This document shows positions 1 to 64,000 of a stretch of 64,000 nucleotides of DNA, one piece after another. Origin of the DNA: Candidatus Omnitrophota bacterium. GTDB lineage: Bacteria > Omnitrophota > Gorgyraeia > 2-02-FULL-51-18. The notes under the pieces were generated by a model. The model had not been told where the DNA came from. It worked only from the letters and a program-made list of their open reading frames with translations, and did no database searches. Positions within the stretch are counted from its first letter, which is position 1. The number at the start of each line of letters is the position of its first letter. The translations under genes were made by a program, and so were the position numbers. The stretch is from contig CAMDWQ010000005.1 of NCBI GenBank assembly GCA_945877765.1, positions 604 to 64,603 on the forward strand, written 5' to 3'.

Positions 1-558
1 TCGATCTTATCCAGCCCCATCACAAAGCCGTCCTTACGGACATCAAAATCGGCAAACTGAAAGTGGCAGTTTTTGAGCTGGAAATGATCGATTTGAAGCG
101 TCAGCGGGAGAGCTTTTTTTCCCGCGGTTGATTTCTCAGTAACTTCCCCCGAGGAAACTGCCGCCTCTGAAGGGGTTGCACCGGAAAGCGCATGATACAA
201 TTTGCCGTGAAATTTTCGCAAGACAATCACCGCGTCTTCCACCTGAAGGTCAGTGAGAATCAGCGCTTTTTTGGACAAAACCATCGGGGAAACATTCAAT
301 ACCACCCGATCCACGTAAAAAGAAGTCTCGCCCACGAAGGGCTGTTCTTTTTCGCGAATCTCAAAGCCGGTCAATTCAAACGTGCTCGGAAAGTGATAAT
401 CAATGCTCTGAATCAGCACTTTTTTATTAAGAGCCTCCTCGATCGCGCTCCGCAAAAAATCAGGCGCTTTGCGCTGAATCAGATTGGCTGCCGACACAAC
501 CGCCACGGCGAGGACCACCAACAACACAATCAGAACAATAAAAAATTTTTTCATCATT
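1..558 (-). CDS. AsmA/TamB-like envelope protein, N-terminal part (gene continues beyond the window edge)
   Basis: Minus-strand ORF starting ATGATG at 558..553 with a GGAG ribosome-binding site upstream. The N-terminus 'MMKKFFIVLIVLLVVLAVAVVSAANLIQ' is a signal-anchor like those of AsmA-family proteins. The reading frame stays open to position 1. The ORF-track + strand ORF 192..650 is its antisense. Confidence 0.45.
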
Positions 559-595
559 TCATCTTTCTCCCACTCCCTAATCGGATTCTAAAAAA

Positions 596-1450
596 TTACC
601 AGCGCCCTTTGACCCCAGCCTCTAGCCTCGATTCTTCCAGAGACTTTTGAAGGCGGATAAACCATTGGCCGTCACCGCTTAAAATATCCCGTGTCAGTAT
701 CAGTTCCACTCCGAGCGGACTTCCTTGTTCTGATTTCAAATTGACCGCAATCTCGCGCGAACTTCCCAAACGATACTGTCCGCCAAAAAGGATGCTTTTC
801 TTTCTGGACCCAGACTTCATTTCAAACTCAAGACTCAAATCGCGCGACACTTTCCATTTTCCAAAAAAAGCAATGGACTGTAGGCGCCTTTTTCCCAAAA
901 CTTCCGTGCCAATTTGATAACGAATCTCACCTTTCTTGGCGTAAATACTTTTGGTCTGAAAGGACCCTCGAAATCGAAGTGTCGAATCCGTATCCCCTCC
1001 CAGAGCATAAACGAGACGATTCTTTTCGGAAATTTCCCAAGTGCCCCCAAATTGCAACTCCTGCAAAGATTTAGTTTTGGTCTTAAGGTTGGTCTGCTCG
1101 TAAGTATAAACAAGCTCGTGGTTCTCATTGACGCGCCAGCCGGACTTAAAAGTCAGGAGGTCCTTACTGCCTGACTTTTTAGCCACTTCGAAAGCAATCT
1201 GATTCTTGAGGTTGACCCGCCACAATCCAGAAAGCCGGACCAGACTTGTAATTATTTTTTGATCGGATTGGCGTTCACTGACAGAGAGAACAAGCGCATC
1301 AGGCTCGGCTGCCACCAGAGAGCCTTTGACGAGAATCTCTTCATCCTTGCCCTCTCTCCTGTATTGGACTTGGTGATCGGGTGTGATTTCCCAGCGGCCT
1401 TTGACAACTTTGCCATTCTCGAGGAGCTCATTGAGTTTGGTTAACTTCAA
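596..1450 (-). CDS. hypothetical protein (repetitive beta-rich, 284 aa)
   Basis: Long minus-strand ORF tightly packed between flanking minus-strand genes. No recognisable motif. Confidence 0.4.
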   Translation of the reverse strand: MKLTKLNELLENGKVVKGRWEITPDHQVQYRREGKDEEILVKGSLVAAEPDALVLSVSERQSDQKIITSLVRLSGLWRVNLKNQIAFEVAKKSGSKDLLTFKSGWRVNENHELVYTYEQTNLKTKTKSLQELQFGGTWEISEKNRLVYALGGDTDSTLRFRGSFQTKSIYAKKGEIRYQIGTEVLGKRRLQSIAFFGKWKVSRDLSLEFEMKSGSRKKSILFGGQYRLGSSREIAVNLKSEQGSPLGVELILTRDILSGDGQWFIRLQKSLEESRLEAGVKGRW

Positions 1451-2130
1451 GCGAAGCGCGCCTTTTCGATCCGCGCCAGACTCTCTTCTTTGTGCATCCG
1501 CTCATCCAGCCCAATTTGTCGAAAAAGATCGGCCACATCTTTGAAATCCCCATAATCAGCCTTAAAATCACTGTCAAACGGCATCGTTTCAAATTGAGGA
1601 TTGGCCTTCACAAACTCCATATACTCATGCTCCGCGTGATCCTCAAAATCCGCATTCATGGCGTAACTCCACCGCGGTTTGATCACATACAATAGCCAGC
1701 TGACATGATAATAAAAAAATGCCATGAACTGCGGCACAATCCGGTAGAGAAAAAAATTCTCCCGGATCCCTTTTTTCTGGACCATCTCCTCCAGAATCAG
1801 AAGATGCCACTGCTCGTTGTCCTGCTGGTGACGGCTCTCTTTGATGAACTCAAATATCCTTCGCGCCAGCCCCGGCGCCGCGTACGTGTGCGTCATCGCG
1901 ATATAGGCCACATGCTCCCAGGACTGATACGGCACACGCGCGATCACTTCCAGGACTTTAAACTTTGAGATGCTTCGCTTATGGCCGTAAAATAAATCCA
2001 TCGCCAAAAAAAGAAAAGACGCCAGGAGCCCATAGCGCCTGCGCGGGGTCTCGAGAGTCTTGGCCTGTTCCTTCTTAAGGTCTATGATTTGCATGGAAAT
2101 CTTAGAATAGCAAAAACACCCCGCCTTCAC
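1447..2130 (-). CDS. alternative-oxidase-like diiron carboxylate protein (AOX/PTOX family)
   Basis: Motifs 'LEVIARVP' (LET-A-VP), 'ILEEM', 'EDHAEHEY' and 'DERMHKEE' correspond to the four iron-binding motifs of alternative oxidase (LET, NERMHL, LEEEA, RADE-xHH). The start may instead be at M13 (2094). Confidence 0.5.
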   Translation of the reverse strand: MKAGCFCYSKISMQIIDLKKEQAKTLETPRRRYGLLASFLFLAMDLFYGHKRSISKFKVLEVIARVPYQSWEHVAYIAMTHTYAAPGLARRIFEFIKESRHQQDNEQWHLLILEEMVQKKGIRENFFLYRIVPQFMAFFYYHVSWLLYVIKPRWSYAMNADFEDHAEHEYMEFVKANPQFETMPFDSDFKADYGDFKDVADLFRQIGLDERMHKEESLARIEKARFA

Positions 2131-2155
2131 AACAGCGGGGCGCTTTGTTCGCTTT

Positions 2156-3100
2156 TTACCAGTTGACTTTGGCTCCGGCCGTCCACAGATAGCTCAGCTT
2201 CTGGTGAACACCACCCGTATTTTGATAGACCGGCAATAAAATATTCCCGAACAGAGAAACATTTTTACTAGCCCCAATCTCTATCGACGGCCCCATGAAT
2301 ACCGATGTCTCGCCGCTATCGTCGTCCTCGACGCCGTTGAGTCGGTCTTTTTGAGCGTTGTGAAATGTCGTGTCCCATCCCACGCGCGTCTGGAAATTCT
2401 CACTTCGCGGATTCAAAATGTAGTCCGCATTCAAGGAGGCAAACAGCAGGTTGCCATGCCGAAATTCCTGCGCCCCCTGGCTTTTTATCACATAAGAGAC
2501 ATTGCCGCTTAATGAGACCGGTCCCGCCATATAGCGGTAAACAATCCCCACCGGATAATCCCATGACCCACTGCCAGGCTGAAGCTCCGGCTCAAAGAGA
2601 GCGCCGTAAGGATCCAACTCCCCGGTATCTCCCGTCGGAAACTTCACCCCGCCGCTAATCCCCAAGAAATCATCATTCTTGACGAGTATCTTGTAGATGC
2701 CGATTAGATTCATATCTCCCAGACCCTCCGAGCTCTGTTTACGGCCGATCGTCGCATGATGTTCAATGTCTAGCGATCCGCGGACCACATAAGGGATATC
2801 GGACAGCAAAGTGATTTTATCCGTGGGATTTACGCCAAACGTAAAATGATAAAACTCCTCATGCGTCTTATCATGAAACTCCCGTCCCGCGTGATGCAAA
2901 TTGTGAGCCTCGCGAGCATCTTTAACATCCCACTGCTGCTGCTCAAACGTAAAATTAAAAAAAACGTTTTGATCCCTTTGTTGAGTGTGGTCCGCACACT
3001 GCGAAAGCATACAACCGCAGGAATCGCAAGCCCAAACAATGCCCGGCAAAAAGCCAGATAGCACAGTAAAAACGATAAACATAAAAAATATTTTTTTCAT
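2156..3100 (-). CDS. putative outer-membrane beta-barrel protein with Cys-rich N-terminus (CDSCGC)
   Basis: Signal peptide 'MKKIFFMFIVFTVLSGFLPGIVWA', alternating beta-strand pattern, and C-terminal '...KVNW' aromatic terminus typical of OMP barrels. The 'CDSCGC' motif suggests metal binding. Confidence 0.45.
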   Translation of the reverse strand: MKKIFFMFIVFTVLSGFLPGIVWACDSCGCMLSQCADHTQQRDQNVFFNFTFEQQQWDVKDAREAHNLHHAGREFHDKTHEEFYHFTFGVNPTDKITLLSDIPYVVRGSLDIEHHATIGRKQSSEGLGDMNLIGIYKILVKNDDFLGISGGVKFPTGDTGELDPYGALFEPELQPGSGSWDYPVGIVYRYMAGPVSLSGNVSYVIKSQGAQEFRHGNLLFASLNADYILNPRSENFQTRVGWDTTFHNAQKDRLNGVEDDDSGETSVFMGPSIEIGASKNVSLFGNILLPVYQNTGGVHQKLSYLWTAGAKVNW

Positions 3101-3133
3101 CAGAATCTCCAAATTTTTTCAAACAATCCTCAA

Positions 3134-3254
3134 GTACCATAGGGGTCAGACCCCTATGGTACTTTTGTAAGTTGTTTATTTTAAATACCTTATAAAAAGT
3201 AAAACCTAATTTTAAGTAGGGTAGTGCCAGAGGGGTCTGACCCCTTTGGGATAC
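3134..3254. repeat. REPIN: two inverted copies of a 31-bp palindromic REP (GGTGCCATAGGGGTCAGACCCCTATGGCACC family) about 60 bp apart
   Basis: 3134..3162 'gtaccataggggtcagacccctatggtac' and 3224..3254 'gtgccagaggggtctgacccctttgggatac' have opposite core orientation (gtcagac versus gtctgac). The same family occurs at 27242, 47209, 47298 and 47953. Confidence 0.6.
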
Positions 3255-3292
3255 GAAAGTCTTTAAAAATAAGACTTTTTTTATTCAGAGAG

Positions 3293-3649
3293 TTAGACTT
3301 TGGGGACGGGGTCTATCGAAAAATAAAATACTTTGGAGGGAAAAATAAGATCGCTTTCAGAGAATTTTGAAATAAGATCAGGGGTGCCCGCAAAAGAAGC
3401 GGCAGAAAAAAAGTCATTCCCTCCGGCAGCAGCGGATTTCTGAGTTTTTTCAACACCAGAAGTGCTGGTGAATGTAACCTTTTGAGAATCGCCGACTGGG
3501 TGAACCTTGGGCGTCATCATCGAGCACATGTGAAACGCACGATTACCGCCGCAAGCCGTCTTTTCCTCTGAGAGTTTAATAAAATTACCCAGTGGAAGTA
3601 TCCACACCGAAAAACAAATTACCGTTGCCAGAGAAAATAGACGTCTCAT
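3293..3649 (-). CDS. small secreted Cys-containing protein, hypothetical
   Basis: ORF with signal peptide 'MRRLFSLATVICFSVWILPLGNF'. Cys pair 'KTACGGNRAFHMCSMM'. Start placed at the internal Met. Confidence 0.35.
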   Translation of the reverse strand: MRRLFSLATVICFSVWILPLGNFIKLSEEKTACGGNRAFHMCSMMTPKVHPVGDSQKVTFTSTSGVEKTQKSAAAGGNDFFSAASFAGTPDLISKFSESDLIFPSKVFYFSIDPVPKV

Positions 3650-3683
3650 CGATTTTAATTGTACCTTTTTAGGCCGCCCGAAA

Positions 3684-4946
3684 TCAATGACCCCCGCCAT
3701 GATGCTCCCCGACAGTAAAAGTGCCCTGCAAAAAGATCTGGTTATCCTCCGAACCGTCCGTCAGGTCAAAATGGGATACTTGAGCCCGCCAACGCATAAA
3801 CTCGCTCTGGTAGAACGTAAGATACCCACTGTAGCCCTGGTCAGATTGCTCGGGACTGTCGGCGGGGCGATTCACAATCTGTACTTGATCATAGCGAAAT
3901 CCCGCGGCCCACTTGGAGTGAATACGAAAGTCTAAGAGCGCATACCCTCCCCAGACATTGCCGTCCACATCATTGAGAAATATCGCGCCAGTCGTGTCAT
4001 CCACGGTTTCCAACTGCGACTCACTACGATTCAAATTGAAGACCTCACCCTGAAGCTTAATATTCTGATTGGGGTTCAAGTAATGGATCAGCGTCCCATC
4101 AACACCAAACACATTCACCTCCATCGCCGAATCAGCATCCCGCGACCCGATCGCGTCACTCAATCCGATTTCAAGATTGGTCGTGTCCGAGATATCCAGA
4201 TAATTCTTAAGATGCCCATAAATCGTCGGCCGGCGCTTGGTTTCACCAAAAGCCGTGCCGTCCTCACCGTTGCCGCCCTCCAAGATACCCAACGTCAACT
4301 GATGTTCGACTGGCCATGGCAGACCCAGAGATTTTGTGACATCCGCTCCGGTCTTACTCATTCCCTCGGTACCAAAATACCTCTGGATGACCAGCGGTTC
4401 GTCCACGGTATCCAAGGCGTCATGATGAAAAGCCAATACCTTTCCGATGCTGGGCTTGAACCGCCCTGCTCTGGCTGTTATATCCAGCGGGAGTTCCGAC
4501 CCGGTAAAATAAGCCTCCTCCAATTCAACAGCCCCCTCATCCGTAAAAGCGATCGTGGAGTCAAAATGCGAATGCGGCCCGACACTGCCCCCCAGTATCA
4601 ACTCCACCTCCCGCACGCTTACCCGATCCGATCCACCCCCATCCGTCTTGGGGCTGTCCGATCTAAAAACAACATCTCCGACAACGCCAATCTCCGGCAC
4701 GAACTGCGCGCCCGATCTTTGTGACGTCGTGATATCTTCATCTGGTGCGAAAGGCGGCTGGGCTGGGAAATCCTTCCGTAACTCGGCAATCTCCAACTGC
4801 TGTTTTTCCACCGTCTGCTTCAAGTCCCGGACCATCTGCGACAATTCACTGATCTGGGACTGCATCGCGCCCAGATCCGGTTGGGCCCACGCCTGCCCTG
4901 AAAAAAAGAATCCTATAATTAAAATAAAAACTAGAGTTGAACGCAT
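3684..4946 (-). CDS. secreted protein with N-terminal coiled coil and beta-rich C-terminal domain, His-rich terminus (possible outer-membrane/metal-related)
   Basis: Start at the ATG at 4946, which is preceded by AGGAGG; the ORF-track start at 5147 is upstream read-through. Signal peptide 'MRSTLVFILIIGFFFSGQAWA'. Ends '...GEHHGGGH'. Confidence 0.45.
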   Translation of the reverse strand: MRSTLVFILIIGFFFSGQAWAQPDLGAMQSQISELSQMVRDLKQTVEKQQLEIAELRKDFPAQPPFAPDEDITTSQRSGAQFVPEIGVVGDVVFRSDSPKTDGGGSDRVSVREVELILGGSVGPHSHFDSTIAFTDEGAVELEEAYFTGSELPLDITARAGRFKPSIGKVLAFHHDALDTVDEPLVIQRYFGTEGMSKTGADVTKSLGLPWPVEHQLTLGILEGGNGEDGTAFGETKRRPTIYGHLKNYLDISDTTNLEIGLSDAIGSRDADSAMEVNVFGVDGTLIHYLNPNQNIKLQGEVFNLNRSESQLETVDDTTGAIFLNDVDGNVWGGYALLDFRIHSKWAAGFRYDQVQIVNRPADSPEQSDQGYSGYLTFYQSEFMRWRAQVSHFDLTDGSEDNQIFLQGTFTVGEHHGGGH

Positions 4947-5013
4947 ATCTCCTCCTGATCTGAAATTAAGAAAAACACCCGTCACGCCGGTGACCGATGG
5001 TTCAATCGTCAGA

Positions 5014-5301
5014 TTAGAGAGCGGGCGGCCCGCGGAGGAGTATCCTGTAGGATGAAATAAATTCAAGCAGGGATGCCTGAAAATAAAAGAATCTTTTTGA
5101 AAATAAATAAATAGAAAAAAACGCGAAAACCACCGCCGTCGCGGCAAAACCAGTCAGGCTGACTTGGTAGACGGGGCAGGTCGAGTGCTTCGAATGATCA
5201 AAGTCCTTGCCATGCGTGTGAGGCAGTACGGACAAGGCCGCCAACCCGCCGGTAAACACCAGCGCCGCAATCAAAATCAGGGCAAAAAGTTTTTTCTTCA
5301 T
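5014..5301 (-). CDS. small membrane protein, His/Cys-containing (HTHGKDFDHSKHSTCP)
   Basis: Signal/TM 'MKKKLFALILIAALVFTGGLAALS'. Boundaries uncertain. Confidence 0.25.
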   Translation of the reverse strand: MKKKLFALILIAALVFTGGLAALSVLPHTHGKDFDHSKHSTCPVYQVSLTGFAATAVVFAFFSIYLFSKRFFYFQASLLEFISSYRILLRGPPAL

Positions 5302-5342
5302 TGAAAATTGATTGTAAACCTACGGAGGAAAAAAATAAAGGA

Positions 5343-5698
5343 ATTAGTGCGCGCCCAAATTCATCGCGGCAAATTCCCAGTTGATCAATTTTCCAAGGGC
5401 CGCCTTTAAATATTCATTTCGCCGATTCTGATAGTCTAAATAGTACGCGTGCTCCCACACATCCAGAGCCAAGAGAGCTTTCCCCTTTGTTGATGTACTC
5501 CGCCGTATTGATCAGCTCTTCAAGATCCATCTCTTCGTACCCAGTCCCCAAGACCAGCTCATTGAGTCGATCCACATAGCCCTGATGATGCTTGCCGTAG
5601 TGATAGCTGACAGTATTAGCAGAAATAATGGGAGCCAGCGCGTTCTGCGCGTAAGGAAGTGCTGTTAAAGTGAAAGGGACTGCTTTATGTTTGGGCAT
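5343..5698 (-). pseudogene. Fe/Mn superoxide dismutase remnant (internal deletion plus frameshift)
   Basis: N-terminal frame: 'LPYAQNALAPIISANTVSYHYGKHHQGYVDRLN' (SOD N-domain signature). A different frame 3' of 5470 encodes '[31 protein letters not shown]' (SOD C-terminal signature). The total span is only ~118 codons versus ~200 for an intact SOD. Confidence 0.55.
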
Positions 5699-5706
5699 GG
5701 AGTCCT

Positions 5707-6492
5707 TTAAATCGATTTAAGAAACGTGAATAGATGCTCGTTAAAAATAGCGGGATTCTCAAGATTGGATAGGTGAGCGGCTTCCGGAATGATGTGGAAA
5801 ACGGCATGCGGTATTTTTTTAGCCATGGCCTCCGAGACAGAAGGCGGAGTCAATTTATCTTCTTCCCCTACCAAGATCAAGGTAGGCACGGTGATACCGG
5901 CAAGAGCGGCTGTGGTGTCTGTTCGCGCCGCCATGGCCAGAAGCGCCCCCGAAATCCCAATCGGCGGATTGGCTTCAATCATTTTGCGCACAGAGGCGGC
6001 CAGATTTGGTTTTGTCAGCAGCGTTTTCTCAGTCAAAACATTTTTGACAAAGCCCTCGGCAAAAGACTTTACCCCATCTTTTTTTACAGCCCGAATAGAC
6101 GTCGCGCGCTTAATTTTTACCTCATCGCTGTCGGCTTCGCTTTTGGTATCGCAAAGAATCAACCCTTTCAAACGGTCAGCATGGCGCTGCGCGGCGCGTA
6201 AAGCGATGTAACCTCCCATGGAAAGCCCGCAAAGAACCGCGGATTCAATTTTCAAATGATCCATCCCAGCAATGAGATCATCGACAAAAAACTCAAGCGA
6301 ATACTGCCCATACCCCACATCGCTTTGGCCGTGGCCGCGGACATCATAAGAAATCACACGGTAAGTACCGGACAACGCCTCGATTTGCGGCGCCCACATC
6401 GAGCGGTTAAAAGGAAAACCATGGATAAAAATGACAGCGGTGCCTTGACGCAACCCGCTGTCATCCCAAGCAATCCCGTCTATTTTTTCCAT
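5707..6492 (-). CDS. alpha/beta-fold hydrolase
   Basis: 'IFIHGFPFNRSMW', nucleophile elbow 'GLSMGG', 261 aa. Confidence 0.7.
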   Translation of the reverse strand: MEKIDGIAWDDSGLRQGTAVIFIHGFPFNRSMWAPQIEALSGTYRVISYDVRGHGQSDVGYGQYSLEFFVDDLIAGMDHLKIESAVLCGLSMGGYIALRAAQRHADRLKGLILCDTKSEADSDEVKIKRATSIRAVKKDGVKSFAEGFVKNVLTEKTLLTKPNLAASVRKMIEANPPIGISGALLAMAARTDTTAALAGITVPTLILVGEEDKLTPPSVSEAMAKKIPHAVFHIIPEAAHLSNLENPAIFNEHLFTFLKSI

Positions 6493-6618
6493 GGCGTTTC
6501 CCCGTTCAATTACAAATTAATTTTACCTGTTTGTCCAGCGATTACTTACTTACTTACGTAATTTGTTAAACTTGGTGCCTTCCAGCGTCAACTAGATTTT
6601 GTATCGGGGGAAATGGCT

Positions 6619-6650
6619 AAAAAAAACCCGACCGGGAGTTCCGGCCGGGC
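6619..6650 (-). terminator. rho-independent terminator downstream of the Spy/CpxP-like gene
   Basis: On the minus strand: GC stem 'cccggccgg-aactc-ccggtcggg' followed by an 8-T run. Confidence 0.5.
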
Positions 6651-6683
6651 TCTGCTTTCTTGAGGAAGAAAGACGCTTGGGCT

Positions 6684-7013
6684 TTAAGAGTGGTGCTCTT
6701 TATGCTCGCCGCGTTTTTCCTTGTATTCTTCTTTCATCGCTTTATACTTTTCATTCTGTTCAGGCGTCAATACGGCTGCCATCTGACCTTGTGTTTCTGT
6801 CTTGAGCGCCTCCATCTTCGCTTTTTTCGCATCCATGATGGTCTGGATCTGCGCGGCCTGCGCATCATTCAAAGCCAACTTTTCCTTCAAACGATCCGCT
6901 TTTTTCTCACTGGACCCTGCTTTGCCGCCCATGCTACAACATTTTCCTTCAGCAAACACCGGCACCGACACCAACAACGCAAACGCAATCACCAACGACG
7001 TTACTTTTAACAT
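6684..7013 (-). CDS. periplasmic LTXXQ-motif protein (Spy/CpxP family)
   Basis: Signal peptide, 'LTPEQ' motif, helical K/E-rich 109 aa. Confidence 0.6.
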   Translation of the reverse strand: MLKVTSLVIAFALLVSVPVFAEGKCCSMGGKAGSSEKKADRLKEKLALNDAQAAQIQTIMDAKKAKMEALKTETQGQMAAVLTPEQNEKYKAMKEEYKEKRGEHKEHHS

Positions 7014-7180
7014 GACACTCTCCTTTGGTTGTTTCTAAGAATGGTGAGCGAAGTCGAACCATCCTATGGTTGGGATGACCCCCTCCCTCTTCACACCATT
7101 TAGACGCCATGGGTAAGGAAAAGTGTCACCCTAAATGCTTTATTATTGTAGTCTATGCCGTATTTCCTCCCACCATTTTA

Positions 7181-7262
7181 ACCCGCAAGACTCCCCCTCC
7201 CTGTCATCCCCGCAAGACTCCTCCCCTCGTCATCCCCGAAATCATTAATCGGGGATCAAACA
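7181..7262. repeat. MITE family A copy (hairpin 'gtcatccccgaaatcattaatcggggatcaaac' plus short direct repeats)
   Basis: Shares the 'GTCAT(T/C)CCCGA...TCGGG(A/G)ATCA(A/T)AC' hairpin signature with 8 other loci in the window. Confidence 0.5.
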
Positions 7263-7329
7263 TTTTACTTAACACCCGATGGGAATACGGAGGCTTGGAC
7301 TTTTTGCCGGCTTTGAATACGGGCTGTAC

Positions 7330-7953
7330 TTAAACATCGGGATTTTGATTTAATTCATACAGCGCAAACCGCGCCTTATTTAATTGAATCTGCTCCCCCG
7401 CCGAAATCGGCCAGAAACGCGCAATGGTATCCGATTTAAAAAAGCGATTCTCCGCGACTTGAAGCTCGCCCATTTTAGAAATCACCACACGGATCAAGAC
7501 TTCGCCTTGGGCCATTTTTTGAGGAGGGATGGAAGCGGTTGCCAGATAGCCTCTCTGTCGGTACGCCGCCTCAATGCGATTGGCGCATTCTCTGAGCTCG
7601 GTAAAATTAATCTTTTTTCCTTCGTACGCCGCCGTGATCTTGCCGAGCTCGGCCACGGATAAAATGGGACACTTCTCACAATCAATATTAATTTTTTTGA
7701 CTAAAAAATAAACCGTTTCATCCGTTTTTGGCTGGGGCGGTTTCTCGGTAGTAATGGAAGTAAGCCCCTGGTCCGCCGGCTTCATCTTCTCTTCAAAATT
7801 TTTACGCACTCCAGCCGCCAACGTATCCGCTTCGGACCCCGACGGAGGCAAATCAGCAGAATTGCTCGCCGCCAACGCCGACGCCGCAAAGGATGAAATA
7901 AACAGATAAGCGAGAAAAACGACAAACGATCGAGGTTTTGTGTTCATAAGCAA
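7330..7953 (-). CDS. POTRA-domain protein resembling the N-terminus of a TpsB (ShlB/FhaC-type) transporter; lacks the beta-barrel (truncated?)
   Basis: Signal peptide. 'YRQRGYLATASIPPQ...GELQVAE' is POTRA-like. Only 207 aa, and it ends immediately next to a MITE cluster. Confidence 0.4.
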   Translation of the reverse strand: MLMNTKPRSFVVFLAYLFISSFAASALAASNSADLPPSGSEADTLAAGVRKNFEEKMKPADQGLTSITTEKPPQPKTDETVYFLVKKINIDCEKCPILSVAELGKITAAYEGKKINFTELRECANRIEAAYRQRGYLATASIPPQKMAQGEVLIRVVISKMGELQVAENRFFKSDTIARFWPISAGEQIQLNKARFALYELNQNPDV

Positions 7954-7997
7954 TTTATTGTTACCACTCTTCCAAATTTAATAAATAAAAAAACTTA

Positions 7998-8046
7998 TGT
8001 CCCTGGAGTGGCTCGAACACTCGACCTACGGTTTAGAAAACCGTTG
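7998..8046 (-). tRNA. tRNA-like 3' fragment (anticodon arm, T-arm and 3' acceptor strand; no D-arm or 5' acceptor)
   Basis: Reverse complement: 'ACGGT-TTTCTAA-ACCGT AGGTC GAGTG-TTCGAGC-CACTC CAGGGAC A'. Its 19-nt anticodon arm is identical to that of the adjacent tRNA-Arg(TCT). No complementary 5' acceptor strand 'GTCCCTG' was found. Confidence 0.35.
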
Positions 8047-8127
8047 TGACAAGGCGGCTATCAATGCCGCCGCGAAATGTCGACAAGCAGAGGCTTGGCG
8101 ACCTCTATCGCGCACTGAACACAAACT

Positions 8128-8204
8128 TGGTGCCCCCGGCGTGATTCGAACACGCGGCCAACGGTTTAGAAAACCGTTGCTCTATCCAACTGAGCTACGG
8201 GGAC
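8128..8204 (-). tRNA. tRNA-Arg (anticodon TCT)
   Basis: Reverse complement 'GTCCCCGTAGCTCAGTTGGATAGAGCAACGGTTTTCTAAACCGTTGGCCGCGTGTTCGAATCACGCCGGGGGCACCA' folds as a cloverleaf. Anticodon loop TTTCTAA. Encoded CCA. Confidence 0.8.
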
Positions 8205-8287
8205 ATTAAAAAAGTATTATACCAACTTATCTAAATTTGTAGAAAAAAACTAGTGAAAGATGCCCGTCCCTGTTAGAATTCCCTGCA

Positions 8288-8362
8288 CGGGGCGTAGCTC
8301 AGCTTGGCTAGAGCGCTTGCTTTGGGAGCAAGAAGTCGCAGGTTCAAATCCTGTCGCCCCGA
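8288..8362 (+). tRNA. tRNA-Pro (anticodon TGG)
   Basis: 'CGGGGCGTAGCTCAGCTTGGCTAGAGCGCTTGCTTTGGGAGCAAGAAGTCGCAGGTTCAAATCCTGTCGCCCCGA'. Acceptor CGGGGCG/CGCCCCG, anticodon loop TTTGGGA. Confidence 0.85.
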
Positions 8363-8367
8363 TTTTT

Positions 8368-9324
8368 TTACTTAGATCTCTTTTTGACGAGGACTTTTTC
8401 CGCGGCTTTAACAAGGTTTTTGGACGTGAAACCATATTTCTCAAGAAGCTTTTCCGGCGGGCCAGACTCCGCGTAAGTGTCATTCATCCCGATAAACTCC
8501 ATCGGGACCGGACACTCCTGGGAAAGTGTCTGAGAAACAATGCTCCCCAAGCCTCCCCAGATAAGATGCTCTTCGGCCACCAGCACCGCACCGGTTTTCT
8601 TGGCCTGGCTGATCAAAAGTTCTTTATCGATAGGTTTGAGGGTGTGAATATCAATCACTGAAACCTCAATTCCTTTTGCTTTTAGCACTTCCGCCGCTTC
8701 CAGCGCCTCAAACACCAAGAGTCCCGTCGCTACGATGGTCAAATCCTTGCCTTCGCGTAGAAGGATTCCCTTGCCAATCTTAAATTCTGATTTTTCGTTA
8801 TAAATTACCGGTGCCTTGGGACGCCCGGTGCGCATATAAACCGGACCTTTGTAAGCAACAAGCTGCTTTACCAGCGAGCGTGTTTGAAATTCATCTGAGG
8901 GTGAGAGCACCACAAACCCCACCAGAGTTGCCGCCAAAGCCAAATCTTCCACCGACTGCTGAGAAGCACCGTCTTCGCCCACGCTGATTCCACTGTGCGA
9001 GGTGACAACTTTGACATTCACGCCCGGAAAAGCCACACCCACACGAAGCTGTTCATACCCTTTACACATCAAAAAGCAGGCAAAGGAACTAATGACTGGG
9101 ATTTTTCCGCAAATGGCAAGGCCTGTAGCCACACCCACCAAATTAGCTTCGGCGATTCCCACATCCACAAAGCGCTCCGGGAAAGCCTTGGCAAAAAAAT
9201 CCGTCTTGGTCGATTTCGACAGATCCGCATCCAGGACAATCAAATCCGGATTGGTCTGCCCGATCTCCACCAGCGTCTTGCCATACGCGTCACGTGTGGC
9301 CATTCCCATTGTTCGCACGAGCAT
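8368..9324 (-). CDS. transketolase, C-terminal (pyrimidine-binding) subunit
   Basis: 'GIAEANLVGVATGLA', 'HSGISVGEDGASQQ', transketolase C-terminal domain. Split-transketolase arrangement with the upstream gene. Confidence 0.85.
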   Translation of the reverse strand: MLVRTMGMATRDAYGKTLVEIGQTNPDLIVLDADLSKSTKTDFFAKAFPERFVDVGIAEANLVGVATGLAICGKIPVISSFACFLMCKGYEQLRVGVAFPGVNVKVVTSHSGISVGEDGASQQSVEDLALAATLVGFVVLSPSDEFQTRSLVKQLVAYKGPVYMRTGRPKAPVIYNEKSEFKIGKGILLREGKDLTIVATGLLVFEALEAAEVLKAKGIEVSVIDIHTLKPIDKELLISQAKKTGAVLVAEEHLIWGGLGSIVSQTLSQECPVPMEFIGMNDTYAESGPPEKLLEKYGFTSKNLVKAAEKVLVKKRSK

Positions 9325-10208
9325 TATTTGATCATTCCTAAAATTCTCTGAATTTCTTTTTCGTCCGTGCCCAACTCTTTAAGCGCCCGCCCGGTTTCAT
9401 CCTTGGTAGGCGCCACGCCGTGAAAATTATTATTGTTTTCCATAAAAGAGACGCCCTTACCCTTGACGGTATTAGCCAAGATAACCGCTGGCTGTTTGCG
9501 GGGGGACTTCGCCCAAGCCAGCGCCTCGATGATTTCCTGGTGGGAGTGACCGTCAATCGACTTGACCGCCCAACCAAACGCCTCCCATTTTTTATCCATG
9601 GGATCCATATTCAAAATGTCTTTGGTGGAAGATGTTAGCTGATACTTATTCATATCCATGATGAGCACGAGATTCGATAGTTGGCGAAAGGACGCAAACG
9701 CCGCCGCCTCCCAGGCCTGCCCTTCATTAAGCTCACCGTCGCTCATCACCACGTACGTCGTGTAATCTTTTTTGTCGAATCCCGCCGCGAGCGCACAGCC
9801 CGCCCCCACCGAAAGCCCCTGGCCCAGAGAGCCGGTAGACATTTCAATCCCCGGCAAGCGCCGCATATCCGGATGCCCCTGAAACGGGCTTTCCAATTGG
9901 CGGAAGGTCAAAATCCCCTCCCGTTCGAAATAACCGGCCAATGCCATCACGCTGTAAAGCGCCGGTGAGCCATGCCCCTTGGAAAAAATCAGACGATCGC
10001 GATCGGCCCATTTGGGATTTTTGGGATCATGACGCAGCGCGTGAAAATAAAGGTCGACCAAAATATCCGTCACCGAAAGCGACCCGCCCGGATGCCCGGA
10101 AGCGGCAATACCTGTCTGCTTAATGATGTCACGACGGACTTCTAGGGATAGATTGGTAAGTTTTTGAAAATCAACCGGCGACTTCACAGTGGAAGAAAAA
10201 TTTGTCAT
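9324..10208 (-). CDS. transketolase, N-terminal (TPP-binding) subunit
   Basis: 'GHPGGSLSVTDIL', 'VVMSDGELNEGQAWEA' TPP-binding motifs. Confidence 0.85.
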   Translation of the reverse strand: MTNFSSTVKSPVDFQKLTNLSLEVRRDIIKQTGIAASGHPGGSLSVTDILVDLYFHALRHDPKNPKWADRDRLIFSKGHGSPALYSVMALAGYFEREGILTFRQLESPFQGHPDMRRLPGIEMSTGSLGQGLSVGAGCALAAGFDKKDYTTYVVMSDGELNEGQAWEAAAFASFRQLSNLVLIMDMNKYQLTSSTKDILNMDPMDKKWEAFGWAVKSIDGHSHQEIIEALAWAKSPRKQPAVILANTVKGKGVSFMENNNNFHGVAPTKDETGRALKELGTDEKEIQRILGMIK

Positions 10209-10272
10209 AAGCCGTAAATTTTAGCGTTTCTTTTTGCAGGCGTCAAACGAATAAAATAGATACTTAATATCT

Positions 10273-10539
10273 TTAGGGGCGGTTTAAAATGTCGTGAGTT
10301 CCTATTTTCCTCAGGTAATAACCTTCCGGCCAGATCTCGAACGTAATACGATAGTTCATATTGACACTCATTTCCCAGATAAAATCAGTCCCGCGGATCC
10401 TTTTGACGCGCAGAGACGGATACGATGGATCTTCCATCAGCTTTCCCAAATTCTCGTACGCCGATTCACGAATAGCCGCCGGCAATTTGGAAAACGCCTT
10501 CTCATAAGGCCTTGAAAGAATGAACTTTTTATTTTTCAA
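10273..10539 (-). CDS. type II toxin, RelE/ParE superfamily
   Basis: 88 aa. 'PSLRVKRIRGTDFIWEMSVNMNYRITFEI' is typical of the RelE/StbE fold. Overlaps the upstream antitoxin gene by 11 nt. Confidence 0.55.
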   Translation of the reverse strand: MKNKKFILSRPYEKAFSKLPAAIRESAYENLGKLMEDPSYPSLRVKRIRGTDFIWEMSVNMNYRITFEIWPEGYYLRKIGTHDILNRP

Positions 10540-10801
10540 AATGCTTTTTCATTTCCTCGACACTTCCAAAAGAGACAAAATCCTTATTTTTTTTGGCTCG
10601 ATCGGCTTCTTTCTCCGCCGCCTGCCACTCCTGGGACCAAAACCAGGATTGATTGTCGTCGACAACCACTTTCGGCTTTAAAATGACCTGTTTTTTATCC
10701 ATCACGAAATCCACAAGACTCCCCACCTTGATGTGGAGCGCGCGGCGAATCCCGGACGGAATCGTGATCTGATAGTTGCGCGTAACTTTGCTCAGTGACA
10801 T
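10529..10801 (-). CDS. AbrB/MazE-type (SpoVT-AbrB) antitoxin
   Basis: 'TRNYQITIPSGIRRAL' swapped-hairpin DNA-binding motif, 90 aa. Confidence 0.55.
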   Translation of the reverse strand: MSLSKVTRNYQITIPSGIRRALHIKVGSLVDFVMDKKQVILKPKVVVDDNQSWFWSQEWQAAEKEADRAKKNKDFVSFGSVEEMKKHFEK

Positions 10802-10869
10802 AAAATGCCCTCCGTTTAGGAGTTTACTATATTACTAGTTATTGTCAAGAGGGCACTCGCTCCGCCCAC

Positions 10870-10950
10870 GTCATTCCCGAGAGTTTTAATCGGGAATCAA
10901 ACCAGGGTATGATCCCCGATAAATAATCTCGGGGATGACACTGGGATGAC
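10870..10950. repeat. MITE family A copy (both hairpin halves)
   Basis: 'gtcattcccgagagttttaatcgggaatcaaacc' + 'gggtatgatccccgataaataatctcggggatgacactgggatgac'. Confidence 0.55.
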
Positions 10951-10952
10951 AA

Positions 10953-11618
10953 TTAGCGGACTTCCGAAACCCCCGTCCTAAAACGAAGAAAATTATCCAA
11001 CGAGTCACAAATAAGATAAGGATTGGTCTTTTTCTGCTCCCCCATCGACACCATCGTCTTGTCCGCATAATTATGGCCGGGACAAAGAATCGTCGAGTCA
11101 TCCAGCTTCATGAGTTTTTGGGTCAATGAATAATAGAGCTCTTTGGGACTTCCGCCAGGCAGGTCGGTACGGCCGCAAGCATTGATAAAAAGGGTGTCTC
11201 CTGAGACCAAGTGGCCGCGGCATAAAAAACATTGGGAACCGGGCGTGTGGCCGGGTGTGTGGAGGCATTCGATCTCGACATCGCCAAGCTTTAGTTTGTG
11301 CCCGCTCTCCACCGGCTTGATATTGTCGTGGCTAAAATCAAGGTAGCTGATATCCGCTTTATTCACATACACGGGGCAGTCAACCGATTGCAGAAGCTCT
11401 TCGATTCCGTTGGTGTGATCAAAATGATAGTGGCTGACAAGAGCGCCTTTGATCTTTAGATCCTCTTCCTTGGCGACACGCAGCACCGTATCCACCTGCC
11501 AGGCGGGGTCCACAACAAATACCTCTCGCGTGATTTTGGAGCCAACCAGATACACAAAATTCTCCATCGGGCCGATTTCCATCTGCTTGAGGTATAAGTC
11601 AGAATTAGGCGGGGTCAC
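10953..11618 (-). CDS. MBL-fold metallo-hydrolase (glyoxalase II-like)
   Basis: 'ALVSHYHFDHTNG' HxHxDH motif, 221 aa. Confidence 0.75.
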   Translation of the reverse strand: MTPPNSDLYLKQMEIGPMENFVYLVGSKITREVFVVDPAWQVDTVLRVAKEEDLKIKGALVSHYHFDHTNGIEELLQSVDCPVYVNKADISYLDFSHDNIKPVESGHKLKLGDVEIECLHTPGHTPGSQCFLCRGHLVSGDTLFINACGRTDLPGGSPKELYYSLTQKLMKLDDSTILCPGHNYADKTMVSMGEQKKTNPYLICDSLDNFLRFRTGVSEVR

Positions 11619-12048
11619 ACTTCACCAAGTCAATTTTAAGCTTTTTAGCAATTTCAAAAATACGTTTATCGCGGTAAAACTCTCCGAAACAGATCCGCTT
11701 GATGCCCGCATTGGCGATCAATTTAAAACAATTCCAGCAGGGGCTTGCCGTTGTATACATCGTGCTGTTGTCAATGCAGACACCGTTTTTGGCGGCTTGC
11801 AAGATCGCGTTGGCTTCGGCGTGAATGGTCGCGACGCAGTGGCCGTTTTCCATCATGTGACCAGCTTCAAAACAATGCTCCAGCTTGCGGATCGAGCCGT
11901 TGTAGCCGGTAGAAAGGATGGTCTTCTCACGCACAATCACCGCCCCGACAAATTTGCGGTCACACGTCGAGCGGCTAGCGACCACTTTGCCGATATTCAT
12001 GAAGTATTCGTCCCAACCGGCACGCTTGGGATGTATTAGTTTTTTCAT
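11605..12048 (-). CDS. dCMP/cytidine deaminase (ComEB-like)
   Basis: 'HAEANAI' and 'PCWNC' zinc-binding motifs. The 'WDEYFMNIGKVVASRSTC' N-terminus is typical of dCMP deaminase. Confidence 0.75.
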   Translation of the reverse strand: MKKLIHPKRAGWDEYFMNIGKVVASRSTCDRKFVGAVIVREKTILSTGYNGSIRKLEHCFEAGHMMENGHCVATIHAEANAILQAAKNGVCIDNSTMYTTASPCWNCFKLIANAGIKRICFGEFYRDKRIFEIAKKLKIDLVKCDPA

Positions 12049-12266
12049 TACGAGGCCCAGGCCATTCTTAACTTACGATGATGGCTAGCGCAGTCTCGCA
12101 GGTATAGGTTAATCAGGTTTTGGTAAGGCAACCGCGCTTCACCGGCCAAGGCTTTAAAGTAAGCCACAGTATCCTGATCAAGCCTAATCGTAATCGGTGT
12201 CTTTAAGGATTTGACATAAGGATTCTTACGTCCCTTCATTTTAGAGAATTCGTAATGCGCTCTCAT
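12048..12266 (-). CDS. BrnA antitoxin
   Basis: 72 aa. 'KTPITIRLDQDTVAYFKALAGEARLPYQNLINLYL' is the BrnA signature. Confidence 0.6.
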   Translation of the reverse strand: MRAHYEFSKMKGRKNPYVKSLKTPITIRLDQDTVAYFKALAGEARLPYQNLINLYLRDCASHHRKLRMAWAS

Positions 12267-12553
12267 CTTATCATCCCCCAGTAATCTTTTTCTTCACGGC
12301 TATTGGCTTTTCTTGCTGAAATAATCCGGATACTCTTACCTCGACGATGACAGTGGCAAACCACTAATACTCGTAACTGACCACTGATGCCAAGCATGAT
12401 AAATCGATCCTCATCCCTTGAGTGATCCGGATCAAAGAACTCAATACCGCGATCATCATAAAAAACAGTCTCGGCTTCCTCAAATGAAACGCCATGCTTC
12501 TGCTTATTTTCTATGCTTTTCTTTATATCCCATTCAAAGGAAAATCCACCCAT
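12263..12553 (-). CDS. BrnT toxin (DUF497)
   Basis: 96 aa. 'FEWDIKKSIENKQKHGVSFEEAETVF' matches the BrnT family. Overlaps brnA by 4 nt. Confidence 0.6.
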   Translation of the reverse strand: MGGFSFEWDIKKSIENKQKHGVSFEEAETVFYDDRGIEFFDPDHSRDEDRFIMLGISGQLRVLVVCHCHRRGKSIRIISARKANSREEKDYWGMIR

Positions 12554-12584
12554 ATTTATAGTGTATGTACAAAATATGTACTTG

Positions 12585-13892
12585 TCAAGTGGCGTTTTTA
12601 AGCGCTGGTAATTGCGGATTGAAATATCCCATCAAAAGACAGGGAAATTCCTTTTCGAGGTTGTGAATCACATGGCTCATCCCCAACAGCTCAACATTTT
12701 TCCCCAAAAGTCCCAAATCCCGAAAATAATGCAACGGGTCATAATTGAGATTTCTCCACTGAATCATGTCAATTTTGTGCTCGGCGATAAATTTTTTAAG
12801 CGCCTGGAATTCCTCTACCGAATCCGTAAACCCCGGCATCGACAAATAATTAAGCGAGACAAATCCTCCCCGCTTTTTGGCCGCCTTAATCGATTCGATC
12901 ACGGTAGCCAGCGAATAACCTTTCGGCTGATAATAAAGCGAGTAATACGGCTCGCGGACGCTATTTAAACTCACGCGAATGCTGTTCAACCCCGCGTCAA
13001 AGAGTTTTCCCACCGTCTGCGGACGACTGGCGTTAGAATTGATATTGATCGAGCCCTTGGAAGTTTTCTGCCGCACCAGCTGGATTGCTTTTTCAATCAC
13101 ATCCCCCGAAAGCGTTGGTTCTCCTTCGCAGCCCTGTCCAAAACTGACAATAGGGTCCTCCACCTTTTCGATATGAAAAAGCGAAAGCTCCGCGATCTCC
13201 TGGGCCGTCGGCACAAATGCAATCCGCTTCTGCGTCGACGGAAAATCACGTCCATCCGGCTGTAATGAAATACACCCCTGACACTGCGCGTTGCACACCG
13301 GAGAAGTGGGGATCGGCGCCTCGAAGCGTCCCAGGAAGAAATTTTTGGCATTCGCGCAGGCATTGACTGTCGCACAATTGGCCAGATGCGGCACGAGTCT
13401 ATTTTTCGGAAAAAGGTCGGTATAATTTTTTATATTTTTTTCGATGAGACCACTATCCATGAAGCGCTCATCATGGCGAAAATCACGGTCCACTTGGATC
13501 GCCGCCGCGTAGAACGCATTTTTATAATAAACGCACGCCGCATAGGAGAAAAGGGGCAGCATCGGCACACCGCTCTCTTCCTCAAATGCCGCGCTGTGCG
13601 TGATCGAATGCCCCGGCGGAATAAACGCTGCCACCGCAAAACATTTTTTCTTCTCTTTCGAATAGGGATCCGACAAAAGCGGCCCCGGCACGCCGGTTTC
13701 GGGATCAAATCCTATCGGCACGCGCCCCGGCAGCATAAAAAGCTCGCTAAAATCCGGTAATTTTACAAATTCGGCAGGATCCAAATGAAAGAAACGGCCC
13801 GCTTTCATGCCAGCCGCTTCCAAGCCTTCAAAGGGATACACTTTCCCCGCTTCATCCGCAAATAAAAGCTGAGGGAAATCTTTTTTCTTCAA
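12585..13892 (-). CDS. radical SAM domain protein
   Basis: 'CNAQCQGC' CX3CX2C cluster motif, 435 aa. Function unknown. Confidence 0.55.
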   Translation of the reverse strand: MKKKDFPQLLFADEAGKVYPFEGLEAAGMKAGRFFHLDPAEFVKLPDFSELFMLPGRVPIGFDPETGVPGPLLSDPYSKEKKKCFAVAAFIPPGHSITHSAAFEEESGVPMLPLFSYAACVYYKNAFYAAAIQVDRDFRHDERFMDSGLIEKNIKNYTDLFPKNRLVPHLANCATVNACANAKNFFLGRFEAPIPTSPVCNAQCQGCISLQPDGRDFPSTQKRIAFVPTAQEIAELSLFHIEKVEDPIVSFGQGCEGEPTLSGDVIEKAIQLVRQKTSKGSININSNASRPQTVGKLFDAGLNSIRVSLNSVREPYYSLYYQPKGYSLATVIESIKAAKKRGGFVSLNYLSMPGFTDSVEEFQALKKFIAEHKIDMIQWRNLNYDPLHYFRDLGLLGKNVELLGMSHVIHNLEKEFPCLLMGYFNPQLPALKNAT

Positions 13893-14143
13893 GAAACCTC
13901 GGGGGTGTATTGAAAACGCGGCATTTTTTTCCCATCAACGGTGACTGATTCAATAAACATTTTTTTAGGCCTTACCCAAAGAGCCCCCAGACGGTTGGCG
14001 TAAAGCGCTTTGTAGACAACCATCTCTTCCAAAGTCTCGCTGTGACGCGCAATCCCGAGAACCTCATAATTTTTTCCTTTGTAGTGACGGTATTTTCCGG
14101 GAGGTAGCAAAGGATCAGGGTGAAGCAAGTTTAAACGTGTCAA
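13889..14143 (-). CDS. DUF1653 domain protein
   Basis: 'YRHYKGKNYEVLGIARHSETLEEMVVYKALY...WVRP' family signature. Confidence 0.55.
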   Translation of the reverse strand: MTRLNLLHPDPLLPPGKYRHYKGKNYEVLGIARHSETLEEMVVYKALYANRLGALWVRPKKMFIESVTVDGKKMPRFQYTPEVS

Positions 14144-14910
14144 TCCAAAAACCCCCCGGTGGACTGCAAGGGTTGGTCGTTTTCCGATTTTGAAATCCAG
14201 ACGGCGATCGCATGACGCGGCGCCTTCGCCAGACCTTGGGAGTTAAACTGTATCGAGGTTTTTAGCACACCTTCGCGATACTGCATTTTTTTATGCTCCA
14301 ATGAAAGCGCCGTAAAATCATGCGGCAATATCTTGCCTTGGTTTTCACCGCCGCCGACGCGAGTCAGCATCCCGCACCCCAAATAAGCCGCATGGACGGA
14401 AATATTGTCGATGACGACCCCGTTGTGAGGAAGAAAAGAGACTTCAAATTCCATCGGCCCTTTTTGCTCCACCCGAAGGACACCGACATCTTTTTTTCCC
14501 TTAATGCTTAGCGTTGGCGAGCGATACCATTCTCTGGATTCTTTGCCATTCTCAACCATCATGGGCGTGTAAACGGACGACGTTTTCCATACCGCGGAAT
14601 ACTCTCTCTGGCGGCGAGTGTATTCCGCTGAAGAAAGAGCATCTTTCCACCCCAAGTAGTCCCAATAGTCGACATGAAACGCCACCGGCACAAACGCTTT
14701 CCAAAGATAAGGCGAATTTTTAAGCCCCGTCATCCACGCATCCGCCGGCGGACAACTCGAGCAGCCTTCGGAGGTAAAAAGCTCAATCAACACCGTCTGG
14801 TCCGGACCGCTTTGAAATGTCGCCATTCCCGCACCCGTGCTACTCACTGCACCGGCAGATAGGACTCCGGCAAATAATAAAAAAATGGTAAGGCTTAGAT
14901 TTCGACGCAT
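14140..14910 (-). CDS. DUF1223 secreted thioredoxin-like protein
   Basis: Signal peptide. 'ELFTSEGCSSCPPAD' and 'AFHVDYWDYLGWKD' signatures. Confidence 0.6.
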   Translation of the reverse strand: MRRNLSLTIFLLFAGVLSAGAVSSTGAGMATFQSGPDQTVLIELFTSEGCSSCPPADAWMTGLKNSPYLWKAFVPVAFHVDYWDYLGWKDALSSAEYTRRQREYSAVWKTSSVYTPMMVENGKESREWYRSPTLSIKGKKDVGVLRVEQKGPMEFEVSFLPHNGVVIDNISVHAAYLGCGMLTRVGGGENQGKILPHDFTALSLEHKKMQYREGVLKTSIQFNSQGLAKAPRHAIAVWISKSENDQPLQSTGGFLD

Positions 14911-14966
14911 GAGGTCATTCTAACATGGGCAGCGCCGCCAAGTCATGATCGGCAGCGATTTCCTGT

Positions 14967-17900
14967 TTAAGCCGACCAGTCAGTTTGCAAAGACAGACGA
15001 ATCGCCGACGCCATATCGTTTACCAACGCCGTGATAGGCGGCAGGAGAATCCATAGAAGACTCTCCCCTTCAATGATTTCCTGAGTCTGGATAGCGTAGA
15101 ATTTTGCCGAATCAATTTTGGGCTTTCCAAGTCTTAGGCTATTTAAAAAATTAATCAGCCCGCTCTCCCCGATAGCTTGAATCATCTGCTCTTTGCCCTG
15201 TCCGGCATGCGCTGACCACAGCCCCGCCAAAGTTTCCGCTTCTAAAAAAGCGATTCCCGTGTTGGGCAAGCCTTCGACGAGAAGTGCCACCACCGAATCA
15301 CTCTTTAGTTTTTCAATCTTGTCCCCTGCTTGGCTTAAGACAATCCGCGAGACAACCGCGCCCTCGGGTCTTTGGGTCAACACTTGACCCATTCTTGCTT
15401 TTGACTGAATCCTAGCAAGCCTTCTCTGCGCCGTTAACCCCATCTTGCCGGGAAGCTGGTCAATATTGAGAAGAATGTACTGGTTACCGCGAGAGCGCGC
15501 CACGCGGTCAAATATGGCCTTCAGCAGCACTTTCTTAGCCTTCAAATCAAGCACCGAGCCAAATCGAGGATCCACCAGCTGTGCCAAATCAATCTCAACA
15601 AAACCGAACCCCGTCCCGATCGCCCCAGGTACCTGCTCGTTCCACATTTTTTGCATGCGCTCAATCAGAAATCCCTGCCCCCGCCGAGCGCTTTGGCGGC
15701 CTTGGTCTTTTTTGAGAGTTTCCTTTATCATCCGCATTTCCTCGGGACTAATCCTAAAAAGAATCTTAGCTCCCACTCTGACTTGCAGCCCTTGAGCACT
15801 TTTGCGTAGATTGAAAATGGGAATTACTCCGCTTTCCTGCTGGACAGCCAAGCGCCCCCACATAGATTTCTTTCCATGCATAGGCATAGGCAGAGACATC
15901 TCTGTAAAAAAAGTTTTGAGGTCTTGGAGCGTTTGGGAATTGGTGGGGAGGGAATCCTCCATCTCGATTTTTTTATTTTCTGCCAGCCGCGCCGCCTGAT
16001 CCGCTCCGTCATTCTGAGGCGCTGCAGGCGATGAAGAATCCAAGCGATGAGATTCGTTGGCATCAGCCAATTTTTCCACTCGAGAAGCATACCTTGAGAT
16101 GTGCTGTCCTGGTTGTACGCCATATTGATCTTCTAGCGCATCTTTCAAAAGATCTTCTGCGATTTTTAAAATCTCGCCCTCATCGACATTTCCCCAAATA
16201 CGCTTGGAAATCAACTCGATTTCTTCACCAGAATGAAATGCCCCCGAAAGTGTATTCGCTTTAGTGGCATCATATTTCAAACGCTCTGAATGCATTCCAG
16301 TTGCCGGTCCTGCGTGGCGTAAGAATAATTGAATGCCACACTTTTGAAGGATAATTTTCGCCACGTAAGCAATATTTTGCGATGGCGCCATATGAATACC
16401 TTGGGAGTGCTTTATTTTCATGGTAATAATTTTTTCATTACCCTCGGATGCCGCCAACCGTGCGGCCGTCATTCCCCCCTGACCAAGCAAGTTCAAAGCT
16501 TTTGTGTATCGCACCAGCTGAGCTACGACTTGACTATTTTTATATTCAATGATGTTGCGCGAATGGGCCCATTTGTAATCCTGAAGCATTCCCGCCTCTG
16601 AGTTGAAAAAATAGGATTTTCTGCGATCTAAAAATAACTGCCAGGCGGAGATTTTTTCTGGCGGCTCAAATCCTTTTAACCGCTGGTTGAGGCTTTCCTC
16701 ATACCCGCCTTTGCCGGCGCGATAAAAAGTGATTTTCTGCCCCAATAAGGGGTAATCCTTACTATCTTTTAATACATCTGCAATAATGGGACGAGAGAGA
16801 CGTTGAATAAAATCCTCGTTGTATTTAAAAAAGGAGGTGTATTGCTGATGGAGATCATTCGGCATGCCAGAGATTGCGGGGTAAACGAAATTCTCATAAC
16901 TAATACCGCCATTAAAAAATGGGATTAACTGAGACCACACGCGGAATAAGCTCATCTGGACCGCAGATATCACCGTGTCCAGCTCATCGGTGATTTTCGA
17001 ATCTAGATCATCTCTAGGAATTGTGCTCAATGATTCATATTGTTTTTTTAAAAACAGCATGTTGGCGTGCATGATAATAAGGTCATGATGCGAATCACTG
17101 CTGAAACTATTAAAATGCACGCCCTGTAAAAAATGATAGAGCGCAATCATTTTGACCGCCTGCAAACGGCGCCTAAATAAAGGCGGATCCGTCGCATCTG
17201 ACTGCATGATTTCAGGCGAAAATAAATTTGGAAGCTGTAAAGACATCTTAATAAATCCTTCGTTCGCCAAAGGATCTTGAACGTTTTTCAAATCTCCCCC
17301 CAAGATCAAAAAACGTTTAAGCACCAGTCCAAAGAGAGATTCAAAATCCAATTTAAGCTTCGCATTAGAACCGTTGTTGTAAACTTCTATGGCCTCTTCC
17401 ATCACAACAACCTCGTGCTCAGAAAGAGGCTCGCTCATGGATTTTACGATGTACGCCATGGCAACCGCCTCCAGAGACTCAAGCGCGGTCCTTGCGCTCC
17501 AATCGCCTTGGTCCAAGATTACCGTCCCCTGATTACGCAACCTGTCCAGCGCCGAAGAGACCTGAGATGGAAAATTTTTATATTCGGAACCATCAAACAG
17601 TCGGTTGACAGCAAAAACCACCTCGCTGTACCCTCGAGCCGCATCGTGTGGTGACCCAACAGCGGCTGTTTGCCAACTCTGTATCAGGGAAAGCAAAGAA
17701 GACCTGCTTATCTGGGGATCATGGCCCGCCAACCGCGCCGCCGCAGCCGTGGAACCGGTGTCAGTCCTTGACATTTGACTTTCTGGGCTTTCCACCAACC
17801 CTTCGGCCCGCCTCAGGGCAAGCCGCGCACCAGAGCGGTGCTTATTTTCCAGTTGAATCAAGTGATTGAGCACTTCTGCCGTACTCGAGGCATCTCCCTG

Positions 17901-20900
17901 CCACTCTCCATCCGCAGAATGAAGCGCCCAACCCTCTGTGGTCTTCTCAATAGTTATATCGGTAGTGCTCGCTGGATTAGGTACGTCTTCGACACGTTTG
18001 ATGCCCGGTATCGCCCAGAAAATCTCGCGCCGAAGCGGGCGCGCATCCCTAGGTTCCCCGATCAATGCAACAGACTCGATGGTTGTTTCCCATGTGGGGT
18101 CGCTCACAAAAATTTTATTCCGTTCAGAGGCGGGAATCAAATCAGCGGGATCAATATAAATTATTTTATTTTCGACAGCCATTTGGTTGATAATGTCATA
18201 ATTCGGGTCTTGAAGACGATCGGCTTCCGCCTCATCCCGAAAATAAAAAATTGCCTGATGCAGGTGGGGAGCAATAATCGATTTGTTCCGGGATGGTCCA
18301 ATCTTACCGATGTTTTTTCCGTGACGGACACTATCACCTTGCTTAAGTCCCTCGGCTGGCACAATGTGCGTATAGACAGTATAAAGCTTCCTGCCGTAAA
18401 CGGTTGTTTCCATGATGACGGTGCTTTGCATGTCGTCTTCAAAGATCCATTTCACCTTGCCGTCGATCAAAGAAAAAACAGGTCGTCCTGATCCCGCCGC
18501 TTCCACCTTACCATCAACCGATTCAATGACCGCCAAATCAATACCGCCATGCTTCTGTTCCCGGTGCGACTTAAAACGGCTCACCTCTCGCCACCAACAT
18601 CCCAGATCCCCAAATTTCATTCCCTCGCGCAAAATAAAACGTCGAGCACCCCACTCCTTGGCCGTTTTTCTATAGGAAGATAAAACCATTCTGCTTAACT
18701 GACGGTGGGCCTTTTTCAGAAATATTTTATCCTGAGACTTCTCCCGGCTGTGGAGGTCTGTTTGGCCGACCATAACAGTCTCCTGCACTGCCGAAGGCTG
18801 TTCCGCCGGCTGATTTGGTTGCACCGCGCTTATATCTACTTCGGAACCGGTGTCAGTCCTTGACATTTGACTTACTGGTTTTTTCGCCAGCCTCGCGGCG
18901 GAAAGATCTCGTGTGGACGCATCAGTCAACGCCTCGATGAGCAAAGAAAATGGATTGTCTTGTTTAATAAGAATACCCCGCACCGTTAAAAAAGTTAGCT
19001 TTAGTTGATCTGTTATCTCAAAAGAGACCCTATTCTCCTCTTGTGGACGATCGTCCGAAACAACACTTGTTATTAGGTACCACATCTCTCCCTCGTTATT
19101 GAGGCACTGTTTAAAAATATTTGCTACCGATTCTTGTTTCGCATCAAAAAAATATCCATCAACAAACGATCGAAGCATCGCTACAAAATCCTCTGATGTA
19201 TCATGAACTAAAATCGTATGTAGAACCCTGCTAACATCCAGAAAACGAAGCCTGGCGGATCCTAGTGCGTCCGCCGATTCGGGCACATTCCAAACCGTGT
19301 TCAAATCTCTCAAAACAACATGCCACTTTTTCTCCTCGCTGCCCTGCATCAGCCCGGTATTAGCAAAAGTGGGGTAGCGATGAATATATCCATTTCGATG
19401 AAGCTCTCTCAGAGCCTTGCCATACTCATAAAATATTTTTTGGACTGATTCTTTGTTCTTTATGGGATTAAAAAAATCTCTGTCAGAGGCTTTTGAATCA
19501 GACGAGTTGTGCTTAAGATCACCAATAACTCCCTGATCTGTCACCGATAGCCGGAAATCTTCGCCGGTCATGCCGGCAGCGACCCAAGCATATTGTTGTG
19601 TGGAATCATGGCTACTTTCCATGAGTGCCCAGCCCAGAGCTTTATCGACCGGCAAGCTAAGCTGCGAGAGCTTGCGCATCAGCTCATCTTCGAGCTCTGC
19701 CCCCTTGGGATTTAAAGTACCGCTATAATTTTGCCCAGCAAATGTCGTTGTTGTAAATCGACCTTGATTATCGATGGTTGGTGGAAATTTTACAAAACCA
19801 GCCTCCCCCAAATAAGGCACTAACTTATTAGCCTCATCCACCCGCGGCCTTACACCCTTAAAACGGATATATAAAATCCCATCTATGGGAGAATCTAACT
19901 TCAAATAGATCGTTCGACCTTCCTCTGGCCAGAAATATTCACGATGTTGAATAAAAATTTTTCCTTGGTGTAAGGCTTGGGCCTGTAAAATATCCGCGGT
20001 ACTTACCAATGCCCCGGACATTATCTTTTCCGCGATAGCTTTTTCCTCGTGGCTCAAAGAGTCAAAAAATTTTGTATCACGGTGGTCTTTGACTATTTTA
20101 AAAGTGGCTTTTGCCAGCCGCGCGCCGGAGCGGCGTTTAGAAGAGATGGGGTCAGTCCTTAAGATTTTACTTTCTGAGTTTCCCGCCAACCGCGCCGCCT
20201 GAGGCCTAGTCTTTCCTTCAAGCTTATTTCGGATTGCCTGATAATCCGAATCATTCTGACCATTGTCTCTGATAATCAGCCTCTGATTACCAGGCAATGT
20301 GATCACCATAAATCGATTCGCTAACTCATTGGCAATGTGAACCTTCACTACATACGTCTGCAAGACATCTGGCGTCGTCACAAGGTACTCTTTGTAAGCA
20401 GGTGCTTGCGAGACATTCTTCGCATCAAAGCCATCTCCGGAACGAATCAGTCGGACAAAATCATGAACAAACGCCGGATCTTTTTTTTGGATGTTTCCGT
20501 TGATAGCATAGACTCTGGAACTGGTGTCAGTCCTTGACATTTGACTTCCCGAGTTTTCCGCTAACCCTTCGACCCGGCTCAGGGCTAGCCGCGCTGCAGC
20601 CCCACTGTTATCTTTCGAAGACTCACCACCCGTACTGCTTGGAATGAGCCCAGTAATCCAGGTAGCGACTTTGATGATGTTATCCGCAACGACTTTATCC
20701 CCATAATAAGAGGACAAAAGGCCTGCGGGTTCGCCGAAGCCCGGTACTCTACCGACCCATTTTTGAACCGAAAGTCTTATTTTTAAAATCACCAGAGGCT
20801 TCAGTTGTTTGAAAGACGCCAGAATCTGCAGAGGTACCCCGATAACATTAACAATGGGTAGAACACTAAGATAGGCCCAGCCGAATTTTTGCTCGGGGTG

Positions 20901-23900
20901 ACGGAACGCAAATATATACGTGGTCACAAACCGGTACGCTGAGCTGATCGACCACGAGATAAGAAGCCACTTCCAGTTGTTGCCCACGACACCCATGCCC
21001 ACCCCCAACAGATCGGAAGTCCATGTGAATATCTTTGGAAGCAAATGAAGCGAATAAAGAAGCAAATAGACATCGATCCCCGTGCTTGATTCCTTGAGAC
21101 CAGCAAGCTCATTTTTCTGATCCTCAGAAATCAACCCATGTGAATACGCTTTATCGATATCGTCAAAAAATACGCGATTGATAAAATTCATGCGGAATTT
21201 TTCCATAAAAATAAATTTCCCAATGTCAAAAGGAGCTTTGATTATCCGGAAAAGTGTTTTGACTGCCCAGCGGAGCACGCGCCAAGAAAAAGTGGCGGTT
21301 GCTGTGACGGCACTACGCATGAATTTGAATGGAAGTGTTAAAGAGTGCCCAACCATATAAGCTAAATAAGCAGACCTAGGCTCTCTAAATTCTCGGGCTT
21401 GTTCGGGACTGATGCGCTTGGTGATTTCCCAATAATCAATGTTATTTTTTCTTGAGAGCTTGAGAAATTCAGCAAGGTCAAACCCTTTTGCCCAAAACTG
21501 TGGGGAACGATCCAAGAAAGTCTCCCTAAGAGCACGATAATCTTTTATCCAAGCGGCTAGGTGAGCAGACTCCCCCGGTTCCAGTAAATCGGGGTGGGCT
21601 TTCATATATTCCTCAAAAAGATCCATATTCATTAGATGAAAAGTATCCGGATAATTCTCGGCTTGTTTCGCGTGATCAGTGGCGTCCCTGAATTGCTTAA
21701 AAAAGAAAAATGGAAACGTGTAGCCCCACAGCAGAGCCGATATATTTCTCTCCGTATCCACCCAAAGCATAAGGCCGCTTGCCAAACTCCGTTTGATGTT
21801 GGGAAATGAAAACCACGCCATCCCCGGCGCGCCGCTGTCATTGATAGCGACTTGAGAAATCAAGTTACCCGCACCGGCCTCCGCCAACGGCTGTTTAAGC
21901 TGGCGCATAAGCTCCACCTGTTCATCAAACTTTCCATCCTTCTCAGTTGACAACCGCAGATAAGACCCGCGCAGTTCGACGTAGTCCATCACCAGTGCCC
22001 AAGAGCCGGCTTGAGGAACCCAAGCATAGGCCTCGCGCGGAATGATGCCCTCAAAATTTTTACCTTTTAGAGAGCGAACGATCATGCTCAAAAATTTATA
22101 ATTATACAAAAGCGCCCTAGCGACCTCTTCATACCGCTGGGGACCAAACCCGCCTTGAAAGGTTAAAAAATATTGCACGTCCCGGATGATTCTTTTAAGC
22201 CCCCGCGCCCGAAATATCTTGAGGACCTTTATCTCTTTGTCTGGACCTTCCACTTTCCACACTTCACTAAAACCGCCGCCATCCCCCAGGCGAGATTTCA
22301 CCAGGTAGCTCTTATTGCCGAGACTATTCCCGGAAAAGTCCTTAAGCTCTAAGTTAATACTTAATTCTGGATACAGCCCATTTTTTGTATTTTCCGCCAA
22401 TCGCGCCGCGGTAGGCGTTAAGTGCCAAGCTTGATTTCCACTCGGTCGGGGTGTATATTCAGGGCGTAAAGGAGTTTTCCAATGAAAAAAAGCCTCATCT
22501 CCAGCGATCCCGATTTTTGCGCGGGGAAACTTTGCTTCACTGCGACGCGTATCCCTGTTTATATGGTTCTTGAGCTTCTCGAAGCGGGTGAATCTTGGAA
22601 AAAGATCCTCAAAAGCTACCCAAGTCTGAATGAGGCTCACATCCACGCCGCGCTTCACACGGCGGCTGAAGTCTTGAAAAATCAGGAATACCATTCTTTT
22701 GCCTAAATCTGACATTTCCTGGAAACTTTTTGGAGATGAAAATATCAGCTTTGACGTCATAAAATTTCTAAAGAAAAAGGGGTATAATGTCATTGCCTGC
22801 CCAAAAAGTCTAAAAAATGGCGAATTATTCCATCGGCTAATCAAAGAGAGACGAATACTTTTCACCCACGACAAGGACTTTCTGGACTCTGGGCGGTATC
22901 CTGCCTCTAAAACAGACGGCATTATATTCATCCCGATCCACCCCGCCACAGACAAAAATGTAATTCCCGCACTCCATAGCATGCTGGTAAAAATATCGCC
23001 GAGAGAAATATCTGGGCGGTTGGTTATTTTGTCAATGGATGGTTTCACCATCCAGCCGGACTCAGCAGACTTCGCTTCCTGATTCTCAGCTAGCCACGTA
23101 GTCTGATTTTTCTCCTCTATCCCATTGTCACGGCCTGTCTTCACCCCCAACGCCTGAGTAAGCTCCGCAATTTTCCCCGCCGTCAGAGTTCTGAGGAGCA
23201 TATTAGTTTTGGGTGTGAAGGAATTTAATACGGGAAGTGGTGAGTGGCTTTTTTGGCTTAAGAGAATTTGTTCGTATCTTTTGAGATTGGTCTCTTGCAA
23301 CACTTGAGGAGTCAGGGAAATGTAGGAGATGTTTTTCTGCTTGAGTAGGTATTTAAGATTGGGGGTGTGGTAGCCTCCGGTGATTAGAATGTACTCGTGT
23401 GCGGCGTGGGTAATGGTTTTTGTAGGTGCGGCGGGTCCGGGTCGCAAGCCCTCGCTTGCGACACTTCGCTTCGGCATGGATAGCCTTCGCGTCGTCACCT
23501 GTCGGACTCCGCTGTGCTCATGTAATTCTTCATTCCGCGCAGCGGAGGCCTCCCCTCCGGCGCCACCCGCATGTGCTTTGTTTGCTGTACCTGTCGCCGG
23601 GTGTGGGGTACTTTCTATCACCTCCAGCATATTGGAGATAAAGGCTTGGTCTCTTTGGTAGGTTAATTCATAGAAGTCTTCGCAATAACGAACCATGTCT
23701 TGGTAGCCATTTTCTAGGAATAAGGCTTTGTCATAATTGTTTTTTTGATTCATGAGCTTTTGGTTGAGGAAACCTGTGATTTTTTGGATACTCGTGTTTT
23801 GTTTATCTTTTCTATAAGACTCATACTCTTGGGGAGTTAGTTGAAGTAGGAATAATTTTTTTAGGAAGTCGATGTTGTTAGAAGCTTGAATTAGATTCTT

Positions 23901-25130
23901 TTCATCGGGGGTCACGATGAGAGAGTCGAGGATCTTTTGTTCTAGAAGCTTTTGTTCGTTTAGGATCTCTTGGGGGTTTAAGGACAATGAATATTTGAAA
24001 TAGGCTAGATACTTTTGAAGATGGGGATAGTTGCTATTGTCTTTTAGTTGATCCGATAGGAGAAAGAGGAAGGCTTTGTGGACTTGTTCGTCTTTGGATC
24101 TTGCGGCGTCTTGGAGCTCTTTTTGGGTTTGGGTGGAAAGAGAATTAATCAATAGGGCTTGTTCTTTTTGAGCTACTTCGAAGTTGATTTGTTTTTCTTT
24201 TTGGTTTAGGTCTTCTAGGAGTTGTATGTTTTTAAAGCCTTTAAGTTCTAGCTTTTGGGCTTCTTGAAAGAGAAGGCTTAGGTATTCTCGCAAAGAGAGC
24301 TCGCCTTTTTGGTGAGCTTTAAGTTTTTGGTTAAAGGCTAGAAGGTAGGGGTTTAAAAGAGTGGGCTCCAAGGTGTGAATTGTGTTTTCAACTTGTGCTA
24401 GATAATCGCTGTATTTTTCCCTTCGTTTGGCACTTCGCCGGTAAAGCTCCACCGACTTGGCGTAGAGAGACATGTCTTCTACTCCCCAGAGCGTCATGGG
24501 GTGATTGCTGGTTAGGTCTAGATACTCGGTGCCTTGGAGTTTGGCCTGGAGAAGAAAGGATTTGGCGACTTGTTGTCTTTTTTCAAGGGAGGCGTATTTT
24601 CTTAAGAAAGAGAGAGATTCGTTGCCGCTTCCAGCTTCTAGGAAGATGTAGTTTGAGAGATTCTTTTTCTGGCTATAGAGGATATCTAAGAGCTTCGCCT
24701 CATTGAGTTGTCCTGAGTTGTTGGTGTGAGCATCTTGAATTAGTATTACACATGCCGGGTGGCGCCGGAGGGGAGGCCTCCGCCGCGCGGAGTGAACATT
24801 TACACGAGCACGGCGGAGTACCGCAGGTGACAGGCCCCGGCCACTCCGTAGCACGCTTTTGGTTGGAGCAACCCAAGCATCTTCGATAGTTGCTACTGAT
24901 TCAGGGATTTGGGGAAGAAAGTCTTTGGCCCACTTTAGACTTTTTTGCTTTTCCCCTCCATCCTCAATCCTCCATCCTCTATCCGCCTTTAATAGTTCAG
25001 GAGCTGCATAAGAAAACTCTTGAATTAAAAGGCATAAAATTAGCGTGAGCGAGAGGCTCTTAAGAAAGACCGTTCGGGTCGCTTTATTAGCGAGGGCGGT
25101 GTTATTTGTCATAAGTTCATGTGTCAACAT
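14967..25130 (-). CDS. giant modular protein (3387 aa): signal/anchor, a ~600-aa N-module shared with the second giant ORF, a kinase-like module, an M23 peptidase module and further uncharacterised modules separated by AARLA-type junction motifs
   Basis: Single uninterrupted 10,164-nt ORF. N-terminal hydrophobic segment. The N-module aligns with ORF 47988..55961 ('IQDAHTN', 'LEAGSGNESLSFLRKYASLEKRQQVA', 'GGYHT'). Gly-loop 'LGDGGGFSEVWKVE..KVLKI'. M23 signature 'HGGIDLA...YTVYTHI...GDSVRHGKNIGKIGPSRN...PHLH' at about 18230..18560. Confidence 0.7.
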   Translation of the reverse strand: MLTHELMTNNTALANKATRTVFLKSLSLTLILCLLIQEFSYAAPELLKADRGWRIEDGGEKQKSLKWAKDFLPQIPESVATIEDAWVAPTKSVLRSGRGLSPAVLRRARVNVHSARRRPPLRRHPACVILIQDAHTNNSGQLNEAKLLDILYSQKKNLSNYIFLEAGSGNESLSFLRKYASLEKRQQVAKSFLLQAKLQGTEYLDLTSNHPMTLWGVEDMSLYAKSVELYRRSAKRREKYSDYLAQVENTIHTLEPTLLNPYLLAFNQKLKAHQKGELSLREYLSLLFQEAQKLELKGFKNIQLLEDLNQKEKQINFEVAQKEQALLINSLSTQTQKELQDAARSKDEQVHKAFLFLLSDQLKDNSNYPHLQKYLAYFKYSLSLNPQEILNEQKLLEQKILDSLIVTPDEKNLIQASNNIDFLKKLFLLQLTPQEYESYRKDKQNTSIQKITGFLNQKLMNQKNNYDKALFLENGYQDMVRYCEDFYELTYQRDQAFISNMLEVIESTPHPATGTANKAHAGGAGGEASAARNEELHEHSGVRQVTTRRLSMPKRSVASEGLRPGPAAPTKTITHAAHEYILITGGYHTPNLKYLLKQKNISYISLTPQVLQETNLKRYEQILLSQKSHSPLPVLNSFTPKTNMLLRTLTAGKIAELTQALGVKTGRDNGIEEKNQTTWLAENQEAKSAESGWMVKPSIDKITNRPDISLGDIFTSMLWSAGITFLSVAGWIGMNIMPSVLEAGYRPESRKSLSWVKSIRLSLISRWNNSPFFRLFGQAMTLYPFFFRNFMTSKLIFSSPKSFQEMSDLGKRMVFLIFQDFSRRVKRGVDVSLIQTWVAFEDLFPRFTRFEKLKNHINRDTRRSEAKFPRAKIGIAGDEAFFHWKTPLRPEYTPRPSGNQAWHLTPTAARLAENTKNGLYPELSINLELKDFSGNSLGNKSYLVKSRLGDGGGFSEVWKVEGPDKEIKVLKIFRARGLKRIIRDVQYFLTFQGGFGPQRYEEVARALLYNYKFLSMIVRSLKGKNFEGIIPREAYAWVPQAGSWALVMDYVELRGSYLRLSTEKDGKFDEQVELMRQLKQPLAEAGAGNLISQVAINDSGAPGMAWFSFPNIKRSLASGLMLWVDTERNISALLWGYTFPFFFFKQFRDATDHAKQAENYPDTFHLMNMDLFEEYMKAHPDLLEPGESAHLAAWIKDYRALRETFLDRSPQFWAKGFDLAEFLKLSRKNNIDYWEITKRISPEQAREFREPRSAYLAYMVGHSLTLPFKFMRSAVTATATFSWRVLRWAVKTLFRIIKAPFDIGKFIFMEKFRMNFINRVFFDDIDKAYSHGLISEDQKNELAGLKESSTGIDVYLLLYSLHLLPKIFTWTSDLLGVGMGVVGNNWKWLLISWSISSAYRFVTTYIFAFRHPEQKFGWAYLSVLPIVNVIGVPLQILASFKQLKPLVILKIRLSVQKWVGRVPGFGEPAGLLSSYYGDKVVADNIIKVATWITGLIPSSTGGESSKDNSGAAARLALSRVEGLAENSGSQMSRTDTSSRVYAINGNIQKKDPAFVHDFVRLIRSGDGFDAKNVSQAPAYKEYLVTTPDVLQTYVVKVHIANELANRFMVITLPGNQRLIIRDNGQNDSDYQAIRNKLEGKTRPQAARLAGNSESKILRTDPISSKRRSGARLAKATFKIVKDHRDTKFFDSLSHEEKAIAEKIMSGALVSTADILQAQALHQGKIFIQHREYFWPEEGRTIYLKLDSPIDGILYIRFKGVRPRVDEANKLVPYLGEAGFVKFPPTIDNQGRFTTTTFAGQNYSGTLNPKGAELEDELMRKLSQLSLPVDKALGWALMESSHDSTQQYAWVAAGMTGEDFRLSVTDQGVIGDLKHNSSDSKASDRDFFNPIKNKESVQKIFYEYGKALRELHRNGYIHRYPTFANTGLMQGSEEKKWHVVLRDLNTVWNVPESADALGSARLRFLDVSRVLHTILVHDTSEDFVAMLRSFVDGYFFDAKQESVANIFKQCLNNEGEMWYLITSVVSDDRPQEENRVSFEITDQLKLTFLTVRGILIKQDNPFSLLIEALTDASTRDLSAARLAKKPVSQMSRTDTGSEVDISAVQPNQPAEQPSAVQETVMVGQTDLHSREKSQDKIFLKKAHRQLSRMVLSSYRKTAKEWGARRFILREGMKFGDLGCWWREVSRFKSHREQKHGGIDLAVIESVDGKVEAAGSGRPVFSLIDGKVKWIFEDDMQSTVIMETTVYGRKLYTVYTHIVPAEGLKQGDSVRHGKNIGKIGPSRNKSIIAPHLHQAIFYFRDEAEADRLQDPNYDIINQMAVENKIIYIDPADLIPASERNKIFVSDPTWETTIESVALIGEPRDARPLRREIFWAIPGIKRVEDVPNPASTTDITIEKTTEGWALHSADGEWQGDASSTAEVLNHLIQLENKHRSGARLALRRAEGLVESPESQMSRTDTGSTAAAARLAGHDPQISRSSLLSLIQSWQTAAVGSPHDAARGYSEVVFAVNRLFDGSEYKNFPSQVSSALDRLRNQGTVILDQGDWSARTALESLEAVAMAYIVKSMSEPLSEHEVVVMEEAIEVYNNGSNAKLKLDFESLFGLVLKRFLILGGDLKNVQDPLANEGFIKMSLQLPNLFSPEIMQSDATDPPLFRRRLQAVKMIALYHFLQGVHFNSFSSDSHHDLIIMHANMLFLKKQYESLSTIPRDDLDSKITDELDTVISAVQMSLFRVWSQLIPFFNGGISYENFVYPAISGMPNDLHQQYTSFFKYNEDFIQRLSRPIIADVLKDSKDYPLLGQKITFYRAGKGGYEESLNQRLKGFEPPEKISAWQLFLDRRKSYFFNSEAGMLQDYKWAHSRNIIEYKNSQVVAQLVRYTKALNLLGQGGMTAARLAASEGNEKIITMKIKHSQGIHMAPSQNIAYVAKIILQKCGIQLFLRHAGPATGMHSERLKYDATKANTLSGAFHSGEEIELISKRIWGNVDEGEILKIAEDLLKDALEDQYGVQPGQHISRYASRVEKLADANESHRLDSSSPAAPQNDGADQAARLAENKKIEMEDSLPTNSQTLQDLKTFFTEMSLPMPMHGKKSMWGRLAVQQESGVIPIFNLRKSAQGLQVRVGAKILFRISPEEMRMIKETLKKDQGRQSARRGQGFLIERMQKMWNEQVPGAIGTGFGFVEIDLAQLVDPRFGSVLDLKAKKVLLKAIFDRVARSRGNQYILLNIDQLPGKMGLTAQRRLARIQSKARMGQVLTQRPEGAVVSRIVLSQAGDKIEKLKSDSVVALLVEGLPNTGIAFLEAETLAGLWSAHAGQGKEQMIQAIGESGLINFLNSLRLGKPKIDSAKFYAIQTQEIIEGESLLWILLPPITALVNDMASAIRLSLQTDWSA
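22482..22706 (+). CDS. DUF433 protein (antitoxin-like partner of DUF5615), nested antisense inside the giant ORF
   Basis: AAAGGAG ribosome-binding site 8 nt upstream. 'ATRIPVYMVLELLEAGESWKKILKSYPSLNEAHIHAAL' matches the DUF433 family. Confidence 0.55.
   Translation: MKKSLISSDPDFCAGKLCFTATRIPVYMVLELLEAGESWKKILKSYPSLNEAHIHAALHTAAEVLKNQEYHSFA
22699..23082 (+). CDS. DUF5615 PIN-like protein (toxin-like), nested antisense inside the giant ORF
   Basis: Overlaps the DUF433 gene by 8 nt (typical TA coupling). 127 aa. DUF433-DUF5615 is a known gene pair. Confidence 0.5.
   Translation: MPKSDISWKLFGDENISFDVIKFLKKKGYNVIACPKSLKNGELFHRLIKERRILFTHDKDFLDSGRYPASKTDGIIFIPIHPATDKNVIPALHSMLVKISPREISGRLVILSMDGFTIQPDSADFAS
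23485..23572. repeat. MITE family C copy, in-frame inside the giant ORF (inverted relative to the copy at 24754)
   Basis: Reverse complement matches the 24754..24845 and 63585..63680 elements ('gcggaggcctcccctccggcgccaccc'). Translated within the giant protein as '...GGAGGEASAARNEELHEHSGVRQVTT...'. Confidence 0.55.
24754..24845. repeat. MITE family C copy, in-frame inside the giant ORF
   Basis: 'gccgggtggcgccggaggggaggcctccgccgcgcggagtgaacatttacacgagcacggcggagtaccgcaggtgacagg'. Encodes '...NVHSARRRPPLRRHPA...' in the giant protein. Confidence 0.55.
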
Positions 25131-25233
25131 AACATGGATAAAGTATGCCCAATTGGGTCGACAGAAGCAAACTTAAAATAGAAATTAATTATTGTATAAC
25201 CTGTTATAAATAATAGAGTTACAGCCATCCAAT

Positions 25234-25266
25234 GTCATCCCCGAAATTTCTTATCGGGGATCATAC
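25234..25266. repeat. MITE family A half-element upstream of the giant ORF start
   Basis: 'gtcatccccgaaatttcttatcggggatcatac'. Confidence 0.5.
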
Positions 25267-25289
25267 TTTAATATAGGGCTTGGGGGGGG

Positions 25290-25733
25290 TCAATGTCCGC
25301 TGTGGTAGGGCAAATGGTGGATAATAGTTTGAGCACGATAGACCTGCTCAGCGGCAATGACAGCGGCGATCTCATGAGGCAATGTCATCGGGCCAAAGGA
25401 CCATAAAAGATCGGGTTTTAAATTTTCGATGTCCTTGGCACTAAATCCATCGGCGGGACCAATCGCTACCCAAAGTTCCTTGGCGCCGGAGTTCATTATC
25501 CTTTGAAGCGCCTTGGCTAGTTCTTCCGAGGAAAGCATTTTGGCATTTTTGGAGGTGTGGCAGAGCCAGAGTTTAGCTTGCGGCCTTTTACTGACATCAA
25601 GATTCGTCTTTAAACACTCACCAAATTTTCCGATGCGCTGCGTGTATTCATTAAATAAAGCCAATGCATCCGGCGATTTAAATGATTTGGCGATATTGGA
25701 GGATGCCCAAGCCAGACAAAACTTGATTTTCAT
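25290..25733 (-). CDS. rlmH: 23S rRNA (pseudouridine1915-N3)-methyltransferase RlmH
   Basis: SPOUT C-terminal signature 'FGPMTLPHEIAAVIAAEQVYRAQTIIHHLPYH'. Start placed at the internal Met (MKIKF...). Confidence 0.7.
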   Translation of the reverse strand: MKIKFCLAWASSNIAKSFKSPDALALFNEYTQRIGKFGECLKTNLDVSKRPQAKLWLCHTSKNAKMLSSEELAKALQRIMNSGAKELWVAIGPADGFSAKDIENLKPDLLWSFGPMTLPHEIAAVIAAEQVYRAQTIIHHLPYHSGH

Positions 25734-27217
25734 CGGGCCCAATCGCGTGAACGCTTCACCGCCTCTTTCCAACCGGCATAAAGCGCGTCTCTTCCTTTAA
25801 ACTTCGCATCGGGATAAAAAATTCTATCCACCTGCCGCAAACGGTTAAACTCCTGCTGATTTTTCAAAAATCCAACCGCTATTCCCGCTAGCCCCGCCGC
25901 CCCCAATGCCGTCGTTTCCCGCACGAGAGGCCTCTCAACCGGGATTCCTAAAATATTGGCCTGAAACTGCATCAGGAAATCATTGGCGCTAGCTCCCCCA
26001 TCCACCCGCAGTGACCGAAAGCTTCGTCCCGTATCTTTTTTCATCACTTCAAGAATATCCCTCGTCTGATACGCGATCGCTTCCAAAGCCGCCCGCACCA
26101 AATGCTCCCGTTTCGTTCCCCGGGTGATTCCAAATATACTTCCGCGAGCGTGCGGATCCCAATACGGCGCTCCCAACCCCACCAACGCCGGCACAAAATA
26201 AACGCCTTCATTCGAGGCGAGGCTTTCTGCCATTTTCTTGGCGTCTTCGGCTCGGTTTAAAATTTTGATCCCGTCCCGAAGCCACTGAACCGCAGCGCCT
26301 CCGATAAAAACACTTCCCTCGACTGCGTAATCGGTGTGTTTTAAATCACCCAAAGACCATGCCACCGTCGTCAAAAGATTTTTAGAAAATTTAGGAGAGG
26401 ACCCTGTGCTTTCCAGCATAAAAAGACCGGTTCCGTAGGTATTTTTAATGATGCCGGATTTAAAACAGCCCTGCGCAAAAGAAGCCGCCTGCTGATCGCC
26501 AATCACACCCGTAATCGGAATGCTGGCGCCAAACCATTGCGAATGAAGATCAGCGCACCGGCCGCTAGAGGGCACCACTTTCGGCAAAATAGTTACAGGG
26601 ACACGAAAAATTTTACAAAGCTGGGAATCCCACTGTTTGGTTTTCAAATTAAATAGCATTGTACGCGAGGCATTGGAGGAATCAGTCACATGCGATTGGC
26701 CTTGAGATAATTTCCAGATGATCCACGAATCAATCGTGCCCGAGAGAATCTCCCCACGGCCCGCCTTGGCACGAGCCCCCTTGATATGATCCAAAAGCCA
26801 CGTCAATTTGCTAGCGCTAAAATAAGCATCTAGAAAAAGACCTGTTTTGGCATGAATTGTTTTTTCAAAACCTTTGTTTTTAAGCGCCTGACAAAAAGCT
26901 GCCGTCCGTCGGCACTGCCAGACAATCGCGTTGTGCAAGGGCTTGCCAGTTTTCTTATCCCAGATCAAAATCGTCTCCCGCTGATTGGTGATACCAATCG
27001 CCGCGATCGCGGAAGGTTTTATTTTTTTAAATGTTTTTGCCAGGATTCTCCGTACACTTTGCCATATTTCCTCGGGGTCATGCTCGACCCACCCAGGCTT
27101 AGGAAAAATTTGGGTAAATTCCTCATAAGCCTGAAAAACAATTTTTTGGGAACGGTCAAACACAATCGCGCGGTTCCCCGTCGTTCCCAGGTCCAATGCT
27201 AAAATGTATTTTTTCAT
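25730..27217 (-). CDS. glpK: glycerol kinase
   Basis: 'LALDLGTTGNRAIVFD', 'PGWVEHDPEEIW', FGGY-family signatures over the full 495-aa length. Confidence 0.9.
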   Translation of the reverse strand: MKKYILALDLGTTGNRAIVFDRSQKIVFQAYEEFTQIFPKPGWVEHDPEEIWQSVRRILAKTFKKIKPSAIAAIGITNQRETILIWDKKTGKPLHNAIVWQCRRTAAFCQALKNKGFEKTIHAKTGLFLDAYFSASKLTWLLDHIKGARAKAGRGEILSGTIDSWIIWKLSQGQSHVTDSSNASRTMLFNLKTKQWDSQLCKIFRVPVTILPKVVPSSGRCADLHSQWFGASIPITGVIGDQQAASFAQGCFKSGIIKNTYGTGLFMLESTGSSPKFSKNLLTTVAWSLGDLKHTDYAVEGSVFIGGAAVQWLRDGIKILNRAEDAKKMAESLASNEGVYFVPALVGLGAPYWDPHARGSIFGITRGTKREHLVRAALEAIAYQTRDILEVMKKDTGRSFRSLRVDGGASANDFLMQFQANILGIPVERPLVRETTALGAAGLAGIAVGFLKNQQEFNRLRQVDRIFYPDAKFKGRDALYAGWKEAVKRSRDWAR

Positions 27218-27241
27218 TCTGCCTCCCGTCTGGCTACACCC

Positions 27242-27272
27242 GGTGCCATAGGGGTCAGACCCCTATGGCACC
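27242..27272. repeat. single REP palindrome (31-bp perfect palindrome)
   Basis: 'ggtgccataggggtcagacccctatggcacc' between glpK and cobO. Confidence 0.6.
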
Positions 27273-27274
27273 GA

Positions 27275-27832
27275 CTAAAAATCGATTCCCTTTTGTGCCT
27301 GAATCCCCTTTTGAAACGGGTGCTTAATCTCCTTCATCTCCGTCACCAGATCCGCCCGTTCAATAATCTCCGGCTTGGCGTTACGCCCAGTAAGAATAAG
27401 GTGAGTCTTGACAGGTTTTTTATCAATCATCTCAAGCACGTCCGCTAGACCCACCAATTTTATGTCTAGATAATCAATGGCGTAAAGCACTTCATCCAAA
27501 ACCACGACATCATACAAGCCAGAGAAAATTTTTTCTTTTGCCAATAAAACCGCATCTTCTGCCGCTTGTTGATGCTCCGCTAATGGCTTCTTATCCCCCA
27601 TGATGCTGACAAAACCTTTGCCCAGCTGCAGGATTTCAAGACGAGGATGATTTTTAGCGCTTTCGAGCTCACCAAACACCACCGGCCAATCCCCCTTAAA
27701 AAACTGGATCACCAAGACCCGCATCCCATGCCCCAGCGCCCGAAACACATTCCCCAGCGCTGCGGATGTCTTGCCTTTACCGTTGCCGGTGTAGACAATG
27801 ACCAGGCCCTTCGTTTTAGGGGAGGCGGTCAA
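27275..27832 (-). CDS. cob(I)yrinic acid a,c-diamide adenosyltransferase (CobO/BtuR family)
   Basis: 'GLVIVYTGNGKGKTSAALG' P-loop and C-terminal 'ADLVTEMKEIKHPF' typical of the CobA/CobO family. Confidence 0.75.
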   Translation of the reverse strand: MTASPKTKGLVIVYTGNGKGKTSAALGNVFRALGHGMRVLVIQFFKGDWPVVFGELESAKNHPRLEILQLGKGFVSIMGDKKPLAEHQQAAEDAVLLAKEKIFSGLYDVVVLDEVLYAIDYLDIKLVGLADVLEMIDKKPVKTHLILTGRNAKPEIIERADLVTEMKEIKHPFQKGIQAQKGIDF

Positions 27833-28241
27833 AACGCTCCATCAGTTCGTTGATCACTTTTTCATTAGCGGGCGGGAATTTAAAATTTTTTAATTGGGCG
27901 ACATCCGACCACTGAGCTTTCTGGCATTCCAATGCCCTGGGCTCACCGGATACCAGCGAGCAGAGATAAAAATTAAGCCAGATAATTCTCTCTTTGTATA
28001 AATGGCGAATCTCCATTAGCTTTTGCTCCACCTTCACTTCAACCCCCGTCTCTTCGCGCGCTTCGCGCACAGCACACTCCTCAAAAGTTTCTCCCTCATT
28101 TTTTTTACCGCCAGGAAATTCCCAATAATTGGCAAACGAGTCATCTTTGTTTCTTTGGGAAATCAAAAAATTACGGCCGCTTCGAATAATCGCGACCCCG
28201 CAGGGGATAAAGCTGCCATTGGGCGTACTGTTTACTTTCAC
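27816..28241 (-). CDS. NUDIX hydrolase (MutT-like)
   Basis: Nudix box 'GGKKNEGETFEECAVREAREETGVEV'. Confidence 0.7.
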   Translation of the reverse strand: MKVNSTPNGSFIPCGVAIIRSGRNFLISQRNKDDSFANYWEFPGGKKNEGETFEECAVREAREETGVEVKVEQKLMEIRHLYKERIIWLNFYLCSLVSGEPRALECQKAQWSDVAQLKNFKFPPANEKVINELMERFDRLP

Positions 28242-28636
28242 TTGACCTGCAGTATTCTTTTTTTGACCAGGGATACAATTTTTTCATCATATCCCAGATA
28301 GGGACAGAGACTAATTTTTACACCAGCGTATTTTTTGATTTCAGTGGTAATGATTTCGGGGATATCCGACTGGACATGCTTTCCCATTAAAATAAAATAA
28401 GGCAAAATGCGGATTTGCTTAGCCCCTTTTTTAACACAAAATTCAATCGCCTCTTGAATGGAAGGATACGTAATTTCAAGATACGCGCACACCACGCGCG
28501 AAAAACGCTTATCTTTTTGGATTTGTGAGGCGACCTTTACCATCGCTTGTTGAAAACCTTCCTGGCGGCTGCCATGGCCGACCAGAATGACAAAATATCT
28601 TTGGGGCGGTGCGGCTAGCGATCTAGATGACTTCAC
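28238..28636 (-). CDS. sirohydrochlorin cobaltochelatase, small CbiX form
   Basis: 'YFVILVGHGSR' N-terminal motif. 132 aa. Next to the cobO-like gene. Confidence 0.6.
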   Translation of the reverse strand: MKSSRSLAAPPQRYFVILVGHGSRQEGFQQAMVKVASQIQKDKRFSRVVCAYLEITYPSIQEAIEFCVKKGAKQIRILPYFILMGKHVQSDIPEIITTEIKKYAGVKISLCPYLGYDEKIVSLVKKRILQVK

Positions 28637-29378
28637 AAGACTTTTTCAATACCCAGCCGGTCGTCTTATCTTGGAGAGCGATGTAATACCACTTGTCCGT
28701 CTGGTCAATCACGCGGGCTTTAGCGCCTTCGTGAAGGACGAACGCTTTAGTCTCTTTATCAGAGGGACCGTACCGCGCGGTGACTTCTTTTTCCAATACA
28801 ACCAAAAACGGGTCTTTCGCCGAAAGCCAACGAAAATAAAAAGCGGTTCCCGTCAAAATTAATAGCAGTGTAAAAAATCCCCCAATCCCAGCCGTCATGG
28901 ATTTTGATTGATGAAAGAAAAAATTTAGAACTGATACAATAAACAAAATCACCATGATGAAAGCAAATAGCAAGGCTATCTCGTCCACCGTAACCCAATT
29001 CAGTATCCTTTGGGCGCTTGAGATAAACACATTTTCATCGCTGTCGGCAATTCGGTCCGCCAGCGTCGTTTTGAGCACCGACTTATTCCATTCCACGTCA
29101 CGATCCCGAGGGGCCAGCGCATGCGCCCTTTCATAATCCACCAGAGCGGCACCTTTGTTGCCCGCACGAAAATCAGCATTCCCTAAGTTGTAATACAACG
29201 CGGCCGTCGGTTTACCCGAGGCGGCTGATTTTCGATAGAGGGAAGCCGCTGACACATAATCTCCTGCCTGGTACTTCTCGTTGGCTTCTTGAAATAAAGA
29301 CTTTTCGCCAGAAAACGCGAGCGTCGTTGAAAAAATAAACCCCAAAAATAGTGCCGCCACGATCAATCGTCTCATCAA
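28623..29378 (-). CDS. BatE-like protein (TPR repeats + TM + C-terminal SH3b)
   Basis: Signal peptide, TPR 'YYNLGNADFRAGNKGAALVDYERA', TM segment, C-terminal 'WYYIALQDKTTGWVLK' SH3-like. Last gene of the Bat operon. Confidence 0.55.
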   Translation of the reverse strand: MMRRLIVAALFLGFIFSTTLAFSGEKSLFQEANEKYQAGDYVSAASLYRKSAASGKPTAALYYNLGNADFRAGNKGAALVDYERAHALAPRDRDVEWNKSVLKTTLADRIADSDENVFISSAQRILNWVTVDEIALLFAFIMVILFIVSVLNFFFHQSKSMTAGIGGFFTLLLILTGTAFYFRWLSAKDPFLVVLEKEVTARYGPSDKETKAFVLHEGAKARVIDQTDKWYYIALQDKTTGWVLKKSCEVI

Positions 29379-31270
29379 AGCTTCACCCTTTCAAAAAAAG
29401 TGATCACCCGGTCTGCTAGTTGATAGAGCTCCAGCATATCCTCTTTAGTTTTATTCGACCGCGCAAATCTCCCAGAGGAAAGCTCATCAAATAAATTTTT
29501 AATATTGTTAAAAAGCTCAGGTGCCAGCTCCTCTTTGGCTCGCGCTTCGATCGCGGCCAACGAAACGGCTTGCGGCGATACACCGATCTTGTCGGCAAAA
29601 TAGGTGTAAATAGCCCGCGAAATCTCCGCGTAAAATTCTTCCTGCTTTTCCTCACGTAAGAGCCGCTTGGCATTTTTTAATTTTTGACGTGCCAGCGCAT
29701 GAGAACGTCGAAACCGTAAATCGCTAAGCCCAGAAAAACCATCCGTCTTACGGCCGGCAGCCAGCAAACCAAAAATCATCCAACCTGCCATCAATAGACC
29801 GATCAAGACCCAATAGGCTGGCCTCCGAAATATATTGTATCCCGACACCGCCTGGAAGGGTTGTGAGTTTCGGATAAAACGGATGTCTTTGGCAAGCACA
29901 GACACATCTTCCTTTTGCGCAGGTTCCGGTGCCGACAAAGAATTGGAAGATGGCTCTTCGCTCGACTGGGCGCTTCCGGTTACCACAAGAACGTGCGGAT
30001 CCGACTTCATCACTTTGTATTGTTGGTCTTTAGGGTCAAAGTAGGAAAACTCAATGGCCCCAATCGTATACTTTCCCGGCTTTTTCGGAACAATGATCGT
30101 CTCGGCAATTTTCTCTCCCTCGACAATCAGTTTTTCTTTTGAAATATTCACCGATGAGGAGGAATCGTACACTTTAAAATCATCTAGCTTGGGAAACGCC
30201 GGCATCTCCAGGGTGCTGATATTGCCGCGGCCCCACACACGAGTACGGTAAGTCACCGCATCACCCGTCTGGGCTTCCTTCCTATCCGCGGAACCTTCCA
30301 TTAAGTAGTTACCGACCGCCCCATTAAAACTGGCCGGCTTTCCCTCCAATGGCAGCTCCTTGACCGTAATTTTGACGGGGCCCACCGTTAGATTTTTTGT
30401 CACGATCCGTGTCATGAAAGGCGATTGAAAAGCGCGTTGGGCGCCAAAAATATTGTTGGAAAAGAAATCATCGAACGCATCATTTTCACGGATTTGTACA
30501 TCCGCTACCAAGGTGCCCGGCTCTAGATCATAAACACCTGCTTTTGTCGGGAAAAGTGCCAGCTTGCGGACATCGGCAACCACGTAACGCGATCCGTCTA
30601 AAATTTTTTCGGTGCGCTTGATAGTTTTTTCGGGAGGAAAATCTTCCACCCAAAATCCAGTAGTTACCGGTTCTTTCTCAAAGCCTTTATAAGTGGAGGA
30701 AAGCCGCGTATAAAATGTGTAAGTCAGCATGATCGGCTCGTTGACATAAACCTCGTCTTTATCAAGCCACGCCTGCACAAAAATATCTTTGTCCGAGACG
30801 CTCCCCGTCGGCAGGGCTCGTACCGAGGGCGCGGCCGCGGGACCTGAGGAGCGAGGGGTGGTCGACGAAACTCCCGTCATGGACCCGGCAGAAACAACAT
30901 CCACTTCTAGCGGAGCGACATTAAATGATTTGCCGCCAACAGCAACGATGAAAGGACCAATTTTTTTCTTACCCAGCGAATTGGCGACAAGCACATAGCT
31001 AAATACGCTGCGAGAAGCCATCTGGCTATTGGTCATCGAGATTTCCTGGGAATGACCCTGCGAGTAGGCGGTGAATCCGTCGAGAGCCCCCAACTGAGGG
31101 GTCGAAATTTTTCCTGGAGCATCGGTGATCACCAAATCCATCGTGACTTGGCTTCCAAGCTCAACACGCGAACTTGAGACAGAAGTCTCAATCGTCATCT
31201 CCGACCCGGCCCAAGACACCGGCGCCGTCATCAAACTGAGCGCCGCTATTATCAACCCAAATTTCTTCAT
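29375..31270 (-). CDS. BatD-like protein
   Basis: About 630 aa, signal peptide, C-proximal TM 'YWVLIGLLMAGWMIFGLLAAG'. Position between the batC-like and batE-like genes. Confidence 0.55.
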   Translation of the reverse strand: MKKFGLIIAALSLMTAPVSWAGSEMTIETSVSSSRVELGSQVTMDLVITDAPGKISTPQLGALDGFTAYSQGHSQEISMTNSQMASRSVFSYVLVANSLGKKKIGPFIVAVGGKSFNVAPLEVDVVSAGSMTGVSSTTPRSSGPAAAPSVRALPTGSVSDKDIFVQAWLDKDEVYVNEPIMLTYTFYTRLSSTYKGFEKEPVTTGFWVEDFPPEKTIKRTEKILDGSRYVVADVRKLALFPTKAGVYDLEPGTLVADVQIRENDAFDDFFSNNIFGAQRAFQSPFMTRIVTKNLTVGPVKITVKELPLEGKPASFNGAVGNYLMEGSADRKEAQTGDAVTYRTRVWGRGNISTLEMPAFPKLDDFKVYDSSSSVNISKEKLIVEGEKIAETIIVPKKPGKYTIGAIEFSYFDPKDQQYKVMKSDPHVLVVTGSAQSSEEPSSNSLSAPEPAQKEDVSVLAKDIRFIRNSQPFQAVSGYNIFRRPAYWVLIGLLMAGWMIFGLLAAGRKTDGFSGLSDLRFRRSHALARQKLKNAKRLLREEKQEEFYAEISRAIYTYFADKIGVSPQAVSLAAIEARAKEELAPELFNNIKNLFDELSSGRFARSNKTKEDMLELYQLADRVITFFERVKL

Positions 31271-31284
31271 GACACCCCTTCTAA

Positions 31285-32295
31285 CTACCAATCTTTTTCG
31301 GAAGACCTTCTAGCCTGTATTCTAGAATTTTTCTGTGATCCCTGCAATTTTAAAACTTGCTGCTCCTGGTTCTCAAGCGCCCCCAGAATTTGTTCCGCGC
31401 GAATCTGAGACTCACTGCGCTCCGGGACTTCCTCTTTCGTCTGACCGCCCTCATCCATCCCAGCACCTGACCCCTTTGAATCTTTCGGCTCTTCTTCTTT
31501 GCCTTGATCCTGCTCCTGTCCTGTTTGCGCTTGCTCCTGCCCCTCTTTCTTTTCCTGGCCTTCTTTTTTCTCTTCTTCGCCCGTCGCGCCCTCACCCTCC
31601 TCCGCCTGCCCATCTTCTTGCTTTTCTTCGCCCTTCTGACCTTCCTCTCCAGCCTTCTGCCCTTCTTTCTTCTGACCCTCCGACGCGTCCTGTTCTTTCT
31701 GATTTTCTTTTTGCTCACCCTGGCCTTGGTCCTCCTTCTTATCCTGGCCGGCATCCTGCTTTTTTTGATCCGGCTGATTCTGGCCGCTAGAATCTTTCTT
31801 TTCTTCCTTCTTCTCTTGTTTCTTATCTTCCTTTTTATCTTCTTTCTTTTTGTCCTGATTTTTTTGAGCACTATTTTCTTTGGTCAGAAGCTCAAGATTG
31901 TATTTGGCATCCTGATCCTCTTTATTGAAGCGCAGCGCGTTCTTGTAGGCCTCAATCGCTTTTTCTTTTTGATTTTGCCGAAACCAGCTATTGCCGAGAT
32001 TGTAGTAAGCTTTGGATTTTAAAATGGGGTCTTGCTCACCGCTTGCCGCTTTCTCATACGCCTGGGCGGAAGACTCAAAAGCGTCTTCTTTGAAAAAAGT
32101 ATTTCCCAGATTGTAAAGCGTAAGGGTTTGGCGGGGATCCGACTTTAACGCGCCCTGATATTCCGTGCGCGCTTTGCCGAGCTCCCCTTTTTTATAAAAC
32201 TGATTTCCCTTTTCATTTTTTATCTCGGCAATAGGGCTAAAGCCGCAAAAGAAAATGGCAAGCATCAGTGTCGCCCCTACCGATGTTAGTCTCAT
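31285..32295 (-). CDS. BatC-like TPR protein with long K/E/Q-rich low-complexity tail
   Basis: Signal peptide, TPRs ('YNLGNTFFKEDAFESSAQAYEKA', 'YYNLGNSWFRQNQKEKAIEAYKNAL'), then ~150 aa of KEDKK/EGQ repeats. The KR-rich ORFs 31350..31871 and 31504..32022 are frame artefacts of this region. Confidence 0.55.
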   Translation of the reverse strand: MRLTSVGATLMLAIFFCGFSPIAEIKNEKGNQFYKKGELGKARTEYQGALKSDPRQTLTLYNLGNTFFKEDAFESSAQAYEKAASGEQDPILKSKAYYNLGNSWFRQNQKEKAIEAYKNALRFNKEDQDAKYNLELLTKENSAQKNQDKKKEDKKEDKKQEKKEEKKDSSGQNQPDQKKQDAGQDKKEDQGQGEQKENQKEQDASEGQKKEGQKAGEEGQKGEEKQEDGQAEEGEGATGEEEKKEGQEKKEGQEQAQTGQEQDQGKEEEPKDSKGSGAGMDEGGQTKEEVPERSESQIRAEQILGALENQEQQVLKLQGSQKNSRIQARRSSEKDW

Positions 32296-33281
32296 TTTTT
32301 CCTCTCTGACAAAAACATCTCTATCAAAAGAAGCAAAATGGCAATTAGCAGAAAAAATTGAAAATTCTCCTCATATTCCACGGACCACTCGCTCTTCAAA
32401 TCTTTTTGTTTCATCCCCATCATTTCGTGGACCAATCGGTCGGTCTCAAAATTTCCGCCCGAAGCGCGAAAATAGGCCCCCCGCGTGCGGCTAGCGATAT
32501 CTCTCAATAGGTTTTCGTTGAGCTTGGAGATGACCGTACGGCCGCTGCGGTCTTTTTTGCTGTCGCCGCCGGAATGCTCCGAGGGTAAAGTACCGCCGTC
32601 GTTAGTGCCAATCCCGATAGTAAAAACTCGTATCCCAGACTTCGCCGCGCGGTCAGCCGCTCCCAGCGCATCGGGCTCATGATTTTCCCCATCGGTCAGG
32701 AGTATCACAGCTTTATATTCTTTTTCTTTTTCCGCAAATGCCTGCCCTGACACAGCCAGCGCACGCGCAAGCGAAGTCCCCTGATTACTGATCAACTCCG
32801 GGCTGATCGTAGACAAAAACAATTTGACCGCGTTGTAATCCAGGGTCAGCGGGCATTGAATGACGGCATCCCCCGCAAAAGCGACGATCCCGATACGGTT
32901 TCCCTTTAGCTTCTGAATCAACTCGGTAAGTTCCAATTTTGCTTTCTCAAGGCGGCTGGGGGCGATATCCCTGGCCAACATGCTATTAGAAACATCCACC
33001 GCGATCATGACATCGATTCCTTTTCGCTCCACCCGCGTTTCTTTCTTTCGAAAATGGGGCTGCGCTAGAGCTAAAACAAGGCAAAAAATTGCCAGGACCA
33101 AAAGAATCCTTTTTAGAAAACGCACGGTAAGATTTAGCGATCCTGAAAGCGTCCGCACAAGCTCGCGATCACCAAAGCGCGACAAGGCTTTTTTTCGCCG
33201 CCAGGAGTTCAGGGCAAAAACAGCCGTGACCAGCACCAAGAGCCAAAACCAAATAAAATTTCCGGGCAAACCCCATTCCAT
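32292..33281 (-). CDS. BatB-like von Willebrand factor A protein
   Basis: Two N-terminal TMs, MIDAS 'DVSNSM', vWA fold. Confidence 0.7.
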   Translation of the reverse strand: MEWGLPGNFIWFWLLVLVTAVFALNSWRRKKALSRFGDRELVRTLSGSLNLTVRFLKRILLVLAIFCLVLALAQPHFRKKETRVERKGIDVMIAVDVSNSMLARDIAPSRLEKAKLELTELIQKLKGNRIGIVAFAGDAVIQCPLTLDYNAVKLFLSTISPELISNQGTSLARALAVSGQAFAEKEKEYKAVILLTDGENHEPDALGAADRAAKSGIRVFTIGIGTNDGGTLPSEHSGGDSKKDRSGRTVISKLNENLLRDIASRTRGAYFRASGGNFETDRLVHEMMGMKQKDLKSEWSVEYEENFQFFLLIAILLLLIEMFLSERKK

Positions 33282-33297
33282 TTATTACTCCCCACTT

Positions 33298-33364
33298 GTC
33301 ATTCCCGCGAAGGCGGGAATCAAACCCAGACACGATCCCCGATTAAAGATTTCGGGGATGACAC
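33298..33364. repeat. MITE family A copy between the batA and batB genes
   Basis: 'gtcattcccgcgaaggcgggaatcaaacccagacacgatccccgattaaagatttcggggatgacac'. Confidence 0.55.
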
Positions 33365-33373
33365 AATTAAAAA

Positions 33374-34363
33374 TTAAGGTATTTTTACCAGTAATAAATT
33401 GGTCCACGCAATCTCGATCAACAAAAAGATAAGCGCCGGCCACAAAAACAAAAAGTAATGTTCCTCGTAATGGACAAACTTCTCGACCGTAATCTCTGTT
33501 TTTTCAAGGCTGTCAATATCACGAAAAATATCCCTCAGCGACTGCTGATCCTGGGCACGGAAATATTTTCCGCCTGTCTTGGAGGCAATCTCGGACAAAA
33601 GTTTTTCATCGATTTGTGTCTGCATCTTCATCAAACGGGTTCCAAACGCGGGGTCTTTGACCGGAATATAGGCAAAACCTTCTTTCCCAACACCGACGGT
33701 ATAGACACGGATTTTAAATTGCTTTGCCAATTCAGCGGCAGTCAGAGGATCGATTTCACCGGCGTTGTTTACCCCATCCGTCAAAAGAACAATTATTTTG
33801 CTCTTGGCTTCCGAACCGCGCAGGCGATTTACGGCATTGCCCAAACCAAGACCGATCGCTGTCCCGTCTTCCACCATCCCGATCTGGATCTGATCTAAAA
33901 GCGTCAAAATCGCCTTGTGGTCAATCGTCAACGGGCACTGGGTAAAACTTTGCCCCGCAAAAATGACAAGTCCAATACGGTCATTACTTCTGCCCTCAAT
34001 AAACCGCTTCGCCTCAAGCTTCGCGGCCGTTAGACGATTATCCGGCTGAAAATCCAAAGACGCCATACTCCCCGAAATATCCAGAGCGACCACCAAATCA
34101 ACCACATGGCGGGTCGATTTCTCTTCCCCCGTGCCGGTTTGAGGCCTCATGAGAGCCAGAATAAGAAACGTCAAAGCCGCCAGTCGAAGAAGCGCCGTGA
34201 CCACACGCCGCAGACCGGTTTTTTTCCCGCCGGCAGTCTTGATAAGTTTGAGATTTGAAAACTTCAGCGCACCGTCTTTTCCGATCCAACCCAAAAGGTA
34301 AGCCAGAAAAAAAAGAATCACCGGAATAAAAAATAATAAAAATAGAGGGTCTTTAAATTTCAT
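33374..34363 (-). CDS. BatA-like von Willebrand factor A protein
   Basis: TMs, MIDAS 'LDISGSM', vWA. Confidence 0.7.
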   Translation of the reverse strand: MKFKDPLFLLFFIPVILFFLAYLLGWIGKDGALKFSNLKLIKTAGGKKTGLRRVVTALLRLAALTFLILALMRPQTGTGEEKSTRHVVDLVVALDISGSMASLDFQPDNRLTAAKLEAKRFIEGRSNDRIGLVIFAGQSFTQCPLTIDHKAILTLLDQIQIGMVEDGTAIGLGLGNAVNRLRGSEAKSKIIVLLTDGVNNAGEIDPLTAAELAKQFKIRVYTVGVGKEGFAYIPVKDPAFGTRLMKMQTQIDEKLLSEIASKTGGKYFRAQDQQSLRDIFRDIDSLEKTEITVEKFVHYEEHYFLFLWPALIFLLIEIAWTNLLLVKIP

Positions 34364-35329
34364 CTATTTCCCCTTACTATTTTTGGCGGAAGCTTGCGGC
34401 GGCGGCATCGTCAATTGAGCGAATGCCTCTAAGCGGCCTTTTAGCGTCTGGGCCAACAAACGGTCCGGCACAAAACGAGCAAACTTCACTAGATCCGTTT
34501 TATCAAAAATTTCATTGGCATGCTCCAGCGCCACAGAATCAAAAATGATTTCTTTTAGCAGAGGTTTTATCTCAACGCTGGTATGTTCCATGACATCCAG
34601 GCCATACCTTCTTTCCAAGTACCGGCGTAGAATAGTCGACAACTCACTATAGTGTTCCTTGATTCTTCCCGATGAAAGCCACTCCTTTTCCTGCAAACGT
34701 CTCAACTCAAGTAAAAGTCTCTCGCCTGCGGGCAACCGGCTCTCCATATCCTCTTTTCTTTTCTTTTGGTCCTGGATTAAAAGATAAATCAGAAGCCCTG
34801 TCAAAAGAAGCGCAATAAACCCAAGAAGCCAATCCACCAAATAACGCAGCGGCACGCCGGCAGGTCCCTTGATAGGACGGATATCCGCTTTGTCATCCTT
34901 TGTTTTTCCCACACTAATCACTCGTACCGGAATCTCCGGCGTATTAGCTTCGGCTCGCTGCCCGCCGGTATTCCAGATCACCAGCGGAATCGAGGGAATT
35001 TTAAAATCACCCACTTTGAAAATGGTTAGGCGTAGAGTCACTGTCTGCAAGACCCCGTTGCCCTTTTTGGTGACCAATGGCTTATCAATGGACCTGATCT
35101 CAAAGGGCGCCACGAGCGTTTTGGCGGAAATCGGTTCAATCAAAACCCCTGGGGGAAAGTGAGCCTGGATAACCAACCGGACTTCGTCGCCGACATGAAT
35201 CACCGAAGGAAATACCCGAGCGCTAAGGCCGCCCACGCGCCCTGATGACTCTTCCTCCGTCTGTGCCGCCAATAGAGGCCGCATCAAGAAAACAGCGGCA
35301 ACCATCAGAAGGATTAAAGCTTTTTTCAA
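34364..35329 (-). CDS. membrane protein of the MoxR-DUF58-Bat operon (DUF4381-like position), hypothetical
   Basis: Signal peptide, central TM 'WLLGFIALLLTGLLIYLLI', helical C-terminus. Sits between the DUF58 and batA genes, as in Bat operons. Confidence 0.45.
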   Translation of the reverse strand: MKKALILLMVAAVFLMRPLLAAQTEEESSGRVGGLSARVFPSVIHVGDEVRLVIQAHFPPGVLIEPISAKTLVAPFEIRSIDKPLVTKKGNGVLQTVTLRLTIFKVGDFKIPSIPLVIWNTGGQRAEANTPEIPVRVISVGKTKDDKADIRPIKGPAGVPLRYLVDWLLGFIALLLTGLLIYLLIQDQKKRKEDMESRLPAGERLLLELRRLQEKEWLSSGRIKEHYSELSTILRRYLERRYGLDVMEHTSVEIKPLLKEIIFDSVALEHANEIFDKTDLVKFARFVPDRLLAQTLKGRLEAFAQLTMPPPQASAKNSKGK

Positions 35330-36207
35330 CGGTTAATCCTCCGAATTCTTTTCTTAAAAAACTGAATCAATGGATCGATGTAGGAGGACCCGGCATTGAT
35401 GTTGATAAAATCAATTCCAATCGAAGAGAAAAATTTTTCACGATTTTCCTTGCGCGAAACCCCTTCTTTTTCAAAACGTTTGCGAAAATCAGCGCCAGGA
35501 GCCAGTGAAAAAACTTCGCCGGTCTCCGCGTCTTCCAGATCAATCGAAGCGCCAAATGAGGGGAATGCTTTCTCCGACGGATCTTCGACAACGATGGCGG
35601 TCACGTCATGTTTTTTGTGGGCAATTTTCAAAAGATTGTCATAGTTCTCTGACATAAAATCCGAGACCAGAAATACCGTCGAACGCTTGGTCACGACATT
35701 ATTTAAAAGTTTGAGCGCGCAGTTGATATCGGTACGCTTTCGTTTGGGGCTAAAAGAAAGGATTTCACGAATCACACGCAGCACGTGGGAGCGGCCTTTT
35801 TTAGGGGGGATATATTTTTCTACTTCATCGGTAAATAAAATGAGGCCTACCCGGTCTTTGTTTTTGATGGCAGAGAATGCCAGAAGCGCGCAAATTTCAG
35901 CAATGGTTTCGGATTTGCTTTTGCCATGTGTGCCGTATTGGCCTGAGGAGCTTAGATCTACCAGAAACATTACGCTAAGCTCGCGCTCCTCGACGAATTT
36001 CTTCGTATAAGGCGCTCCCATCCGAGCCGTGACATTCCAATCGATGTCGCGGATATCGTCCTGTGCGTCATATTCACGCACCTCGCTAAACTCCATCCCG
36101 CGGCCTTTAAAGACACTATGATATTCGCCCGCAAAGATGGTATTCACCAGCTTTGAGGTGCTAATTTCAATAAAGCGGACTTTAGCCAGCAGTTCTTTGG
36201 ATATCAT
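35326..36207 (-). CDS. DUF58 domain protein (MoxR partner, vWA-like)
   Basis: 'DIRDIDWNVTARMGAPYTKKFVEERELSVMFLVDLSSS' DUF58 signature. Confidence 0.7.
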   Translation of the reverse strand: MISKELLAKVRFIEISTSKLVNTIFAGEYHSVFKGRGMEFSEVREYDAQDDIRDIDWNVTARMGAPYTKKFVEERELSVMFLVDLSSSGQYGTHGKSKSETIAEICALLAFSAIKNKDRVGLILFTDEVEKYIPPKKGRSHVLRVIREILSFSPKRKRTDINCALKLLNNVVTKRSTVFLVSDFMSENYDNLLKIAHKKHDVTAIVVEDPSEKAFPSFGASIDLEDAETGEVFSLAPGADFRKRFEKEGVSRKENREKFFSSIGIDFININAGSSYIDPLIQFFKKRIRRINR

Positions 36208-36214
36208 AAACCCT

Positions 36215-36432
36215 ACAACCCCTCCGCCTTCGGCACCTCCCCTTCGAAAGGGGAGGAAATCGTGCTGTCTTTCCCCTCCCTTTTAAAACAGAAGAAAATC
36301 AAGCACCTTTTCCCCTCCTTTCGAAGGAGGGGTGGCGCCGAAGGCGACGGGGTGGTTGACACGTTCAACACCATGTCTAAACCCCTGCAACCCCTCCGCC
36401 TCCGGCACCTCCCCTTCGAAATGGGAGGAAAA
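36215..36432. repeat. MITE family B ('CCCCTCCGCCTCCGGCACCTCCCCTTCGAAAGGGGAGG ... CCCCTCCTTTCGAAGGAGGGGTGGCGCCGAAGGCGACGGGGTGGTTGA'), 1.5 copies inserted between the moxR and DUF58 genes
   Basis: Nearly identical to 62418..62540. Imperfect terminal inverted repeats and internal palindromes. Confidence 0.55.
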
Positions 36433-36436
36433 TTTT

Positions 36437-37432
36437 CTACGGAACCTCAATCTGGTCAAATACCATTTTCACCAAATCTTCCGAAGTTTTTTGCTCAGCT
36501 TCGGCTTCATACGTGGGAATTACTCGGTGGCGCAGCACATCCAGTCCGATGGCTTTCACGTCATCCGGCACCACATAGCCGCGGCCTTTGAGAAAAGCAT
36601 GGGCTTTCGATGCAATATTTAGATAAATCGTCGCACGCGGTGACGCGCCGTAAAGCACAAGCGCTTTCATCCCTTTTATTTTATAGGCTTCGGGGTCCCG
36701 CGTCGCGCATATGATATTGACGATATAATCTTTGATTTTGTCATCGATATAAATCTCTTTAACCACCTCGCGGGCGCGCAAGATATCCTCGGGTGTTGCC
36801 ACGGGCCTAATCACCGCGGGCTTGTGTCCTGCCATGCGATCCATGATTTCCAACTCTTCCTTCTTGTTGGGATAATTAATTTTAAGTTTAAACATAAAAC
36901 GATCTACCTGCGCTTCAGGAAGCGCGTAGGTTCCTTCCTGCTCAATCGGATTTTGAGTCGCCATGACCATAAAAAGATCCCCCAGCGAATAAGTCTGCCC
37001 GCCCAGCGTGATCTGTCTTTCCTGCATCGCTTCCAAAAGAGCGCTTTGAACCTTCGCCGGCGCGCGATTAATTTCATCCGCGAGAATTATATTAGAAAAA
37101 AGAGGGCCTTTTTTAGTCACAAACTCGCCAGTCTTCGCATTGTAAATCTGCGTCCCCAACAAATCCGCCGGCAAAAGATCCGGAGTAAACTGTATCCTCT
37201 GAAAACCCGTGCTGATCGCCTGCGAGAGCGTTTTTACAGAAAGCGTTTTTGCCAGCCCCGGCACACCCTCCAACAGCACGTGCCCATCCGCCAAAAGACT
37301 CAACAAAAGCCTCTCCACCAGATAATTTTGTCCAACAATGACTTTGCCGATTTCCGCCTGCAAAGCACGGATCAACACACTCTCTTTTTCAACTTTTTGG
37401 GCGACTTCTTTGATATCAACGCTCATAATCAA
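36437..37432 (-). CDS. MoxR-family AAA+ ATPase
   Basis: 'LLEGVPGLAKT' Walker A and full MoxR-like length. First gene of the Bat-type operon. Confidence 0.85.
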   Translation of the reverse strand: MIMSVDIKEVAQKVEKESVLIRALQAEIGKVIVGQNYLVERLLLSLLADGHVLLEGVPGLAKTLSVKTLSQAISTGFQRIQFTPDLLPADLLGTQIYNAKTGEFVTKKGPLFSNIILADEINRAPAKVQSALLEAMQERQITLGGQTYSLGDLFMVMATQNPIEQEGTYALPEAQVDRFMFKLKINYPNKKEELEIMDRMAGHKPAVIRPVATPEDILRAREVVKEIYIDDKIKDYIVNIICATRDPEAYKIKGMKALVLYGASPRATIYLNIASKAHAFLKGRGYVVPDDVKAIGLDVLRHRVIPTYEAEAEQKTSEDLVKMVFDQIEVP

Positions 37433-37514
37433 GACCTCCTAAATATTAGGGTATTATACTAAATATTTGAAACAAATGTGAAGCACCCATCTCTCCATGT
37501 CTCTTTGTCCCCCA

Positions 37515-37735
37515 TGTCATTCCCGAGAGTTTTAATCGGGAATCAAACCCAAACTGCGTCATTCCCGAAATCTTTAATCGGGAATCAAACCGGGGTATGA
37601 TCCCCGATAAATAATCTCGGGGATGACACTGGGGTGAGACTGGCATGACACTCGCATAAGACACTGGCATGACACTCGCATAAGACACTGGCATGACACT
37701 GGGTTGACACGGGTGATGCTAGGAATGACACCAGA
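37515..37735. repeat. cluster of MITE family A elements (3 hairpin units) plus a 24-bp tandem repeat (gacactggcatgacactcgcataa, x2.5)
   Basis: Direct reading: 'gtcattcccgagagttttaatcgggaatcaaac', 'gtcattcccgaaatctttaatcgggaatcaaac', 'ggtatgatccccgataaataatctcggggatgacac', then tandem units. Confidence 0.55.
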
Positions 37736-37739
37736 AACA

Positions 37740-38129
37740 CTAATTTAATATTTTAAACGATTTCTGTCCAAACACCGTATCATTTACAAAAATCCTAAAT
37801 TCATATTCTCCCGCATGCTCAAATTTGACCGAAAAAATATTAAACACAAGCTCACAATCCCGCGAGCGGTCCTTCACCGTATATCCCTGAATCATTGCCC
37901 GGTGCATCGATTTCCCCTCGTTCAAATCAAACAGCTCGAGCGAAAAATCAAACGTCCCCTCAATCTCGCGAAACTGGACATAAATACTCATCGACGGGTG
38001 CGAGGACGGAAACTTCACTGACTTAATTCGGTCAAAAATACCAATCAGCGTGCGTTTATGCGTCCCCTCCTCGACAAGCGTCTGGTCACAAAGAAGTATG
38101 GCTTTCAAAATCGGCTTTAAGTGCATCAA
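37740..38129 (-). CDS. hypothetical protein (129 aa)
   Basis: ORF with good coding look. Stop/start coupled to the downstream TPM gene. Confidence 0.4.
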   Translation of the reverse strand: MMHLKPILKAILLCDQTLVEEGTHKRTLIGIFDRIKSVKFPSSHPSMSIYVQFREIEGTFDFSLELFDLNEGKSMHRAMIQGYTVKDRSRDCELVFNIFSVKFEHAGEYEFRIFVNDTVFGQKSFKILN

Positions 38130-38557
38130 TCCTCCGTAACGGTGTCTGGTAATTGGTTGGTGTCGCCAAGTTTAGCGGGGAAATATAATTGGAGCTGTTC
38201 ACCAACGCTCCAGATCCCCGCCAAAAGACCTTTTTTGATTTCATTCTTTTTAAAAAAACCCAGCATCAGGTCTCGTGTTTGGTCCCAAAAATAGGGCCGG
38301 ACTCTCTGGTGAATTCCTGAGTCTCCCACAATCACCAATTGATGACTTTCAAGGGCAATAAATAGAAGGACAGCATTTTTTTCTTTTGTCCGATCAAGCC
38401 TCAATTTTTTAAATAAGCGCTGGGCTTCTATTTTTGGATCTCGACTACACTTTTTTCTCAAATGCACTTGAATCTCGCCAGTAGTCAACCGCTCTGCTGT
38501 ACGAATCGCCTCAACAATTTGCCCTTCATCTTCTTTAGAAAAAAAAGGTCCTACCAT
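38126..38557 (-). CDS. TPM-domain protein (TLP18.3/Psb32/MOLO-1 family)
   Basis: 'AVLLFIALESHQLVIVGDSGI' is the TPM-domain core. Start at the internal Met (MVGPFF); the ORF-track N-terminal extension is W/R-rich nonsense. Confidence 0.55.
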   Translation of the reverse strand: MVGPFFSKEDEGQIVEAIRTAERLTTGEIQVHLRKKCSRDPKIEAQRLFKKLRLDRTKEKNAVLLFIALESHQLVIVGDSGIHQRVRPYFWDQTRDLMLGFFKKNEIKKGLLAGIWSVGEQLQLYFPAKLGDTNQLPDTVTED

Positions 38558-39250
38558 GAGCCGCTGGACCCCCCACCGCCAAAACTCCCGCCGCCGCCGC
38601 CGCCAAATCCCCCTCCACCCCAACCACTGCCTGAAGACCCGCCACCACCCCACCAGATAAACGGACCTCCTCTTCCAGAGTAAGTTCTCCCTTTGGATCG
38701 TTCGAGCACGATGATAATAAAAATCAGCATCAACACAAAAAGAACGGGCTTGAAAGAATTTATTTTTTCATCATCAATAGTTGCCGCGTACTCTCCTCTT
38801 GTCGCGCGCAGAATCCCATCCACCGCCTTCTCGACGCCGACATCATAATTTCCCTCCCGAAAGTTGGGCACTATTTCATTTTGAATAATCTGATTAGCCG
38901 TCACATCCGGCAAAGCGCCTTCAAGGCCGTAGCCTACTTCAATACGTACTTTCCTGTCGGATTTAAAAATAAGCAGCATGACGCCATTATCTTTCTCTTT
39001 TCCGCCAATCTTCCATTGCTCAGCCAAGCGAATCGAAAAATCCTCCAGCGAACCCCCTTCCAACGAATCAAAAATCGCCACCACCACCTGCGTGGAATTC
39101 GCCTTTTCAAACTCCGCTAAGGTCGTCTCCATTTTTTCCCTGCTCTCGGAGGAGAGAAGGCTAATATAGTCGTTCACGTAATGCTCGGGTTTTTCGGGAA
39201 TGGGGAGCGCGAAAGCGGGAGATGATAAGAGGGAAATAAACAGCCCTACG
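38551..39250 (-). CDS. TPM-domain protein with TM and Gly-rich tail (YgcG-like). Start codon unclear, and the reading frame runs on into a MITE
   Basis: 'TQVVVAIFDSLEGGSLEDFSIRLAEQWKIGGKEKDNGVMLLIFKSDRKVRIEVGYGLEGALPD' TPM signature. C-terminal TM plus 'GGGGSSGSGWGGGGFGGGGGGSFGGGGSSGSW'. No ATG before the signal peptide 'RLFFRVIVGLFISLLSSPAFA'. Confidence 0.5.
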
Positions 39251-39300
39251 ATTACTCTAAAAAATAGTCGCCGGTATGATCCCCGATTAAACAATTCGGG

Positions 39301-39500
39301 GATGACATGGAGTGCCAGGGTCCAACACCCGACGGGTGGCGCCAACTCCCGGCACGCGGTCAAAAAATTATTTCGGGACGCGTAGATGAGACGAGCGGCC
39401 ACGGTGTCCCGTCGTAGTAGACGGGACGAGCGAGTCCTCATCTCCGAGTTAATTTTGCCTCGGCGGGGCAAAATTAACGCCGGCCCGAAATGATTTTTTG
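39301..39500. repeat. composite structured element: family-C-like head ('cccgacgggtggcgcc') followed by a ~170-bp region bounded by a 27-bp inverted repeat (gcacgcggtcaaaaaattatttcgggac / gcccgaaatgattttttgaccgcgtgc)
   Basis: Long perfect inverted repeats visible directly. Inner second inverted repeat 'ctccgagttaattttgcctcggcggggcaaaattaacgccgg'. Confidence 0.45.
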
Positions 39501-39517
39501 ACCGCGTGCCGAGCACA

Positions 39518-40108
39518 TTAGAACTGAACTTTAGGCGCCTGCGCCGCACCCACATCCGATTTAAAATATTCTTTGGCCTTAAATCCAAACATTCCCCCAA
39601 TAATATTGGATGGGAAAGAGCGAATCCGCGTATTAAACATCTGCGCCGCCTCGTTAAAGCGTCCGCGCTCAACCGACACCCGATTCTCCGTCCCCTCCAG
39701 CTGGGCTTGAAGCGCGATAAAGTTCTGGTCAGCCTTGAGCGCTGGATAATTCTCCGACACCACCAAAAGACGGCTAAGTGCCGAACTCAAACCGCTCTGC
39801 GCCTGTTGAAACGCCTGAAACTTCTGCGGATCCGTCAGCATATCTGAGGAAATCGTCCCCCCGATCCGCGCTCTAGCATCCGTGATCCCCTGCAGTGTCG
39901 ATTTCTCGTGAGCCGCGTAGCCCTTGACCGTCTCCACGAGATTAGGAATCAAGTCCGCTCTTCGCTGATACACATTTTCAACCTGAGACCAGGCTTGGCT
40001 GACTTTTTCATCCAATGCGACCAGATTGTTAAACGCACCCGCCAGCGACATCCCCACCAACACAATCACACCCACTACAATCAAAAGCACTTTCAACCCT
40101 GTTTTCAT
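39518..40108 (-). CDS. LemA family protein
   Basis: N-terminal TM. 'NNLVALDEKVSQAWSQVENVYQRRADLIPNLVETVKGYAAHE' is the LemA signature. Classic lemA-TPM(ygcG) pairing. Confidence 0.75.
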   Translation of the reverse strand: MKTGLKVLLIVVGVIVLVGMSLAGAFNNLVALDEKVSQAWSQVENVYQRRADLIPNLVETVKGYAAHEKSTLQGITDARARIGGTISSDMLTDPQKFQAFQQAQSGLSSALSRLLVVSENYPALKADQNFIALQAQLEGTENRVSVERGRFNEAAQMFNTRIRSFPSNIIGGMFGFKAKEYFKSDVGAAQAPKVQF

Positions 40109-40200
40109 TTTAAAACCCCCTTATAAAAAGATAGTCATTTAGTTTAAGCTCCCCTGAAGGCGAAGTCAACAGAGCCCGGGTCAGCTCTCCCCATTCACGG

Positions 40201-40566
40201 TTATTGTCTTTTGATAACACCCAGGATTAAAGAAACGAGTCCCGCGGCTAAAAAGCCTAGAGGGAAGAGCCAGATGCTGGTAAAACTGTTTAGCTTCACG
40301 GCGGGTGTTTTTGTTGAATGGTAGTAAACCGAAACACGATCGCCGACGCGGCGCAGCCGACTAACCGGCACCACAGCGCTTTGGGCTTGACCGGCCAATT
40401 CAAAAGATATCGTGGCCCTCGCACCCCTTCTAAGAATTTCTATATGCGTGATAGCCCCATCGATGGGCGTGGCACCCTTCAGATAATCAATCGTCTGAAA
40501 CAGACAATACCCGCCAACCGCAAAAAAAATCACCGCCAACATGACCGAAGTTATAATATTTTTCAT
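40201..40566 (-). CDS. small membrane protein, hypothetical
   Basis: Two TM segments at the ends. 121 aa. Confidence 0.4.
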   Translation of the reverse strand: MKNIITSVMLAVIFFAVGGYCLFQTIDYLKGATPIDGAITHIEILRRGARATISFELAGQAQSAVVPVSRLRRVGDRVSVYYHSTKTPAVKLNSFTSIWLFPLGFLAAGLVSLILGVIKRQ

Positions 40567-41033
40567 AAATCCAAAGCCTTTCGCATGTTCACCGCTTCGT
40601 GGTAACCGCCTTTGTAGCGTTTGATCACCTGTCCTTTTTTGTTGGTCACAATAAAGGTGGGATAATTATTGATTGAGGCTGCTTTTTTGTATTTTGATTC
40701 CAAGTCCATCACGACGGGAAGCGGGTAGGTGCCGGCGTAGTCCAAAATTTTGGCCGGGGTGTCGGCGCCTACGACGATGGTGAACGGAATGCCGTCGGTT
40801 TCCATCTGGCTGTTTAAATCAACAATCATAGGGGTCAGTGATTTGCAAGCCCCGCACCAGGGCGCCAGGTAGACCGTCAAGCACTTTTCCGCGGAGCAAG
40901 GCCCGCCCACCAAGACCTTTTCTTCAGCGAAGGTGGAGGGGAATTTTTTTAAAGCCATTTCTGGAATTTTTTTGGGAGATAGAAAAAACCAAACCCCTGC
41001 GGCGACCAGCATCAGTACGATTATTTTTTTCAT
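40563..41033 (-). CDS. thioredoxin-fold thiol:disulfide oxidoreductase (TlpA-like)
   Basis: Signal/TM, 'WCGACK' CxxC active site. Confidence 0.7.
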   Translation of the reverse strand: MKKIIVLMLVAAGVWFFLSPKKIPEMALKKFPSTFAEEKVLVGGPCSAEKCLTVYLAPWCGACKSLTPMIVDLNSQMETDGIPFTIVVGADTPAKILDYAGTYPLPVVMDLESKYKKAASINNYPTFIVTNKKGQVIKRYKGGYHEAVNMRKALDL

Positions 41034-41039
41034 GAATGG

Positions 41040-41267
41040 TTAAAAATTTTGGTTAGTGAAGAACACAATAAAGGTGCCAAAGCCTGCGTTCATGAGGGCC
41101 GCTGTCCAGAATAAAACGGGGTTCTCTTCTCTGACAACGCTGACGAGGCGCGGGAAAATGCTAACCCCCGTGATCGGCGGTTTTATAAACAAAATGGTGC
41201 CCGTTAAAACGCCCCACGTGACCAACACGATATGACCCCAGCCCCATATTTGCAAAAATATTTCCAT
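41040..41267 (-). CDS. small membrane protein
   Basis: 75 aa, two hydrophobic helices. Confidence 0.3.
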   Translation of the reverse strand: MEIFLQIWGWGHIVLVTWGVLTGTILFIKPPITGVSIFPRLVSVVREENPVLFWTAALMNAGFGTFIVFFTNQNF

Positions 41268-41395
41268 GTCCCTTCCTCCAAGCCTAAGGTTCGGATAACC
41301 AATTGACTATACCCGACGCTCCAATTTAACACAACTCAAGAAGACATCATGGAAAGTGACAGCTCAAAAAACTTTATGCTATAATTCCTTTATCT

Positions 41396-42463
41396 ATGAC
41401 GCGAAACAATCTGATTTCGTATTTCTTTGCTGCTCTCCTGCTTTTCATTCTGTATAGCACGCTTTTAGTGCTTTCTCCGTTTACTCAACCTATTTTTTGG
41501 GCGGTGGTCATCGCGTTTGGATTTTATCCCCTGCACCAGCGCATCGTCGCCGTATTTAAAAAACGTCATGACTTGGCCGCATTTTTTAGCACCCTCCTTA
41601 TTTTTTTAATCGTCGCACCGATCCTGATTGCTCTTGTCGGCGCCTTGGTTCGGGAAGTCATCAGCGCTTATCAATGGGGCGTGGATGCGGTTAAAAGCGG
41701 TGAGATTGAAAATTGGGCCAACCGGATCCACCTTATCCCTTGGGTCCAACAAATTGAAAACTCCGAAATCTTTCAGACGCAGTGGATTCACGAGGGGCTA
41801 AAAAAACTTCTCATTAATTATACTGATTTTTTTGGCGCCTTTGCTCTTAAATCGGCAACCCTGGCCACTAAAAATATATTTGTCCTGGTAATTAACTTTT
41901 TCATCATGATATTTCTTATTTTCTTTTTTTTGAGGGACGGCATTGGGATCTACCGCTTTATCTATCAAATCACCCCCCTTACCGAAAAAACAAAGAAGCT
42001 TGTTTTCAAACAACTGGAAGACACCTTCTCCGCAGTCATCCGCGGACAGCTCGTGACGGCTTTAGTCCAAGCCATTGCGGCGGGAATTATTTATTGGCTC
42101 TTGGGTGTTCCCCTTCCGCTTTTCTTTGCCGGCGTGACGTTTATTGCCTCCCTGATACCGGTGGTTGGTGCCGCCGTGGTTTGGGTTCCTTTGGTCATTT
42201 ACCTTTTCTTTAAGCAACTGTATCCCAATGCACTCATTTTATTTTTGATGGGAGTCTTTGTGATCAGTTTATTGGACAATCTTTTGAAGCCCATCCTGAT
42301 CGGAAAGAAAACAAAACTGCCCTACCTGCTTTTATTTCTGGGTATTTTGGGAGGCTTGCAAGTGTATGGCCTGATGGGCATCTTCCTGGCGCCGGTTGTC
42401 CTGTCCTTATTCTTCGTATTGATCAAAATCTATCAGGAAGAAATTCTCGACGAAAGAAATTAA
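41396..42463 (+). CDS. AI-2E family transporter (PerM/YdiK-like)
   Basis: 355 aa, ~8 TMs. The only long + strand gene in this block. Confidence 0.8.
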   Translation: MTRNNLISYFFAALLLFILYSTLLVLSPFTQPIFWAVVIAFGFYPLHQRIVAVFKKRHDLAAFFSTLLIFLIVAPILIALVGALVREVISAYQWGVDAVKSGEIENWANRIHLIPWVQQIENSEIFQTQWIHEGLKKLLINYTDFFGAFALKSATLATKNIFVLVINFFIMIFLIFFFLRDGIGIYRFIYQITPLTEKTKKLVFKQLEDTFSAVIRGQLVTALVQAIAAGIIYWLLGVPLPLFFAGVTFIASLIPVVGAAVVWVPLVIYLFFKQLYPNALILFLMGVFVISLLDNLLKPILIGKKTKLPYLLLFLGILGGLQVYGLMGIFLAPVVLSLFFVLIKIYQEEILDERN

Positions 42464-43380
42464 GACTCTAGCTGGATGAAGGATATCATTCGCCCGGCTT
42501 GTTCTTTTTCCTGGCGGAAGGAGTAAAAATATTTCTTTTTAGAAACCGTGCAAAGTGCCGTATCTAAAAAATTTTCAGATGGCACTCCGACGAGCATTAT
42601 TTGCTCCCGGTTCTCTCTTACTAAATCAAAAGTATATTTCTTCCCGCGTTGACGCAAGGCCGGACCTGAAAAAAAATTCTTAAATTCCGCGCCGACCTGA
42701 TAGTGCTTGGCGCAAATCGACGGTCCAAAAATAATGTAAATTTCGGATGGCTTGCATTTTGATTTTTCCAAAAGAAGATCGACGGCATTTCGTGAAATTT
42801 TCTGCTGGGTCCCGCGCCAGCCGGCATGCACGATCCCCACCCAGCCAGGCGCGTAGAAAAAAATCGGCAGGCAATCCGCAGTCATCACCAAAAGGGTAAG
42901 CCCCGCGATATCCGTGATCATCCCATCGGTATTTTCCAATCGGTGAAAACCCGCAAACCTCTGCCCCGACTTCTGCTCAAGTACAGCCACCCCGGACCCG
43001 TGAACCTGCTTTGAGTAGACAAACCGCCCTGGAAATTTTATTTTTTTTGAAATAGTCACAGCGCTTGCCGAGAGAGCCTTTTGTAGTTTAATTTGATTTT
43101 CCTCGATCCCCAAATCCTCTGATTTTTTTATCAATAACGGAAAAAACTTTGTGGTGATTCCAAGGGTCGCTTTTTGTTTTTTCCATTCGGGAAAATAAAT
43201 GAAATCTCTTTTAAAAATAATATACTTCCATTTGTGTTTCAAGCTAAAAGCCAAAGACGGCACAGCCAGCGTTAGGCCGAGAAAAATAAGTGGCAGTCCT
43301 GGGATGATTGGCAGAATCCAGCCGATAAGCCCTATCAAAATTAAAAAAACTCCAACAATAAAAAGAAATATTTTTTTCAT
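42460..43380 (-). CDS. fusion of YbaN-like (DUF454) membrane domain with a PgeF/YfiH (DUF152) purine nucleoside phosphorylase/laccase-like domain
   Basis: N-terminal 'GWILPIIPGLPLIFLGL' (DUF454 signature). C-terminal 'FYAPGWVGIVHAGWRG' (YfiH/PgeF signature). Confidence 0.6.
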   Translation of the reverse strand: MKKIFLFIVGVFLILIGLIGWILPIIPGLPLIFLGLTLAVPSLAFSLKHKWKYIIFKRDFIYFPEWKKQKATLGITTKFFPLLIKKSEDLGIEENQIKLQKALSASAVTISKKIKFPGRFVYSKQVHGSGVAVLEQKSGQRFAGFHRLENTDGMITDIAGLTLLVMTADCLPIFFYAPGWVGIVHAGWRGTQQKISRNAVDLLLEKSKCKPSEIYIIFGPSICAKHYQVGAEFKNFFSGPALRQRGKKYTFDLVRENREQIMLVGVPSENFLDTALCTVSKKKYFYSFRQEKEQAGRMISFIQLES

Positions 43381-43382
43381 CG

Positions 43383-44018
43383 CTAGTTTTTTTCGACTTG
43401 AGCAAATGGAAGGTCGAGTACAGGAAAATCTTTTGCATTTTTAAAATCAAAATGCCACCATTCAGTGGTGATGCCGCCAAAACCTTCAGCCTCCATTGCT
43501 TCCTGAAGAATCTGCCGGTTGTTTCTCTCTTCTTGGGTGCCGCCCGTATAATTCCGGTGGGCACGCTCGGAAAATTCATCGTAGCCTGACGGCATCGACA
43601 GCTCTTTTCCTTGAGTATCCACCAGTGTTAAGTCCACGGCCATGCCGCGGTTGTGATTAGACCCTTTGGCGGGGTTGGCCACATAGCCCTCTACCGGATA
43701 TTTGGCCCACATTTTTTTCTGAACCGAAAGCGGCCGGTAGCCATCGTAAATTTTAAGGCCAAGCCCGCGTTTCTGGAGAGCTTCCTGGACTTTCAATAGA
43801 GCCTCCGCCGCTTCCCTACGCAGAAGAATACGAGCGTCTTGAGGATAAAGAATTTCGCCGACAAAATTATCCTTGGTTTTGTACCGGATATCGACAAGCA
43901 CTTTGGGATTCTGATTCTGGATGTCTATCAATTGCGGCTCTTGCGCACAGCTCGGGGAAGTAGCAAACAAGCAGGCGGCGATAAGGAGGGCTCGTCGAAA
44001 TCTCTTGTATCGCCGCAT
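43383..44018 (-). CDS. D-alanyl-D-alanine dipeptidase (M15D, VanX/DdpX family)
   Basis: 'SNHNRGMAVDLTL' and 'EWWHFD' zinc-ligand motifs. Signal peptide. Confidence 0.75.
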   Translation of the reverse strand: MRRYKRFRRALLIAACLFATSPSCAQEPQLIDIQNQNPKVLVDIRYKTKDNFVGEILYPQDARILLRREAAEALLKVQEALQKRGLGLKIYDGYRPLSVQKKMWAKYPVEGYVANPAKGSNHNRGMAVDLTLVDTQGKELSMPSGYDEFSERAHRNYTGGTQEERNNRQILQEAMEAEGFGGITTEWWHFDFKNAKDFPVLDLPFAQVEKN

Positions 44019-44027
44019 GCTGTCTGT

Positions 44028-44348
44028 TTACTTGCCTTTGGAGGCGGCCTTTCGGACTTTGTATTGCTCATCCTGGGATTTGAAAAATGGCACTGGGTTT
44101 AAATTCTCTGCCCAAGTGCTTGTCGGGCGCATAGATGAAAAACCCGAACGCTCGGCTTCTCTGGCCCAAAATCCGGGCGCCGCGTTTTTAGCTTCAGTTG
44201 CTTGCGCCTTGCGGCCCTCTCGCTGTGCCTTTTTGATCGCCGTCATTTCCTGGCGGTGAGCCTCACGCGCTGCGTCGGGACCTTGGGCCGCCAACGCCTG
44301 CGAACACACAATCGATAAAAATAAAGTAAATATAATCTGCTTTTTCAT
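44028..44348 (-). CDS. small secreted protein, hypothetical
   Basis: Signal peptide 'MKKQIIFTLFLSIVCSQALA'. Confidence 0.35.
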   Translation of the reverse strand: MKKQIIFTLFLSIVCSQALAAQGPDAAREAHRQEMTAIKKAQREGRKAQATEAKNAAPGFWAREAERSGFSSMRPTSTWAENLNPVPFFKSQDEQYKVRKAASKGK

Positions 44349-44366
44349 TCGATCTCCTTTTATATT

Positions 44367-44684
44367 TTAGGACGAGAAAAACTCCCGAGCCTTTTGCTTA
44401 CCGGTAATATCCTTATAATCCTCGTAATCAATAAACGTAAGGTCTGGCCGCCGCTCCTTGATACGCTTCACCGTCCCGCCGCGATTGGCATCCAGGCGCC
44501 CGGTGTTGCGAGAGGTAATAAATCGAAATTTCACGCCACACTGGGGACAGACAGGCGTATTTTGATAATCAATGCCCAACTCTCTGCAGGCCGTACAATC
44601 CGCTGTCACATCGCCTACAATCAAGAGACATTTAGAAATTTCCGTAATATCGCAAGCCTGCCACACGCGTAGGTAAAAACTCAT
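44367..44684 (-). CDS. hypothetical Cys-rich protein (possible zinc ribbon)
   Basis: 'CTACRELGIDYQNTPVCPQCG' CxxC...CxxC. Confidence 0.35.
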   Translation of the reverse strand: MSFYLRVWQACDITEISKCLLIVGDVTADCTACRELGIDYQNTPVCPQCGVKFRFITSRNTGRLDANRGGTVKRIKERRPDLTFIDYEDYKDITGKQKAREFFSS

Positions 44685-44691
44685 CGTTCTA

Positions 44692-44823
44692 TCATCCCCG
44701 TCTCACCCCACAGTGTCATCCCTGAATCACTCCCCACATCATCCCCACAGTGTCATCCCCGAGATTATTTATCGGGGATCATGCATAGGTTTGATTCCCG
44801 ATTAAAGCCTTCGGGAATGACAT
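44692..44823. repeat. MITE family A cluster (degenerate direct repeats 'cacagtgtcatcccc' + hairpin units)
   Basis: 'gtcatccccgagattatttatcggggatcatgc' and 'gattcccgattaaagccttcgggaatgacat'. Confidence 0.5.
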
Positions 44824-44845
44824 TATACGACCTTAAACGATGACC

Positions 44846-45463
44846 TTAAAACAAACTTGTCGGAAACGCGTTTTCCGCTTTTTTATGGGACTGGATCTCA
44901 TTCACCGCGTTGGACCAATTAATCGCCACTTCGTATTTCTGATAATCGCGGTTGGAAACAAAATAAATTTTCCCGTGCTTAAGGCCATATTCATAAAGGT
45001 CCTTGGTGATGCGCACGTCATCGATGCAGTATTTTTTAAGCTCGTCCATGCGGCCTTCGTTAAAATATTTGATCGCGTCCAGGCCACTGCCCGATTTGGA
45101 TTCGCCCAGCGTCGCCTGAGCCACACTCTGCAAGCTGATGCGGTGGCCACGCACCTTTTCAAATTCTTCCAAGAGGTCCAGGACAGGGAAATTTTTAATC
45201 GGTGTAATTAAATACGGCGCCAAGACCTCCATATCGAAGCTGCGAACATTAAACCCAATGACCAAATCCGCTTTTTTTAAATAGTCCTCAAATTTGAGCA
45301 TTTCTTTTTCTTCGAATGCCAGATACTTGTCTGTTTTGGAATCGTAAAGACAGGCGACGGACACTTTTAGAAGATGAAGCTTCTTGCGGTCCACTTCATT
45401 AAACCCTTTTTGGGTTTCAACGTCCACCACCACATAATGTAGCCCGGAGGAATTAGAGATCAT
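44846..45463 (-). CDS. DEDD-type 3'-5' exonuclease domain protein
   Basis: 'VVVDVETQ' (Exo I), 'GFNVRSFD' (Exo II), 'YCIDDV' (Exo III). Start at the internal Met. Confidence 0.5.
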
Positions 45464-47138
45464 GGGTTGTGACAGCACCCAAGGCTGCAGAAGACACAAG
45501 CCTGGAATACTTGGCAAGCACACCTGTACGAATTTTGGGAAAATAGGGTTTCAGTTTTTTTAAACGCGCTTTGATTTCCTTGTCGGAGAGCTCCACGCGA
45601 ATCGAAAGTTTTTTGGCGTCAATCTCAATCATGTCACCGTTTTGGAGAGCGGCTAACGGACCCCGTACCGCAGCTTCAGGCGCCACATGCCCCACCACAA
45701 AACCATGCGTGCCGCCCGAGAATCGTCCGTCCGTGATTAGAGCCACCGAATCGCCGAGTCCGGCACCAATAATGGCACTAGTGACTGCCAACATTTCACG
45801 CATTCCGGGACCGCCCTTGGGACCTTCGTAACGCACCACGATGACATCATTGGGTTTAATTTTTTTCGATAAAATGGCTTTCAAAGTTTCTTCTTCCGAA
45901 TTGTAGACGCGCGCGGGGCCGCGGTGCTTAAAAATTTTAAGTCCGCCGATTTTAGCCACAGCGCCTTCCGGTGCTAAATTTCCACGAATCACCACCAGGG
46001 GACCCGTCGGATAAAGTGGGTTTGAAAGCGGTCGAACGATATCATGGTCGGACACCGGCTTCACATCCCTTAGATTCTCGGCGACCGTTTTTCCGGTGAC
46101 TGTCATCGCATCCCCATGGATCAATTTGGCATCCAACAGCATTTTCATGACACCCGGAATACCGCCAACCTTATTCAAATCGCTCATCACGTACTTGCCG
46201 CTGGGTTTTAGATTGGCCAAATGCGGCACCCTTTTCGAAATCCGGTTAAAATCATCCAAAACAAGCTTCACGCGCGCCTCATTGGCAATCGCCATTAAGT
46301 GAAGCACCGCATTGGTCGACCCGCCAAGCGCCATCACCACCGTGATCGCATTTTCAAATGCCTTTTTGGTCAAAATATCCCGAGGAAGAATCTTGTTTTT
46401 AATCAGTTCAATGACGGCTTTACCCGCTTGGTGAGTATCCTGACGCTTCTGGTCACTCTCCGCATCCGCCGACGAACTAAACGGCAAGCTCATTCCCATC
46501 GCCTCAATCGCAGAAGCCATGGTGTTAGCCGTGTACATCCCGCCGCAAGACCCCGCTCCCGGACAGGCATTGCATTCCACGCCTTTAAATTGCTCTTTGG
46601 TAATTTTCCCAGCGCTGTAGGAGCCAACCGCCTCAAAAATACTGACAATATCAATATCCTTGCCTTCAAATTTACCCGGCTTGATCGTGCCGCCATACAC
46701 AAACACACTAGGAATATTCATCCGCGCAATCGCCATGAGAGCGCCCGGCATATTTTTATCACAGCCGCCAATCGCGACCAATCCATCAAAACGCTGCGCG
46801 CACGACACCACTTCGATGGAGTCCGCGATGACTTCGCGGCTAACCAAAGAATATTTCATCCCTTGAGTCCCCATCGAAATCCCGTCCGAAACCGTAATCG
46901 TGCCAAACGTCAGCGGCACCCCATTGCCCGCACGGACTCCCTCATCCGCCTTCCGTGCCAACTGGTCAATATGCATGTTGCAAGGCGTAAGATTACTCCA
47001 GGCGCTGGCGATACCAACAATCGCTTTCTGGAAATCAGCATCCTTAAATCCAACCGCCCGAAGCATCGCCCGATTCGGCGCGCGATAGTCTCCACCTGTG
47101 ATTTCGGAACTTCTTTGGTTTAAATGGTTTGTGGACAT
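45453..47138 (-). CDS. ilvD: dihydroxy-acid dehydratase
   Basis: 561 aa. 'CDKNMPG' and '[16 protein letters not shown]' IlvD/EDD signatures. Confidence 0.9.
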
Positions 47139-47208
47139 AGGGAGAATTATATCACGCCGAAAAAATTCTTCAATGAAAAGAGAAAAAGACGTTTAGGCCG
47201 AAGAAATT

Positions 47209-47328
47209 GGGGTCAGAGGGGTCAGACCCCCATGGCACCACCGCCCAGAATATACTCATATAAAATCATAACCAATTGAAATATATAAAGTTGTGTCGGT
47301 GCCATAGGGGTCTGACCCCTATGGCACC
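47209..47328. repeat. REPIN (two inverted 31-bp REP palindromes about 60 bp apart) immediately upstream of the RAYT gene
   Basis: 47209..47239 'ggggtcagaggggtcagacccccatggcacc' and 47298..47328 'ggtgccataggggtctgacccctatggcacc'. Confidence 0.65.
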
Positions 47329-47418
47329 TTTTTTAAAATAAAAGTGACGAAAACAAGGGGGTGCGTCGTCAAGTAGGGTGAGAGTCATTTAAAATTGAAC
47401 TTAAATTAGGGGGATATC

Positions 47419-47991
47419 ATGCCTAGGCCATCAAGAATGATTTACGAGGAAGCGTTTTATCATGTATTTAACCGTGGAGTTAATAAAATGCCTATATTTT
47501 TTGATGAATTAGATAATAAAATATTTATAAAAATATTGCGTCATGAAGCATTGGAAATGAATGTTCGTGTGTTTGCTTATTGTCTAATGCCGAACCATTA
47601 TCATTTATTCATCCAAACTAAAAATGCTAATTTGAATATATTCATGCAAAAATTGGCAGGTCGCTATGTCCAGTTAGTTAATTTCCGGCATAGCCGGGTT
47701 GGCGCATTGTTTCAAGGTAGATATCAAAATCGTCTGGTGGATATCGACTCGTACGCACTGAGGTTAACTAGGTATATTCATCTGAATCCGGTGATCGCTG
47801 GTTACGCCAAAAGGCCGCAGGACTATCCATGGTCCAGTTACAACAGTTATCGAGACAACCAAAATTCTTGGATATCGACTGACTTACCGCTAGAGCTTTT
47901 AGGTGGAAAAAATAAAGCTTCGTTTAGGCAATTTGAGAAGTTCCATGAAACGGTGCCAGAGGGGTCTGACCCCTATGGTACCGTGGTTTAG
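47419..47991 (+). CDS. REP-associated tyrosine transposase (RAYT, IS200/IS605-like Y1 transposase)
   Basis: HuH motif 'HYHLF'. 'YIHLNPV' family signature. 190 aa. The 3' end reads through another REP copy (47953..47982). Confidence 0.75.
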   Translation: MPRPSRMIYEEAFYHVFNRGVNKMPIFFDELDNKIFIKILRHEALEMNVRVFAYCLMPNHYHLFIQTKNANLNIFMQKLAGRYVQLVNFRHSRVGALFQGRYQNRLVDIDSYALRLTRYIHLNPVIAGYAKRPQDYPWSSYNSYRDNQNSWISTDLPLELLGGKNKASFRQFEKFHETVPEGSDPYGTVV

Positions 47992-50900
47992 GCGGCCTGG
48001 AGAAATTGGCGCTGCTGACTGGCGAGAAAACGCAGGGCCGTGCTGACGTCGACCTGGGTGAGCGCCCGCAAAGCCAATCGTGCGGCTAGTTGAAGCAACG
48101 CCCGGCCCAAGAGGACTTCCGTGAGTTCTTGGGTTTCGGGACGCAGTCCTGAAAGCGTCGCCCAGGCATCGTCAAACGGCTGAGGACGGTTTTTGGGATC
48201 CTTCAGACGGCCCAAAATGATGGCTAACTGCATGAAGCTAAATGATAACACGTCGCCATCGGCCACTTCTTTCACCGGCACGCGAAGCTCTTCTTGGAGA
48301 GCGGGCCTCTGCGGCGGACCAACACGCACCATCTCGGCTCCCACCAAGTCCTCGGGGGCAGATTCCAGAAAGAGACTACTATCCCAGCGGATCCAAGTAG
48401 CGGCATTGACGCCGACGGGAACCAAATAGACGTTTCGTCCCCATTCTTTCGATTTTATCGTATGTAAATACAGGATAAACGCTTCAAGGTACGCAGGACT
48501 TGCCATGTCCAGCCAGGCGGTGTTGATTTCTAAAATCACAGGCTTGGTGTGATCCACAATCACCGAATCCAAGAGCGAGTTGACGCGCCCTTCCACCGAA
48601 GAGGAAAGACTACTCAGCGCACTGATACTGTCCGCACCACGGCCACGACTGCGAATCAACTGCTCATACTGCCCGCGAGTTACCGTCAGAATAGATTTAC
48701 TGTAGCCACGAAGCCAAAGCTCGGCTTCCCCCTTCTTATTCATCCTGACATTTAATAGGGATGAATCTCGACCCCTAGCTGTCTCTACGGGGAAATCCGC
48801 CTCATTTTTTAATTGTGCTATTTCCCAGGTAGAAACCTTAAAAAGGTTCCTATTTTTTCGAATCAAACGGCGTAGATAGCTTTGTGACCGCGTAAGCGAA
48901 GACGCTGCACGGGCTCGAGGCCGACTGCTGGCCGACGACGCATTTTGCAAGCGTGATCGTGAAACATAAGGCTCGATAATAGATAAGCCGGCCAGTCGGG
49001 CGGCAACTGACGGAGAGACAAAAATAACAGTCTGCGTGAATTCATATGTTCCCCGCGGTGGCACTTTTATATAAAAAAACATCGCATCAGGCTTATTTCT
49101 GGTTAATTCTAATTCCTGGTCTCCGATATTCAGAATGCGCGTGGTAACGGTTGCATAATCATCCGTTAATGTAAACGTCCTATCAATCGTAAAATCTTGA
49201 TACTGGCGAGTCTCCAGCTCTAAATTGGAATTCATTGAAGTGGAAAGCTCCTCAAGGCGCATCTTAACAAATGCTGTGCCGTTGACACGGTTAGCGTCTA
49301 TCATCTTCCATTGCCCATTAAGCAGAGTTGGATATGCCCAAAAATGTCCATCCAATGTTTGGCCATTAACAGCGGTAGTATTCCAAAAAACAGGCATTGT
49401 CGCTCGAGCTGGGATCCGGAGCGAGCTCCTTCCCGATAGACTTATAAGCTTAATCCAATCTCTCCCATCACGCTTTTCAACCGGCAATACTCTCTTAGCT
49501 ATCGCAGATAAAATATTTCTTGCTAACTCACTATCTGTTTTTAGTGAGAGCTGCGTCGAAGATGCTTCTGGATTATTATCTGTTGGATTTGAAAACGATA
49601 AAAATTTGTGCATTTTTTTACCCTCTCTTTGAAAATCAAATTCAAGAGAGACAATCATTTGTTTTCCCCGCTGTCCGTGAGGGATACGAATGGTCAAGAG
49701 CCCATCCGTAAAATCGAAACTATCAAAAACGTATACATTGTTTGTAGATCCTGTAGCGCGTACGCCATGAACAAGCTCTCTAAAATTAGTGAAACGGCCA
49801 ATAGCTGCGATCAGCTCGTCACTAGTTATGCTCTGGACTTCATCATCAACCCATGCCGCCAACCGCGCAGCAACCGGAACCGCTGGAACCTGATAAGTCG
49901 CTTCACTTTGAAAATAACTGGTAGGCGCCGTCGGATTCATTTTGGAACCATAGGCAACCGCAAACAGATTCCCTTCTTTGGACTCATACATTTTGTCGCC
50001 ACTATCCATCGCGATTACTTTAAATCTAAATATGCCAGGTCGCTTAGCTTTTAGATTTAGAACATAGCGAAAGATGCCATCCTGGGAAAAATTCGGATCC
50101 CGAACCATATCAAATTCCGACTCAACCTCACGCTCATCCTCAGTATATTTCAACGTCACCTTCACAGAAGCAGCTGCTTCGGCCACATACGCTTCAATTA
50201 AAAATGGGGTTATCTCTGTATTGGCCGTATCCGTAAACCGATGCATTTCCTCGCGATCGTTTTCACTGTCGGGACTTGTGCGAACGATAAGATCTTCTTT
50301 TTTTTTCTCTAGATCTTTTTCTGAAAGCTCTTCCCTCTTGGCGAGCAATTTCTTAATCAGTGCTACGGCGCGTGTTACTTCCACGGGCACCGCCTGGCCA
50401 TCTTCGGTCACCGGATTTCCCTGTAAAGCGGCTCTGAGATTTTCAACAGTGATAGGTAACTTGTTTTCCCATTGGCCGGATTTTTTCCCCGCTACGTTTA
50501 TTTTGTTCTCCGGTCCATACGCTCCGAGGTCAAGCCAGTTGGGAACAAACATGAGCGAATCCGACATAAAGCTAAGCTCAAGCAATGCCTCTTGCACAGC
50601 GGAAGTCAATTCGCCTGACTCGGCTATGGAAGGGTCCAACCCCGTCATTTCAGGAAATTGCGCTCGGGCGATTTCTAAAAATGCTCTTCTTGTGCCTGTG
50701 TCGGTTTCATTCCAGTCACTGCGCATGGACTCTGAGTCATGAAGACTATAAGTCCTAAAAGCAACCGGCTGTGAGGAACGTGGATCATGAACATTTTCAC
50801 CATTCTCACTGGGCATTTTTCCCCACATGGAGCATACATAATCAAAAGCACCTAGATGAGGCTTTTTGAGCTGTTCCGACGTAAAACGCGCCAATGTCTC

Positions 50901-53900
50901 AAAGATCACCGACGTCCCCGCTTTTTTGGCCCGATCCAGAAGCTCTGAAAAAAGTTCCTCTCCCGGACCGTAATCGTAGGCAGCGACACGCAAGTTATCG
51001 TCGGCCTGGGGACCCTCGCCTTCGAAAAGATACTGAACAATTCCATTATCTATATCTTTATCAACCAAATCTCTTTTTCCATAACGATGGTCTGTCAGCC
51101 GGACATAATTCCACACCGGCCCCTGCCCGTAAACTTTTGGCTCCACCACATCATCCACACGGACCCATGGCGCCTCCAATCCTTGATACTTGTCATCTGC
51201 TTTTTTAGCCTCGCGCGCGACGTACATCATCGCGTACTCGGCCAAATGATCTTCGTCTGGATAAGCCAAGTCCACGAGCCTTTTGACCAAGGGATTGGCG
51301 GAAATTAATTCCGATGTTTTCAGCGCGTGTGCAAAAATCGCGGTAACTTTGGCGGCGGTCTGCTTCTTAATATTCTCCGCCTCAACTGGCTTTTGACTAG
51401 CCTCGGCCTTGGCGGCATCAACCATTGATCGCACTTGGTCATAGACCCCTAGACTCCCAAGAGTAAACTGACTTTCACCATCTTCCATATACAAATACGC
51501 CAAATAAAACCCAAGCACATGATCCAAGCGTATCGTGGTCGCCATTTTCTGGTAGTACTCAAAAAGCTTGATCATGTACGGCAGAGTATCCGGATGAGAC
51601 CAATCATAAGCAAAAAACTGCCAGTATTGACCAATGGGGTGCTTTTCCTCCGGTAGAGAGCCGTGCGTAAAAGGCCTTTGGTAACCATTTTCTTTTTTAA
51701 GACCGAAAATCTGGGGATTCATCCACACGTCAGCCCCGCCTCGGGCGAAAGGAATATCCATGGCGACTTGAATGCCATTTTCCTTAGCAACCGCCGCATA
51801 CTGATCAAATTGATCCCGCGCGACAAACTGGATAAACGAGCGAAGTTCAATCTCGCCTGCATATTTATTTTTCAAGCGCGCAATTTCATCCGCATTTCTA
51901 TCACTAATGAGTTCCTCCCAAGTTCTCCAATCCCAGCCATTAAATGGATTTTTACTTAGATGTTCTTCTTTGAGAATAAGAAATAGCATATGATCCGGTA
52001 GCCAGTCCGCGTGGTTGGCCTTAAACTCATCAAATTTTTGCTTGGTCTGGCTCTCTTTAAACCCAGCCGAATTTTTTAAAGAATCCCAAATAATTTCAAG
52101 GGCTTCTTTATTAAGCGCAATCACTTGGTCATGCTGAATCGTTTCGCTGTCGCTGAGGCTTTGAATTTGCTGAGCATGCGCTGTAACAAACTCGTCATAG
52201 GCTCTAAGATCCAGATCGCCGTTGAAAGATTCTTTTAGGGCGGCTACCAACATCGGAACGCTGATATAACGAAGGTCAATCGCTCGAGAACTATCCTCCG
52301 AATACGGCGAATTAAATGCCGCCGACCATATCAGTGGAAGGATCTGATGCATCGTCAATCCCATTTCTTTAAAAATAGGGATCATTTGAATAGCGGTCTG
52401 GAAATTTCCTATTCCCCAATCACCCTTGTGACGCAGATGGTGAAACGGCATGAAAGACCCTGTGATTCTCTTGCCGTATTCGACGGGAGAAATAAAATCT
52501 TTCGCTAGGGGCCTATCAACAACCTCAATCGCCGCCAAGCGCGCGCCATCAGCTTTCACCAATCCCGAATCGCGCAAGATGTCTTCAGGTTTAATGGCAG
52601 AGCCCATCATCATCAAATGCGCGCCTGTAACCCAAGGATAATCCCGACGAATTTTTTGGATTTGCTCAACAGCCTTGCGTCGACTAAATTTTTTGAAATT
52701 GTCATGTTTTTCAGTAGTATCTTTCTTCCACTCCGCTTCGTATTCACGCACAAGCCTAAAAGCCTCTTCATTTTTTCTCCAATTAATTCCCGTCAAATAC
52801 ATCCAAAATCGGATTCCCCATGGAGAAGCAAAAGCGGTAATACCCACATGAACTTTGATGTCTTTTGTGCGATCGTCCTCGTGAATTGCTTCCAAGTACT
52901 GTTCGAATGGCTCCCATAAGATTGGGGGCTGCGTAAATATGCCCTGAACATTTTTATGAGCCAGTCTTTCAGCGGTTTCCGCTGTAGGATATAAATTTGG
53001 ATTTGCAGCAGCATATAGTGAGATATTGTTAGCAGAGGGATTCATCAAATCTCTTGCCATTGAAGCTACGCTTTTCGATGAAACGGGCCATATTTCTGAG
53101 CCTGCCAAAAGATTTTTAAATAAACGTTGAGCTAACCCTCCTCCCGTGACTACAAATAATCCAATAATGTTTTGGTTTTCAGCGGCTAAGGAGATTACAG
53201 CTTCAAGACGCTTTATCAAACTATTTCTTCGACGCGCATTCGCCGCTATAGTCACAATGGTATTGAATTTGCTTCCGGCGGCCAACTCGAGAGTATCATC
53301 CGTTTTCACCAATCGCTTTCTGTAATTTTTAAAAACCTTCCAAAAGTCTAAGTTTCCGTTCATCTGGCTTTGATAAAATACATATAGATCTCTATCTTTC
53401 CACCAGGATTCAATTCCTTTTATGAAGAAAACGTGCTTAAGAATCGAGTCAACCACATGTGCCCATAAAAATTCAAGAGCTTGAAAACGTGCCGAGTAAG
53501 GTAGGTCTGTTAAAGTAAGTGCATACACGCCGAGTTTTTTTAATCGGTCCGGGCTACTGCTATTGAGCCCATTAGAACTCTCGACGGTGATAATAAAGCT
53601 ACTGTTTGCCTCCGCCAACCGCGCGCCCTCATCGCGAGCTTCCCTATGCTCGCGTCGCCATAGATTTCGCCTTGCTTTGTCGGTAGCCCTATTAAAATGA
53701 GGCCCCCCACCTTTCGATTTAGCCCCTACAAGTAATTCCGGCTCCCCTGCCAAAAATTTGCTCGCCATTTCGCGTGCAGAAATACGAGCTTCCTCTTTCA
53801 AATCTGATCCTGGTTGCTCTAATATTTTCAGTGTATTAAAAATGTTTATTTTTCCAGAATCATCAGCGCGCTCAAAAACTCGTTCGAGCATAATCAAAGC

Positions 53901-55961
53901 TATATGTTCTTGGGTGCTAGTCCGTTTTTCGGCATCGGGGGCAATACCTTTTACTGACTTGATTAGACACTCCACAGCTCTAGCCATCAAATCAGGCTCT
54001 AAAGCAGCAAAAAATATACTAATGCTCTTTCGATGGCTGGCCACAAAACCCCGCTGATCAAGATGCCCAACAATAAGCTCTATCGGTTTCAAAATTCTTC
54101 CGGAAAGGTTCTGCCGGGCTTTTACGTCCCGCTGCAATCGAGTCAATCTCCTTAAGGCTATGCCTCCATCCTTTTTATTTTGTATGTTACGAAGTTCGTC
54201 CTTTACCTCTATGTAGAGGGCAGAATATACGTTATCTTCTTTCTGCCGTTCCATACTTTTAGCAGCTAACCTCGCCCCCCGAGGGACCATTGTCCCCAAC
54301 CGCGCAGCAACAAGCGTTGTAACCAGCTGACCCTCAAAAACCTGCTGAGCACCCGGCACCGTTGCCAAGGTGGAGTCATTGTTCGAGGCGGTCTTGGTTT
54401 CCTGCTCGGATCCTGGGGCTAGCTGATCTAAGAGTATTTTTTCATATTTCTCTTTACTGGTTTCCTTGAGGATTCTCGGCACCACCACAACATAGGAAAT
54501 ACCGCGCGCCTGCAAAAGCTCTTTTAAATGCTCGGTATGAAACCCGCCGCAGACTAAAATGGCTTTTTTCTCCTGGTGGCGGTCCATTTGCTCCAACATG
54601 TTTTCAAGAAATGCCTTATCGCGCAGGAAGGTCAGGTCATAAAATTGCAGCGCCTTTTGGAAATCAACCCCCAACCGCTCATCCCACATCACCACGTCTT
54701 CCGCGGGAGACCCCGTAGCCATGATTTTTAAATTAAAAAAACCGGCAATATTTAGAAAGCTATAGTCGCTTGGGTTTTTTTGGATCTGGGTAAAATCGTC
54801 CTTGGAAAGCTCCAAGTTAAAAAGCCGCCTCAATACTTCCGAGGCACGGCAAGCGGCCAAAAGCTCTTTTTCATCACTTGTGCGCGCCAAAAGATTAAAG
54901 ACAATCTTTTCCAGCCCTTCTTTTTCTTTTAATACTTCGGCGGCGCTAAAAGCCCTCGACCTCATGACATATTCAATGCTTTTGGTCAGCTGGGGATAAA
55001 AAGAGGGGTTTGTATTTTTTTCTTTTAAGAGTGAGTAAAACGCGTCCTGCACTTGCGGATCCAACTTCGACCCATTCACTTTCATTTGCTCGGCAATTTC
55101 TACAAGGGGCTGACGCTCGCTGACTGAAAGTGAGGCGATTAATTGCGCCTGCTCGCTCTGGGCTTTTTCAAAATTGATTTGCTTCTCAAGCGTACGGATA
55201 TCTTGCATTTGGGCTAAGTGAGGAAATAATTCGAAAGACACGTTTAAGTTTTTTGCTTGAGCCGCTAGTGCGTCGAAATAGTCCGCGGAAGAGCTCTCTT
55301 GATTTAAAAAAGCATCCCGCCGGGCGTCCATTTGTTGAAGCAGAGGATTCCAAACCCTGGCGGTGAGAGTTTTTTTGGCGCGCCGGAGCCGGTCCAGAGA
55401 CTCATTTAAAAAAGGCCTGTCTTTTTTAAGATCGCGGTAAAGAGCCAAACCCTCCCAATAAAGTTTTTTATTTTCCACGCCCCATAAAGAAAATGTTTTG
55501 TCTGAGGTGAGATCTAGATAATCGGGTCCTTGAATCAAACCCCGGCGTAAAAAATCACGAGCAACTTGTTGTCTTTTTTCCGGCGTGGCAAAACGGCGCA
55601 GATAAGAAAGAGAATTGTTCCCCGTGCCGGCTTCTAAATAGACATGCTGGATCGATTCGCTGCTTAAAATCGTATCGATGGCTTTGGCGATGTTGAGACC
55701 GGCGGATTCATTGGTGTGTGCGTCGCGAATCAAAACGATTGATCGGTCCGCGTGCGGCGCTGTATATTTTTCTTCCATCAAGGCAACCGAGTCAGGAAGT
55801 GTGAATGTCAACTGCGGCGGAAACATCACTTGGCTAATTTCTGCGGGAGAGGCAAGCGCAAACTCTTGCCCAGCAAACGCCACCAGCAAAACCACAGAAA
55901 TGGTTTTGAGATAAAATTTAGACTTGTTGGGTCGTATATTTAATAGTCTTAATAAAGGCAA
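47988..55961 (-). CDS. giant modular protein (2657 aa): signal/anchor, an N-module shared with the first giant ORF, a GH77 (4-alpha-glucanotransferase/amylomaltase)-like module and other modules, separated by AARLA-type junction motifs
   Basis: Single 7974-nt ORF. N-terminus 'MPLLRLLNIRPNKSKFYLKTISVVLLVAFAGQEFALASPAE' parallels the N-terminus of ORF 14967..25130. GH77-like signatures 'WGIGNFQTAIQMIPIFKEMGLTMHQILPL', 'MDIPFARGGADVWMNPQIF', 'GQYWQFFAYDW' and 'IRLDHVLGF' at about 51200..52470. Confidence 0.7.
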   Translation of the reverse strand: MPLLRLLNIRPNKSKFYLKTISVVLLVAFAGQEFALASPAEISQVMFPPQLTFTLPDSVALMEEKYTAPHADRSIVLIRDAHTNESAGLNIAKAIDTILSSESIQHVYLEAGTGNNSLSYLRRFATPEKRQQVARDFLRRGLIQGPDYLDLTSDKTFSLWGVENKKLYWEGLALYRDLKKDRPFLNESLDRLRRAKKTLTARVWNPLLQQMDARRDAFLNQESSSADYFDALAAQAKNLNVSFELFPHLAQMQDIRTLEKQINFEKAQSEQAQLIASLSVSERQPLVEIAEQMKVNGSKLDPQVQDAFYSLLKEKNTNPSFYPQLTKSIEYVMRSRAFSAAEVLKEKEGLEKIVFNLLARTSDEKELLAACRASEVLRRLFNLELSKDDFTQIQKNPSDYSFLNIAGFFNLKIMATGSPAEDVVMWDERLGVDFQKALQFYDLTFLRDKAFLENMLEQMDRHQEKKAILVCGGFHTEHLKELLQARGISYVVVVPRILKETSKEKYEKILLDQLAPGSEQETKTASNNDSTLATVPGAQQVFEGQLVTTLVAARLGTMVPRGARLAAKSMERQKEDNVYSALYIEVKDELRNIQNKKDGGIALRRLTRLQRDVKARQNLSGRILKPIELIVGHLDQRGFVASHRKSISIFFAALEPDLMARAVECLIKSVKGIAPDAEKRTSTQEHIALIMLERVFERADDSGKINIFNTLKILEQPGSDLKEEARISAREMASKFLAGEPELLVGAKSKGGGPHFNRATDKARRNLWRREHREARDEGARLAEANSSFIITVESSNGLNSSSPDRLKKLGVYALTLTDLPYSARFQALEFLWAHVVDSILKHVFFIKGIESWWKDRDLYVFYQSQMNGNLDFWKVFKNYRKRLVKTDDTLELAAGSKFNTIVTIAANARRRNSLIKRLEAVISLAAENQNIIGLFVVTGGGLAQRLFKNLLAGSEIWPVSSKSVASMARDLMNPSANNISLYAAANPNLYPTAETAERLAHKNVQGIFTQPPILWEPFEQYLEAIHEDDRTKDIKVHVGITAFASPWGIRFWMYLTGINWRKNEEAFRLVREYEAEWKKDTTEKHDNFKKFSRRKAVEQIQKIRRDYPWVTGAHLMMMGSAIKPEDILRDSGLVKADGARLAAIEVVDRPLAKDFISPVEYGKRITGSFMPFHHLRHKGDWGIGNFQTAIQMIPIFKEMGLTMHQILPLIWSAAFNSPYSEDSSRAIDLRYISVPMLVAALKESFNGDLDLRAYDEFVTAHAQQIQSLSDSETIQHDQVIALNKEALEIIWDSLKNSAGFKESQTKQKFDEFKANHADWLPDHMLFLILKEEHLSKNPFNGWDWRTWEELISDRNADEIARLKNKYAGEIELRSFIQFVARDQFDQYAAVAKENGIQVAMDIPFARGGADVWMNPQIFGLKKENGYQRPFTHGSLPEEKHPIGQYWQFFAYDWSHPDTLPYMIKLFEYYQKMATTIRLDHVLGFYLAYLYMEDGESQFTLGSLGVYDQVRSMVDAAKAEASQKPVEAENIKKQTAAKVTAIFAHALKTSELISANPLVKRLVDLAYPDEDHLAEYAMMYVAREAKKADDKYQGLEAPWVRVDDVVEPKVYGQGPVWNYVRLTDHRYGKRDLVDKDIDNGIVQYLFEGEGPQADDNLRVAAYDYGPGEELFSELLDRAKKAGTSVIFETLARFTSEQLKKPHLGAFDYVCSMWGKMPSENGENVHDPRSSQPVAFRTYSLHDSESMRSDWNETDTGTRRAFLEIARAQFPEMTGLDPSIAESGELTSAVQEALLELSFMSDSLMFVPNWLDLGAYGPENKINVAGKKSGQWENKLPITVENLRAALQGNPVTEDGQAVPVEVTRAVALIKKLLAKREELSEKDLEKKKEDLIVRTSPDSENDREEMHRFTDTANTEITPFLIEAYVAEAAASVKVTLKYTEDEREVESEFDMVRDPNFSQDGIFRYVLNLKAKRPGIFRFKVIAMDSGDKMYESKEGNLFAVAYGSKMNPTAPTSYFQSEATYQVPAVPVAARLAAWVDDEVQSITSDELIAAIGRFTNFRELVHGVRATGSTNNVYVFDSFDFTDGLLTIRIPHGQRGKQMIVSLEFDFQREGKKMHKFLSFSNPTDNNPEASSTQLSLKTDSELARNILSAIAKRVLPVEKRDGRDWIKLISLSGRSSLRIPARATMPVFWNTTAVNGQTLDGHFWAYPTLLNGQWKMIDANRVNGTAFVKMRLEELSTSMNSNLELETRQYQDFTIDRTFTLTDDYATVTTRILNIGDQELELTRNKPDAMFFYIKVPPRGTYEFTQTVIFVSPSVAARLAGLSIIEPYVSRSRLQNASSASSRPRARAASSLTRSQSYLRRLIRKNRNLFKVSTWEIAQLKNEADFPVETARGRDSSLLNVRMNKKGEAELWLRGYSKSILTVTRGQYEQLIRSRGRGADSISALSSLSSSVEGRVNSLLDSVIVDHTKPVILEINTAWLDMASPAYLEAFILYLHTIKSKEWGRNVYLVPVGVNAATWIRWDSSLFLESAPEDLVGAEMVRVGPPQRPALQEELRVPVKEVADGDVLSFSFMQLAIILGRLKDPKNRPQPFDDAWATLSGLRPETQELTEVLLGRALLQLAARLALRALTQVDVSTALRFLASQQRQFLQAA

Positions 55962-56078
55962 ACAGCACGCCCCTTGGTAAAAAAATAGTGCCCGCCGGAT
56001 CGACGAATAGTTAAGGAATTATGCCTGATGTTTGGCTAATTATCAAATTATTAAGTCGATTAACTAATTAGCTCTAGA

Positions 56079-56150
56079 GTCATTCCCGAATGCTTTAATC
56101 GGGAATCAAACCTAGACATGATCCCCGATTAGAGATCTCGGGGATGACAA
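56079..56150. repeat. MITE family A copy upstream of the second giant ORF
   Basis: 'gtcattcccgaatgctttaatcgggaatcaaacctagacatgatccccgattagagatctcggggatgacaa'. Confidence 0.55.
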
Positions 56151-56160
56151 GCTTTTAGAG

Positions 56161-57105
56161 TCAAGCGGATACCCCCAAACTAACTAGAGACTGAATAACA
56201 CTTTCGTTGGCAAGTGTCGGAGTTTTTGTTTCTCTTCCCAGGCGCACGATGGCGCCATTGAGCGAATCAATATCAATTTTTTTGCCGCGGCGCACATCCT
56301 GAAGCATCGATGGAAAGTGAGCCGCAGTCCGGGGGATTAATTTACCAACCAACAAATCAATATATTCTTCGGCGCTGGCCGGACTGAGCACCACCCCTTT
56401 CTGTGTTCCCACCGCATAACATTCGCGCACGATAGCTTTCATCATTTCACGCGTATCGTCATTTTCAAGAATTTTTCCATAGGGAATCTCGTGAATTGTG
56501 CAAATGGCGTTGAGCGCGCAATTATAAATCACTTTTGACCAGATATAGGGAAGGATGTCCGGTACCCCCTGTGAGGGAATCTTGGCTGTATTTAAAATCG
56601 CGGCCATCTGGTAAGCGCTGAGTTTTGGGGTGGAGCCTTCGACCCCAGGACCGATATAGACCGAATCCGCATTAACCGTCACTTTGGCAACGCCTGGCTC
56701 GGTCTCGACCCCAAAAATAATACGGCCGGCCAAAAATTGTTCAGGGCTCACTTTTTCTAAAATAGCTTCGATGTTTCCTAATCCATTTTGCAAAGACAGC
56801 AGCATGGTGTGCGGTTTCATTAGCGGCGCCAGCTGTTTTACCGCTTCTTGAGTATCAAAAGATTTAACCGTGAGAATAATAAGGTCAAAGGACGTGCCTG
56901 AATTTTCTACCTCGGCAATCGTGGTGTACAAATCAAATGCTTTGATGCGGTAATCGCCCCAGATACCTGTAATGGCCAGGCCATTTTTGCGAATCGCCTC
57001 GACGTGCCAGGGACGTCCCAAAAGCGAGACTTCATGACCGGTTCTGGCCAGAAAACCACCCACGACGCTGCCGACACCGCCGGCGCCAAAAATGAGGACC
57101 TTCAT
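56161..57105 (-). CDS. panE: 2-dehydropantoate 2-reductase (ketopantoate reductase)
   Basis: 'MKVLIFGAGGVGSVVGGFLA' Rossmann N-terminus. ApbA/PanE-length protein. Confidence 0.75.
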   Translation of the reverse strand: MKVLIFGAGGVGSVVGGFLARTGHEVSLLGRPWHVEAIRKNGLAITGIWGDYRIKAFDLYTTIAEVENSGTSFDLIILTVKSFDTQEAVKQLAPLMKPHTMLLSLQNGLGNIEAILEKVSPEQFLAGRIIFGVETEPGVAKVTVNADSVYIGPGVEGSTPKLSAYQMAAILNTAKIPSQGVPDILPYIWSKVIYNCALNAICTIHEIPYGKILENDDTREMMKAIVRECYAVGTQKGVVLSPASAEEYIDLLVGKLIPRTAAHFPSMLQDVRRGKKIDIDSLNGAIVRLGRETKTPTLANESVIQSLVSLGVSA

Positions 57106-57129
57106 ATGATGAAATACTCCTAAAAAAGT

Positions 57130-57275
57130 GTCGTTCAGTGTCGTTCAATGCCATTCAGCGTCATTCCCGAAAGTTTTAATCGGGAATCAAACTAGGTATG
57201 ATCCCCGATAAATAAATTCGGGGATGACATAGGGGTGGCACTGGGATGACACAGGAGTGGCACTGGGATAACTCA
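57130..57275. repeat. MITE family A copy with flanking short tandem repeats
   Basis: 'gtcattcccgaaagttttaatcgggaatcaaactaggtatgatccccgataaataaattcggggatgacat'. 'ggggtggcactgggatgacaca' repeated. Confidence 0.55.
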
Positions 57276-57292
57276 AGGGTGCCCATGGGTTG

Positions 57293-57970
57293 CTAAACCC
57301 CAGACTTTTTATAACGGGTTTTGTCAAAAATACCCGCAGAGAAAAACGCTTTTTTTCTTTCCACGCACTTATTGCATTCACCGCAATGCTCGTAGCCTTT
57401 GGGATTCACACAGGAGAACGTAAGCTCTAATTGGAGATTTTTACCTAGCAGGAGGACTTCTTCTTTTTTCATTTTCTGGAAAGGCGCTTTGATCGCGATG
57501 GATTCATCAAGCCCCAGAGAAAGAACATCTTCCATCTTCGCCAAAAATGCCTTTGAGCTGTCTTTAAAAGGATTACCCTTCAAGACTCCTATTTCAATCG
57601 AAGAAATCCCGCTCATGGCGGCCACGCAGGCAGCTTTACAAAGAAACAAAATATTACGTCCGGGCAGATACATCGACTCATCTTTGGATTTGGGACCGGG
57701 CACCTTGATTCCCGTAATGCTCCAGTGCCGGTCATACGTATCGCGCATCGGCAGGTCCACAATTCGTAGAGGCTGGAGCTTGTGGGATTTGAGACTGCGA
57801 TGAAATGACTTAAGCCAGTAAATTTCCGCATCTTCCCAGCGCAGATTGTTGCGAATATAAAGCGGTGTCACCAACTCATAGCGCGAGAGAGCATCCGACA
57901 AAAGAACGGAGCTTTCCACGCCACCCGAAACTAGCACACAAACATGATTTTTGGGAATCTCTTTAGACAT
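57293..57970 (-). CDS. QueC-like PP-loop ATPase (7-cyano-7-deazaguanine synthase family), divergent PP-loop 'SGGVES'
   Basis: 'VCVLVSGGVESSVLL', C-terminal zinc motif 'CGECNKCVERKKAF', '...DKTRY' end typical of QueC. Confidence 0.6.
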   Translation of the reverse strand: MSKEIPKNHVCVLVSGGVESSVLLSDALSRYELVTPLYIRNNLRWEDAEIYWLKSFHRSLKSHKLQPLRIVDLPMRDTYDRHWSITGIKVPGPKSKDESMYLPGRNILFLCKAACVAAMSGISSIEIGVLKGNPFKDSSKAFLAKMEDVLSLGLDESIAIKAPFQKMKKEEVLLLGKNLQLELTFSCVNPKGYEHCGECNKCVERKKAFFSAGIFDKTRYKKSGV

Positions 57971-57972
57971 AC

Positions 57973-59163
57973 TTATGGATTATACTGCAGGCGGACCCTA
58001 AACTTCGAGCCTTTTTGAAGCGTACTTTCGACCTCGATTTTACCCTGATGGCTCTCAACAATATGTTTGGCAATCGAAAGACCCAGGCCGGCGCCTCCGC
58101 TTTCCCGGGAGCGGCTCTTGTCCACGCGGTAAAACCGCTCAAAAATTCTAGGGAGTTCCACCTGGGCAATGCCAGCACCCTCATCGATGAATTCAATTTC
58201 AGCCTGGTCTGCATTGACAGAAGCACGCACGGTAACTTTTCCGCCAGTCGGACTGTATTTAATCGCATTGTCTAAAAGGTTGGAGATTACCCGTTCAAAA
58301 AGCGCCGTGTCGGCTTTTATTAAAAGAGGTTTGGGGGTAATCTGTATTTCAAAACGAATTTTTTTATCTCGGATTTTAAAATCGAGATAGCCCATTACCC
58401 GATCGAGCAGTCCCTGGAAATCCACGGATTGTATCCTCAACGAGTTCGCGCCAGACTCAATCGAGGACAACAACAGCAAGTCTTCGACCAGTTCGCTCAA
58501 TTTTTTGGCATGCTCTTCGATGATGGTAAGAAAATTAATCCGGTTCTGCTTATCATCAATCGCCCCCTCTTTAAGAGTTTCCACATAACCAAGGATGGAG
58601 GTCAGGGGAGTTTTTAATTCGTGAGAAACATTGGCCACAAATTCCGTTCGCACCCGCTCAAGCTCTTTGAGGAGGGTCACATCATGAAATACAGCCACCG
58701 CTCCCAAAAAATTAGCCGCTCCCACAATCGGCGATACTTGGATTTCAAATGTCTTTTCCGACAGGAGAACCGAATGCTCTTTACGGACAACGACACGTTC
58801 GCGCAGACAAGCCTCAATCATTTCATTGACTTCCGAATCCCTGAAAATTTCCCAGAAGTATGCATTTTGAGATAGGCTTTTCTTAAGGCCAAGCGCCTGC
58901 TCAAGCGCCGCATTCAACAGAAGCATTTTTCCCTGCGCATCCACAATGAGGACTCCCTCGGCCATACTCCCGAGGGTTGCCAGAATCCTATCACCCGCTT
59001 CCTGTGCCTGCAGGCTTTTTTTCTCAAGCTGCGTGTGAATCTCTCGCGAGCCAGCGATCGCCTGCCTCTCTACTTTGCGGCGGTGTAAATATTTTCCGAG
59101 AATAAAAAAAATAATCGCACAGAGCAGATAGCCTGCCAGGTAACTAACGGACATGTCGACCAT
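57973..59163 (-). CDS. sensor histidine kinase (TM-PAS-HisKA-HATPase), PhoR-like
   Basis: H-box 'HELKTPLTSILGYVETL', G-boxes 'GGAGLGLSIAK'. Confidence 0.8.
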   Translation of the reverse strand: MVDMSVSYLAGYLLCAIIFFILGKYLHRRKVERQAIAGSREIHTQLEKKSLQAQEAGDRILATLGSMAEGVLIVDAQGKMLLLNAALEQALGLKKSLSQNAYFWEIFRDSEVNEMIEACLRERVVVRKEHSVLLSEKTFEIQVSPIVGAANFLGAVAVFHDVTLLKELERVRTEFVANVSHELKTPLTSILGYVETLKEGAIDDKQNRINFLTIIEEHAKKLSELVEDLLLLSSIESGANSLRIQSVDFQGLLDRVMGYLDFKIRDKKIRFEIQITPKPLLIKADTALFERVISNLLDNAIKYSPTGGKVTVRASVNADQAEIEFIDEGAGIAQVELPRIFERFYRVDKSRSRESGGAGLGLSIAKHIVESHQGKIEVESTLQKGSKFRVRLQYNP

Positions 59164-59848
59164 CCTCGATAAAACGGTATCCCGATCCCCTTACTGTTTC
59201 AATGCTGTCGCGGTACTTTCCCAACTTTTGACGAATACTTTTTACATGCGCATCCACTGAACGATCCACCACAAACGACTCCCCTTGCCATACATGATCC
59301 AAAATTTTATCGCGTGAAAAAACCTTCCCCTGATTTTCCATTAAGAATGCCAGAATATTAAACTCAAGCTTGGTCAAAACCACGGGCTTTGCCTGGACAG
59401 TCACGCGATGGCGCTCGCGATCAAGGACAATGCCGGCCGCCTTTAGAAGAACTGCCCCCTCTTTCTCGATGCTGCGTTGTCCGCGAAGGATATTTTTGAC
59501 GCGCGCCAGGAGCACTTTCACGCTGAAAGGTTTTGAAATGTAATCAGAGGCGCCCAGCTCAAGACCGACCACCTGATCAATTTCGCTGCCCTTGGCAGTG
59601 AGCATTATCACCGGCGTCGAGCGAGTTCGGCTGTCGGATTTAAGTAGGCGGCATACTTCCAAGCCATCGATCCCAGGGAGCATTAAATCCAGGAGAATCA
59701 AATCAGGTTTTTTGGCACGCGCAAGGTCAAGCCCCTGCTCCCCTGTATGGGCACAAAGCACTTGATAGCCTTCTTTTTCGAGATTGTACTGCAGGAGCTT
59801 GGCGATATCCAATTCATCGTCAATGACGAGAATTTGATGTTTGGGCAT
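59144..59848 (-). CDS. OmpR/PhoB-family response regulator
   Basis: REC 'ILVIDDE...DLILLDLMLPGIDG' plus a winged-helix C-terminus. Confidence 0.85.
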   Translation of the reverse strand: MPKHQILVIDDELDIAKLLQYNLEKEGYQVLCAHTGEQGLDLARAKKPDLILLDLMLPGIDGLEVCRLLKSDSRTRSTPVIMLTAKGSEIDQVVGLELGASDYISKPFSVKVLLARVKNILRGQRSIEKEGAVLLKAAGIVLDRERHRVTVQAKPVVLTKLEFNILAFLMENQGKVFSRDKILDHVWQGESFVVDRSVDAHVKSIRQKLGKYRDSIETVRGSGYRFIEDGRHVR

Positions 59849-60549
59849 TATTTTTTCTTTGGGGTACCGAGAATTTCTTTCACCTTCTCTTTAATCTTGT
59901 CGTGGATTTCATCCACGCTTTTATCGGCTTCCACGGCTTCAAAATTAAATTCCTTAGAGAGTTTGTCATATTCTTTGATCAGGGCGGACTGGTAGTTGGC
60001 AAAGCTGTCAAAAAGATCCTGACCCATATGCAAATCCATACCCGCTTCCCAATAGTTCATACCGCCAGCCTCAATGACTCTTGGAATTAAATCTTCGGTT
60101 TTAATTTTAAGATAAATCACTAGGTGCGGAATGATCGCAAAACTAAAAAGGTTCCTGATCCACTGCGCATCCGCGTCGCGCACCGCATCCCGGACAAACG
60201 CCGTATAAATATAACGGTCCGTCAGGACAATATGCCCAGATTTCAACGCCGGAATGATTTGATTTTCAAAACGATCGGCAAAATCGGTAGCATACAGCAA
60301 CGTAAACGTCATGCGATCCATGATGTTTCCGCTTTTGGCCAGCTCAATTGATTTTTGCATGAGATTCGAACGCGCCCAGCCTGTCTCGAGCACAGCGTAG
60401 CCCTGCACTTCCAGCCAGTTTTTTAAAAGCGCGACCTGCGTCGAACGGCCGGTGCCGTCCGTGCCTTCAATCGCGATTAATTTACCCTTGATCTGGTAGG
60501 GCTTAAGATAGGCTAAATTTTCGCCAAAATACTTTGGGTCTTCGGGCAT
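59848..60549 (-). CDS. thymidylate-kinase-like P-loop protein with degenerate Walker A (GTDGTGRST, Lys->Arg)
   Basis: 'IAIEGTDGTGRSTQ', 'TDRYIYTAF' (DRY motif). Paralogue of the next gene. Confidence 0.55.
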   Translation of the reverse strand: MPEDPKYFGENLAYLKPYQIKGKLIAIEGTDGTGRSTQVALLKNWLEVQGYAVLETGWARSNLMQKSIELAKSGNIMDRMTFTLLYATDFADRFENQIIPALKSGHIVLTDRYIYTAFVRDAVRDADAQWIRNLFSFAIIPHLVIYLKIKTEDLIPRVIEAGGMNYWEAGMDLHMGQDLFDSFANYQSALIKEYDKLSKEFNFEAVEADKSVDEIHDKIKEKVKEILGTPKKK

Positions 60550-61231
60550 AAATCGTCCTTTTTTTCAGATATCCCTTCAAATTCTCTTTTACCTTGCCGC
60601 GTACGATTTCCTGCTGGTCGTGAATCTCTAGCGTGGCATCGATGGAGGTCAGAGAAAACTCACCGACCATTTTTTTGTATTCTTCCATGATCTTGCCTTG
60701 AAAAATTTTAAATGATTCCTTGGTATCCTTGGAAAGCTCAAGATCCATCCCCGCCTCGTGAAACTTGATCTGCGCGCGGTTGGTAAGAATGCGCTCGCAG
60801 GCGGTCTGAATCGGCACATCGAAATAAAAGCTAATATCGGGCTTGACCGCAAAATTGTAAAGATTGCGAACCCACTGAGGACTGACGCCGCGCACCGTAT
60901 CGCGCGCAAACGCCGTGTAGGCATAGCGGTCCGCCAGCACAATCATTCCCGCTTTTAGCGGAGGAATAATCTGATAATTTAAGCGGTCAGCAAAATCCGT
61001 CGCATGCAAGAGGCTGAAAGTGGTTGGCGTGAGAATATTTTTCTTTTTCCCGTCGCGCGTGGTTTCTTTGACGAGGTCTGAGCTGTTCCATTCCGTAAAA
61101 AAAACAGAATAGCCTTCTGATTCCAGCCATTTTTTTAAAAGCGCAACTTGCGTGCTCTTCCCCGAACCGTCGACACCTTCGACGATGAAAAGCTTTCCGG
61201 GATATCCATGTTTTTTATCAAATTGGGGCAT
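60503..61231 (-). CDS. thymidylate-kinase-like protein (canonical P-loop EGVDGSGKST)
   Basis: 'FIVEGVDGSGKSTQ', 'ADRYAYTAF'. Possible 47-nt overlap with the upstream paralogue. Confidence 0.6.
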   Translation of the reverse strand: MPQFDKKHGYPGKLFIVEGVDGSGKSTQVALLKKWLESEGYSVFFTEWNSSDLVKETTRDGKKKNILTPTTFSLLHATDFADRLNYQIIPPLKAGMIVLADRYAYTAFARDTVRGVSPQWVRNLYNFAVKPDISFYFDVPIQTACERILTNRAQIKFHEAGMDLELSKDTKESFKIFQGKIMEEYKKMVGEFSLTSIDATLEIHDQQEIVRGKVKENLKGYLKKRTIYARRPKVFWRKFSLS

Positions 61232-61368
61232 CGATTAATCCTTGTAACCATTGTTGATAATTCGTTCAAAAAGACTCATATGCTAGGCGCGAAGAAGAGA
61301 GCGCGGAGACGCTATGGGAATAGCGTCGCACAAGCGAACGACTGAGCAACAACGCAGATGAGGCTTTT

Positions 61369-62376
61369 TCAACGAATTATCTTACCACTAAAAAACGGTT
61401 TTTGTCCAAACCACTGCACACGCAGGCTCGGCTTCACATGCTTGTATTTTAAATACTTTTTGACGATAAGATCCAATATCAATCCTTCTCGTATCCCCTT
61501 GTCAGATATAAAAATACGGTCTTTTTTAAATTGTTTTAAGAGCATCATCACCAAAACACTGCCGGCAATGATTAGATCCGCTCTCTTCTTATCTAGGCCG
61601 GGAATTTTACGAATCCTTTTGATGCTCATGTGGACTAGTTTTCGGTGAAGCTTAGCTAATTCTTTTTTTCGGAGTTCAAAATACCCTCTTAAGCGAAGTG
61701 CGCGCGATTCCCTTATTTCATAAACCATGGACGCTAGATTGATCAGCGTCCCCCCAGTACCCGCCAAAGAAAATTTTTTGCCATTGGCCATCTTCAACAC
61801 ATCGGCTATTTTTTCCTCAATCGATTCTTCAAGGTTACGAAGATTATCCTTCGACGGCGGATTTTTTTTCAAAAAACGATCTTTGAGCCGTGCCACACCC
61901 AAAGGCAGGCTCTCATCCATATCGATGCGCCGACGGTCGCCCAGAACAAATTCAGCACTTCCTCCGCCGATATCGATCACCATTCTCTTTTCTTTCGGAC
62001 GAGCCACACCGGACGACGCTCCCAGAAAAATAAGCCGTCCTTCTTCACGTCCGCTAATCACCCGGACACGGATGCCGGTTTTTTTATAAACAGCTTTCAC
62101 AAATTCAGGCCCATTTTTGGCATCACGGACAGCGCTTGTTGCCACTGCGACCGTTCGCCGAACTCGTTCTAATTTTGAAATTTTTGAAAAACGCTCAATC
62201 GTCTTGAGCGCCCGCTTGATGGCTTGGCGGGAAAGTTTTCGGGACTTAAAACTTCCATCCCCGATGCGGGTCATGTCCTTTTTATGGTCCAAAACCTCAA
62301 ACGAAAGATCGGGATACAGCTGTACGATCTTCATGTGAATAGAGTTGGTGCCGATGTCGAAGATGGCTATTTTCAT
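61369..62376 (-). CDS. Ppx/GppA family phosphatase (exopolyphosphatase/guanosine pentaphosphate phosphohydrolase)
   Basis: 'IAIFDIGTNS', 'DIGGGSAEF' ASKHA phosphate-binding motifs. Confidence 0.75.
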   Translation of the reverse strand: MKIAIFDIGTNSIHMKIVQLYPDLSFEVLDHKKDMTRIGDGSFKSRKLSRQAIKRALKTIERFSKISKLERVRRTVAVATSAVRDAKNGPEFVKAVYKKTGIRVRVISGREEGRLIFLGASSGVARPKEKRMVIDIGGGSAEFVLGDRRRIDMDESLPLGVARLKDRFLKKNPPSKDNLRNLEESIEEKIADVLKMANGKKFSLAGTGGTLINLASMVYEIRESRALRLRGYFELRKKELAKLHRKLVHMSIKRIRKIPGLDKKRADLIIAGSVLVMMLLKQFKKDRIFISDKGIREGLILDLIVKKYLKYKHVKPSLRVQWFGQKPFFSGKIIR

Positions 62377-62417
62377 GGGTTTCAAAGAGCATTTTACCAC
62401 ACCCTCAACCAATTACC

Positions 62418-62540
62418 CCACAACCCCTCCGCCTCCGGCACCTCCCCTTCGTAAGGGGAGGAAATTGTACACCATTTCCCCTCCTTTCGAAGGAGGGGTG
62501 GCGCCGAAGGCGACGGGGTGGTTGAAGGTTGGTTCGGGTT
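62418..62540. repeat. MITE family B copy upstream of the ppx gene
   Basis: 'acaacccctccgcctccggcacctccccttcgtaaggggaggaaattgtacaccatttcccctcctttcgaaggaggggtggcgccgaaggcgacggggtggttga'. Confidence 0.55.
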
Positions 62541-62798
62541 GGTTTAGGAGATCTCGCGCATCCTCATCGGTGAAGCATGATATTTCCGGCAACACTGGGT
62601 TTCGTGGCTATCATGCTTAGGCTTCTCTTCTATTTCTTCGATCAATTGGCCCAGCATTTCATTCTCTCTTTTCAAAGTGGCGATTACCACTTCACGCTCA
62701 AACATAGGCGTTTCTCCTTTTTTGTCTTTTTTTGTCATCATGAGATTACCGAATCTCTATAAGCATCAGATGAACATTTCATGATTTTTCTATGAAAT

Positions 62799-63548
62799 TT
62801 GAGGTATCCTATTGTCATGGAAATCCAGGGAAAGACAGCCCTCGTCACAGGGGCCGCCAAGCGTGTCGGTAGAGTCATCGCTCTTCAATTGGCCCAAAAA
62901 GGGGCTGATATCGTCCTGCATTACCACAATTCCAAAGAGGAAGCCCTTAGCACCCAAAAGGAAATTAAGGCGATAGGTGTCCACTGCCATTTGGTCCAGG
63001 CGGATCTCGCGCACGCCCAGCCCATTCATCACATGACTCAAGATCTAGAAAAAAACAAAATTAAAATTGATATCTTGATCAACAGCGCCTCTATTTTTTA
63101 CAAGACTCCCCTGCCCACGGTGAGCGAAGCCGACTGGGACCAGCTGATGAATGCCAATCTAAAAAGCTATTTTCTCCTCTCTCGCGAAATCGGCCTAGCC
63201 ATGAAAGAACACGGTAGTGGAAAAATCATCAACATCGTCGACTGGAGCGCTTTTCGCCCGTACAAAGATTACCTTCCCTATTGCACCTCCAAGGGAGGCT
63301 TGCTGACAATGACCAAAGCCCTGGCACGCGACCTAGCCCCAACCGTATGCGTCAATGCCATAGCCCCAGGTCCCGTCCTGCAACCTGAAAAATTATCCGA
63401 AGAAGAAATGCAGGAAACGATTAAAAAAATCCCCCTAGGCCGCTGGGGAAAACCCGAAGATGTCGCGAACGCCGTCAATTTCCTCGTGGAAAGCGATTAT
63501 ATCAACGGCACAGTTTTAGTAGTCGATGGCGGGCGGTCGATAGTATAA
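62799..63548 (+). CDS. SDR-family oxidoreductase (pteridine/sepiapterin-reductase-like position next to queD)
   Basis: 'GKTALVTGAAKRVG' Rossmann motif, catalytic 'YCTSK'. The start may be M7 (62817). Confidence 0.7.
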   Translation: MRYPIVMEIQGKTALVTGAAKRVGRVIALQLAQKGADIVLHYHNSKEEALSTQKEIKAIGVHCHLVQADLAHAQPIHHMTQDLEKNKIKIDILINSASIFYKTPLPTVSEADWDQLMNANLKSYFLLSREIGLAMKEHGSGKIINIVDWSAFRPYKDYLPYCTSKGGLLTMTKALARDLAPTVCVNAIAPGPVLQPEKLSEEEMQETIKKIPLGRWGKPEDVANAVNFLVESDYINGTVLVVDGGRSIV

Positions 63549-63584
63549 TCACGTGAACTGGTGGTAATTTAGAACCCATGCACC

Positions 63585-63680
63585 CCGACGGGTGGCGCCG
63601 GAGGGGAGGCCTCCGCCGCCCGCAGTGAAGAATTACACGAGGACAGGCGGAGTCCCGCAGGTGACAGGACCCGTCGAGCA
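63585..63680. repeat. MITE family C copy between the SDR and queD genes
   Basis: 'ccgacgggtggcgccggaggggaggcctccgccgcccgcagtgaagaattacacgaggacaggcggagtcccgcaggtgacaggacccgtcga' with terminal inverted repeats ccgacgggt/acccgtcg. Confidence 0.55.
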
Positions 63681-63704
63681 CTTACACCGTACTAAGGAGC
63701 ACCC

Positions 63705-64000
63705 ATGTACCAAGTAGTCAAAGAAATCCATTTCTGCTACGGCCATCGCCTCATGAATTACAATGGCAAATGTGCCCATCCTCACGGCCACAACGGAAAG
63801 ATCGAAATTGAGCTGGCCGCTGGCAAGCTCGACAACCGCGGCATGGTCTATGACTTCGGGGATATTAAGGAAATCATCCAAAAATGGGTCGACCACGAAC
63901 TCGACCATCGAATGATTTTGAAAAAAAATGATCCTTTAGTGAAAATCTTAAATGATTTAGGCGAACCCTATTTTCTAATGGATGAAAATCCAACTGCCGA
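63705..64000 (+). CDS. queD: 6-carboxy-5,6,7,8-tetrahydropterin synthase / 6-pyruvoyl-tetrahydropterin synthase (QueD/PTPS), 3' end beyond the window
   Basis: AAGGAG ribosome-binding site. 'EIHFCYGHRLMNYNGKCAHPHGHN' Zn-binding signature. Confidence 0.7.
   Translation, partial: MYQVVKEIHFCYGHRLMNYNGKCAHPHGHNGKIEIELAAGKLDNRGMVYDFGDIKEIIQKWVDHELDHRMILKKNDPLVKILNDLGEPYFLMDENPTA

Follow-up and report, generated by a model that had tools for sequence, protein, structure and literature searches.

A giant modular Omnitrophota protein with a TIKI-like head and a recurrent inter-module motif: a candidate polyprotein

Does a bacterial open reading frame of 3387 codons specify one working protein, or a precursor from which several are released? 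This question is raised by ORF A, carried by a 64-kb stretch of Omnitrophota DNA (hereafter the window) together with a second giant frame, ORF B (Table 1). The ORF listing of the window gives ORF A as a single uninterrupted frame opening with ATG, and its translation contains no internal stop codon. The preliminary description of this DNA was correct on this point and on the modular nature of the gene; the strand, on which it was silent, is minus. ORF A is a cellular chromosomal gene set amid housekeeping genes. An identical entry in an NCBI-derived collection (P0015, on a 105,940-bp NCBI contig) is the same gene and is therefore not independent evidence. The explanation that we prefer, with about even confidence, is that ORF A belongs to a family of giant, punctuated polyproteins specific to Omnitrophota that would be exported and, we infer, cut at a recurrent motif, possibly by their own head.

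Table 1. Positions of ORF A, its modules and its paralogue ORF B in the window
Feature	Position (nt)	Strand	Description
ORF A	14967..25130	(-)	3387 aa; coordinates include the stop codon
N-terminal basic and hydrophobic stretch, aa 16-43	25002..25085	(-)	ends ...SYA/AP; Kyte-Doolittle peak at aa 18-36
Head module, aa ~60-640	23211..24953	(-)	alpha/beta core of TIKI/ChaN/TraB/Ere/RRSP type, ~290-aa helical insert
Head motif Q-D133-A-H135-T-N137	24720..24737	(-)	first catalytic-type motif
Head partner residues	E165, 24636-24638; GGYH588T, 23364-23378	(-)	
Motif AARLA, aa 908-912	22395..22409	(-)	motif scan
Module M2, aa 913-1511	20598..22394	(-)	divergent protein-kinase-like domain, then hydrophobic C-terminal half, aa ~1290-1490
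M2 kinase-like landmarks			Gly-loop LGDGGGFSEVWKV at 948, KVLKIF 968, AWFSFPN 1105, LWVDTERN 1122
Motif AARLA, aa 1512-1516	20583..20597	(-)	first copy of 84-nt linker repeat (ARLA...SQMSRTDT)
Module M3, aa 1517-1644	20199..20582	(-)	orphan
Motif pair AARLA aa 1645 and GARLA aa 1669	20112..20198	(-)	19-aa spacer between
Module M4, aa 1674-2077	18900..20111	(-)	second protein-kinase-like domain, Bud32/WaaP-like type
M4 landmarks			catalytic loop YIHRYPTFAN (Tyr replacing HxD Asp) and VVLRDLNT
Motif AARLA, aa 2078	18885..18899	(-)	motif scan
Module M5, aa 2083-2433	17832..18884	(-)	holds LytM/M23 metallopeptidase domain, about nt 18231-18563
Motif pair GARLA aa 2434 and AARLA aa 2464	17727..17831	(-)	copy of 84-nt linker repeat between
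Module M6, aa 2469-2888	16467..17726	(-)	orphan
Motif AARLA, aa 2889	16452..16466	(-)	motif scan
Module M7, aa 2894-3045	15996..16451	(-)	orphan
Motif AARLA, aa 3046	15981..15995	(-)	motif scan
Module M8, aa 3051-3387	14970..15980	(-)	ends in family-typical tail ...LLPPITALV...AIRLSLQTDWSA-COOH
ORF B	47988..55961	(-)	2657 aa; same head, nt 54279-55961; GH77 4-alpha-glucanotransferase module, nt 50454-52436
ORF B motifs, aa 562, 779, 1139, 2031, 2320, 2626		(-)	six copies

ORF A and ORF B have their first ~560-600 aa in common (35% identity), in agreement with the ~600-aa module that had been assigned to both, and the glycan transferase announced for the paralogue is a GH77 4-alpha-glucanotransferase (E 2e-59). 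The two His-containing motifs described as conserved in this module are indeed present in ORF A/ORF B, as IQDAHTN/IRDAHTN and GGYHT/GGFHT, and together make up the catalytic signature of a hydrolase with the TIKI fold, whose hydrolytic activity is predicted. D133, H135, N137 and E165 are invariant in an alignment of 16 heads (A1), and the spacing of D133-A-H135, E165 (30 residues on) and GGYH588 matches that of E3900-x-H3902, E3930 and H4030, which form the 2His/2Glu catalytic constellation of RRSP (PMC6254334). With its central parallel beta-sheet and its acid-x-His...Glu...His arrangement, the head resembles the TIKI/TraB-PrgY-GumN/ChaN/erythromycin-esterase/RRSP superfamily, which also includes HopBA1 and PMT; like ChaN, Tiki and PrgY, the head would typically be extracytoplasmic. 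It departs from the superfamily by its helical insert, by Asp in place of the first Glu and by the lack of a significant Pfam match: the ORF A head gave none at E <= 1 to TraB_PrgY_gumN, Cofac_haem_bdg or Erythro_esteras, and the best superfamily match among the 16 head members was Cofac_haem_bdg at E 0.019 in one member. Foldseek of the head against the PDB gave nothing significant, and the head profile matched no PDB sequence. The family members RRSP and Tiki are endopeptidases (PMC6254334); however, the fold does not imply a protease because it also includes esterases and a haem binder. Both the TIKI-fold identity of the His motifs and membership of a large Omnitrophota family had been missed in the preliminary description.

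Upstream of the head, the N terminus looks like a Sec signal peptide or signal anchor, judging from its hydropathy profile and from an h-region and A-x-A kept in 16/16 aligned heads, in line with the signal or anchor suggested earlier. Only this segment and one region at aa ~1416 of ORF A pass a strict hydropathy threshold. Such sparse hydropathy, and family cargo that is mostly of cytoplasmic type, leave the designation of ORF A as an envelope protein, possibly acting on another cell's envelope, as a suggestion.

Searches detected 276 relatives, with lengths of 1500 to 6600 aa; essentially all of them come from metagenome-assembled genomes of Omnitrophota, in which a genome has 4-6 copies. 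Heads are 30-45% identical across genomes and constitute the only conserved module: among 355 modules, 307 (87%) are singletons, and no second conserved module that might be a dedicated protease was found. The median length of a module is 249 aa. Pfam recognized 42 families in 150 modules, and the cargo consists mostly of cytoplasmic-type enzymes and regulators, such as PGI, hexokinase, isocitrate lyase, NAD-salvage enzymes, a J-domain and CsrA. ORF A and its relative L001 have a near-identical N terminus and wholly different cargo. A metagenome scan detected no orthologue with the cargo of ORF A, and on this narrow point the absence of a conserved orthologue, which had been proposed as grounds for doubting the gene, is real; the architecture is nevertheless conserved in the 276 relatives, so that a test based on same-cargo orthologues would misfire. 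The C-terminal end is also typical of the family. Complete family ORFs end in Ala in 20/22 cases and in Ala-Ala in 14/22, usually with ARLA or ARMA ~8 aa before the end. A conserved C-terminal module of ~330 aa was considered and rejected, as HMM iteration found ORF A and L004 only, the two proteins that have the M8 body in common; hhalign of A-type against B-type C-terminal modules gave a probability of 0.3, with only the ~35-aa tail shared.

AARLA, previously proposed as the place at which to split ORF A, does mark its module boundaries. In a six-frame translation of the window, [AG]ARLA occurs 15 times, nine in ORF A, six in ORF B and none elsewhere. Family-wide, GARL was observed 214 times for 6.8 expected and GARM 64 times for 1.2, and the motif density reaches 2.1 per 1000 aa in family ORFs against 0.14-0.18 in ordinary ORFs. 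Residue choice favors R (268) over K (2), and L (204) and M (64) over V (2) and I (0), the next residue being A (268) or S (51). The motif is absent from inside the head in every case, and its first copy usually lies just after it, at aa 550-660. Whole Pfam domains are bracketed: a 71-aa module holds a J-domain (1586-1649), a PGI that covers its whole profile (486/486 positions) stops 9 aa ahead of the next motif, and an isocitrate lyase begins 10 aa past one. The hydrophobic fraction near the motif is 0.20-0.23, compared with a background of 0.33. As in viral-type polyproteins, a short conserved site is found at every inter-module junction. Two other origins of the motif were rejected. The L/M position does not behave as an internal NTG start codon, with Val (GTG) in 2/310 copies and Ile in 0; and the motif is not a pure DNA repeat, given that its synonymous codons vary and its flanks carry no nucleotide information. 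The repeats detected in ORF A are short linker repeats only.

We propose that the family follows a plan in four parts. A Sec-type signal or anchor would come first, then a head of ~550 aa built on a hydrolase core of the TIKI superfamily, then highly variable gene-sized cargo modules, each bounded by a short exposed linker with [G/A]-A-R-[L/M]-[A/S], and finally a short conserved tail ending in Ala-COOH. Translation would yield a single precursor chain, whose N terminus would serve for its export or anchoring, and an endopeptidase would cut this chain at the motif, most plausibly between L/M and the following small residue, freeing the modules as separate proteins. Within the protein, the only candidate for this protease would be the TIKI-like head, which could act either in cis or in trans. 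Because the cargo varies so extremely, an accessory function in interactions seems likelier than one in core metabolism; the modules might, for example, form the effector or exo-enzyme set of a host-dependent nanobacterium. Some observations sit uneasily with this mechanism. Head and motif are not strictly coupled: motif-less head-bearing giants exist (L002, at least 3954 aa; P0024; P0071), and the head is also found by itself, encoded by a 478-aa gene amid housekeeping genes, stand-alone head genes adjoining headless motif-bearing giants not being seen. Moreover, PGI, hexokinase, J-domain and CsrA cargo need the cytoplasm and fit poorly with export to the producer's periplasm.

The chain might instead stay whole, as an N-terminally anchored, beads-on-a-string multi-enzyme scaffold in which the motif would be a conserved hinge or a short linear motif for docking a partner (chaperone, export factor or scaffold). 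This is how Nielsen & Lui interpret comparable Omnitrophota giants, as membrane-anchored multi-enzyme proteins, and it would accommodate the members devoid of the motif as well as the tail copy, where a cut would free merely a small peptide. We nevertheless hold it to be rather unlikely: it is not usual for passive linkers to retain a five-residue motif that discriminates R from K, and L or M from V or I, across such divergent heads, and short linkers between mutually unrelated modules offer no obvious reason for obligatory co-assembly. If the chain is cut, the work could also fall to a separate protease acting in trans, from the cell itself or from a host, with the head serving otherwise (as an esterase, in a haem-related role, in anchoring or in export). 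The loose coupling of head and motif and the diverse activities of TIKI-fold members (PMC6254334) are compatible with such an enzyme, but the loci examined contain no candidate protease linked to the family and the head is the sole conserved module; we judge this unlikely.

A purely peptide-level signal does not explain the motif, since its synonymous positions are constrained. The information content of third-codon positions is 0.38-0.62 bits within it and about 0.01 in the flanks, and its codon choice departs from that found elsewhere in the ORFs concerned (p 1e-8 to 1e-48), with the same preference in many genomes. These observations, and the mosaic of hyper-variable cargo behind a conserved head exemplified by ORF A and L001, could mean that the motif is primarily a nucleic-acid signal of ~16 nt, C-GGC-GCG-CGG-YTG-GCG, acting either as an in-frame joint at which paralogues exchange cargo cassettes or as an element of mRNA structure or pausing, with the peptide as a by-product or second use. 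This appears quite unlikely in view of the fact that every synonymous codon occurs in some copy, with L020, L043 and L047 wholly avoiding the preferred ones, that the motif DNA 11-mer is almost never found outside family ORFs or in another phase, that no recombinase is linked to the family, and that discrimination is greater at the amino-acid than at the nucleotide level. Both uses would be combined in a cassette-polyprotein system, a distinctly doubtful proposal, in which an exported TIKI-protease head would autoprocess interchangeable modules at G-A-R-L/M-A while the same ~16-nt site would provide the in-frame joint for cargo swaps between paralogues and genomes, yielding a hyper-variable arsenal delivered to or against host cells by ultra-small Omnitrophota. 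An artefact, whether an assembly chimera or ordinary genes fused by sequencing errors, is extremely improbable. The data do come from metagenome-assembled genomes, and in L001 a frameshift within a short tandem repeat splits the gene; but the window contains two such ORFs, dozens of independent metagenome-assembled genomes carry the same architecture (59 ORFs that begin with the head and reach 1200 aa or more), and the modules lack start contexts of their own and are bounded by a specific in-frame motif, not by intergenic sequence.

The earlier statement that nothing comparable exists was too strong, as multi-enzyme giants of Omnitrophota appear in two preprints, under the name of "multi-enzyme metabolic cluster" long proteins (Nielsen & Lui 2026, 10.64898/2026.06.07.730766) and as giant proteins (West-Roberts et al. 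2023, 10.1101/2023.11.21.568195). These come from the same phylum and are encoded by ORFs of great length, in which many unrelated enzyme domains (hexokinase, NUDIX, methyltransferases, HEAT) succeed one another; most possess a signal peptide and/or TM helices. As in class 1 of Nielsen & Lui, the named relatives of ORF A are encoded by Omnitrophota and, at the level of the family, many Pfam domains tile the chain; ORF A itself, at 3387 aa, is shorter than the entries of these catalogues (at least 10,000 aa, the threshold of Nielsen & Lui, or more than 30,000 aa). Post-translational cleavage has already been suggested for such giants, and West-Roberts et al., who note that information on cleavage points is lacking, invoke C39/S8 peptidase domains (10.1101/2023.11.21.568195), which were not found here. 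Neither preprint describes the punctuation motif or the TIKI-like head, and the text of Nielsen & Lui contains none of the terms motif, cleav and linker. The motif is a first concrete candidate for where Omnitrophota giants might be cleaved, and its location at exact domain boundaries makes the choice between single chains and cut pieces testable. If cleavage does take place, it would represent a bacterial multi-copy polyprotein strategy carrying whole metabolic enzymes, together with a new TIKI-fold activity; the constraint on synonymous sites hints at an additional role at the nucleic-acid level.

MARTX toxins (the RtxA family of Vibrio) are also large precursors (3500-5200 aa, secreted) with conserved ends and mosaic, exchangeable central modules, which are freed when the chain is cut at short sites between domains, Leu occupying P1 (PMC2780291, PMC5218395), the cysteine protease domain cutting after Leu between effector modules (PMC2780291). 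The architecture of ORF A is analogous, with mosaic modules separated by short Leu-containing sites that would be candidates for processing. RRSP, one of the MARTX effectors, shares its TIKI fold with the ORF A head; however, the TIKI domain is cargo in MARTX and not the processing enzyme. Pfam and NCBIfam searches detected no RTX or glycine-rich repeats and no Peptidase_C80 in ORF A, which also has no type-1-secretion context and belongs to a family whose cargo is largely central-metabolism enzymes and orphans. Viral polyproteins of the picorna-, poty- and alphavirus type similarly encode several mature proteins in one ORF, with a short junction site that is strictly conserved and possibly an embedded protease, whereas the present family consists of chromosomal cellular genes in multiple copies per genome with different cargo in each.

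As cargo, ORF A itself carries one LytM/M23 peptidase, two modules of divergent protein-kinase-like type and five orphans. One of the orphans, M7, had seemed HPr-like by eye, an idea abandoned in the light of Pfam, BLASTP and PDB searches, none of which supported it. Pfam gave a single match on the whole protein, Peptidase_M23 (PF01551) at aa 2211-2295 with 36.1 bits against a curated cut-off of 28.7 (E 5.6e-10 and 39.7 bits on isolated M5). The M23 signature that had been placed at about 18230..18560 is therefore genuine and correctly located. As in LytM/lysostaphin-type peptidases, the Zn ligands HxxxD (HGGID, aa 2194-2198) and HxH (HLH, aa 2289-2291) are present, with PHLH starting at aa 2288. 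The kinase-like Gly-loop and Lys reported earlier (LGDGGGFSEVWKV...KVLKI, aa 948-973) hold at profile level and not by Pfam: the M2 profile (A8, homologues added) had 409 matches in the PDB, nearly all kinases among the matches listed (best E 2.6e-5), and aligns with solved protein kinases on GxGGFSxVWK...K (Gly-loop/beta3-Lys). Pfam kinase models (Pkinase, RIO1, Kdo, APH, ABC1) gave no match at E <= 1 for M2, M4 or ten homologues, and a single-sequence AF2 model of aa 913-2077 had a pLDDT of 35.9. A second kinase-like module, M4, adds to the one already described. Its profile (A7) had 73 PDB matches, almost all kinases, the best being of Bud32 type (E 2.3e-4), and the alignment covers HRYPxxxN and RDL(D/N), the catalytic-loop/DFG regions; K85, E141, H244, N251 and D269 are invariant in the M4 alignment. 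Although M2 and M4 thereby resemble the Bud32/TP53RK and WaaP atypical kinases, they and the M23 domain differ from their known counterparts by being embedded in a polyprotein, and both kinase-like modules lack the HxD catalytic Asp, with H-R-Y in M4 (Y/F/N in homologues) and W at the equivalent spacing ahead of the invariant N199 in M2, which points to atypical or pseudokinase chemistry. A stand-alone gene homologous to M2 exists (P0017), and while word-indexed searches with M2 and M4 returned nothing, an exhaustive HMMER search detected homologues, of which M4 has about 45, many within other giants.

The preliminary description had reported a giant uninterrupted ORF (ORF A), which was borne out. 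A protein identical to it on a 105,940-bp NCBI contig is the same gene and thus gives no independent confirmation. ORF A, preceded by an AT-rich spacer of 160 nt with a promoter-like match, shares its first ~560-600 aa with its paralogue ORF B (35% identity), and both lie among ordinary chromosomal genes (RlmH, glycerol kinase, the BatA-D operon, IlvD, PanE, QueC and a two-component system). The sole Pfam match in ORF A is Peptidase_M23 (aa 2211-2295, above the curated cut-off); ORF B contains a GH77 4-alpha-glucanotransferase (E 2e-59).

Positions of the features discussed (window numbering unless a locus is named)
Feature	Position	Strand	Remarks
ORF A	14967..25130	minus	3387 aa, ATG start, uninterrupted
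ORF B	47988..55961	minus	2657 aa
BatA-D-like aerotolerance operon	28623-36207	minus	VWA, TPR and BatD proteins; upstream of ORF A region
IS200-like Y1 transposase ORF	47419-47991	+	convergent with ORF B, 4-nt overlap with its stop codon
tRNA-Arg(TCT)	8128-8204	-	divergent from tRNA-Pro(TGG)
tRNA-Pro(TGG)	8288-8362	+	divergent from tRNA-Arg(TCT)
Constrained motif, examples	20184-20198, 17727-17741
84-nt direct repeat	17750-17833, 18842-18925, 20516-20599 (and 20148-20198)		extended linker ARLA-LSRVEGLAENSGSQMSRTDT
GC-rich hairpin-forming dispersed repeat, ~75-85 nt	24756-24821, 23505-23570, 63589-63673		second copy in opposite orientation
L001 frameshift	L001 11945-12160
L034 giant ORF	L034 9962-21370		single ORF with malate synthase and isocitrate lyase modules

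Scanning one genome per GTDB species revealed 276 relatives, essentially all in Omnitrophota; the Planctomycetia label stands on some records and Auribacterota on one, and one is a short 'Saccharibacteria' contig. Homologues of the conserved N-terminal region, hereafter the head, come from Omnitrophota metagenome-assembled genomes, typically with 4-6 copies per genome among the 80 loci kept. The head opens 59 ORFs of at least 1200 aa, many of which leave the contig end after more than 3800 aa. Tandem family genes are frequent (L025, L046, L062, L064), with 4 nt separating the first gene from the second in L062.

Separators of the AARLA type, also proposed in the preliminary description, were confirmed: the six-frame translation of the 64 kb contains [AG]ARLA 15 times, with nine copies inside ORF A, the other six inside ORF B and none elsewhere. 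These copies divide ORF A into eight segments, 128-907 aa in length; across the family the motif takes the form [G/A]-A-R-[L/M]-[A/S]. In an unbiased 4-mer screen of family ORFs, GARL (214 observed, 6.8 expected), GARM (64 against 1.2), ARLA and ARMA rank directly below the invariant head motifs. The family-wide logo reads S/A, G(261)/A(59), A, R, L(254)/M(70), A(246)/S(49), with nearly no information outside these core positions; the basic position is R in 268 cases and K in 2, and the L/M position tolerates few substitutes (V 2, I 0, F 6). Per 1000 aa, head-bearing ORFs contain 2.1 copies; the remaining ORFs of at least 1000 aa, mostly family fragments, contain 1.7, and ordinary ORFs 0.14-0.18. 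The first copy usually lies at aa 550-660, right after the head, and none lies within it. Between positions -5 and +9 the hydrophobic fraction is 0.20-0.23 versus 0.33 overall, as should be expected for an exposed linker. The form in some lineages is [GA]-S-R-L/M-A, and the motif is missing altogether from a few members. Three or four ORF A linkers have in common an 84-nt repeat encoding ARLA...SQMSRTDT, and a related '...NLRTDPRH' stands behind the first motif of L001, a locus with a near-identical N-terminus.

Every synonymous codon occurs somewhere in the motif, and therefore the peptide is under selection. The nucleotide sequence is nonetheless constrained, to a consensus C-GGC-GCG-CGG-YTG-GCG over 377 sites at which third positions carry 0.38-0.62 bits, versus ~0.01 in flanking codons. 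CGG is used at 56% in the motif versus 19% elsewhere in these ORFs, GCG at 63% versus 35% and GGC at 71% versus 34% (p down to 1e-48), a preference seen again in most genomes, and the DNA 11-mer is nearly limited to family ORFs, on the sense strand and in a single phase. These codons may reflect a role at the mRNA level or in recombination.

The median family module is 249 aa long, and the motif delimits complete domains. L079 has a 71-aa module taken up by a complete J-domain (Pfam 1-63 of 63), and a complete PGI (486/486 profile positions, E 3e-221) that stops 9 aa short of the motif that follows. L034 has malate synthase and isocitrate lyase in neighbouring modules, the lyase beginning 10 aa past a motif; the glyoxylate shunt was reported absent in all 176 complete Omnitrophota genomes analysed (10.64898/2026.06.07.730766). 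L001 encodes Nudix, two NAPRTase-type regions, a nicotinamidase-type domain and a NadD-like end, together an NAD-salvage set. When 150 modules were compared with Pfam, 42 families were found, each represented by 1-2 modules; they include PGI, hexokinase, RidA, PALP, methyltransferases, adenylate kinase, UDPGP, HAD, CsrA, AsnC-type HTH, ThiS, NUDIX and HEAT; most modules had no match. By BLASTP, 307/355 modules are singletons, and only the head and a ~35-aa tail are common across the family. Complete ORFs end in Ala in 20/22 cases and in Ala-Ala in 14/22, commonly with ARLA/ARMA ~8 residues ahead of the C-terminus. Family ORFs and other giants (P0028-P0071) mostly have [A/S]-A-COOH termini (QAA, RSA, ESA, ...). 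Because this ending is kept even in head-bearing giants without the motif, it may be a C-terminal recognition signal.

Within ORF A, module M5 is the LytM/M23 domain, with HxxxD and HxH present. M2 (aa 913-1511) by itself had no Pfam or PDB match, but an exhaustive search recovered homologues, one of them a true stand-alone gene of 634 aa. A profile of its N-terminal half matched 409 PDB sequences (best E 2.6e-5), those listed being nearly all protein kinases, with the alignment falling on their Gly-loop and beta3 Lys, which supports the earlier kinase-like guess; its C-terminal half is hydrophobic. The M4 profile (aa 1674-2077, ~45 homologues, many within other giants) matched almost exclusively kinases (Bud32/TP53RK, E 2e-4 to 1e-3; WaaP, 0.017), aligning 'HRYPxxxN' with 'HGDLxxxN' and 'RDL(D/N)' with 'IDFG'. 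The invariant residues are Lys, Glu, His, Asn and Asp; in M4 itself, Tyr stands where the HxD Asp is expected. These profiles suggest that ORF A has two atypical, possibly non-phosphotransfer, kinase-like modules. Segment 1b, M3, M6, M7 and M8 are still orphans.

Sixteen aligned heads begin with a basic/hydrophobic/A-x-A stretch, share invariant D133, A134, H135, N137, E165, G216 and E218 (ORF A numbering), and carry GG(Y/F)H near aa 588. Foldseek gave no significant match for the head, nor did Pfam models, the best weak match in any member being the ChaN family (E 0.019). The head likeness list comprises ChaN (8.8), HopBA1 (7.8), EreC (7.7), the MARTX effector RRSP (7.5), a TraB-family protein (7.5), two Ere-like proteins (6.9, 6.6) and PMT (6.3), exactly the TIKI superfamily grouping of PMC6254334. 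The 2His/2Glu catalytic set of RRSP (E3900-x-H3902, E3930, H4030; PMC6254334) is paralleled by D133-x-H135, E165 thirty residues on, and H588. Activities in this superfamily include esterases and a haem binder besides endopeptidases. The head also exists alone as a genuine 478-aa gene, and opens giants without the motif.

The best-supported reading of these sequences is that ORF A is a polyprotein processed at the motif, since the motif's specificity resembles that of a protease site, it lies exactly between autonomous domains in an exposed context, modules have stand-alone homologues, and the hydrolase-like head belongs to a fold that includes site-specific endopeptidases. The chain would be cut after L/M, a scissile bond favoured because the next residue is small (A > S > G, T) and fits a P1' position. 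Tiki cleaves Wnt3a at a Leu-Ala bond. Another parallel is the cysteine protease domain of MARTX, which cuts only after Leu (PMC2780291). The N-terminus predicts export, and the M23 module fits a periplasmic or extracellular role; against simple export, much family cargo is cytoplasmic in type. The observations of the preliminary description stand, and its interpretation is in part supported. A conserved head with hyper-variable cargo behind it is more reminiscent of effector or polymorphic systems than of core metabolism, and would be consistent with the host-dependent lifestyle that has been proposed for Omnitrophota.

Omnitrophota giant proteins have been described in two preprints (10.64898/2026.06.07.730766; 10.1101/2023.11.21.568195). 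Nielsen and Lui (10.64898/2026.06.07.730766) defined a class, the 'multi-enzyme metabolic cluster', whose members have signal peptides or TM helices, and West-Roberts et al. (10.1101/2023.11.21.568195) speculated on cleavage, noting its points as unknown. ORF A is smaller than those giants but represents the same phenomenon. In the literature searched, no paper combined Omnitrophota and polyprotein, and 'bacterial polyprotein' was essentially absent; neither the punctuation motif and its constraint at the nucleotide level nor the TIKI-like head appears to have been described so far. The interest is high because the motif makes cleavage of bacterial giants, and its location, a testable question.

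In L001, a frameshift in a short tandem repeat (TDPRH...) just behind the first motif leaves two genes, of 672 and 2653 aa; an assembly error, a pseudogene or phase variation could each account for this. Two copies of the dispersed repeat, which resembles Rickettsia palindromic elements, are in-frame insertions in the ORF A head (aa ~104-125 and ~521-542) that coincide with low-confidence loops of the head model; the second is also present in the relative P0001.

Follow-up and report, generated by a model that had tools for sequence, protein, structure and literature searches.

We found that a pentapeptide, [AG]ARLA, recurs in two giant proteins (G1 and G2) encoded in the window (the whole 64,000-nucleotide stretch of DNA analysed), where it lies in short hydrophilic linkers and marks module boundaries. 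We put at about one half the probability that these copies are processing sites, at which an exported polyprotein would be cut by its own N-terminal domain (N-domain). From sequence patterns we infer export, cleavage itself, the bond cut and the enzyme: G1 and G2 would be Sec-exported modular polyproteins consisting of a cleavable signal peptide, the N-domain, a string of unrelated cargo and a C-terminal domain; the pentapeptide, [GA]-[AS]-R-[LM]-[AS] in general form, would be the recognition and cleavage site that frees the modules as separate products; the scissile bond would most likely follow Leu/Met (P4-P1' = G-A-R-L↓A); and the cutting enzyme would most likely be the protein's own N-domain, in cis or in trans.

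Two giant proteins with a motif at their module boundaries

Both giant genes are chromosomal with housekeeping genes around them, and all features given below lie on the minus strand (coordinates are positions in the window). The G1 ORF (3387 aa; 14967..25130) encodes a signal peptide, an N-terminal TIKI/TraB-like domain, nine junction motifs between modules and a C-terminal domain, and the G2 ORF (2657 aa; 47988..55961) has the same layout with six motifs and one AARLG variant. Sec signal peptides were predicted at aa 1-42 of G1 (...QEFSYA↓AP; 25005..25130) and aa 1-37 of G2 (...QEFALA↓SP; 55851..55961) on the strength of an arrangement seen throughout the family (basic n-region, hydrophobic h-region, then [AS]-[FYW]-A↓[AN]-P), and both proteins are thus probably exported via Sec. 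The N-domain spans aa 43-640 of G1 (23211..25004; motifs DAHTN, LEAGSGN and GGYHT), with a dispersed repeat inserted twice in frame, and aa 38-530 of G2 (54372..55850), including the invariant family residues D80, H82, E110, E163, R447, D448 and G472-G473-x-H475. A hydrophobic stretch follows it in G1 and could put this domain and the cargo on opposite sides of a membrane, a point against the processing reading. The cargo includes a Peptidase M23 domain in G1 (aa 2211-2295; 18246..18500) and a GH77 4-alpha-glucanotransferase domain in G2 (aa 1176-1836; 50454..52436), and conserved C-terminal domains occupy aa 3050-3387 of G1 (14970..15983; ending ...DWSA) and aa 2324-2657 of G2 (47991..48992; ending ...FLQAA).

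The preliminary description had counted at least eight copies of the motif in G1 and at least six in G2; recurrence was confirmed in both, with a count of nine rather than eight in G1. AARLA occurs in G1 at aa 908-912 (22395..22409), 1512-1516 (20583..20597; opening an 84-nt repeat copy), 1645-1649 (20184..20198), 2078-2082 (18885..18899), 2464-2468 (17727..17741), 2889-2893 (16452..16466) and 3046-3050 (15981..15995; the C-terminal domain boundary), and GARLA at aa 1669-1673 (20112..20126), forming a double site with the aa 1645 copy 24 aa away, and at aa 2434-2438 (17817..17831), which pairs with the aa 2464 copy at 30 aa. The first site after the N-domain of G2 is the AARLG variant (aa 552-556; 54294..54308), whose Arg aligns in 96% of family members; it is followed by GARLA at aa 562-566 (54264..54278), 779-783 (53613..53627) and 1139-1143 (52533..52547), by AARLA at aa 2031-2035 (49857..49871) and 2320-2324 (48990..49004; the C-terminal domain boundary), and by a terminal AARLA at aa 2626 (48072..48086), 32 aa before the C-terminus.

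These counts could be a product of composition, given the moderately high Ala, Leu and Arg content of both proteins, and nothing else favours such an origin. We regard it as practically negligible and rejected it: residue shuffles (n = 5,000) gave a mean of 0.022 copies for G1 and 0.020 for G2 (maximum 1-2) against the nine and six found, i.e., 15 observed versus about 0.04 expected for both giants together, and the same signal appeared both in 150 relatives and in 30 metagenome loci. Scanned in all six frames, the window yielded these 15 matches and no others, every one in frame within a giant ORF. The enrichment was repeated in two further loci, L001 (carrying a G2 ortholog) and L007, and no motif was found in the other genes of the window, L001 or L007.

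Modules proved to be framed by the motif, as the preliminary description had stated for M23 and GH77: M23 lies between the copies at aa 2078 and 2434, and GH77 between those at aa 1139 and 2031. All Pfam domains seen (M23, GH77, PALP, Glucosamine_iso and HAD) fall entirely between motifs. Of BLAST HSP ends, 23-26% fell no more than 10 aa from a motif (6% under random placement), and 18% of HSPs spanned a motif (52% under random placement). Between G2 and its L001 ortholog, homology begins 13-17 aa past the motif preceding GH77 and ends about 20 aa short of the next, and the other modules differ. Sequence some 10 aa or less from a motif has a hydrophobic fraction of 0.22, down from 0.32, and twice the disorder propensity; an AlphaFold model of the motif region first described was uninformative (mean pLDDT 35). 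The first motif comes a median of 65 aa after the N-domain, the median inter-motif spacing is 266 aa and cargo modules measure about 140-500 aa each; 61 motif pairs stand 5-45 aa apart as double sites, with short spacer peptides between them. The last G2 copy, LAARLAL, was rejected as a module junction, as it is a conserved part of the family C-terminal domain. No support was found, by Pfam at E ≤ 1 or PDB sequence search, for the kinase-like module said to follow TAARLAEN.

Family-wide consensus and codon usage

A profile search with the N-domain, which recovered G1 as P0004, returned at least 8,389 representatives at 50% identity, mostly of 2,000-7,000 aa (3,847 at E ≤ 1e-30). The family is large, bacterial and uncharacterised: neither Pfam and NCBIfam nor the literature that could be searched gave a description of it or of the motif. 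Its only named relative carries the label 'uncultured Planctomycetia bacterium'. Common to the members are a predicted Sec signal peptide, the TIKI/TraB-like N-domain of about 500 aa (present in all), hypervariable cargo and, in most, a C-terminal domain of about 300 aa. Cargo in relatives includes PLP enzymes, sugar isomerases and HAD hydrolases, and the G1 and G2 modules outside the N-domain have almost no homolog among 150 relatives. The motif co-occurs with the N-domain family-wide and is shared by thousands of relatives. ARLA (515) and GARL (513) were the top 4-mers in the best 150 relatives, compared with 134 for the once-per-protein DAHTN.

The consensus over 152 members was [GA]-[AS]-R-[LM]-[AS]. 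Arg filled GA(.)LA in 371 of 387 cases and Lys in one, and GAR(.)A held L (371), M (79), A (16), F (11), I (4) or V (1). Lys, Ile and Val are thus essentially barred (Val, 1/490), only small residues occupy the positions on either side, and the flanks hold no information except a small residue at -1. This exclusion, together with the small-residue positions, suggests a strictness like that of a protease substrate. Motif variants within one protein resemble each other more than shuffles do (0.376 vs 0.25). They include the lineage forms GTRL, GSRL, SRMT and a Met type with at least six independent origins, and, being private to each protein, suggest a private specificity.

A synonymous bias inside the motif (GGC GCG CGG YTG GCG), which a purely protein-level site does not predict, counts against the processing reading. 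CGG encoded the motif Arg at 100 of 186 sites, whereas its share of Arg codons elsewhere was 20% and, at one invariant Arg of the N-domain, 1 of 34; YTG encoded 81% of motif Leu, versus 41-46% where other Leu codons precede Ala, Ser or Thr (Fisher 2e-14 in a separate set of 30 loci); and position 4 was NTG at 157 of 186 sites. Motif codons are homogeneous within each gene, and junction codons cluster locally, the last six L007 junctions sharing one 12-mer. The near-identical DNA segments that the preliminary description placed at G1 motifs are real: an 84-nt repeat occurs at 17750..17833 (encoding GARLALRRAEGLVESPESQMSRTDTGS), 18842..18925 (65% identity; AARLAKKPVSQMSRTDTGS) and 20516..20599 (86% identity; AARLALSRVEGLAENSGSQMSRTDTSS), with a weaker, degenerate fourth copy of its 51-nt core at 20148..20198 (AARLAGNSESKILRTDP). 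These repeats encode ARLA-(LxRxEGLxE)-xxSQMSRTDT[GS]S, of which the longer spacer is G1-specific (QMSR three times in G1, once in the other 151 proteins).

The primary function might lie in the nucleic acid, as a recombination cassette or microhomology (consensus GGCGCGCGGCTGGCG) or as an RNA signal (internal NTG initiation or mRNA processing), with the amino-acid motif largely the translation of that DNA. The confinement of the CGG/YTG bias to the motif, the local codon clusters, the G1 junction repeats, the differing module content of G2 and L001 with breakpoints at motifs, and the concerted L-to-M switches within a protein all speak for this reading, which we nevertheless consider quite unlikely. 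Codon positions 1 and 2 are far more constrained than position 3; Arg is kept through AGR codons at 26 of 186 sites while Lys, one mutation away, is absent there; Ala/Ser and Leu/Met exchanges are tolerated but GTG (Val) is not; the motif keeps to one frame and one strand and never falls between genes; 12-15 nt is short for homologous recombination; and GGA is under-used for the motif Gly, so no GGAG stands upstream of NTG. Because synonymous and near-synonymous changes leave the amino-acid pattern intact and the motif keeps to a single frame and strand, the recombination scaffold once proposed falls as the primary explanation, and a secondary DNA- or RNA-level role of the motif is possible in view of the codon bias.

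The N-domain and rival roles for the motif

In fold the N-domain is similar to the TIKI/TraB/ChaN/Ere hydrolases; its D-x-H, E and GGxH motifs are invariant, and its core is split by a helical insert of about 300 aa. Proteins of this kind, among them RRSP, ChaN, EreC and two further Ere-like proteins, HopBA1 and PMT, made up 8 of its 17 top matches, and most of them appear as TIKI-superfamily members in PMC6254334. D80-x-H82, E110, E163 and GGxH475 were conserved at 99-100% in 141 members, and the 28-aa distance from H82 to E110 equals that from H3902 to E3930 in RRSP. Pfam gave a weak ChaN/Tiki match at the GxxH region, and no family HMM reached threshold on the N-domain. With moderate confidence, we regard it as an apparently active TIKI-superfamily-like hydrolase with a conserved 2His/2-acid active-site signature. 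Not all of that superfamily are proteases (ChaN and the Ere esterases are not), and some family members with few or no motifs still keep the putative catalytic residues, both of which count against processing by the N-domain. The embedded M23 domain, which the preliminary description had put forward as a possible protease, is a cargo module and cannot be the general processing enzyme, because G2 and nearly all relatives carry the motif without M23. The N-domain and, in most members, the C-terminal domain are the sole constant parts.

Alternatively, the motif may be cut by an unrelated enzyme acting in trans, with another job for the N-domain. The cutting could then fall to a housekeeping protease of the periplasm, for example an S41 C-terminal processing peptidase docking on non-polar C-termini, or to a host or prey-cell protease. 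Tail-specific (Prc/Ctp) proteases recognise small non-polar C-termini. Such a reading draws on the apparent export of the proteins, the only moderate TIKI fold assignment and the natural C-termini of 113 long members (-AA in 55, -SA in 35), the last motif copy lying 9-13 or 32 aa from the end. We consider it unlikely: variants are private to each protein and were switched independently many times, which a single housekeeping enzyme shared by all would hardly explain; no other gene of the window, L001 or L007 contains the motif; no conserved neighbouring or partner gene (upstream) was found in 22 loci; and the natural [AS]-A terminus shares just its last residue with the motif.

Low probability likewise attaches to an uncut pentapeptide, a linear motif in the linkers bound by the N- or C-terminal domain (bead-on-string or autoinhibition), a chaperone or a secretion component. 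Its compactness, its place in exposed linkers and the lack of information in its flanks favour binding, and ChaN-type TIKI-fold proteins bind rather than proteolyse; the copy embedded in the C-terminal domain, in an apparently helical context, shows that the sequence can occur within a folded part. Against mere binding, the putative catalytic His and Glu are conserved at 99-100%, double sites with 5-45-aa spacers have no obvious use for binding, and the Lys/Ile/Val exclusion resembles pocket specificity. 

The proposal of inter-domain processing sites in a polyprotein, at which cleavage is predicted, was consistent with every computational test applied; a repeated sorting signal, also suggested earlier, received no specific support.

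Comparison with known systems

The TIKI cut in Wnt3a presumably falls at a Leu-Ala bond. TIKI trims eight N-terminal residues off Wnt3a (PMC11237130). Compared with the TIKI/TraB/PrgY/ChaN/erythromycin-esterase superfamily, the N-domain carries a helical insert and is fused to thousands of cargo residues.

MARTX toxins are likewise giant secreted proteins with conserved termini around variable, shuffled enzyme or effector modules, and their cysteine protease cuts linkers after Leu with a small residue next. An in-built protease frees MARTX modules by cuts in inter-module linkers (PMC6254334). By Pfam, however, G1 and G2 have no RTX repeats and no Peptidase_C80, and the family differs in its predicted Sec N-terminal signal peptide (a C-terminal type I signal in MARTX), in its candidate protease of TIKI/TraB-like fold, in its strict pentapeptide junction (a Leu in loose linkers in MARTX) and in its mainly metabolic-type cargo. 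Viral polyproteins (picornavirus 3C, alphavirus nsP2, coronavirus Mpro) also place many units in one ORF with a short strict junction consensus, double sites with spacer peptides and a protease (a candidate here) in the same chain, whereas G1 and G2 come from chromosomal bacterial genes, their unrelated modules vary between close relatives, and their cleavage is predicted.

Giant Omnitrophota proteins ('Archaeovorins', dockerin-type, multi-enzyme) are similarly exported or membrane-associated and tile many unrelated enzyme domains; post-translational cleavage is suspected for them, with no cleavage points known (10.1101/2023.11.21.568195; 10.64898/2026.06.07.730766). They are larger (30-147 kaa vs 2.6-7 kaa here), and no dockerin, C39 or SecA domain was found by Pfam in G1, G2 or two relatives (P0067 and P0141). 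Gingipains (RgpA/Kgp, Porphyromonas) are secreted multi-domain precursors whose own protease domain cuts between domains at Arg/Lys; they have a few adhesin domains, a cysteine protease of another fold and no pentapeptide consensus, in contrast to the variable enzyme string described here.

Two giant genes and their junction pentapeptide

The window is a piece of a bacterial chromosome (~47% GC, nearly all genes on the minus strand) in which glpK, ilvD, panE, queC, rlmH, a batA-D/moxR operon and a histidine kinase gene were identified, and no rRNA was found. Two giant ORFs lie on the minus strand, G1 at 14967-25130 (3387 aa) and G2 at 47988-55961 (2657 aa), and the region highlighted by the preliminary description (17700-20610) is the middle of G1. 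The pentapeptide [AG]ARLA occurs nine times in G1 and six times in G2, which also has one AARLG, whereas 5,000 residue shuffles per protein gave means of 0.022 and 0.020, respectively (maximum ≤2). The recurrence reported in that description is therefore above what composition alone produces. All 15 copies are in frame inside G1 and G2, and a six-frame scan of all 64 kb found none elsewhere.

We further compared the two proteins and found that their similarity is restricted to the first ~520 residues (33% identity). A profile of this shared N-terminal domain, hereafter the N-domain (alignment A1), was searched against 1.84 billion representatives and matched 8,389 proteins at E ≤ 0.001, of which 3,847 reached E ≤ 1e-30. 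The match lies at the extreme N-terminus in nearly all of them, and their lengths are mostly 2,000-7,000 aa. The family has no model in Pfam or NCBIfam, and neither AARLA nor GARLA was found as a motif in the searchable literature. Several members occur per genome: G1 and G2 are 23 kb apart on the same strand of the 64-kb window, and two further loci (L014 and L027) share one 143-kb metagenome contig, Ga0247727_10000187. A G2 ortholog with 97% identity in another strain (L006; GCA_947444795.1, CANFBX010000091.1) is split after G2 aa ~1112, which leaves ORFs of 823 and 883 aa; the break does not fall at a motif and probably reflects a frameshift or misassembly. Genes of the window also occur in the ENA samples ERZ27280197 to ERZ27280287.

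The same motif marks giant proteins of other genomes. Among the best 150 of the 8,389 relatives, 477 copies of [AG]ARLA are present in 423,000 residues, and the top 4-mers are ARLA and GARL, ranking above DAHTN, which is invariant and occurs once per protein. The closest relative with DNA (L001, N-domain identity 61%) has seven copies in frame and none elsewhere, and another (L007) has 26. Across the best 150, the general form is [GA]-[AS]-R-[LM]-[AS] (GARLA, 368; AARLA, 109; GARMA, 79; GARLS, 78); apart from a small residue at -1 and some Pro at -2, the flanks are uninformative. Of 387 GA.LA cases, 371 have Arg in the middle and one has Lys, and the fourth position of GAR.A is Leu in 371, Met in 79, Ala in 16, Phe in 11, Ile in 4 and Val in 1. 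Variants are more alike inside one protein than across proteins (0.376 vs 0.25 in shuffles), and a switch from Leu to Met arose at least six times, each time affecting most junctions of the protein.

The C-terminal end is also shared. A domain formed by the last ~300 aa (G1, 14970-15983; G2, 47991-48992; both minus strand) is linked by BLAST in 81 of 113 long members, and 90 of the 113 terminate in -AA (55) or -SA (35), with QAA in 28. The last motif copy stands 9-13 or 32 aa from the C-terminus, LAARLAL of G2 being one such copy. Profile searches with this domain matched nothing in Pfam or PDB sequences, and its alignment gave no match in a word-indexed homology search. A dedicated partner gene beside the giant gene was considered and rejected, as no upstream neighbour is conserved in 22 loci.

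Module boundaries, cargo and spacers

The motifs had been described as sitting at module boundaries, and this placement is borne out by BLAST-end statistics, Pfam bounds and hydropathy and disorder profiles. Outside the N-domain, 23-26% of BLAST alignment ends between members fall within 10 aa of a motif (6% under random placement), and 18% of alignments cross a motif (52% under random placement). The only Pfam domains in the two giants, M23 (G1 aa 2211-2295) and GH77 (G2 aa 1176-1836), are each placed between consecutive motifs, and in a relative with 19 motifs (P0141) the PALP, Glucosamine_iso and HAD domains each lie within one inter-motif segment. G2 and L001 share the GH77 module and differ in the remaining ones; the GH77 homology starts 13-17 aa past the upstream motif and stops ~20 aa before the downstream motif. 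Averaged over 734 sites, the 5-10 residues either side of the motif have a hydrophobic fraction of 0.22 instead of 0.32 and twice the TOP-IDP disorder score, both returning to background by ~15 residues. The short consensus thus stands at every module junction in exposed linkers, as would be expected of a self-processing polyprotein. From the N-domain to the first motif the median distance is 65 aa, and the median inter-motif spacing is 266 aa (interquartile range 139-500). AlphaFold prediction of the middle region of G1 without an alignment gave a mean pLDDT of 35.

The cargo between the motifs is hypervariable and the junction constant: outside the N-domain, homologs of the G1 and G2 modules are nearly absent from the other 150 proteins. 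A word-indexed homology search with G1 aa 1500-2480 returned no match, so the cargo modules are orphans for this kind of search. Likewise, no PDB sequence matched G1 modules 1, 4 and 8, and Pfam at E ≤ 1 over all modules added nothing relevant. The 'kinase-like' label previously given to one module finds no support in Pfam (E ≤ 1) or PDB sequence searches, and the guess of an 'HPr-like' module is equally unsupported by them.

The preliminary description proposed the embedded M23 peptidase as a possible processing enzyme. M23 is absent from G2 and from two motif-rich relatives, P0067 (22 motifs) and P0141, and nothing homologous to the G1 module was seen in the 150 relatives; as it does not co-occur with the motif, it cannot be the general protease. 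The module is cargo; it retains HxxxD and HxH, as read from the sequence, consistent with a cell-wall hydrolase.

The intragenic DNA repeats noted in the middle of G1 are real. An 84-nt unit is present at 17750-17833, 18842-18925 and 20516-20599 (65-86% identity), with a fourth, weaker copy of its core at 20148-20198. Translated, each repeat gives the motif and, after it, (LxRxEGLxE)xxSQMSRTDT[GS]S; this extended SQMSRTDT-type spacer is private to G1, and only the pentapeptide is general. In 61 cases, two motifs stand 5-45 aa apart with a short spacer between them (in G1, aa 1645-1673 and 2434-2468), and the 20-aa spacer in GARLAxTRHSTASPAVxxPxG[AS]RLA recurs in four otherwise different proteins (P0015, P0031, P0035 and P0037). 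If the sites are cut, spacers between paired motifs could be released peptides.

Junction codons and dispersed repeats

The junction is conserved at the DNA level as well. The preferred codons are GGC GCG CGG YTG GCG (186 sites in 34 genes, with all junctions of G1 and G2 among them), and the bias is confined to the motif. CGG accounts for 54% of motif Arg codons, compared with 20% elsewhere and 1 of 34 at an invariant N-domain Arg, and the motif Leu is TTG or CTG in 81% of cases, compared with 41-46% for other Leu codons preceding Ala, Ser or Thr. This bias (Fisher, 6e-6 in the first set; 2e-14 in 30 metagenome loci that form an independent set) would be compatible with recombination or gene conversion among junctions and also with a signal in the RNA; junction codons are also locally homogeneous. 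On the other side, the motif Arg is encoded by both CGN and AGR and the Leu by five codons, Ser substitutes for Ala, Lys is never used at these sites, and Val (GTG) is found at 1 of 490 sites. Given these varied codons, the virtual exclusion of Lys and Val, and the restriction of the motif to one frame and one strand, the protein level appears to be primary, and the recombination scaffold offered by the preliminary description keeps a secondary, unproven place.

The fourth codon is NTG at 157 of the 186 sites, as an internal translation start would have it. Internal initiation is nevertheless unlikely: a Shine-Dalgarno-like sequence is lacking, GGA is avoided, and at 29 of the 186 sites the Leu codon is neither TTG nor CTG. 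If functional, the codon conservation would make the junction a rare example of a short element under selection both as protein and as nucleic acid.

Other repeats were found in the window. A ~78-nt dispersed element (83% mean column identity) is present at 24756-24831 (+), 23494-23569 (-) and 63589-63664 (+). The first two copies lie in frame and in opposite orientations in the G1 N-domain, and the third is intergenic. The two in-frame copies are exactly the two insertions of G1 relative to G2 and two other members (P0002 and P0003), at aa ~93-126 right before DAHTN and at aa ~508-575 right before GGYHT, and they are reminiscent of Rickettsia palindromic elements inserted in frame. An 81-nt double-hairpin (REPIN-like) element has six intergenic copies (10869-10949, 33292-33372, 37557-37637, 44751-44831, 56078-56158 and 57158-57238), and the 3' end of G2 directly adjoins an IS200-like Y1 transposase ORF (47419-47991, plus strand; Pfam Y1_Tnp, 8.5e-10); together, these may constitute a REP/RAYT system. 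A second repeat family occupies 36210-36454 and 62415-62525.

The N-terminal domain and putative processing

Family-wide, the N-termini consist of a basic n-region, a 12-14-aa h-region and [AS]-[FYW]-A followed by [AN]-P, which suggests classical cleavable Sec signal peptides. In the N-domain, D80-A-H82, E110, E163, R447-D448 and G472-G473-x-H475 (G2 numbering) are 99-100% conserved among 141 members. The sequence contains the signature of the TIKI/TraB/ChaN/Ere superfamily (acid-x-His after strand 1, a Glu ~28 aa further on and a C-terminal GxxH), and the 28-aa spacing from H82 to E110 equals that from H3902 to E3930 of RRSP (PMC6254334). That paper counts PMT, HopBA1, Bcr135 and ChaN, with RRSP, as kin within the TIKI superfamily and gives a 2His/2Glu catalytic set; the top 17 matches for the N-domain include RRSP, ChaN, two Ere-like proteins, EreC, HopBA1 and PMT.

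The only Pfam match of the N-domain, PF04187 (Cofac_haem_bdg, aa 438-478), falls below the cut-off (E = 0.017; 15.6 vs 27.7 bits), PF01963 (TraB_PrgY_gumN) and NCBIfam gave no match, and a PDB profile search was empty. The AlphaFold model of G2 aa 1-530 (pLDDT 73, four-sequence alignment) has a small alpha/beta core split by a ~300-aa helical insert; a Foldseek search of it against the PDB returned coiled-coil matches only. The conserved residues would sit together in the fold. Overall, the evidence for a TIKI/TraB-like fold of the N-domain is moderate, and this universal domain with its hydrolase-like signature is a putative protease. R122, twelve residues after the candidate catalytic E110, is Arg in 86% of members with a GARLA-like motif (Leu-type), and position 122 is Lys in 7 of 11 independent lineages with a GARMA-like motif (Met-type) compared with 14% of the Leu-type, in counts that ignore kinship. 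This position may be a specificity determinant for the motif type.

Taken together, an invariant head domain, an invariant junction code and hypervariable cargo point to an enzyme-substrate pair in one chain. Judged from sequence, the most likely mechanism is an exported polyprotein processed at its junctions: the whole protein would pass through Sec and then be cut between Leu and Ala of G-A-R-L-A, probably by the TIKI/TraB-like domain and with lower probability by some other protease, and individual enzymes and short spacer peptides would be set free. We place Leu or Met at P1 because L, M and some F or A are tolerated and the beta-branched I and V are excluded; Arg at P1 could be an alternative. 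Possible parallels are TIKI, which takes off eight N-terminal residues of Wnt3a, probably at a Leu-Ala bond, and the MARTX cysteine protease domain, which also cuts after Leu. To our knowledge, G-A-R-L-A fits neither the A-x-A rule of signal peptidase I, the lipobox, the LapG TAAG site, the sortase and exosortase signals nor the Tat motif. A bolder version, a widespread and so far undescribed bacterial 'operon in a protein' in which dozens of unrelated enzymes share one Sec chain with a built-in TIKI/TraB-like endopeptidase and a private pentapeptide code, seems unlikely as a whole. In that version the junction, being conserved in its DNA too, could also be a cassette boundary for module shuffling within and between giant genes, and the 15-nt element would be protease site and recombination site at once.

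Giant multi-enzyme proteins are now turning up in large numbers in uncultured bacteria. Their cleavage points are stated to be unknown in the searchable literature (10.1101/2023.11.21.568195; 10.64898/2026.06.07.730766), and the giant-protein literature leaves open whether they act as one working chain or are cut up, and where. For one large family, module boundaries can now be read from the sequence and a candidate enzyme can be named, so that one expression construct with a handful of point mutants would be enough to put this question to the test. The boundaries also allow thousands of giant 'hypothetical' ORFs to be split computationally into pieces of domain size before annotation and structure prediction, and a probable chromosomal bacterial relative of the TIKI/RRSP endopeptidases gets a defined candidate substrate motif.

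The family may represent a kind of autoprocessed modular protein, its processing being putative. MARTX toxins and viral polyproteins follow the same logic, but no defining component of either is present here. MARTX toxins carry Peptidase C80 and RTX or glycine-rich repeats at both ends, none of which was found by Pfam or in per-module scans at E ≤ 1, and they use type I secretion without an N-terminal signal peptide, whereas Sec-type N-termini are predicted here. The giants known from Omnitrophota (Archaeovorin and dockerin types) exceed 30 kaa and have dockerin, C39 peptidase or SecA-like domains; in contrast, the present proteins measure 2.6-7 kaa, and Pfam showed none of these domains in G1, G2, P0067 or P0141. 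If the motif or variants of it extend to the 30-147-kaa Omnitrophota giants, it would provide the missing cleavage map for those proteins.

Follow-up and report, generated by a model that had tools for sequence, protein, structure and literature searches.

A complete DUF433-DUF5615 gene pair of the toxin-antitoxin type lies antisense within a giant ORF of a Candidatus Omnitrophota bacterium, and the minus-strand host frame runs stop-free through both full-length plus-strand genes. We regard it as probable that, in the analysed DNA (a stretch of 64,000 nt, hereafter the window), the segment 22395..23102 is a single slot between two junctions of a giant gene built from modules, and that the opposite strand of this slot is occupied by a toxin-antitoxin operon with a promoter and ribosome-binding site of its own, a selfish module housed in a removable protein segment. 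The recurrence of this arrangement, which is apparently undescribed, suggests selection for readability of both strands; the literature on DUF433/DUF5615 with inteins or Omnitrophota polyproteins, and on antisense toxin-antitoxin genes in inteins, yielded nothing relevant.

Table 1. Features of the nested cassette, its host gene and the host's paralogue (window coordinates)
Feature	Position	Strand	Remarks
Giant host ORF	14967..25130	-	3387 aa, ATG start; N-terminal module, then cargo modules split by [G/A]ARLA junction motifs
N-module	23103..25130	-	aa 1-676; hydrophobic N-terminus; EreA/ChaN/TraB/RRSP-like fold
Degenerate upstream junction J1, TTWLA	23088..23102	-	ACT ACG TGG CTA GCT; at the GARLA/AARLA position of homologues
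Host-frame reading of the cassette (filler)	22413..23087	-	aa 682-906; stop-free, no domain
DUF5615 (COG4634, Mut7-C-group PIN-like) toxin-type gene	22699..23082	+	127 aa, TTG start
DUF433 (COG2442) antitoxin-type gene	22482..22706	+	74 aa, ATG start; Pfam, frame relation, purifying selection
Putative ribosome-binding site AAAGGAG	22468..22474	+	7 nt before the DUF433 ATG; read from sequence
Putative sigma70-like promoter TTGATT-17-TATATT	22431..22459	+	sequence-based; upstream of DUF433
Downstream junction J2, AARLA	22395..22409	-	GCG GCG CGA TTG GCG; aa 908-912; first AARLA of the giant
Paralogous giant ORF	47988..55961	-	2657 aa; same N-module and ARLA junctions, without the cassette

A toxin-antitoxin operon with its own signals

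A sequence-only reading of this DNA had described the two plus-strand genes as well formed, translationally coupled and of a known toxin-antitoxin type, and the description stands. The first product matches PF04255 (DUF433) with 68.4 bits over profile positions 1-53 of 56, and the second matches PF18480 (DUF5615) with 43 bits over positions 2-108 of 110, each above the Pfam gathering score; NCBIfam gave no match for the cassette proteins. The antitoxin gene comes first, behind an AAAGGAG motif, and overlaps the toxin gene by 8 nt. DUF5615 keeps every column that is invariant among its homologues, including D13 E14 N15, T56 H57 D58 K59 D60 and H81 P82 D85, and with them the conserved acidic residues D13, E14, D58, D60 and D85. 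Relatives also match Mut7-C in Pfam. Pairs of DUF433/COG2442 with a PIN-like toxin have been predicted to be of the toxin-antitoxin type (PMC2701414), the PIN-COG2442 pair VapBC10 of Synechocystis has been validated experimentally (PMC3834315), and COG4634 has been placed in the Mut7-C group of PIN-like proteins as a potential toxin (PMC5499597). Judged from its sequence, the cassette appears to be a complete, functional-looking VapBC-like operon, for which growth arrest by the toxin and neutralisation by a labile antitoxin are predicted by analogy with VapBC10 (PMC3834315).

The putative promoter overlaps host coding sequence, its -35 box being read on the host strand as the peptide GNQAW. 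Equivalent signals (cTTGAY..17..TAnnnT) stand upstream of DUF433 in loci L016, L017, L019, L005, L025 and L027, and in the free-standing locus L002. No plus-strand terminator was found 3' of the toxin gene. Such signals could belong to a regulatory antisense unit, in which convergent transcription of the cassette modulates the downstream modules, or host transcription tunes the toxin/antitoxin ratio, and the nesting is selected for this coupling. A promoter opposing host transcription in all embedded copies examined, with no terminator found after the toxin gene, is consistent with that idea. The same promoter is, however, present in free-standing relatives, and coupling leaves unexplained why hosts are restricted to inteins and junction-bounded slots; we consider this reading unlikely.

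The host frame is kept open across the cassette

Between positions 22300 and 23300 the giant frame contains no stop, while the other two minus-strand frames contain 25 and 17, so that the giant ORF does read through the cassette, as had been proposed. The cassette corresponds to aa 683-883 of the giant protein, a region which the sequence-only reading had called non-domain filler; the coordinates agree and the filler has no Pfam match. That reading had also suggested a count of the antisense stops to be expected and a comparison with giant genes lacking the cassette. With the codon usage of the window and the two relevant relative frames, about six antisense stops are expected and none is observed, with a probability of 7e-4 when calculated from stop densities and of about 3e-4 (2.8e-4) under synonymous resampling.

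The frame relation indicates how this can be achieved. Host codons are aligned with the DUF433 codons of the other strand, host position 1 being DUF433 position 3, and the wobble positions of DUF5615 coincide with those of the host. With this relation, antisense stops can mostly be avoided by synonymous choices in the cassette: avoidance amounts to the absence of TTA, CTA and TCA codons from DUF433 and, in DUF5615, of NNY followed by TAN and of NNT followed by CAN. The idea that the observed frame is the sole one permitting synonymous stop removal fails by reasoning, and we do not claim it.

Comparison of the window with L016 gives differences at codon positions 1/2/3 of 11/5/41 in the 74 codons of DUF433 and of 40/20/76 in the 127 codons of the toxin. 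These patterns show that both proteins are under purifying selection. Since host position 1 falls on the third position of DUF433, which is near saturation, the host peptide is unconstrained over this gene: the host reading is merely kept stop-free, and is filler. True dual coding would require the antisense reading to be a functional host domain, for instance with the hydrophobic stretch 'MLWSAGITFLSVAGWIGMNIMPSVL' as a membrane segment. Different hosts do share a recognisable antisense peptide, this stretch included, but such conservation is an expected by-product over the toxin part, where wobble positions are common to both strands. The peptide drifts over DUF433, lacks any Pfam match and, within inteins, would be spliced out anyway, all of which makes dual coding very improbable.

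Junction motifs bound the slot on both sides

The host belongs to a family of giants in which a short, conserved peptide motif stands between unrelated modules, and in which the cargo varies between homologues. The window protein, which has an identical entry (P0031) in a public representative library, carries nine [A/G]ARLA junctions and a Peptidase_M23 domain at aa 2211-2295 (Pfam); its paralogue has six such junctions and a GH77 4-alpha-glucanotransferase module. Neither the DUF433 protein nor the giant protein had an exact match in a contig index. The ARLA peptide is kept across junctions although its codons vary, and for this reason we rejected a DNA-level recombination repeat as the main explanation of the motif. 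As separate observations, a 30-nt exact DNA repeat adjoins three junctions, and a repeat of about 70 nt has two in-frame copies in the giant gene of the window. The cassette is the only nested element of its kind in either window giant by the Pfam criterion, none of eight other antisense ORFs of at least 85 aa having a match. Pfam detects no intein domain in the window giant protein, and the slot is junction-bounded, not an intein.

The N-module that precedes the slot has no match in NCBIfam or Pfam, and a PDB profile search with its alignment returned noise only. Fold comparison alone was informative, pointing to an EreA/ChaN/TraB/RRSP-like fold, and the residues D133-x-H135, E165, E218, R493 and G585-G586-x-H588 are invariant. 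This fold would fit a junction protease, and proves none. Several hosts of the ASPLA and RSEMR junction types described below are without the N-module motif, which counts against the explanation that we prefer.

The sequence-only reading had placed the cassette between the end of the N-module and the first AARLA. The position holds, with the refinement that a degenerate junction, TTWLA, also bounds the upstream side. TTWLA departs from GARLA/AARLA by three first-position transitions, corresponds in position to GARLA in the closest homologue, P0001, and lies 9 aa from the motif SG[WS]M, the same spacing as in L003, L016 and L019. Because the upstream junction is mutated in this copy, it is doubtful that the filler is cleanly excised here.

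P0001, with 62% identity to the window in the N-module, reads '...ENQGARLA' and runs directly into the next module, whereas the window reads '...KNQTTWLA', then 226 aa antisense to the cassette, then 'AARLA'. The distance from the GGYHT motif to the first ARLA is 85-135 aa in 14 homologues and 321 aa in the window. In the paralogue, as had been noted, only a short linker separates the N-module from the first junction. In a synteny comparison with the closest homologue, L001 was rejected as a positional orthologue, having the N-module alone in common with the window. P0001 and the 14 homologues thus bear out the proposal that a cassette was inserted into a linker of the giant gene with its frame maintained; what does not hold is the notion of a single insertion, as the cassette belongs to a type of module that is recurrent and conserved. 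Two features go beyond the original observation: the junction motifs on both sides of the cassette, and the occupation of inteins by its relatives.

The arrangement recurs in giant ORFs and in inteins

DUF433-DUF5615 pairs lie antisense within kilobase-scale host ORFs at no fewer than 12 loci from about seven divergent lineages, with toxin identities of 30-83%. The relative frame is always the same, and the host ORFs remain open over 1 to more than 16 kb through the cassette (L003, L005, L016-L019, L022, L024, L025, L027, L056, L057). Between 2.6 and 8 antisense stops are expected per embedded locus and none is observed in any; probabilities of observing none at other embedded loci are 2.5e-3, 6.9e-4, 1.1e-3, 8e-3, 3e-5, 7e-5, 3e-2 and 4.7e-2, values that are not fully independent because the loci are phylogenetically related. 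The free-standing L002 has three antisense stops. A survey of 1.84 billion library representatives found the antisense peptide in 28 protein clusters; in most of them it lies internally, in proteins 1,000-7,700 aa long. A word-indexed search with the toxin returned only three matches. Many close relatives of the cassette are free-standing and flanked by ordinary genes; free-standing relatives have the same layout, with a gene overlap of 8-11 nt.

This recurrence bears on the possibility that the arrangement is due to chance or artefact, whether through a neutral insertion of recent date, a chimeric assembly, or the in-frame joining of two separate genes around the cassette. A single locus with a probability of about 3e-4 could occur somewhere in a very large scan. 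However, the same arrangement and frame are found at 12 or more loci in independent assemblies, with wobble positions saturated between loci; homologues have the N-module fused directly to downstream modules; and intein hosts keep their C-terminal splicing blocks and extein downstream in the same frame. We consider chance or artefact the least probable reading, hardly credible on this evidence. The variant that the sequence-only reading had offered as an alternative, two transcription units that happen to be joined in frame, is rejected on the probability at the window locus (about 3e-4) and on the stop-free arrangement at no fewer than 11 other loci.

Two kinds of host can be distinguished. 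In multi-module giant ORFs, the cassette lies between junction motifs that differ by lineage (ARLA in the window; ASPLA, RSEMR or RAEVR elsewhere) and flank it on both sides in polyprotein-type hosts. The ARLA-type cassette module follows the N-module in the window, L018 and P0034, and is internal in L003, L016 and L019. In inteins, the cassette takes the position of the endonuclease: Intein_splicing matches (Pfam) bracket the antisense cassette in L024/P0048, P0037, P0046, P0047 and L027, and Pfam detects no endonuclease domain in these five inteins. Related cassette-bearing inteins are present in unrelated hosts, among them an AdoHcyase (L027), a 1477-aa protein (L057) and a 5028-aa protein (P0050).

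These positions raise the question of whether the cassette is a homing or mobility module, with DUF433 as a winged-helix DNA binder and DUF5615 as a PIN-like nuclease acting in trans to spread the host intein or module, in place of an in-frame homing endonuclease. The exact use of the usual endonuclease insertion point in five inteins devoid of any other endonuclease domain argues for this, as do the dispersal of related inteins among unrelated host proteins (L027, L057, P0050) and the different slots taken by the ARLA-type module in different giants. Against it, those DUF433-PIN pairs that have been characterised arrest growth as toxin-antitoxin systems (PMC3834315), the PIN-like toxins of these systems are, to current knowledge, RNases, and many close relatives stand free among ordinary genes. 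On balance, we give homing a low probability.

Discussion

A toxin-antitoxin operon in a removable segment, our preferred explanation, implies the following mechanism. Sequence conservation suggests that ribosomes have to traverse the cassette before the downstream host modules or the C-extein can be made, and the filler of about 226 aa would be harmless, being eliminated or set apart post-translationally. Splicing would take it out of inteins; in the window, cleavage at ARLA junctions would release it, with the EreA/ChaN/TraB/Tiki/RRSP-like N-module as a plausible protease, although the mutated TTWLA junction may leave the filler as a tail on this module. The cassette would be a selfish element that relies on addiction and shelters in removable segments: it would travel with its module or intein, and loss of the segment would be penalised. 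An addiction role is here presumed, as the default reading for a toxin-antitoxin pair.

More tentatively, the cassette subfamily may represent an unrecognised class of selfish elements living antisense in segments that are removed post-translationally (inteins and junction-bounded slots of Omnitrophota-type polyproteins), using their own choice of codons to keep stops out of the host frame, and replacing homing endonucleases via addiction or even mobility. A corollary of this conjecture is that ARLA, ASPLA, RSEMR and RAEVR would be genuine polyprotein processing sites, with the polyprotein led here by a Tiki/RRSP-like protease module.

Several known systems share part of this organisation. A homing endonuclease shares the coding strand of its intein and is translated as part of it. 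Inteins with a nested homing endonuclease likewise hold a selfish gene in a removable segment that leaves the host protein unharmed, and relatives of the cassette share the insertion point; the cassette differs in lying on the opposite strand, with its own expression signals, and in being a toxin-antitoxin pair. The 'fractured genes' that Dassa et al. reportedly described in 2009 consist of split inteins around a free-standing endonuclease gene, sometimes on the other strand. Like the cassette relatives, they have a free-standing gene at the endonuclease position of an intein, but their host ORF is broken and repaired by trans-splicing, whereas that of the cassette stays continuous.

Rickettsia palindromic elements and similar small repeats insert in frame and are tolerated as extra peptide in loops or linkers; they are about 100 nt long and non-coding. 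They too are foreign DNA tolerated in an ORF, but the cassette, at 700 nt, comprises two genes in an operon that is encoded on the other strand and evolves under purifying selection. Most antisense overlaps described in bacteria involve small ORFs that are young and little conserved, lying over a conserved gene. In those cases, as here, both strands are coding; here, however, it is the embedded genes that are conserved, while the long host reading is unconstrained stop-free filler and the arrangement recurs across lineages.

Known DUF433(COG2442)-PIN-like type II modules, such as Synechocystis VapBC10 and Mycobacterium tuberculosis VapBC45, have the same domain pair, the antitoxin first, overlapping coupled genes and their own promoter (PMC3834315, PMC5499597, PMC2701414). 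They are free-standing intergenic operons, unlike the window cassette and its embedded relatives, which lie wholly inside a gene of the opposite strand and are constrained in their codon choice. Giant genes of Omnitrophota have been described as very long multi-domain ORFs for which post-translational cleavage was suggested (West-Roberts et al. 2023, bioRxiv 10.1101/2023.11.21.568195). That report from the same phylum gives no cleavage points, ARLA-type motifs or antisense-nested genes, and the window family differs from it in being led by an EreA/ChaN/RRSP-like N-module.

In bacteria, conserved protein-coding genes are very rarely seen nested antisense in a gene that is itself translated, and such cases are disputed. 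The window case is unusually clean, because the embedded families are well defined and under purifying selection, the host is stop-free in many lineages, and the segment would be expendable after translation. It offers a natural system for the study of two-strand co-evolution under a 'stay open' constraint, and carries a warning for annotation: gene callers give the giant ORF only, so the nested cassette goes unannotated. Since the host tolerates 226 aa of nonsense sequence precisely between two junction motifs, the case also provides indirect evidence that the giant ORFs of Omnitrophota may be polyproteins with defined junctions, and the junction-bounded insert makes the cleavage of giant proteins, and the sites of cleavage, directly testable. 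For toxin-antitoxin modules, removable segments of this kind would constitute a new ecological niche, and for the inteins and modules that carry them, possibly a means of persistence without a homing endonuclease.

An antisense cassette in an open reading frame

The cassette nested antisense in the giant ORF belongs to a known kind of toxin-antitoxin system, the DUF433/PIN-like pairs (PMC2701414, PMC3834315, PMC5499597). Its two plus-strand genes, already recognized in the sequence-only reading, have essentially full-length Pfam matches, overlap by 8 nt and carry AAAGGAG 7 nt 5' of the DUF433 ATG. That reading had also noted that the giant ORF crosses the whole pair, and indeed no stop interrupts the giant frame from 22300 to 23300, against 25 and 17 in the other two minus-strand frames. 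Host codons are in line with those of DUF433; relative to DUF5615, they are offset such that third codon positions on the two strands fall on the same nucleotides. With codon usage taken from 36 long ORFs of the window, the expectation for these two relative frames is about 6 antisense stops, and none is observed. Stop densities give a probability of 7e-4 for finding none, and synonymous resampling of both proteins gives 3e-4; the open antisense frame is therefore real and beyond chance expectation, and we disfavour chance or artefact as its source.

Features of the giant ORF, its cassette and related loci
Feature	Coordinates	Strand	Details
Giant host ORF	14967..25130	minus	3387 aa (ORF listing)
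N-module of giant protein	23103..25130	minus	aa 1-676
Paralogue	47988..55961		2657 aa
Sigma70-like site	22431..22459		TTGATT-17-TATATT
DUF433 gene	22482..22706	plus	74 aa; Pfam DUF433, 68.4 bits
DUF5615 gene	22699..23082	plus	127 aa; Pfam DUF5615, 43 bits
64-77-nt repeat	23494-23569		window copy
64-77-nt repeat	24756-24819		window copy, inverted
64-77-nt repeat	63589-63665		window copy, inverted
64-77-nt repeat	L001 1889-1964		97% identical; homologue from another assembly, different position
AGTCAAATGTCAAGGACTGACACCGGTTCC	~20546, ~18872, ~17780		30 nt, DNA-identical; giant ORF aa 1529, 2087, 2451
Segment adjoining cassette	L003 545-790		~70 aa, junction to junction
Cassette of L020 (= P0042)	L020 1730-2483		toxin 41% identity

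Selection on the two readings

In an example comparison among embedded cassettes, that is, those lying antisense within a longer open host frame, differences at codon positions 1/2/3 number 11/5/41 in DUF433 and 40/20/76 in the toxin. This excess at third positions indicates that the toxin-antitoxin proteins are under purifying selection. Since DUF433 third positions are host first positions, the host peptide can drift there, and its apparent conservation in the toxin part arises because wobble positions are shared by both strands. No Pfam match was found for the host-frame peptide. The host reading is thus filler, as first suspected, with the absence of stops as its sole visible constraint; dual-function coding, by which both readings would be functional, is disfavoured.

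Embedded and free-standing relatives

A scan of genome and metagenome contigs with the toxin alignment yielded about 50 loci. Embedded relatives range from 83% identity (L003) through 63-65% (L016, L017/L018, L019), 44% (L005), 40% (L022) and 37% (L024) to 30-35% (L025, L027), and share the relative frame of the window. Their antisense frame is open for ~1 kb to >16 kb, through the cassette and far past it; in at least 20 free-standing relatives the same frame is open over only 21-720 nt. One of the latter (L002, on the same contig as L004; 58% identity) has the identical two-gene layout and is located between ordinary genes. All embedded loci retain intact, Pfam-confirmed DUF433 and DUF5615 ORFs, with 0 antisense stops per locus against 2.6-8 expected. 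All also have a promoter-like site 5' of the cassette; that convergent transcription from it would serve regulation seems to us improbable.

Searched with the antisense peptide of the window, a set of 1.84 billion representative proteins yielded 28 clusters, most matches being internal in proteins of 1,000-7,700 aa. In the DNA of two such hosts (L056, L057), the strand opposite the host gene bears an intact pair whose frame relation is that of the window.

The segment adjoining the L003 cassette holds a copy of the cassette promoter region (its -35 box read 'GNQGW') and, after it, a palindromic GC-rich insert; it may be what is left of a second cassette in tandem. In L020 the antisense frame is open exactly over the cassette (753 nt), with stops on both sides; this cassette may have been recently freed from an embedded state, or may sit in a decayed host gene.

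Architecture of the giant genes

The giant protein and its paralogue have in common an N-terminal module of ~630 aa (33% identity), followed by unrelated cargo: the former has an M23 peptidase plus an HPr-like stretch, the latter a GH77 glucanotransferase. Modules are parted by [G/A]ARLA motifs whose codons vary, so that conservation is at the protein level. Homologues in databases come from Omnitrophota, keep the N-module with different cargo, and have 85-135 aa from a GGYHT motif to the first ARLA. In the closest of them (P0001, 62% identity), '...ENQGARLA' leads directly to the next module, whereas in the window 226 aa separate '...KNQTTWLA' from 'AARLA'. From this alignment, TTWLA is the original first junction, altered by three first-position transitions, and the cassette and a second junction have been inserted behind it, in agreement with the insertion into a linker proposed from the sequence.

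Across this large Omnitrophota family (the two window genes, P0001-P0027, L016, L017, L019, L022 and L056), cargo is highly variable and includes M23 peptidase, GH77, the HPr-like stretch, kinases, histidine kinases, RelA/SpoT, sigma-70 region 4 and CsrA. The joining motifs are short and lineage-specific (ARLA, ASPLA, RSEMR, RAEVR, GASMG), and the family resembles bacterial polyproteins with co-varying junctions. The giant protein has a hydrophobic, signal-peptide-like or anchor-like start (aa 1-45, LKSLSLTLILCLLIQEFSYAAP), despite which several cargo modules resemble cytoplasmic enzymes.

Repeats are also present. Two copies of a 64-77-nt element, in opposite orientations, lie in frame within the N-module, where they read GGAGGEASAARNEELHEHSGV and SPAVLRRARVNVHSARRRPPL and map to low-pLDDT loops of an AF2 model; the element looks like a small MITE/RPE-like element borne within coding sequence. 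Copies of AGTCAAATGTCAAGGACTGACACCGGTTCC ('SQMSRTDTGS') each lie a few codons past an ARLA junction, and might either serve module shuffling as a substrate for recombination or represent another small mobile element.

Two kinds of host

Multi-module giant-ORF hosts carry their lineage's own junction motif on both flanks of the cassette: ARLA (window, L003, L016-L019, P0034), ASPLA (P0035, P0051), RSEMR (P0038/L056), RAEVR (L022, P0056) or S-x-SGE[RK] (L005). The slot is not fixed: in the window, L018 and P0034 the cassette immediately follows the N-module, and in L003, L016 and L019 it is internal. Hosts of the second kind are inteins, with Pfam Intein_splicing on either side of the antisense cassette (L024/P0048, P0037/L057, P0046, P0047, L027), in mutually unrelated proteins such as AdoHcyase in L027. 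No endonuclease domain was found in these intein hosts; a homing-nuclease-like role for the DUF433-DUF5615 pair is nevertheless considered unlikely. A trait shared by the two host types is that the segment is dispensable post-translation.

An intact toxin-antitoxin operon with its own predicted signals is thus nested antisense, and selection keeps the host frame across lineages. Downstream modules or exteins would require ribosomes to cross the cassette, and the filler would then be disposed of by splicing in inteins and by junction cleavage in giant ORFs. We favour a cassette that acts as a selfish addiction module and would exploit removable segments.

The novelty lies in the arrangement, in which antisense nesting is conserved both within inteins and within giant-ORF slots bounded by junctions; we did not find it in the literature searched, including Omnitrophota giant-gene studies. 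The chance that this is a new class of selfish element is substantial, and the nesting provides indirect evidence of defined processing junctions in bacterial polyproteins.
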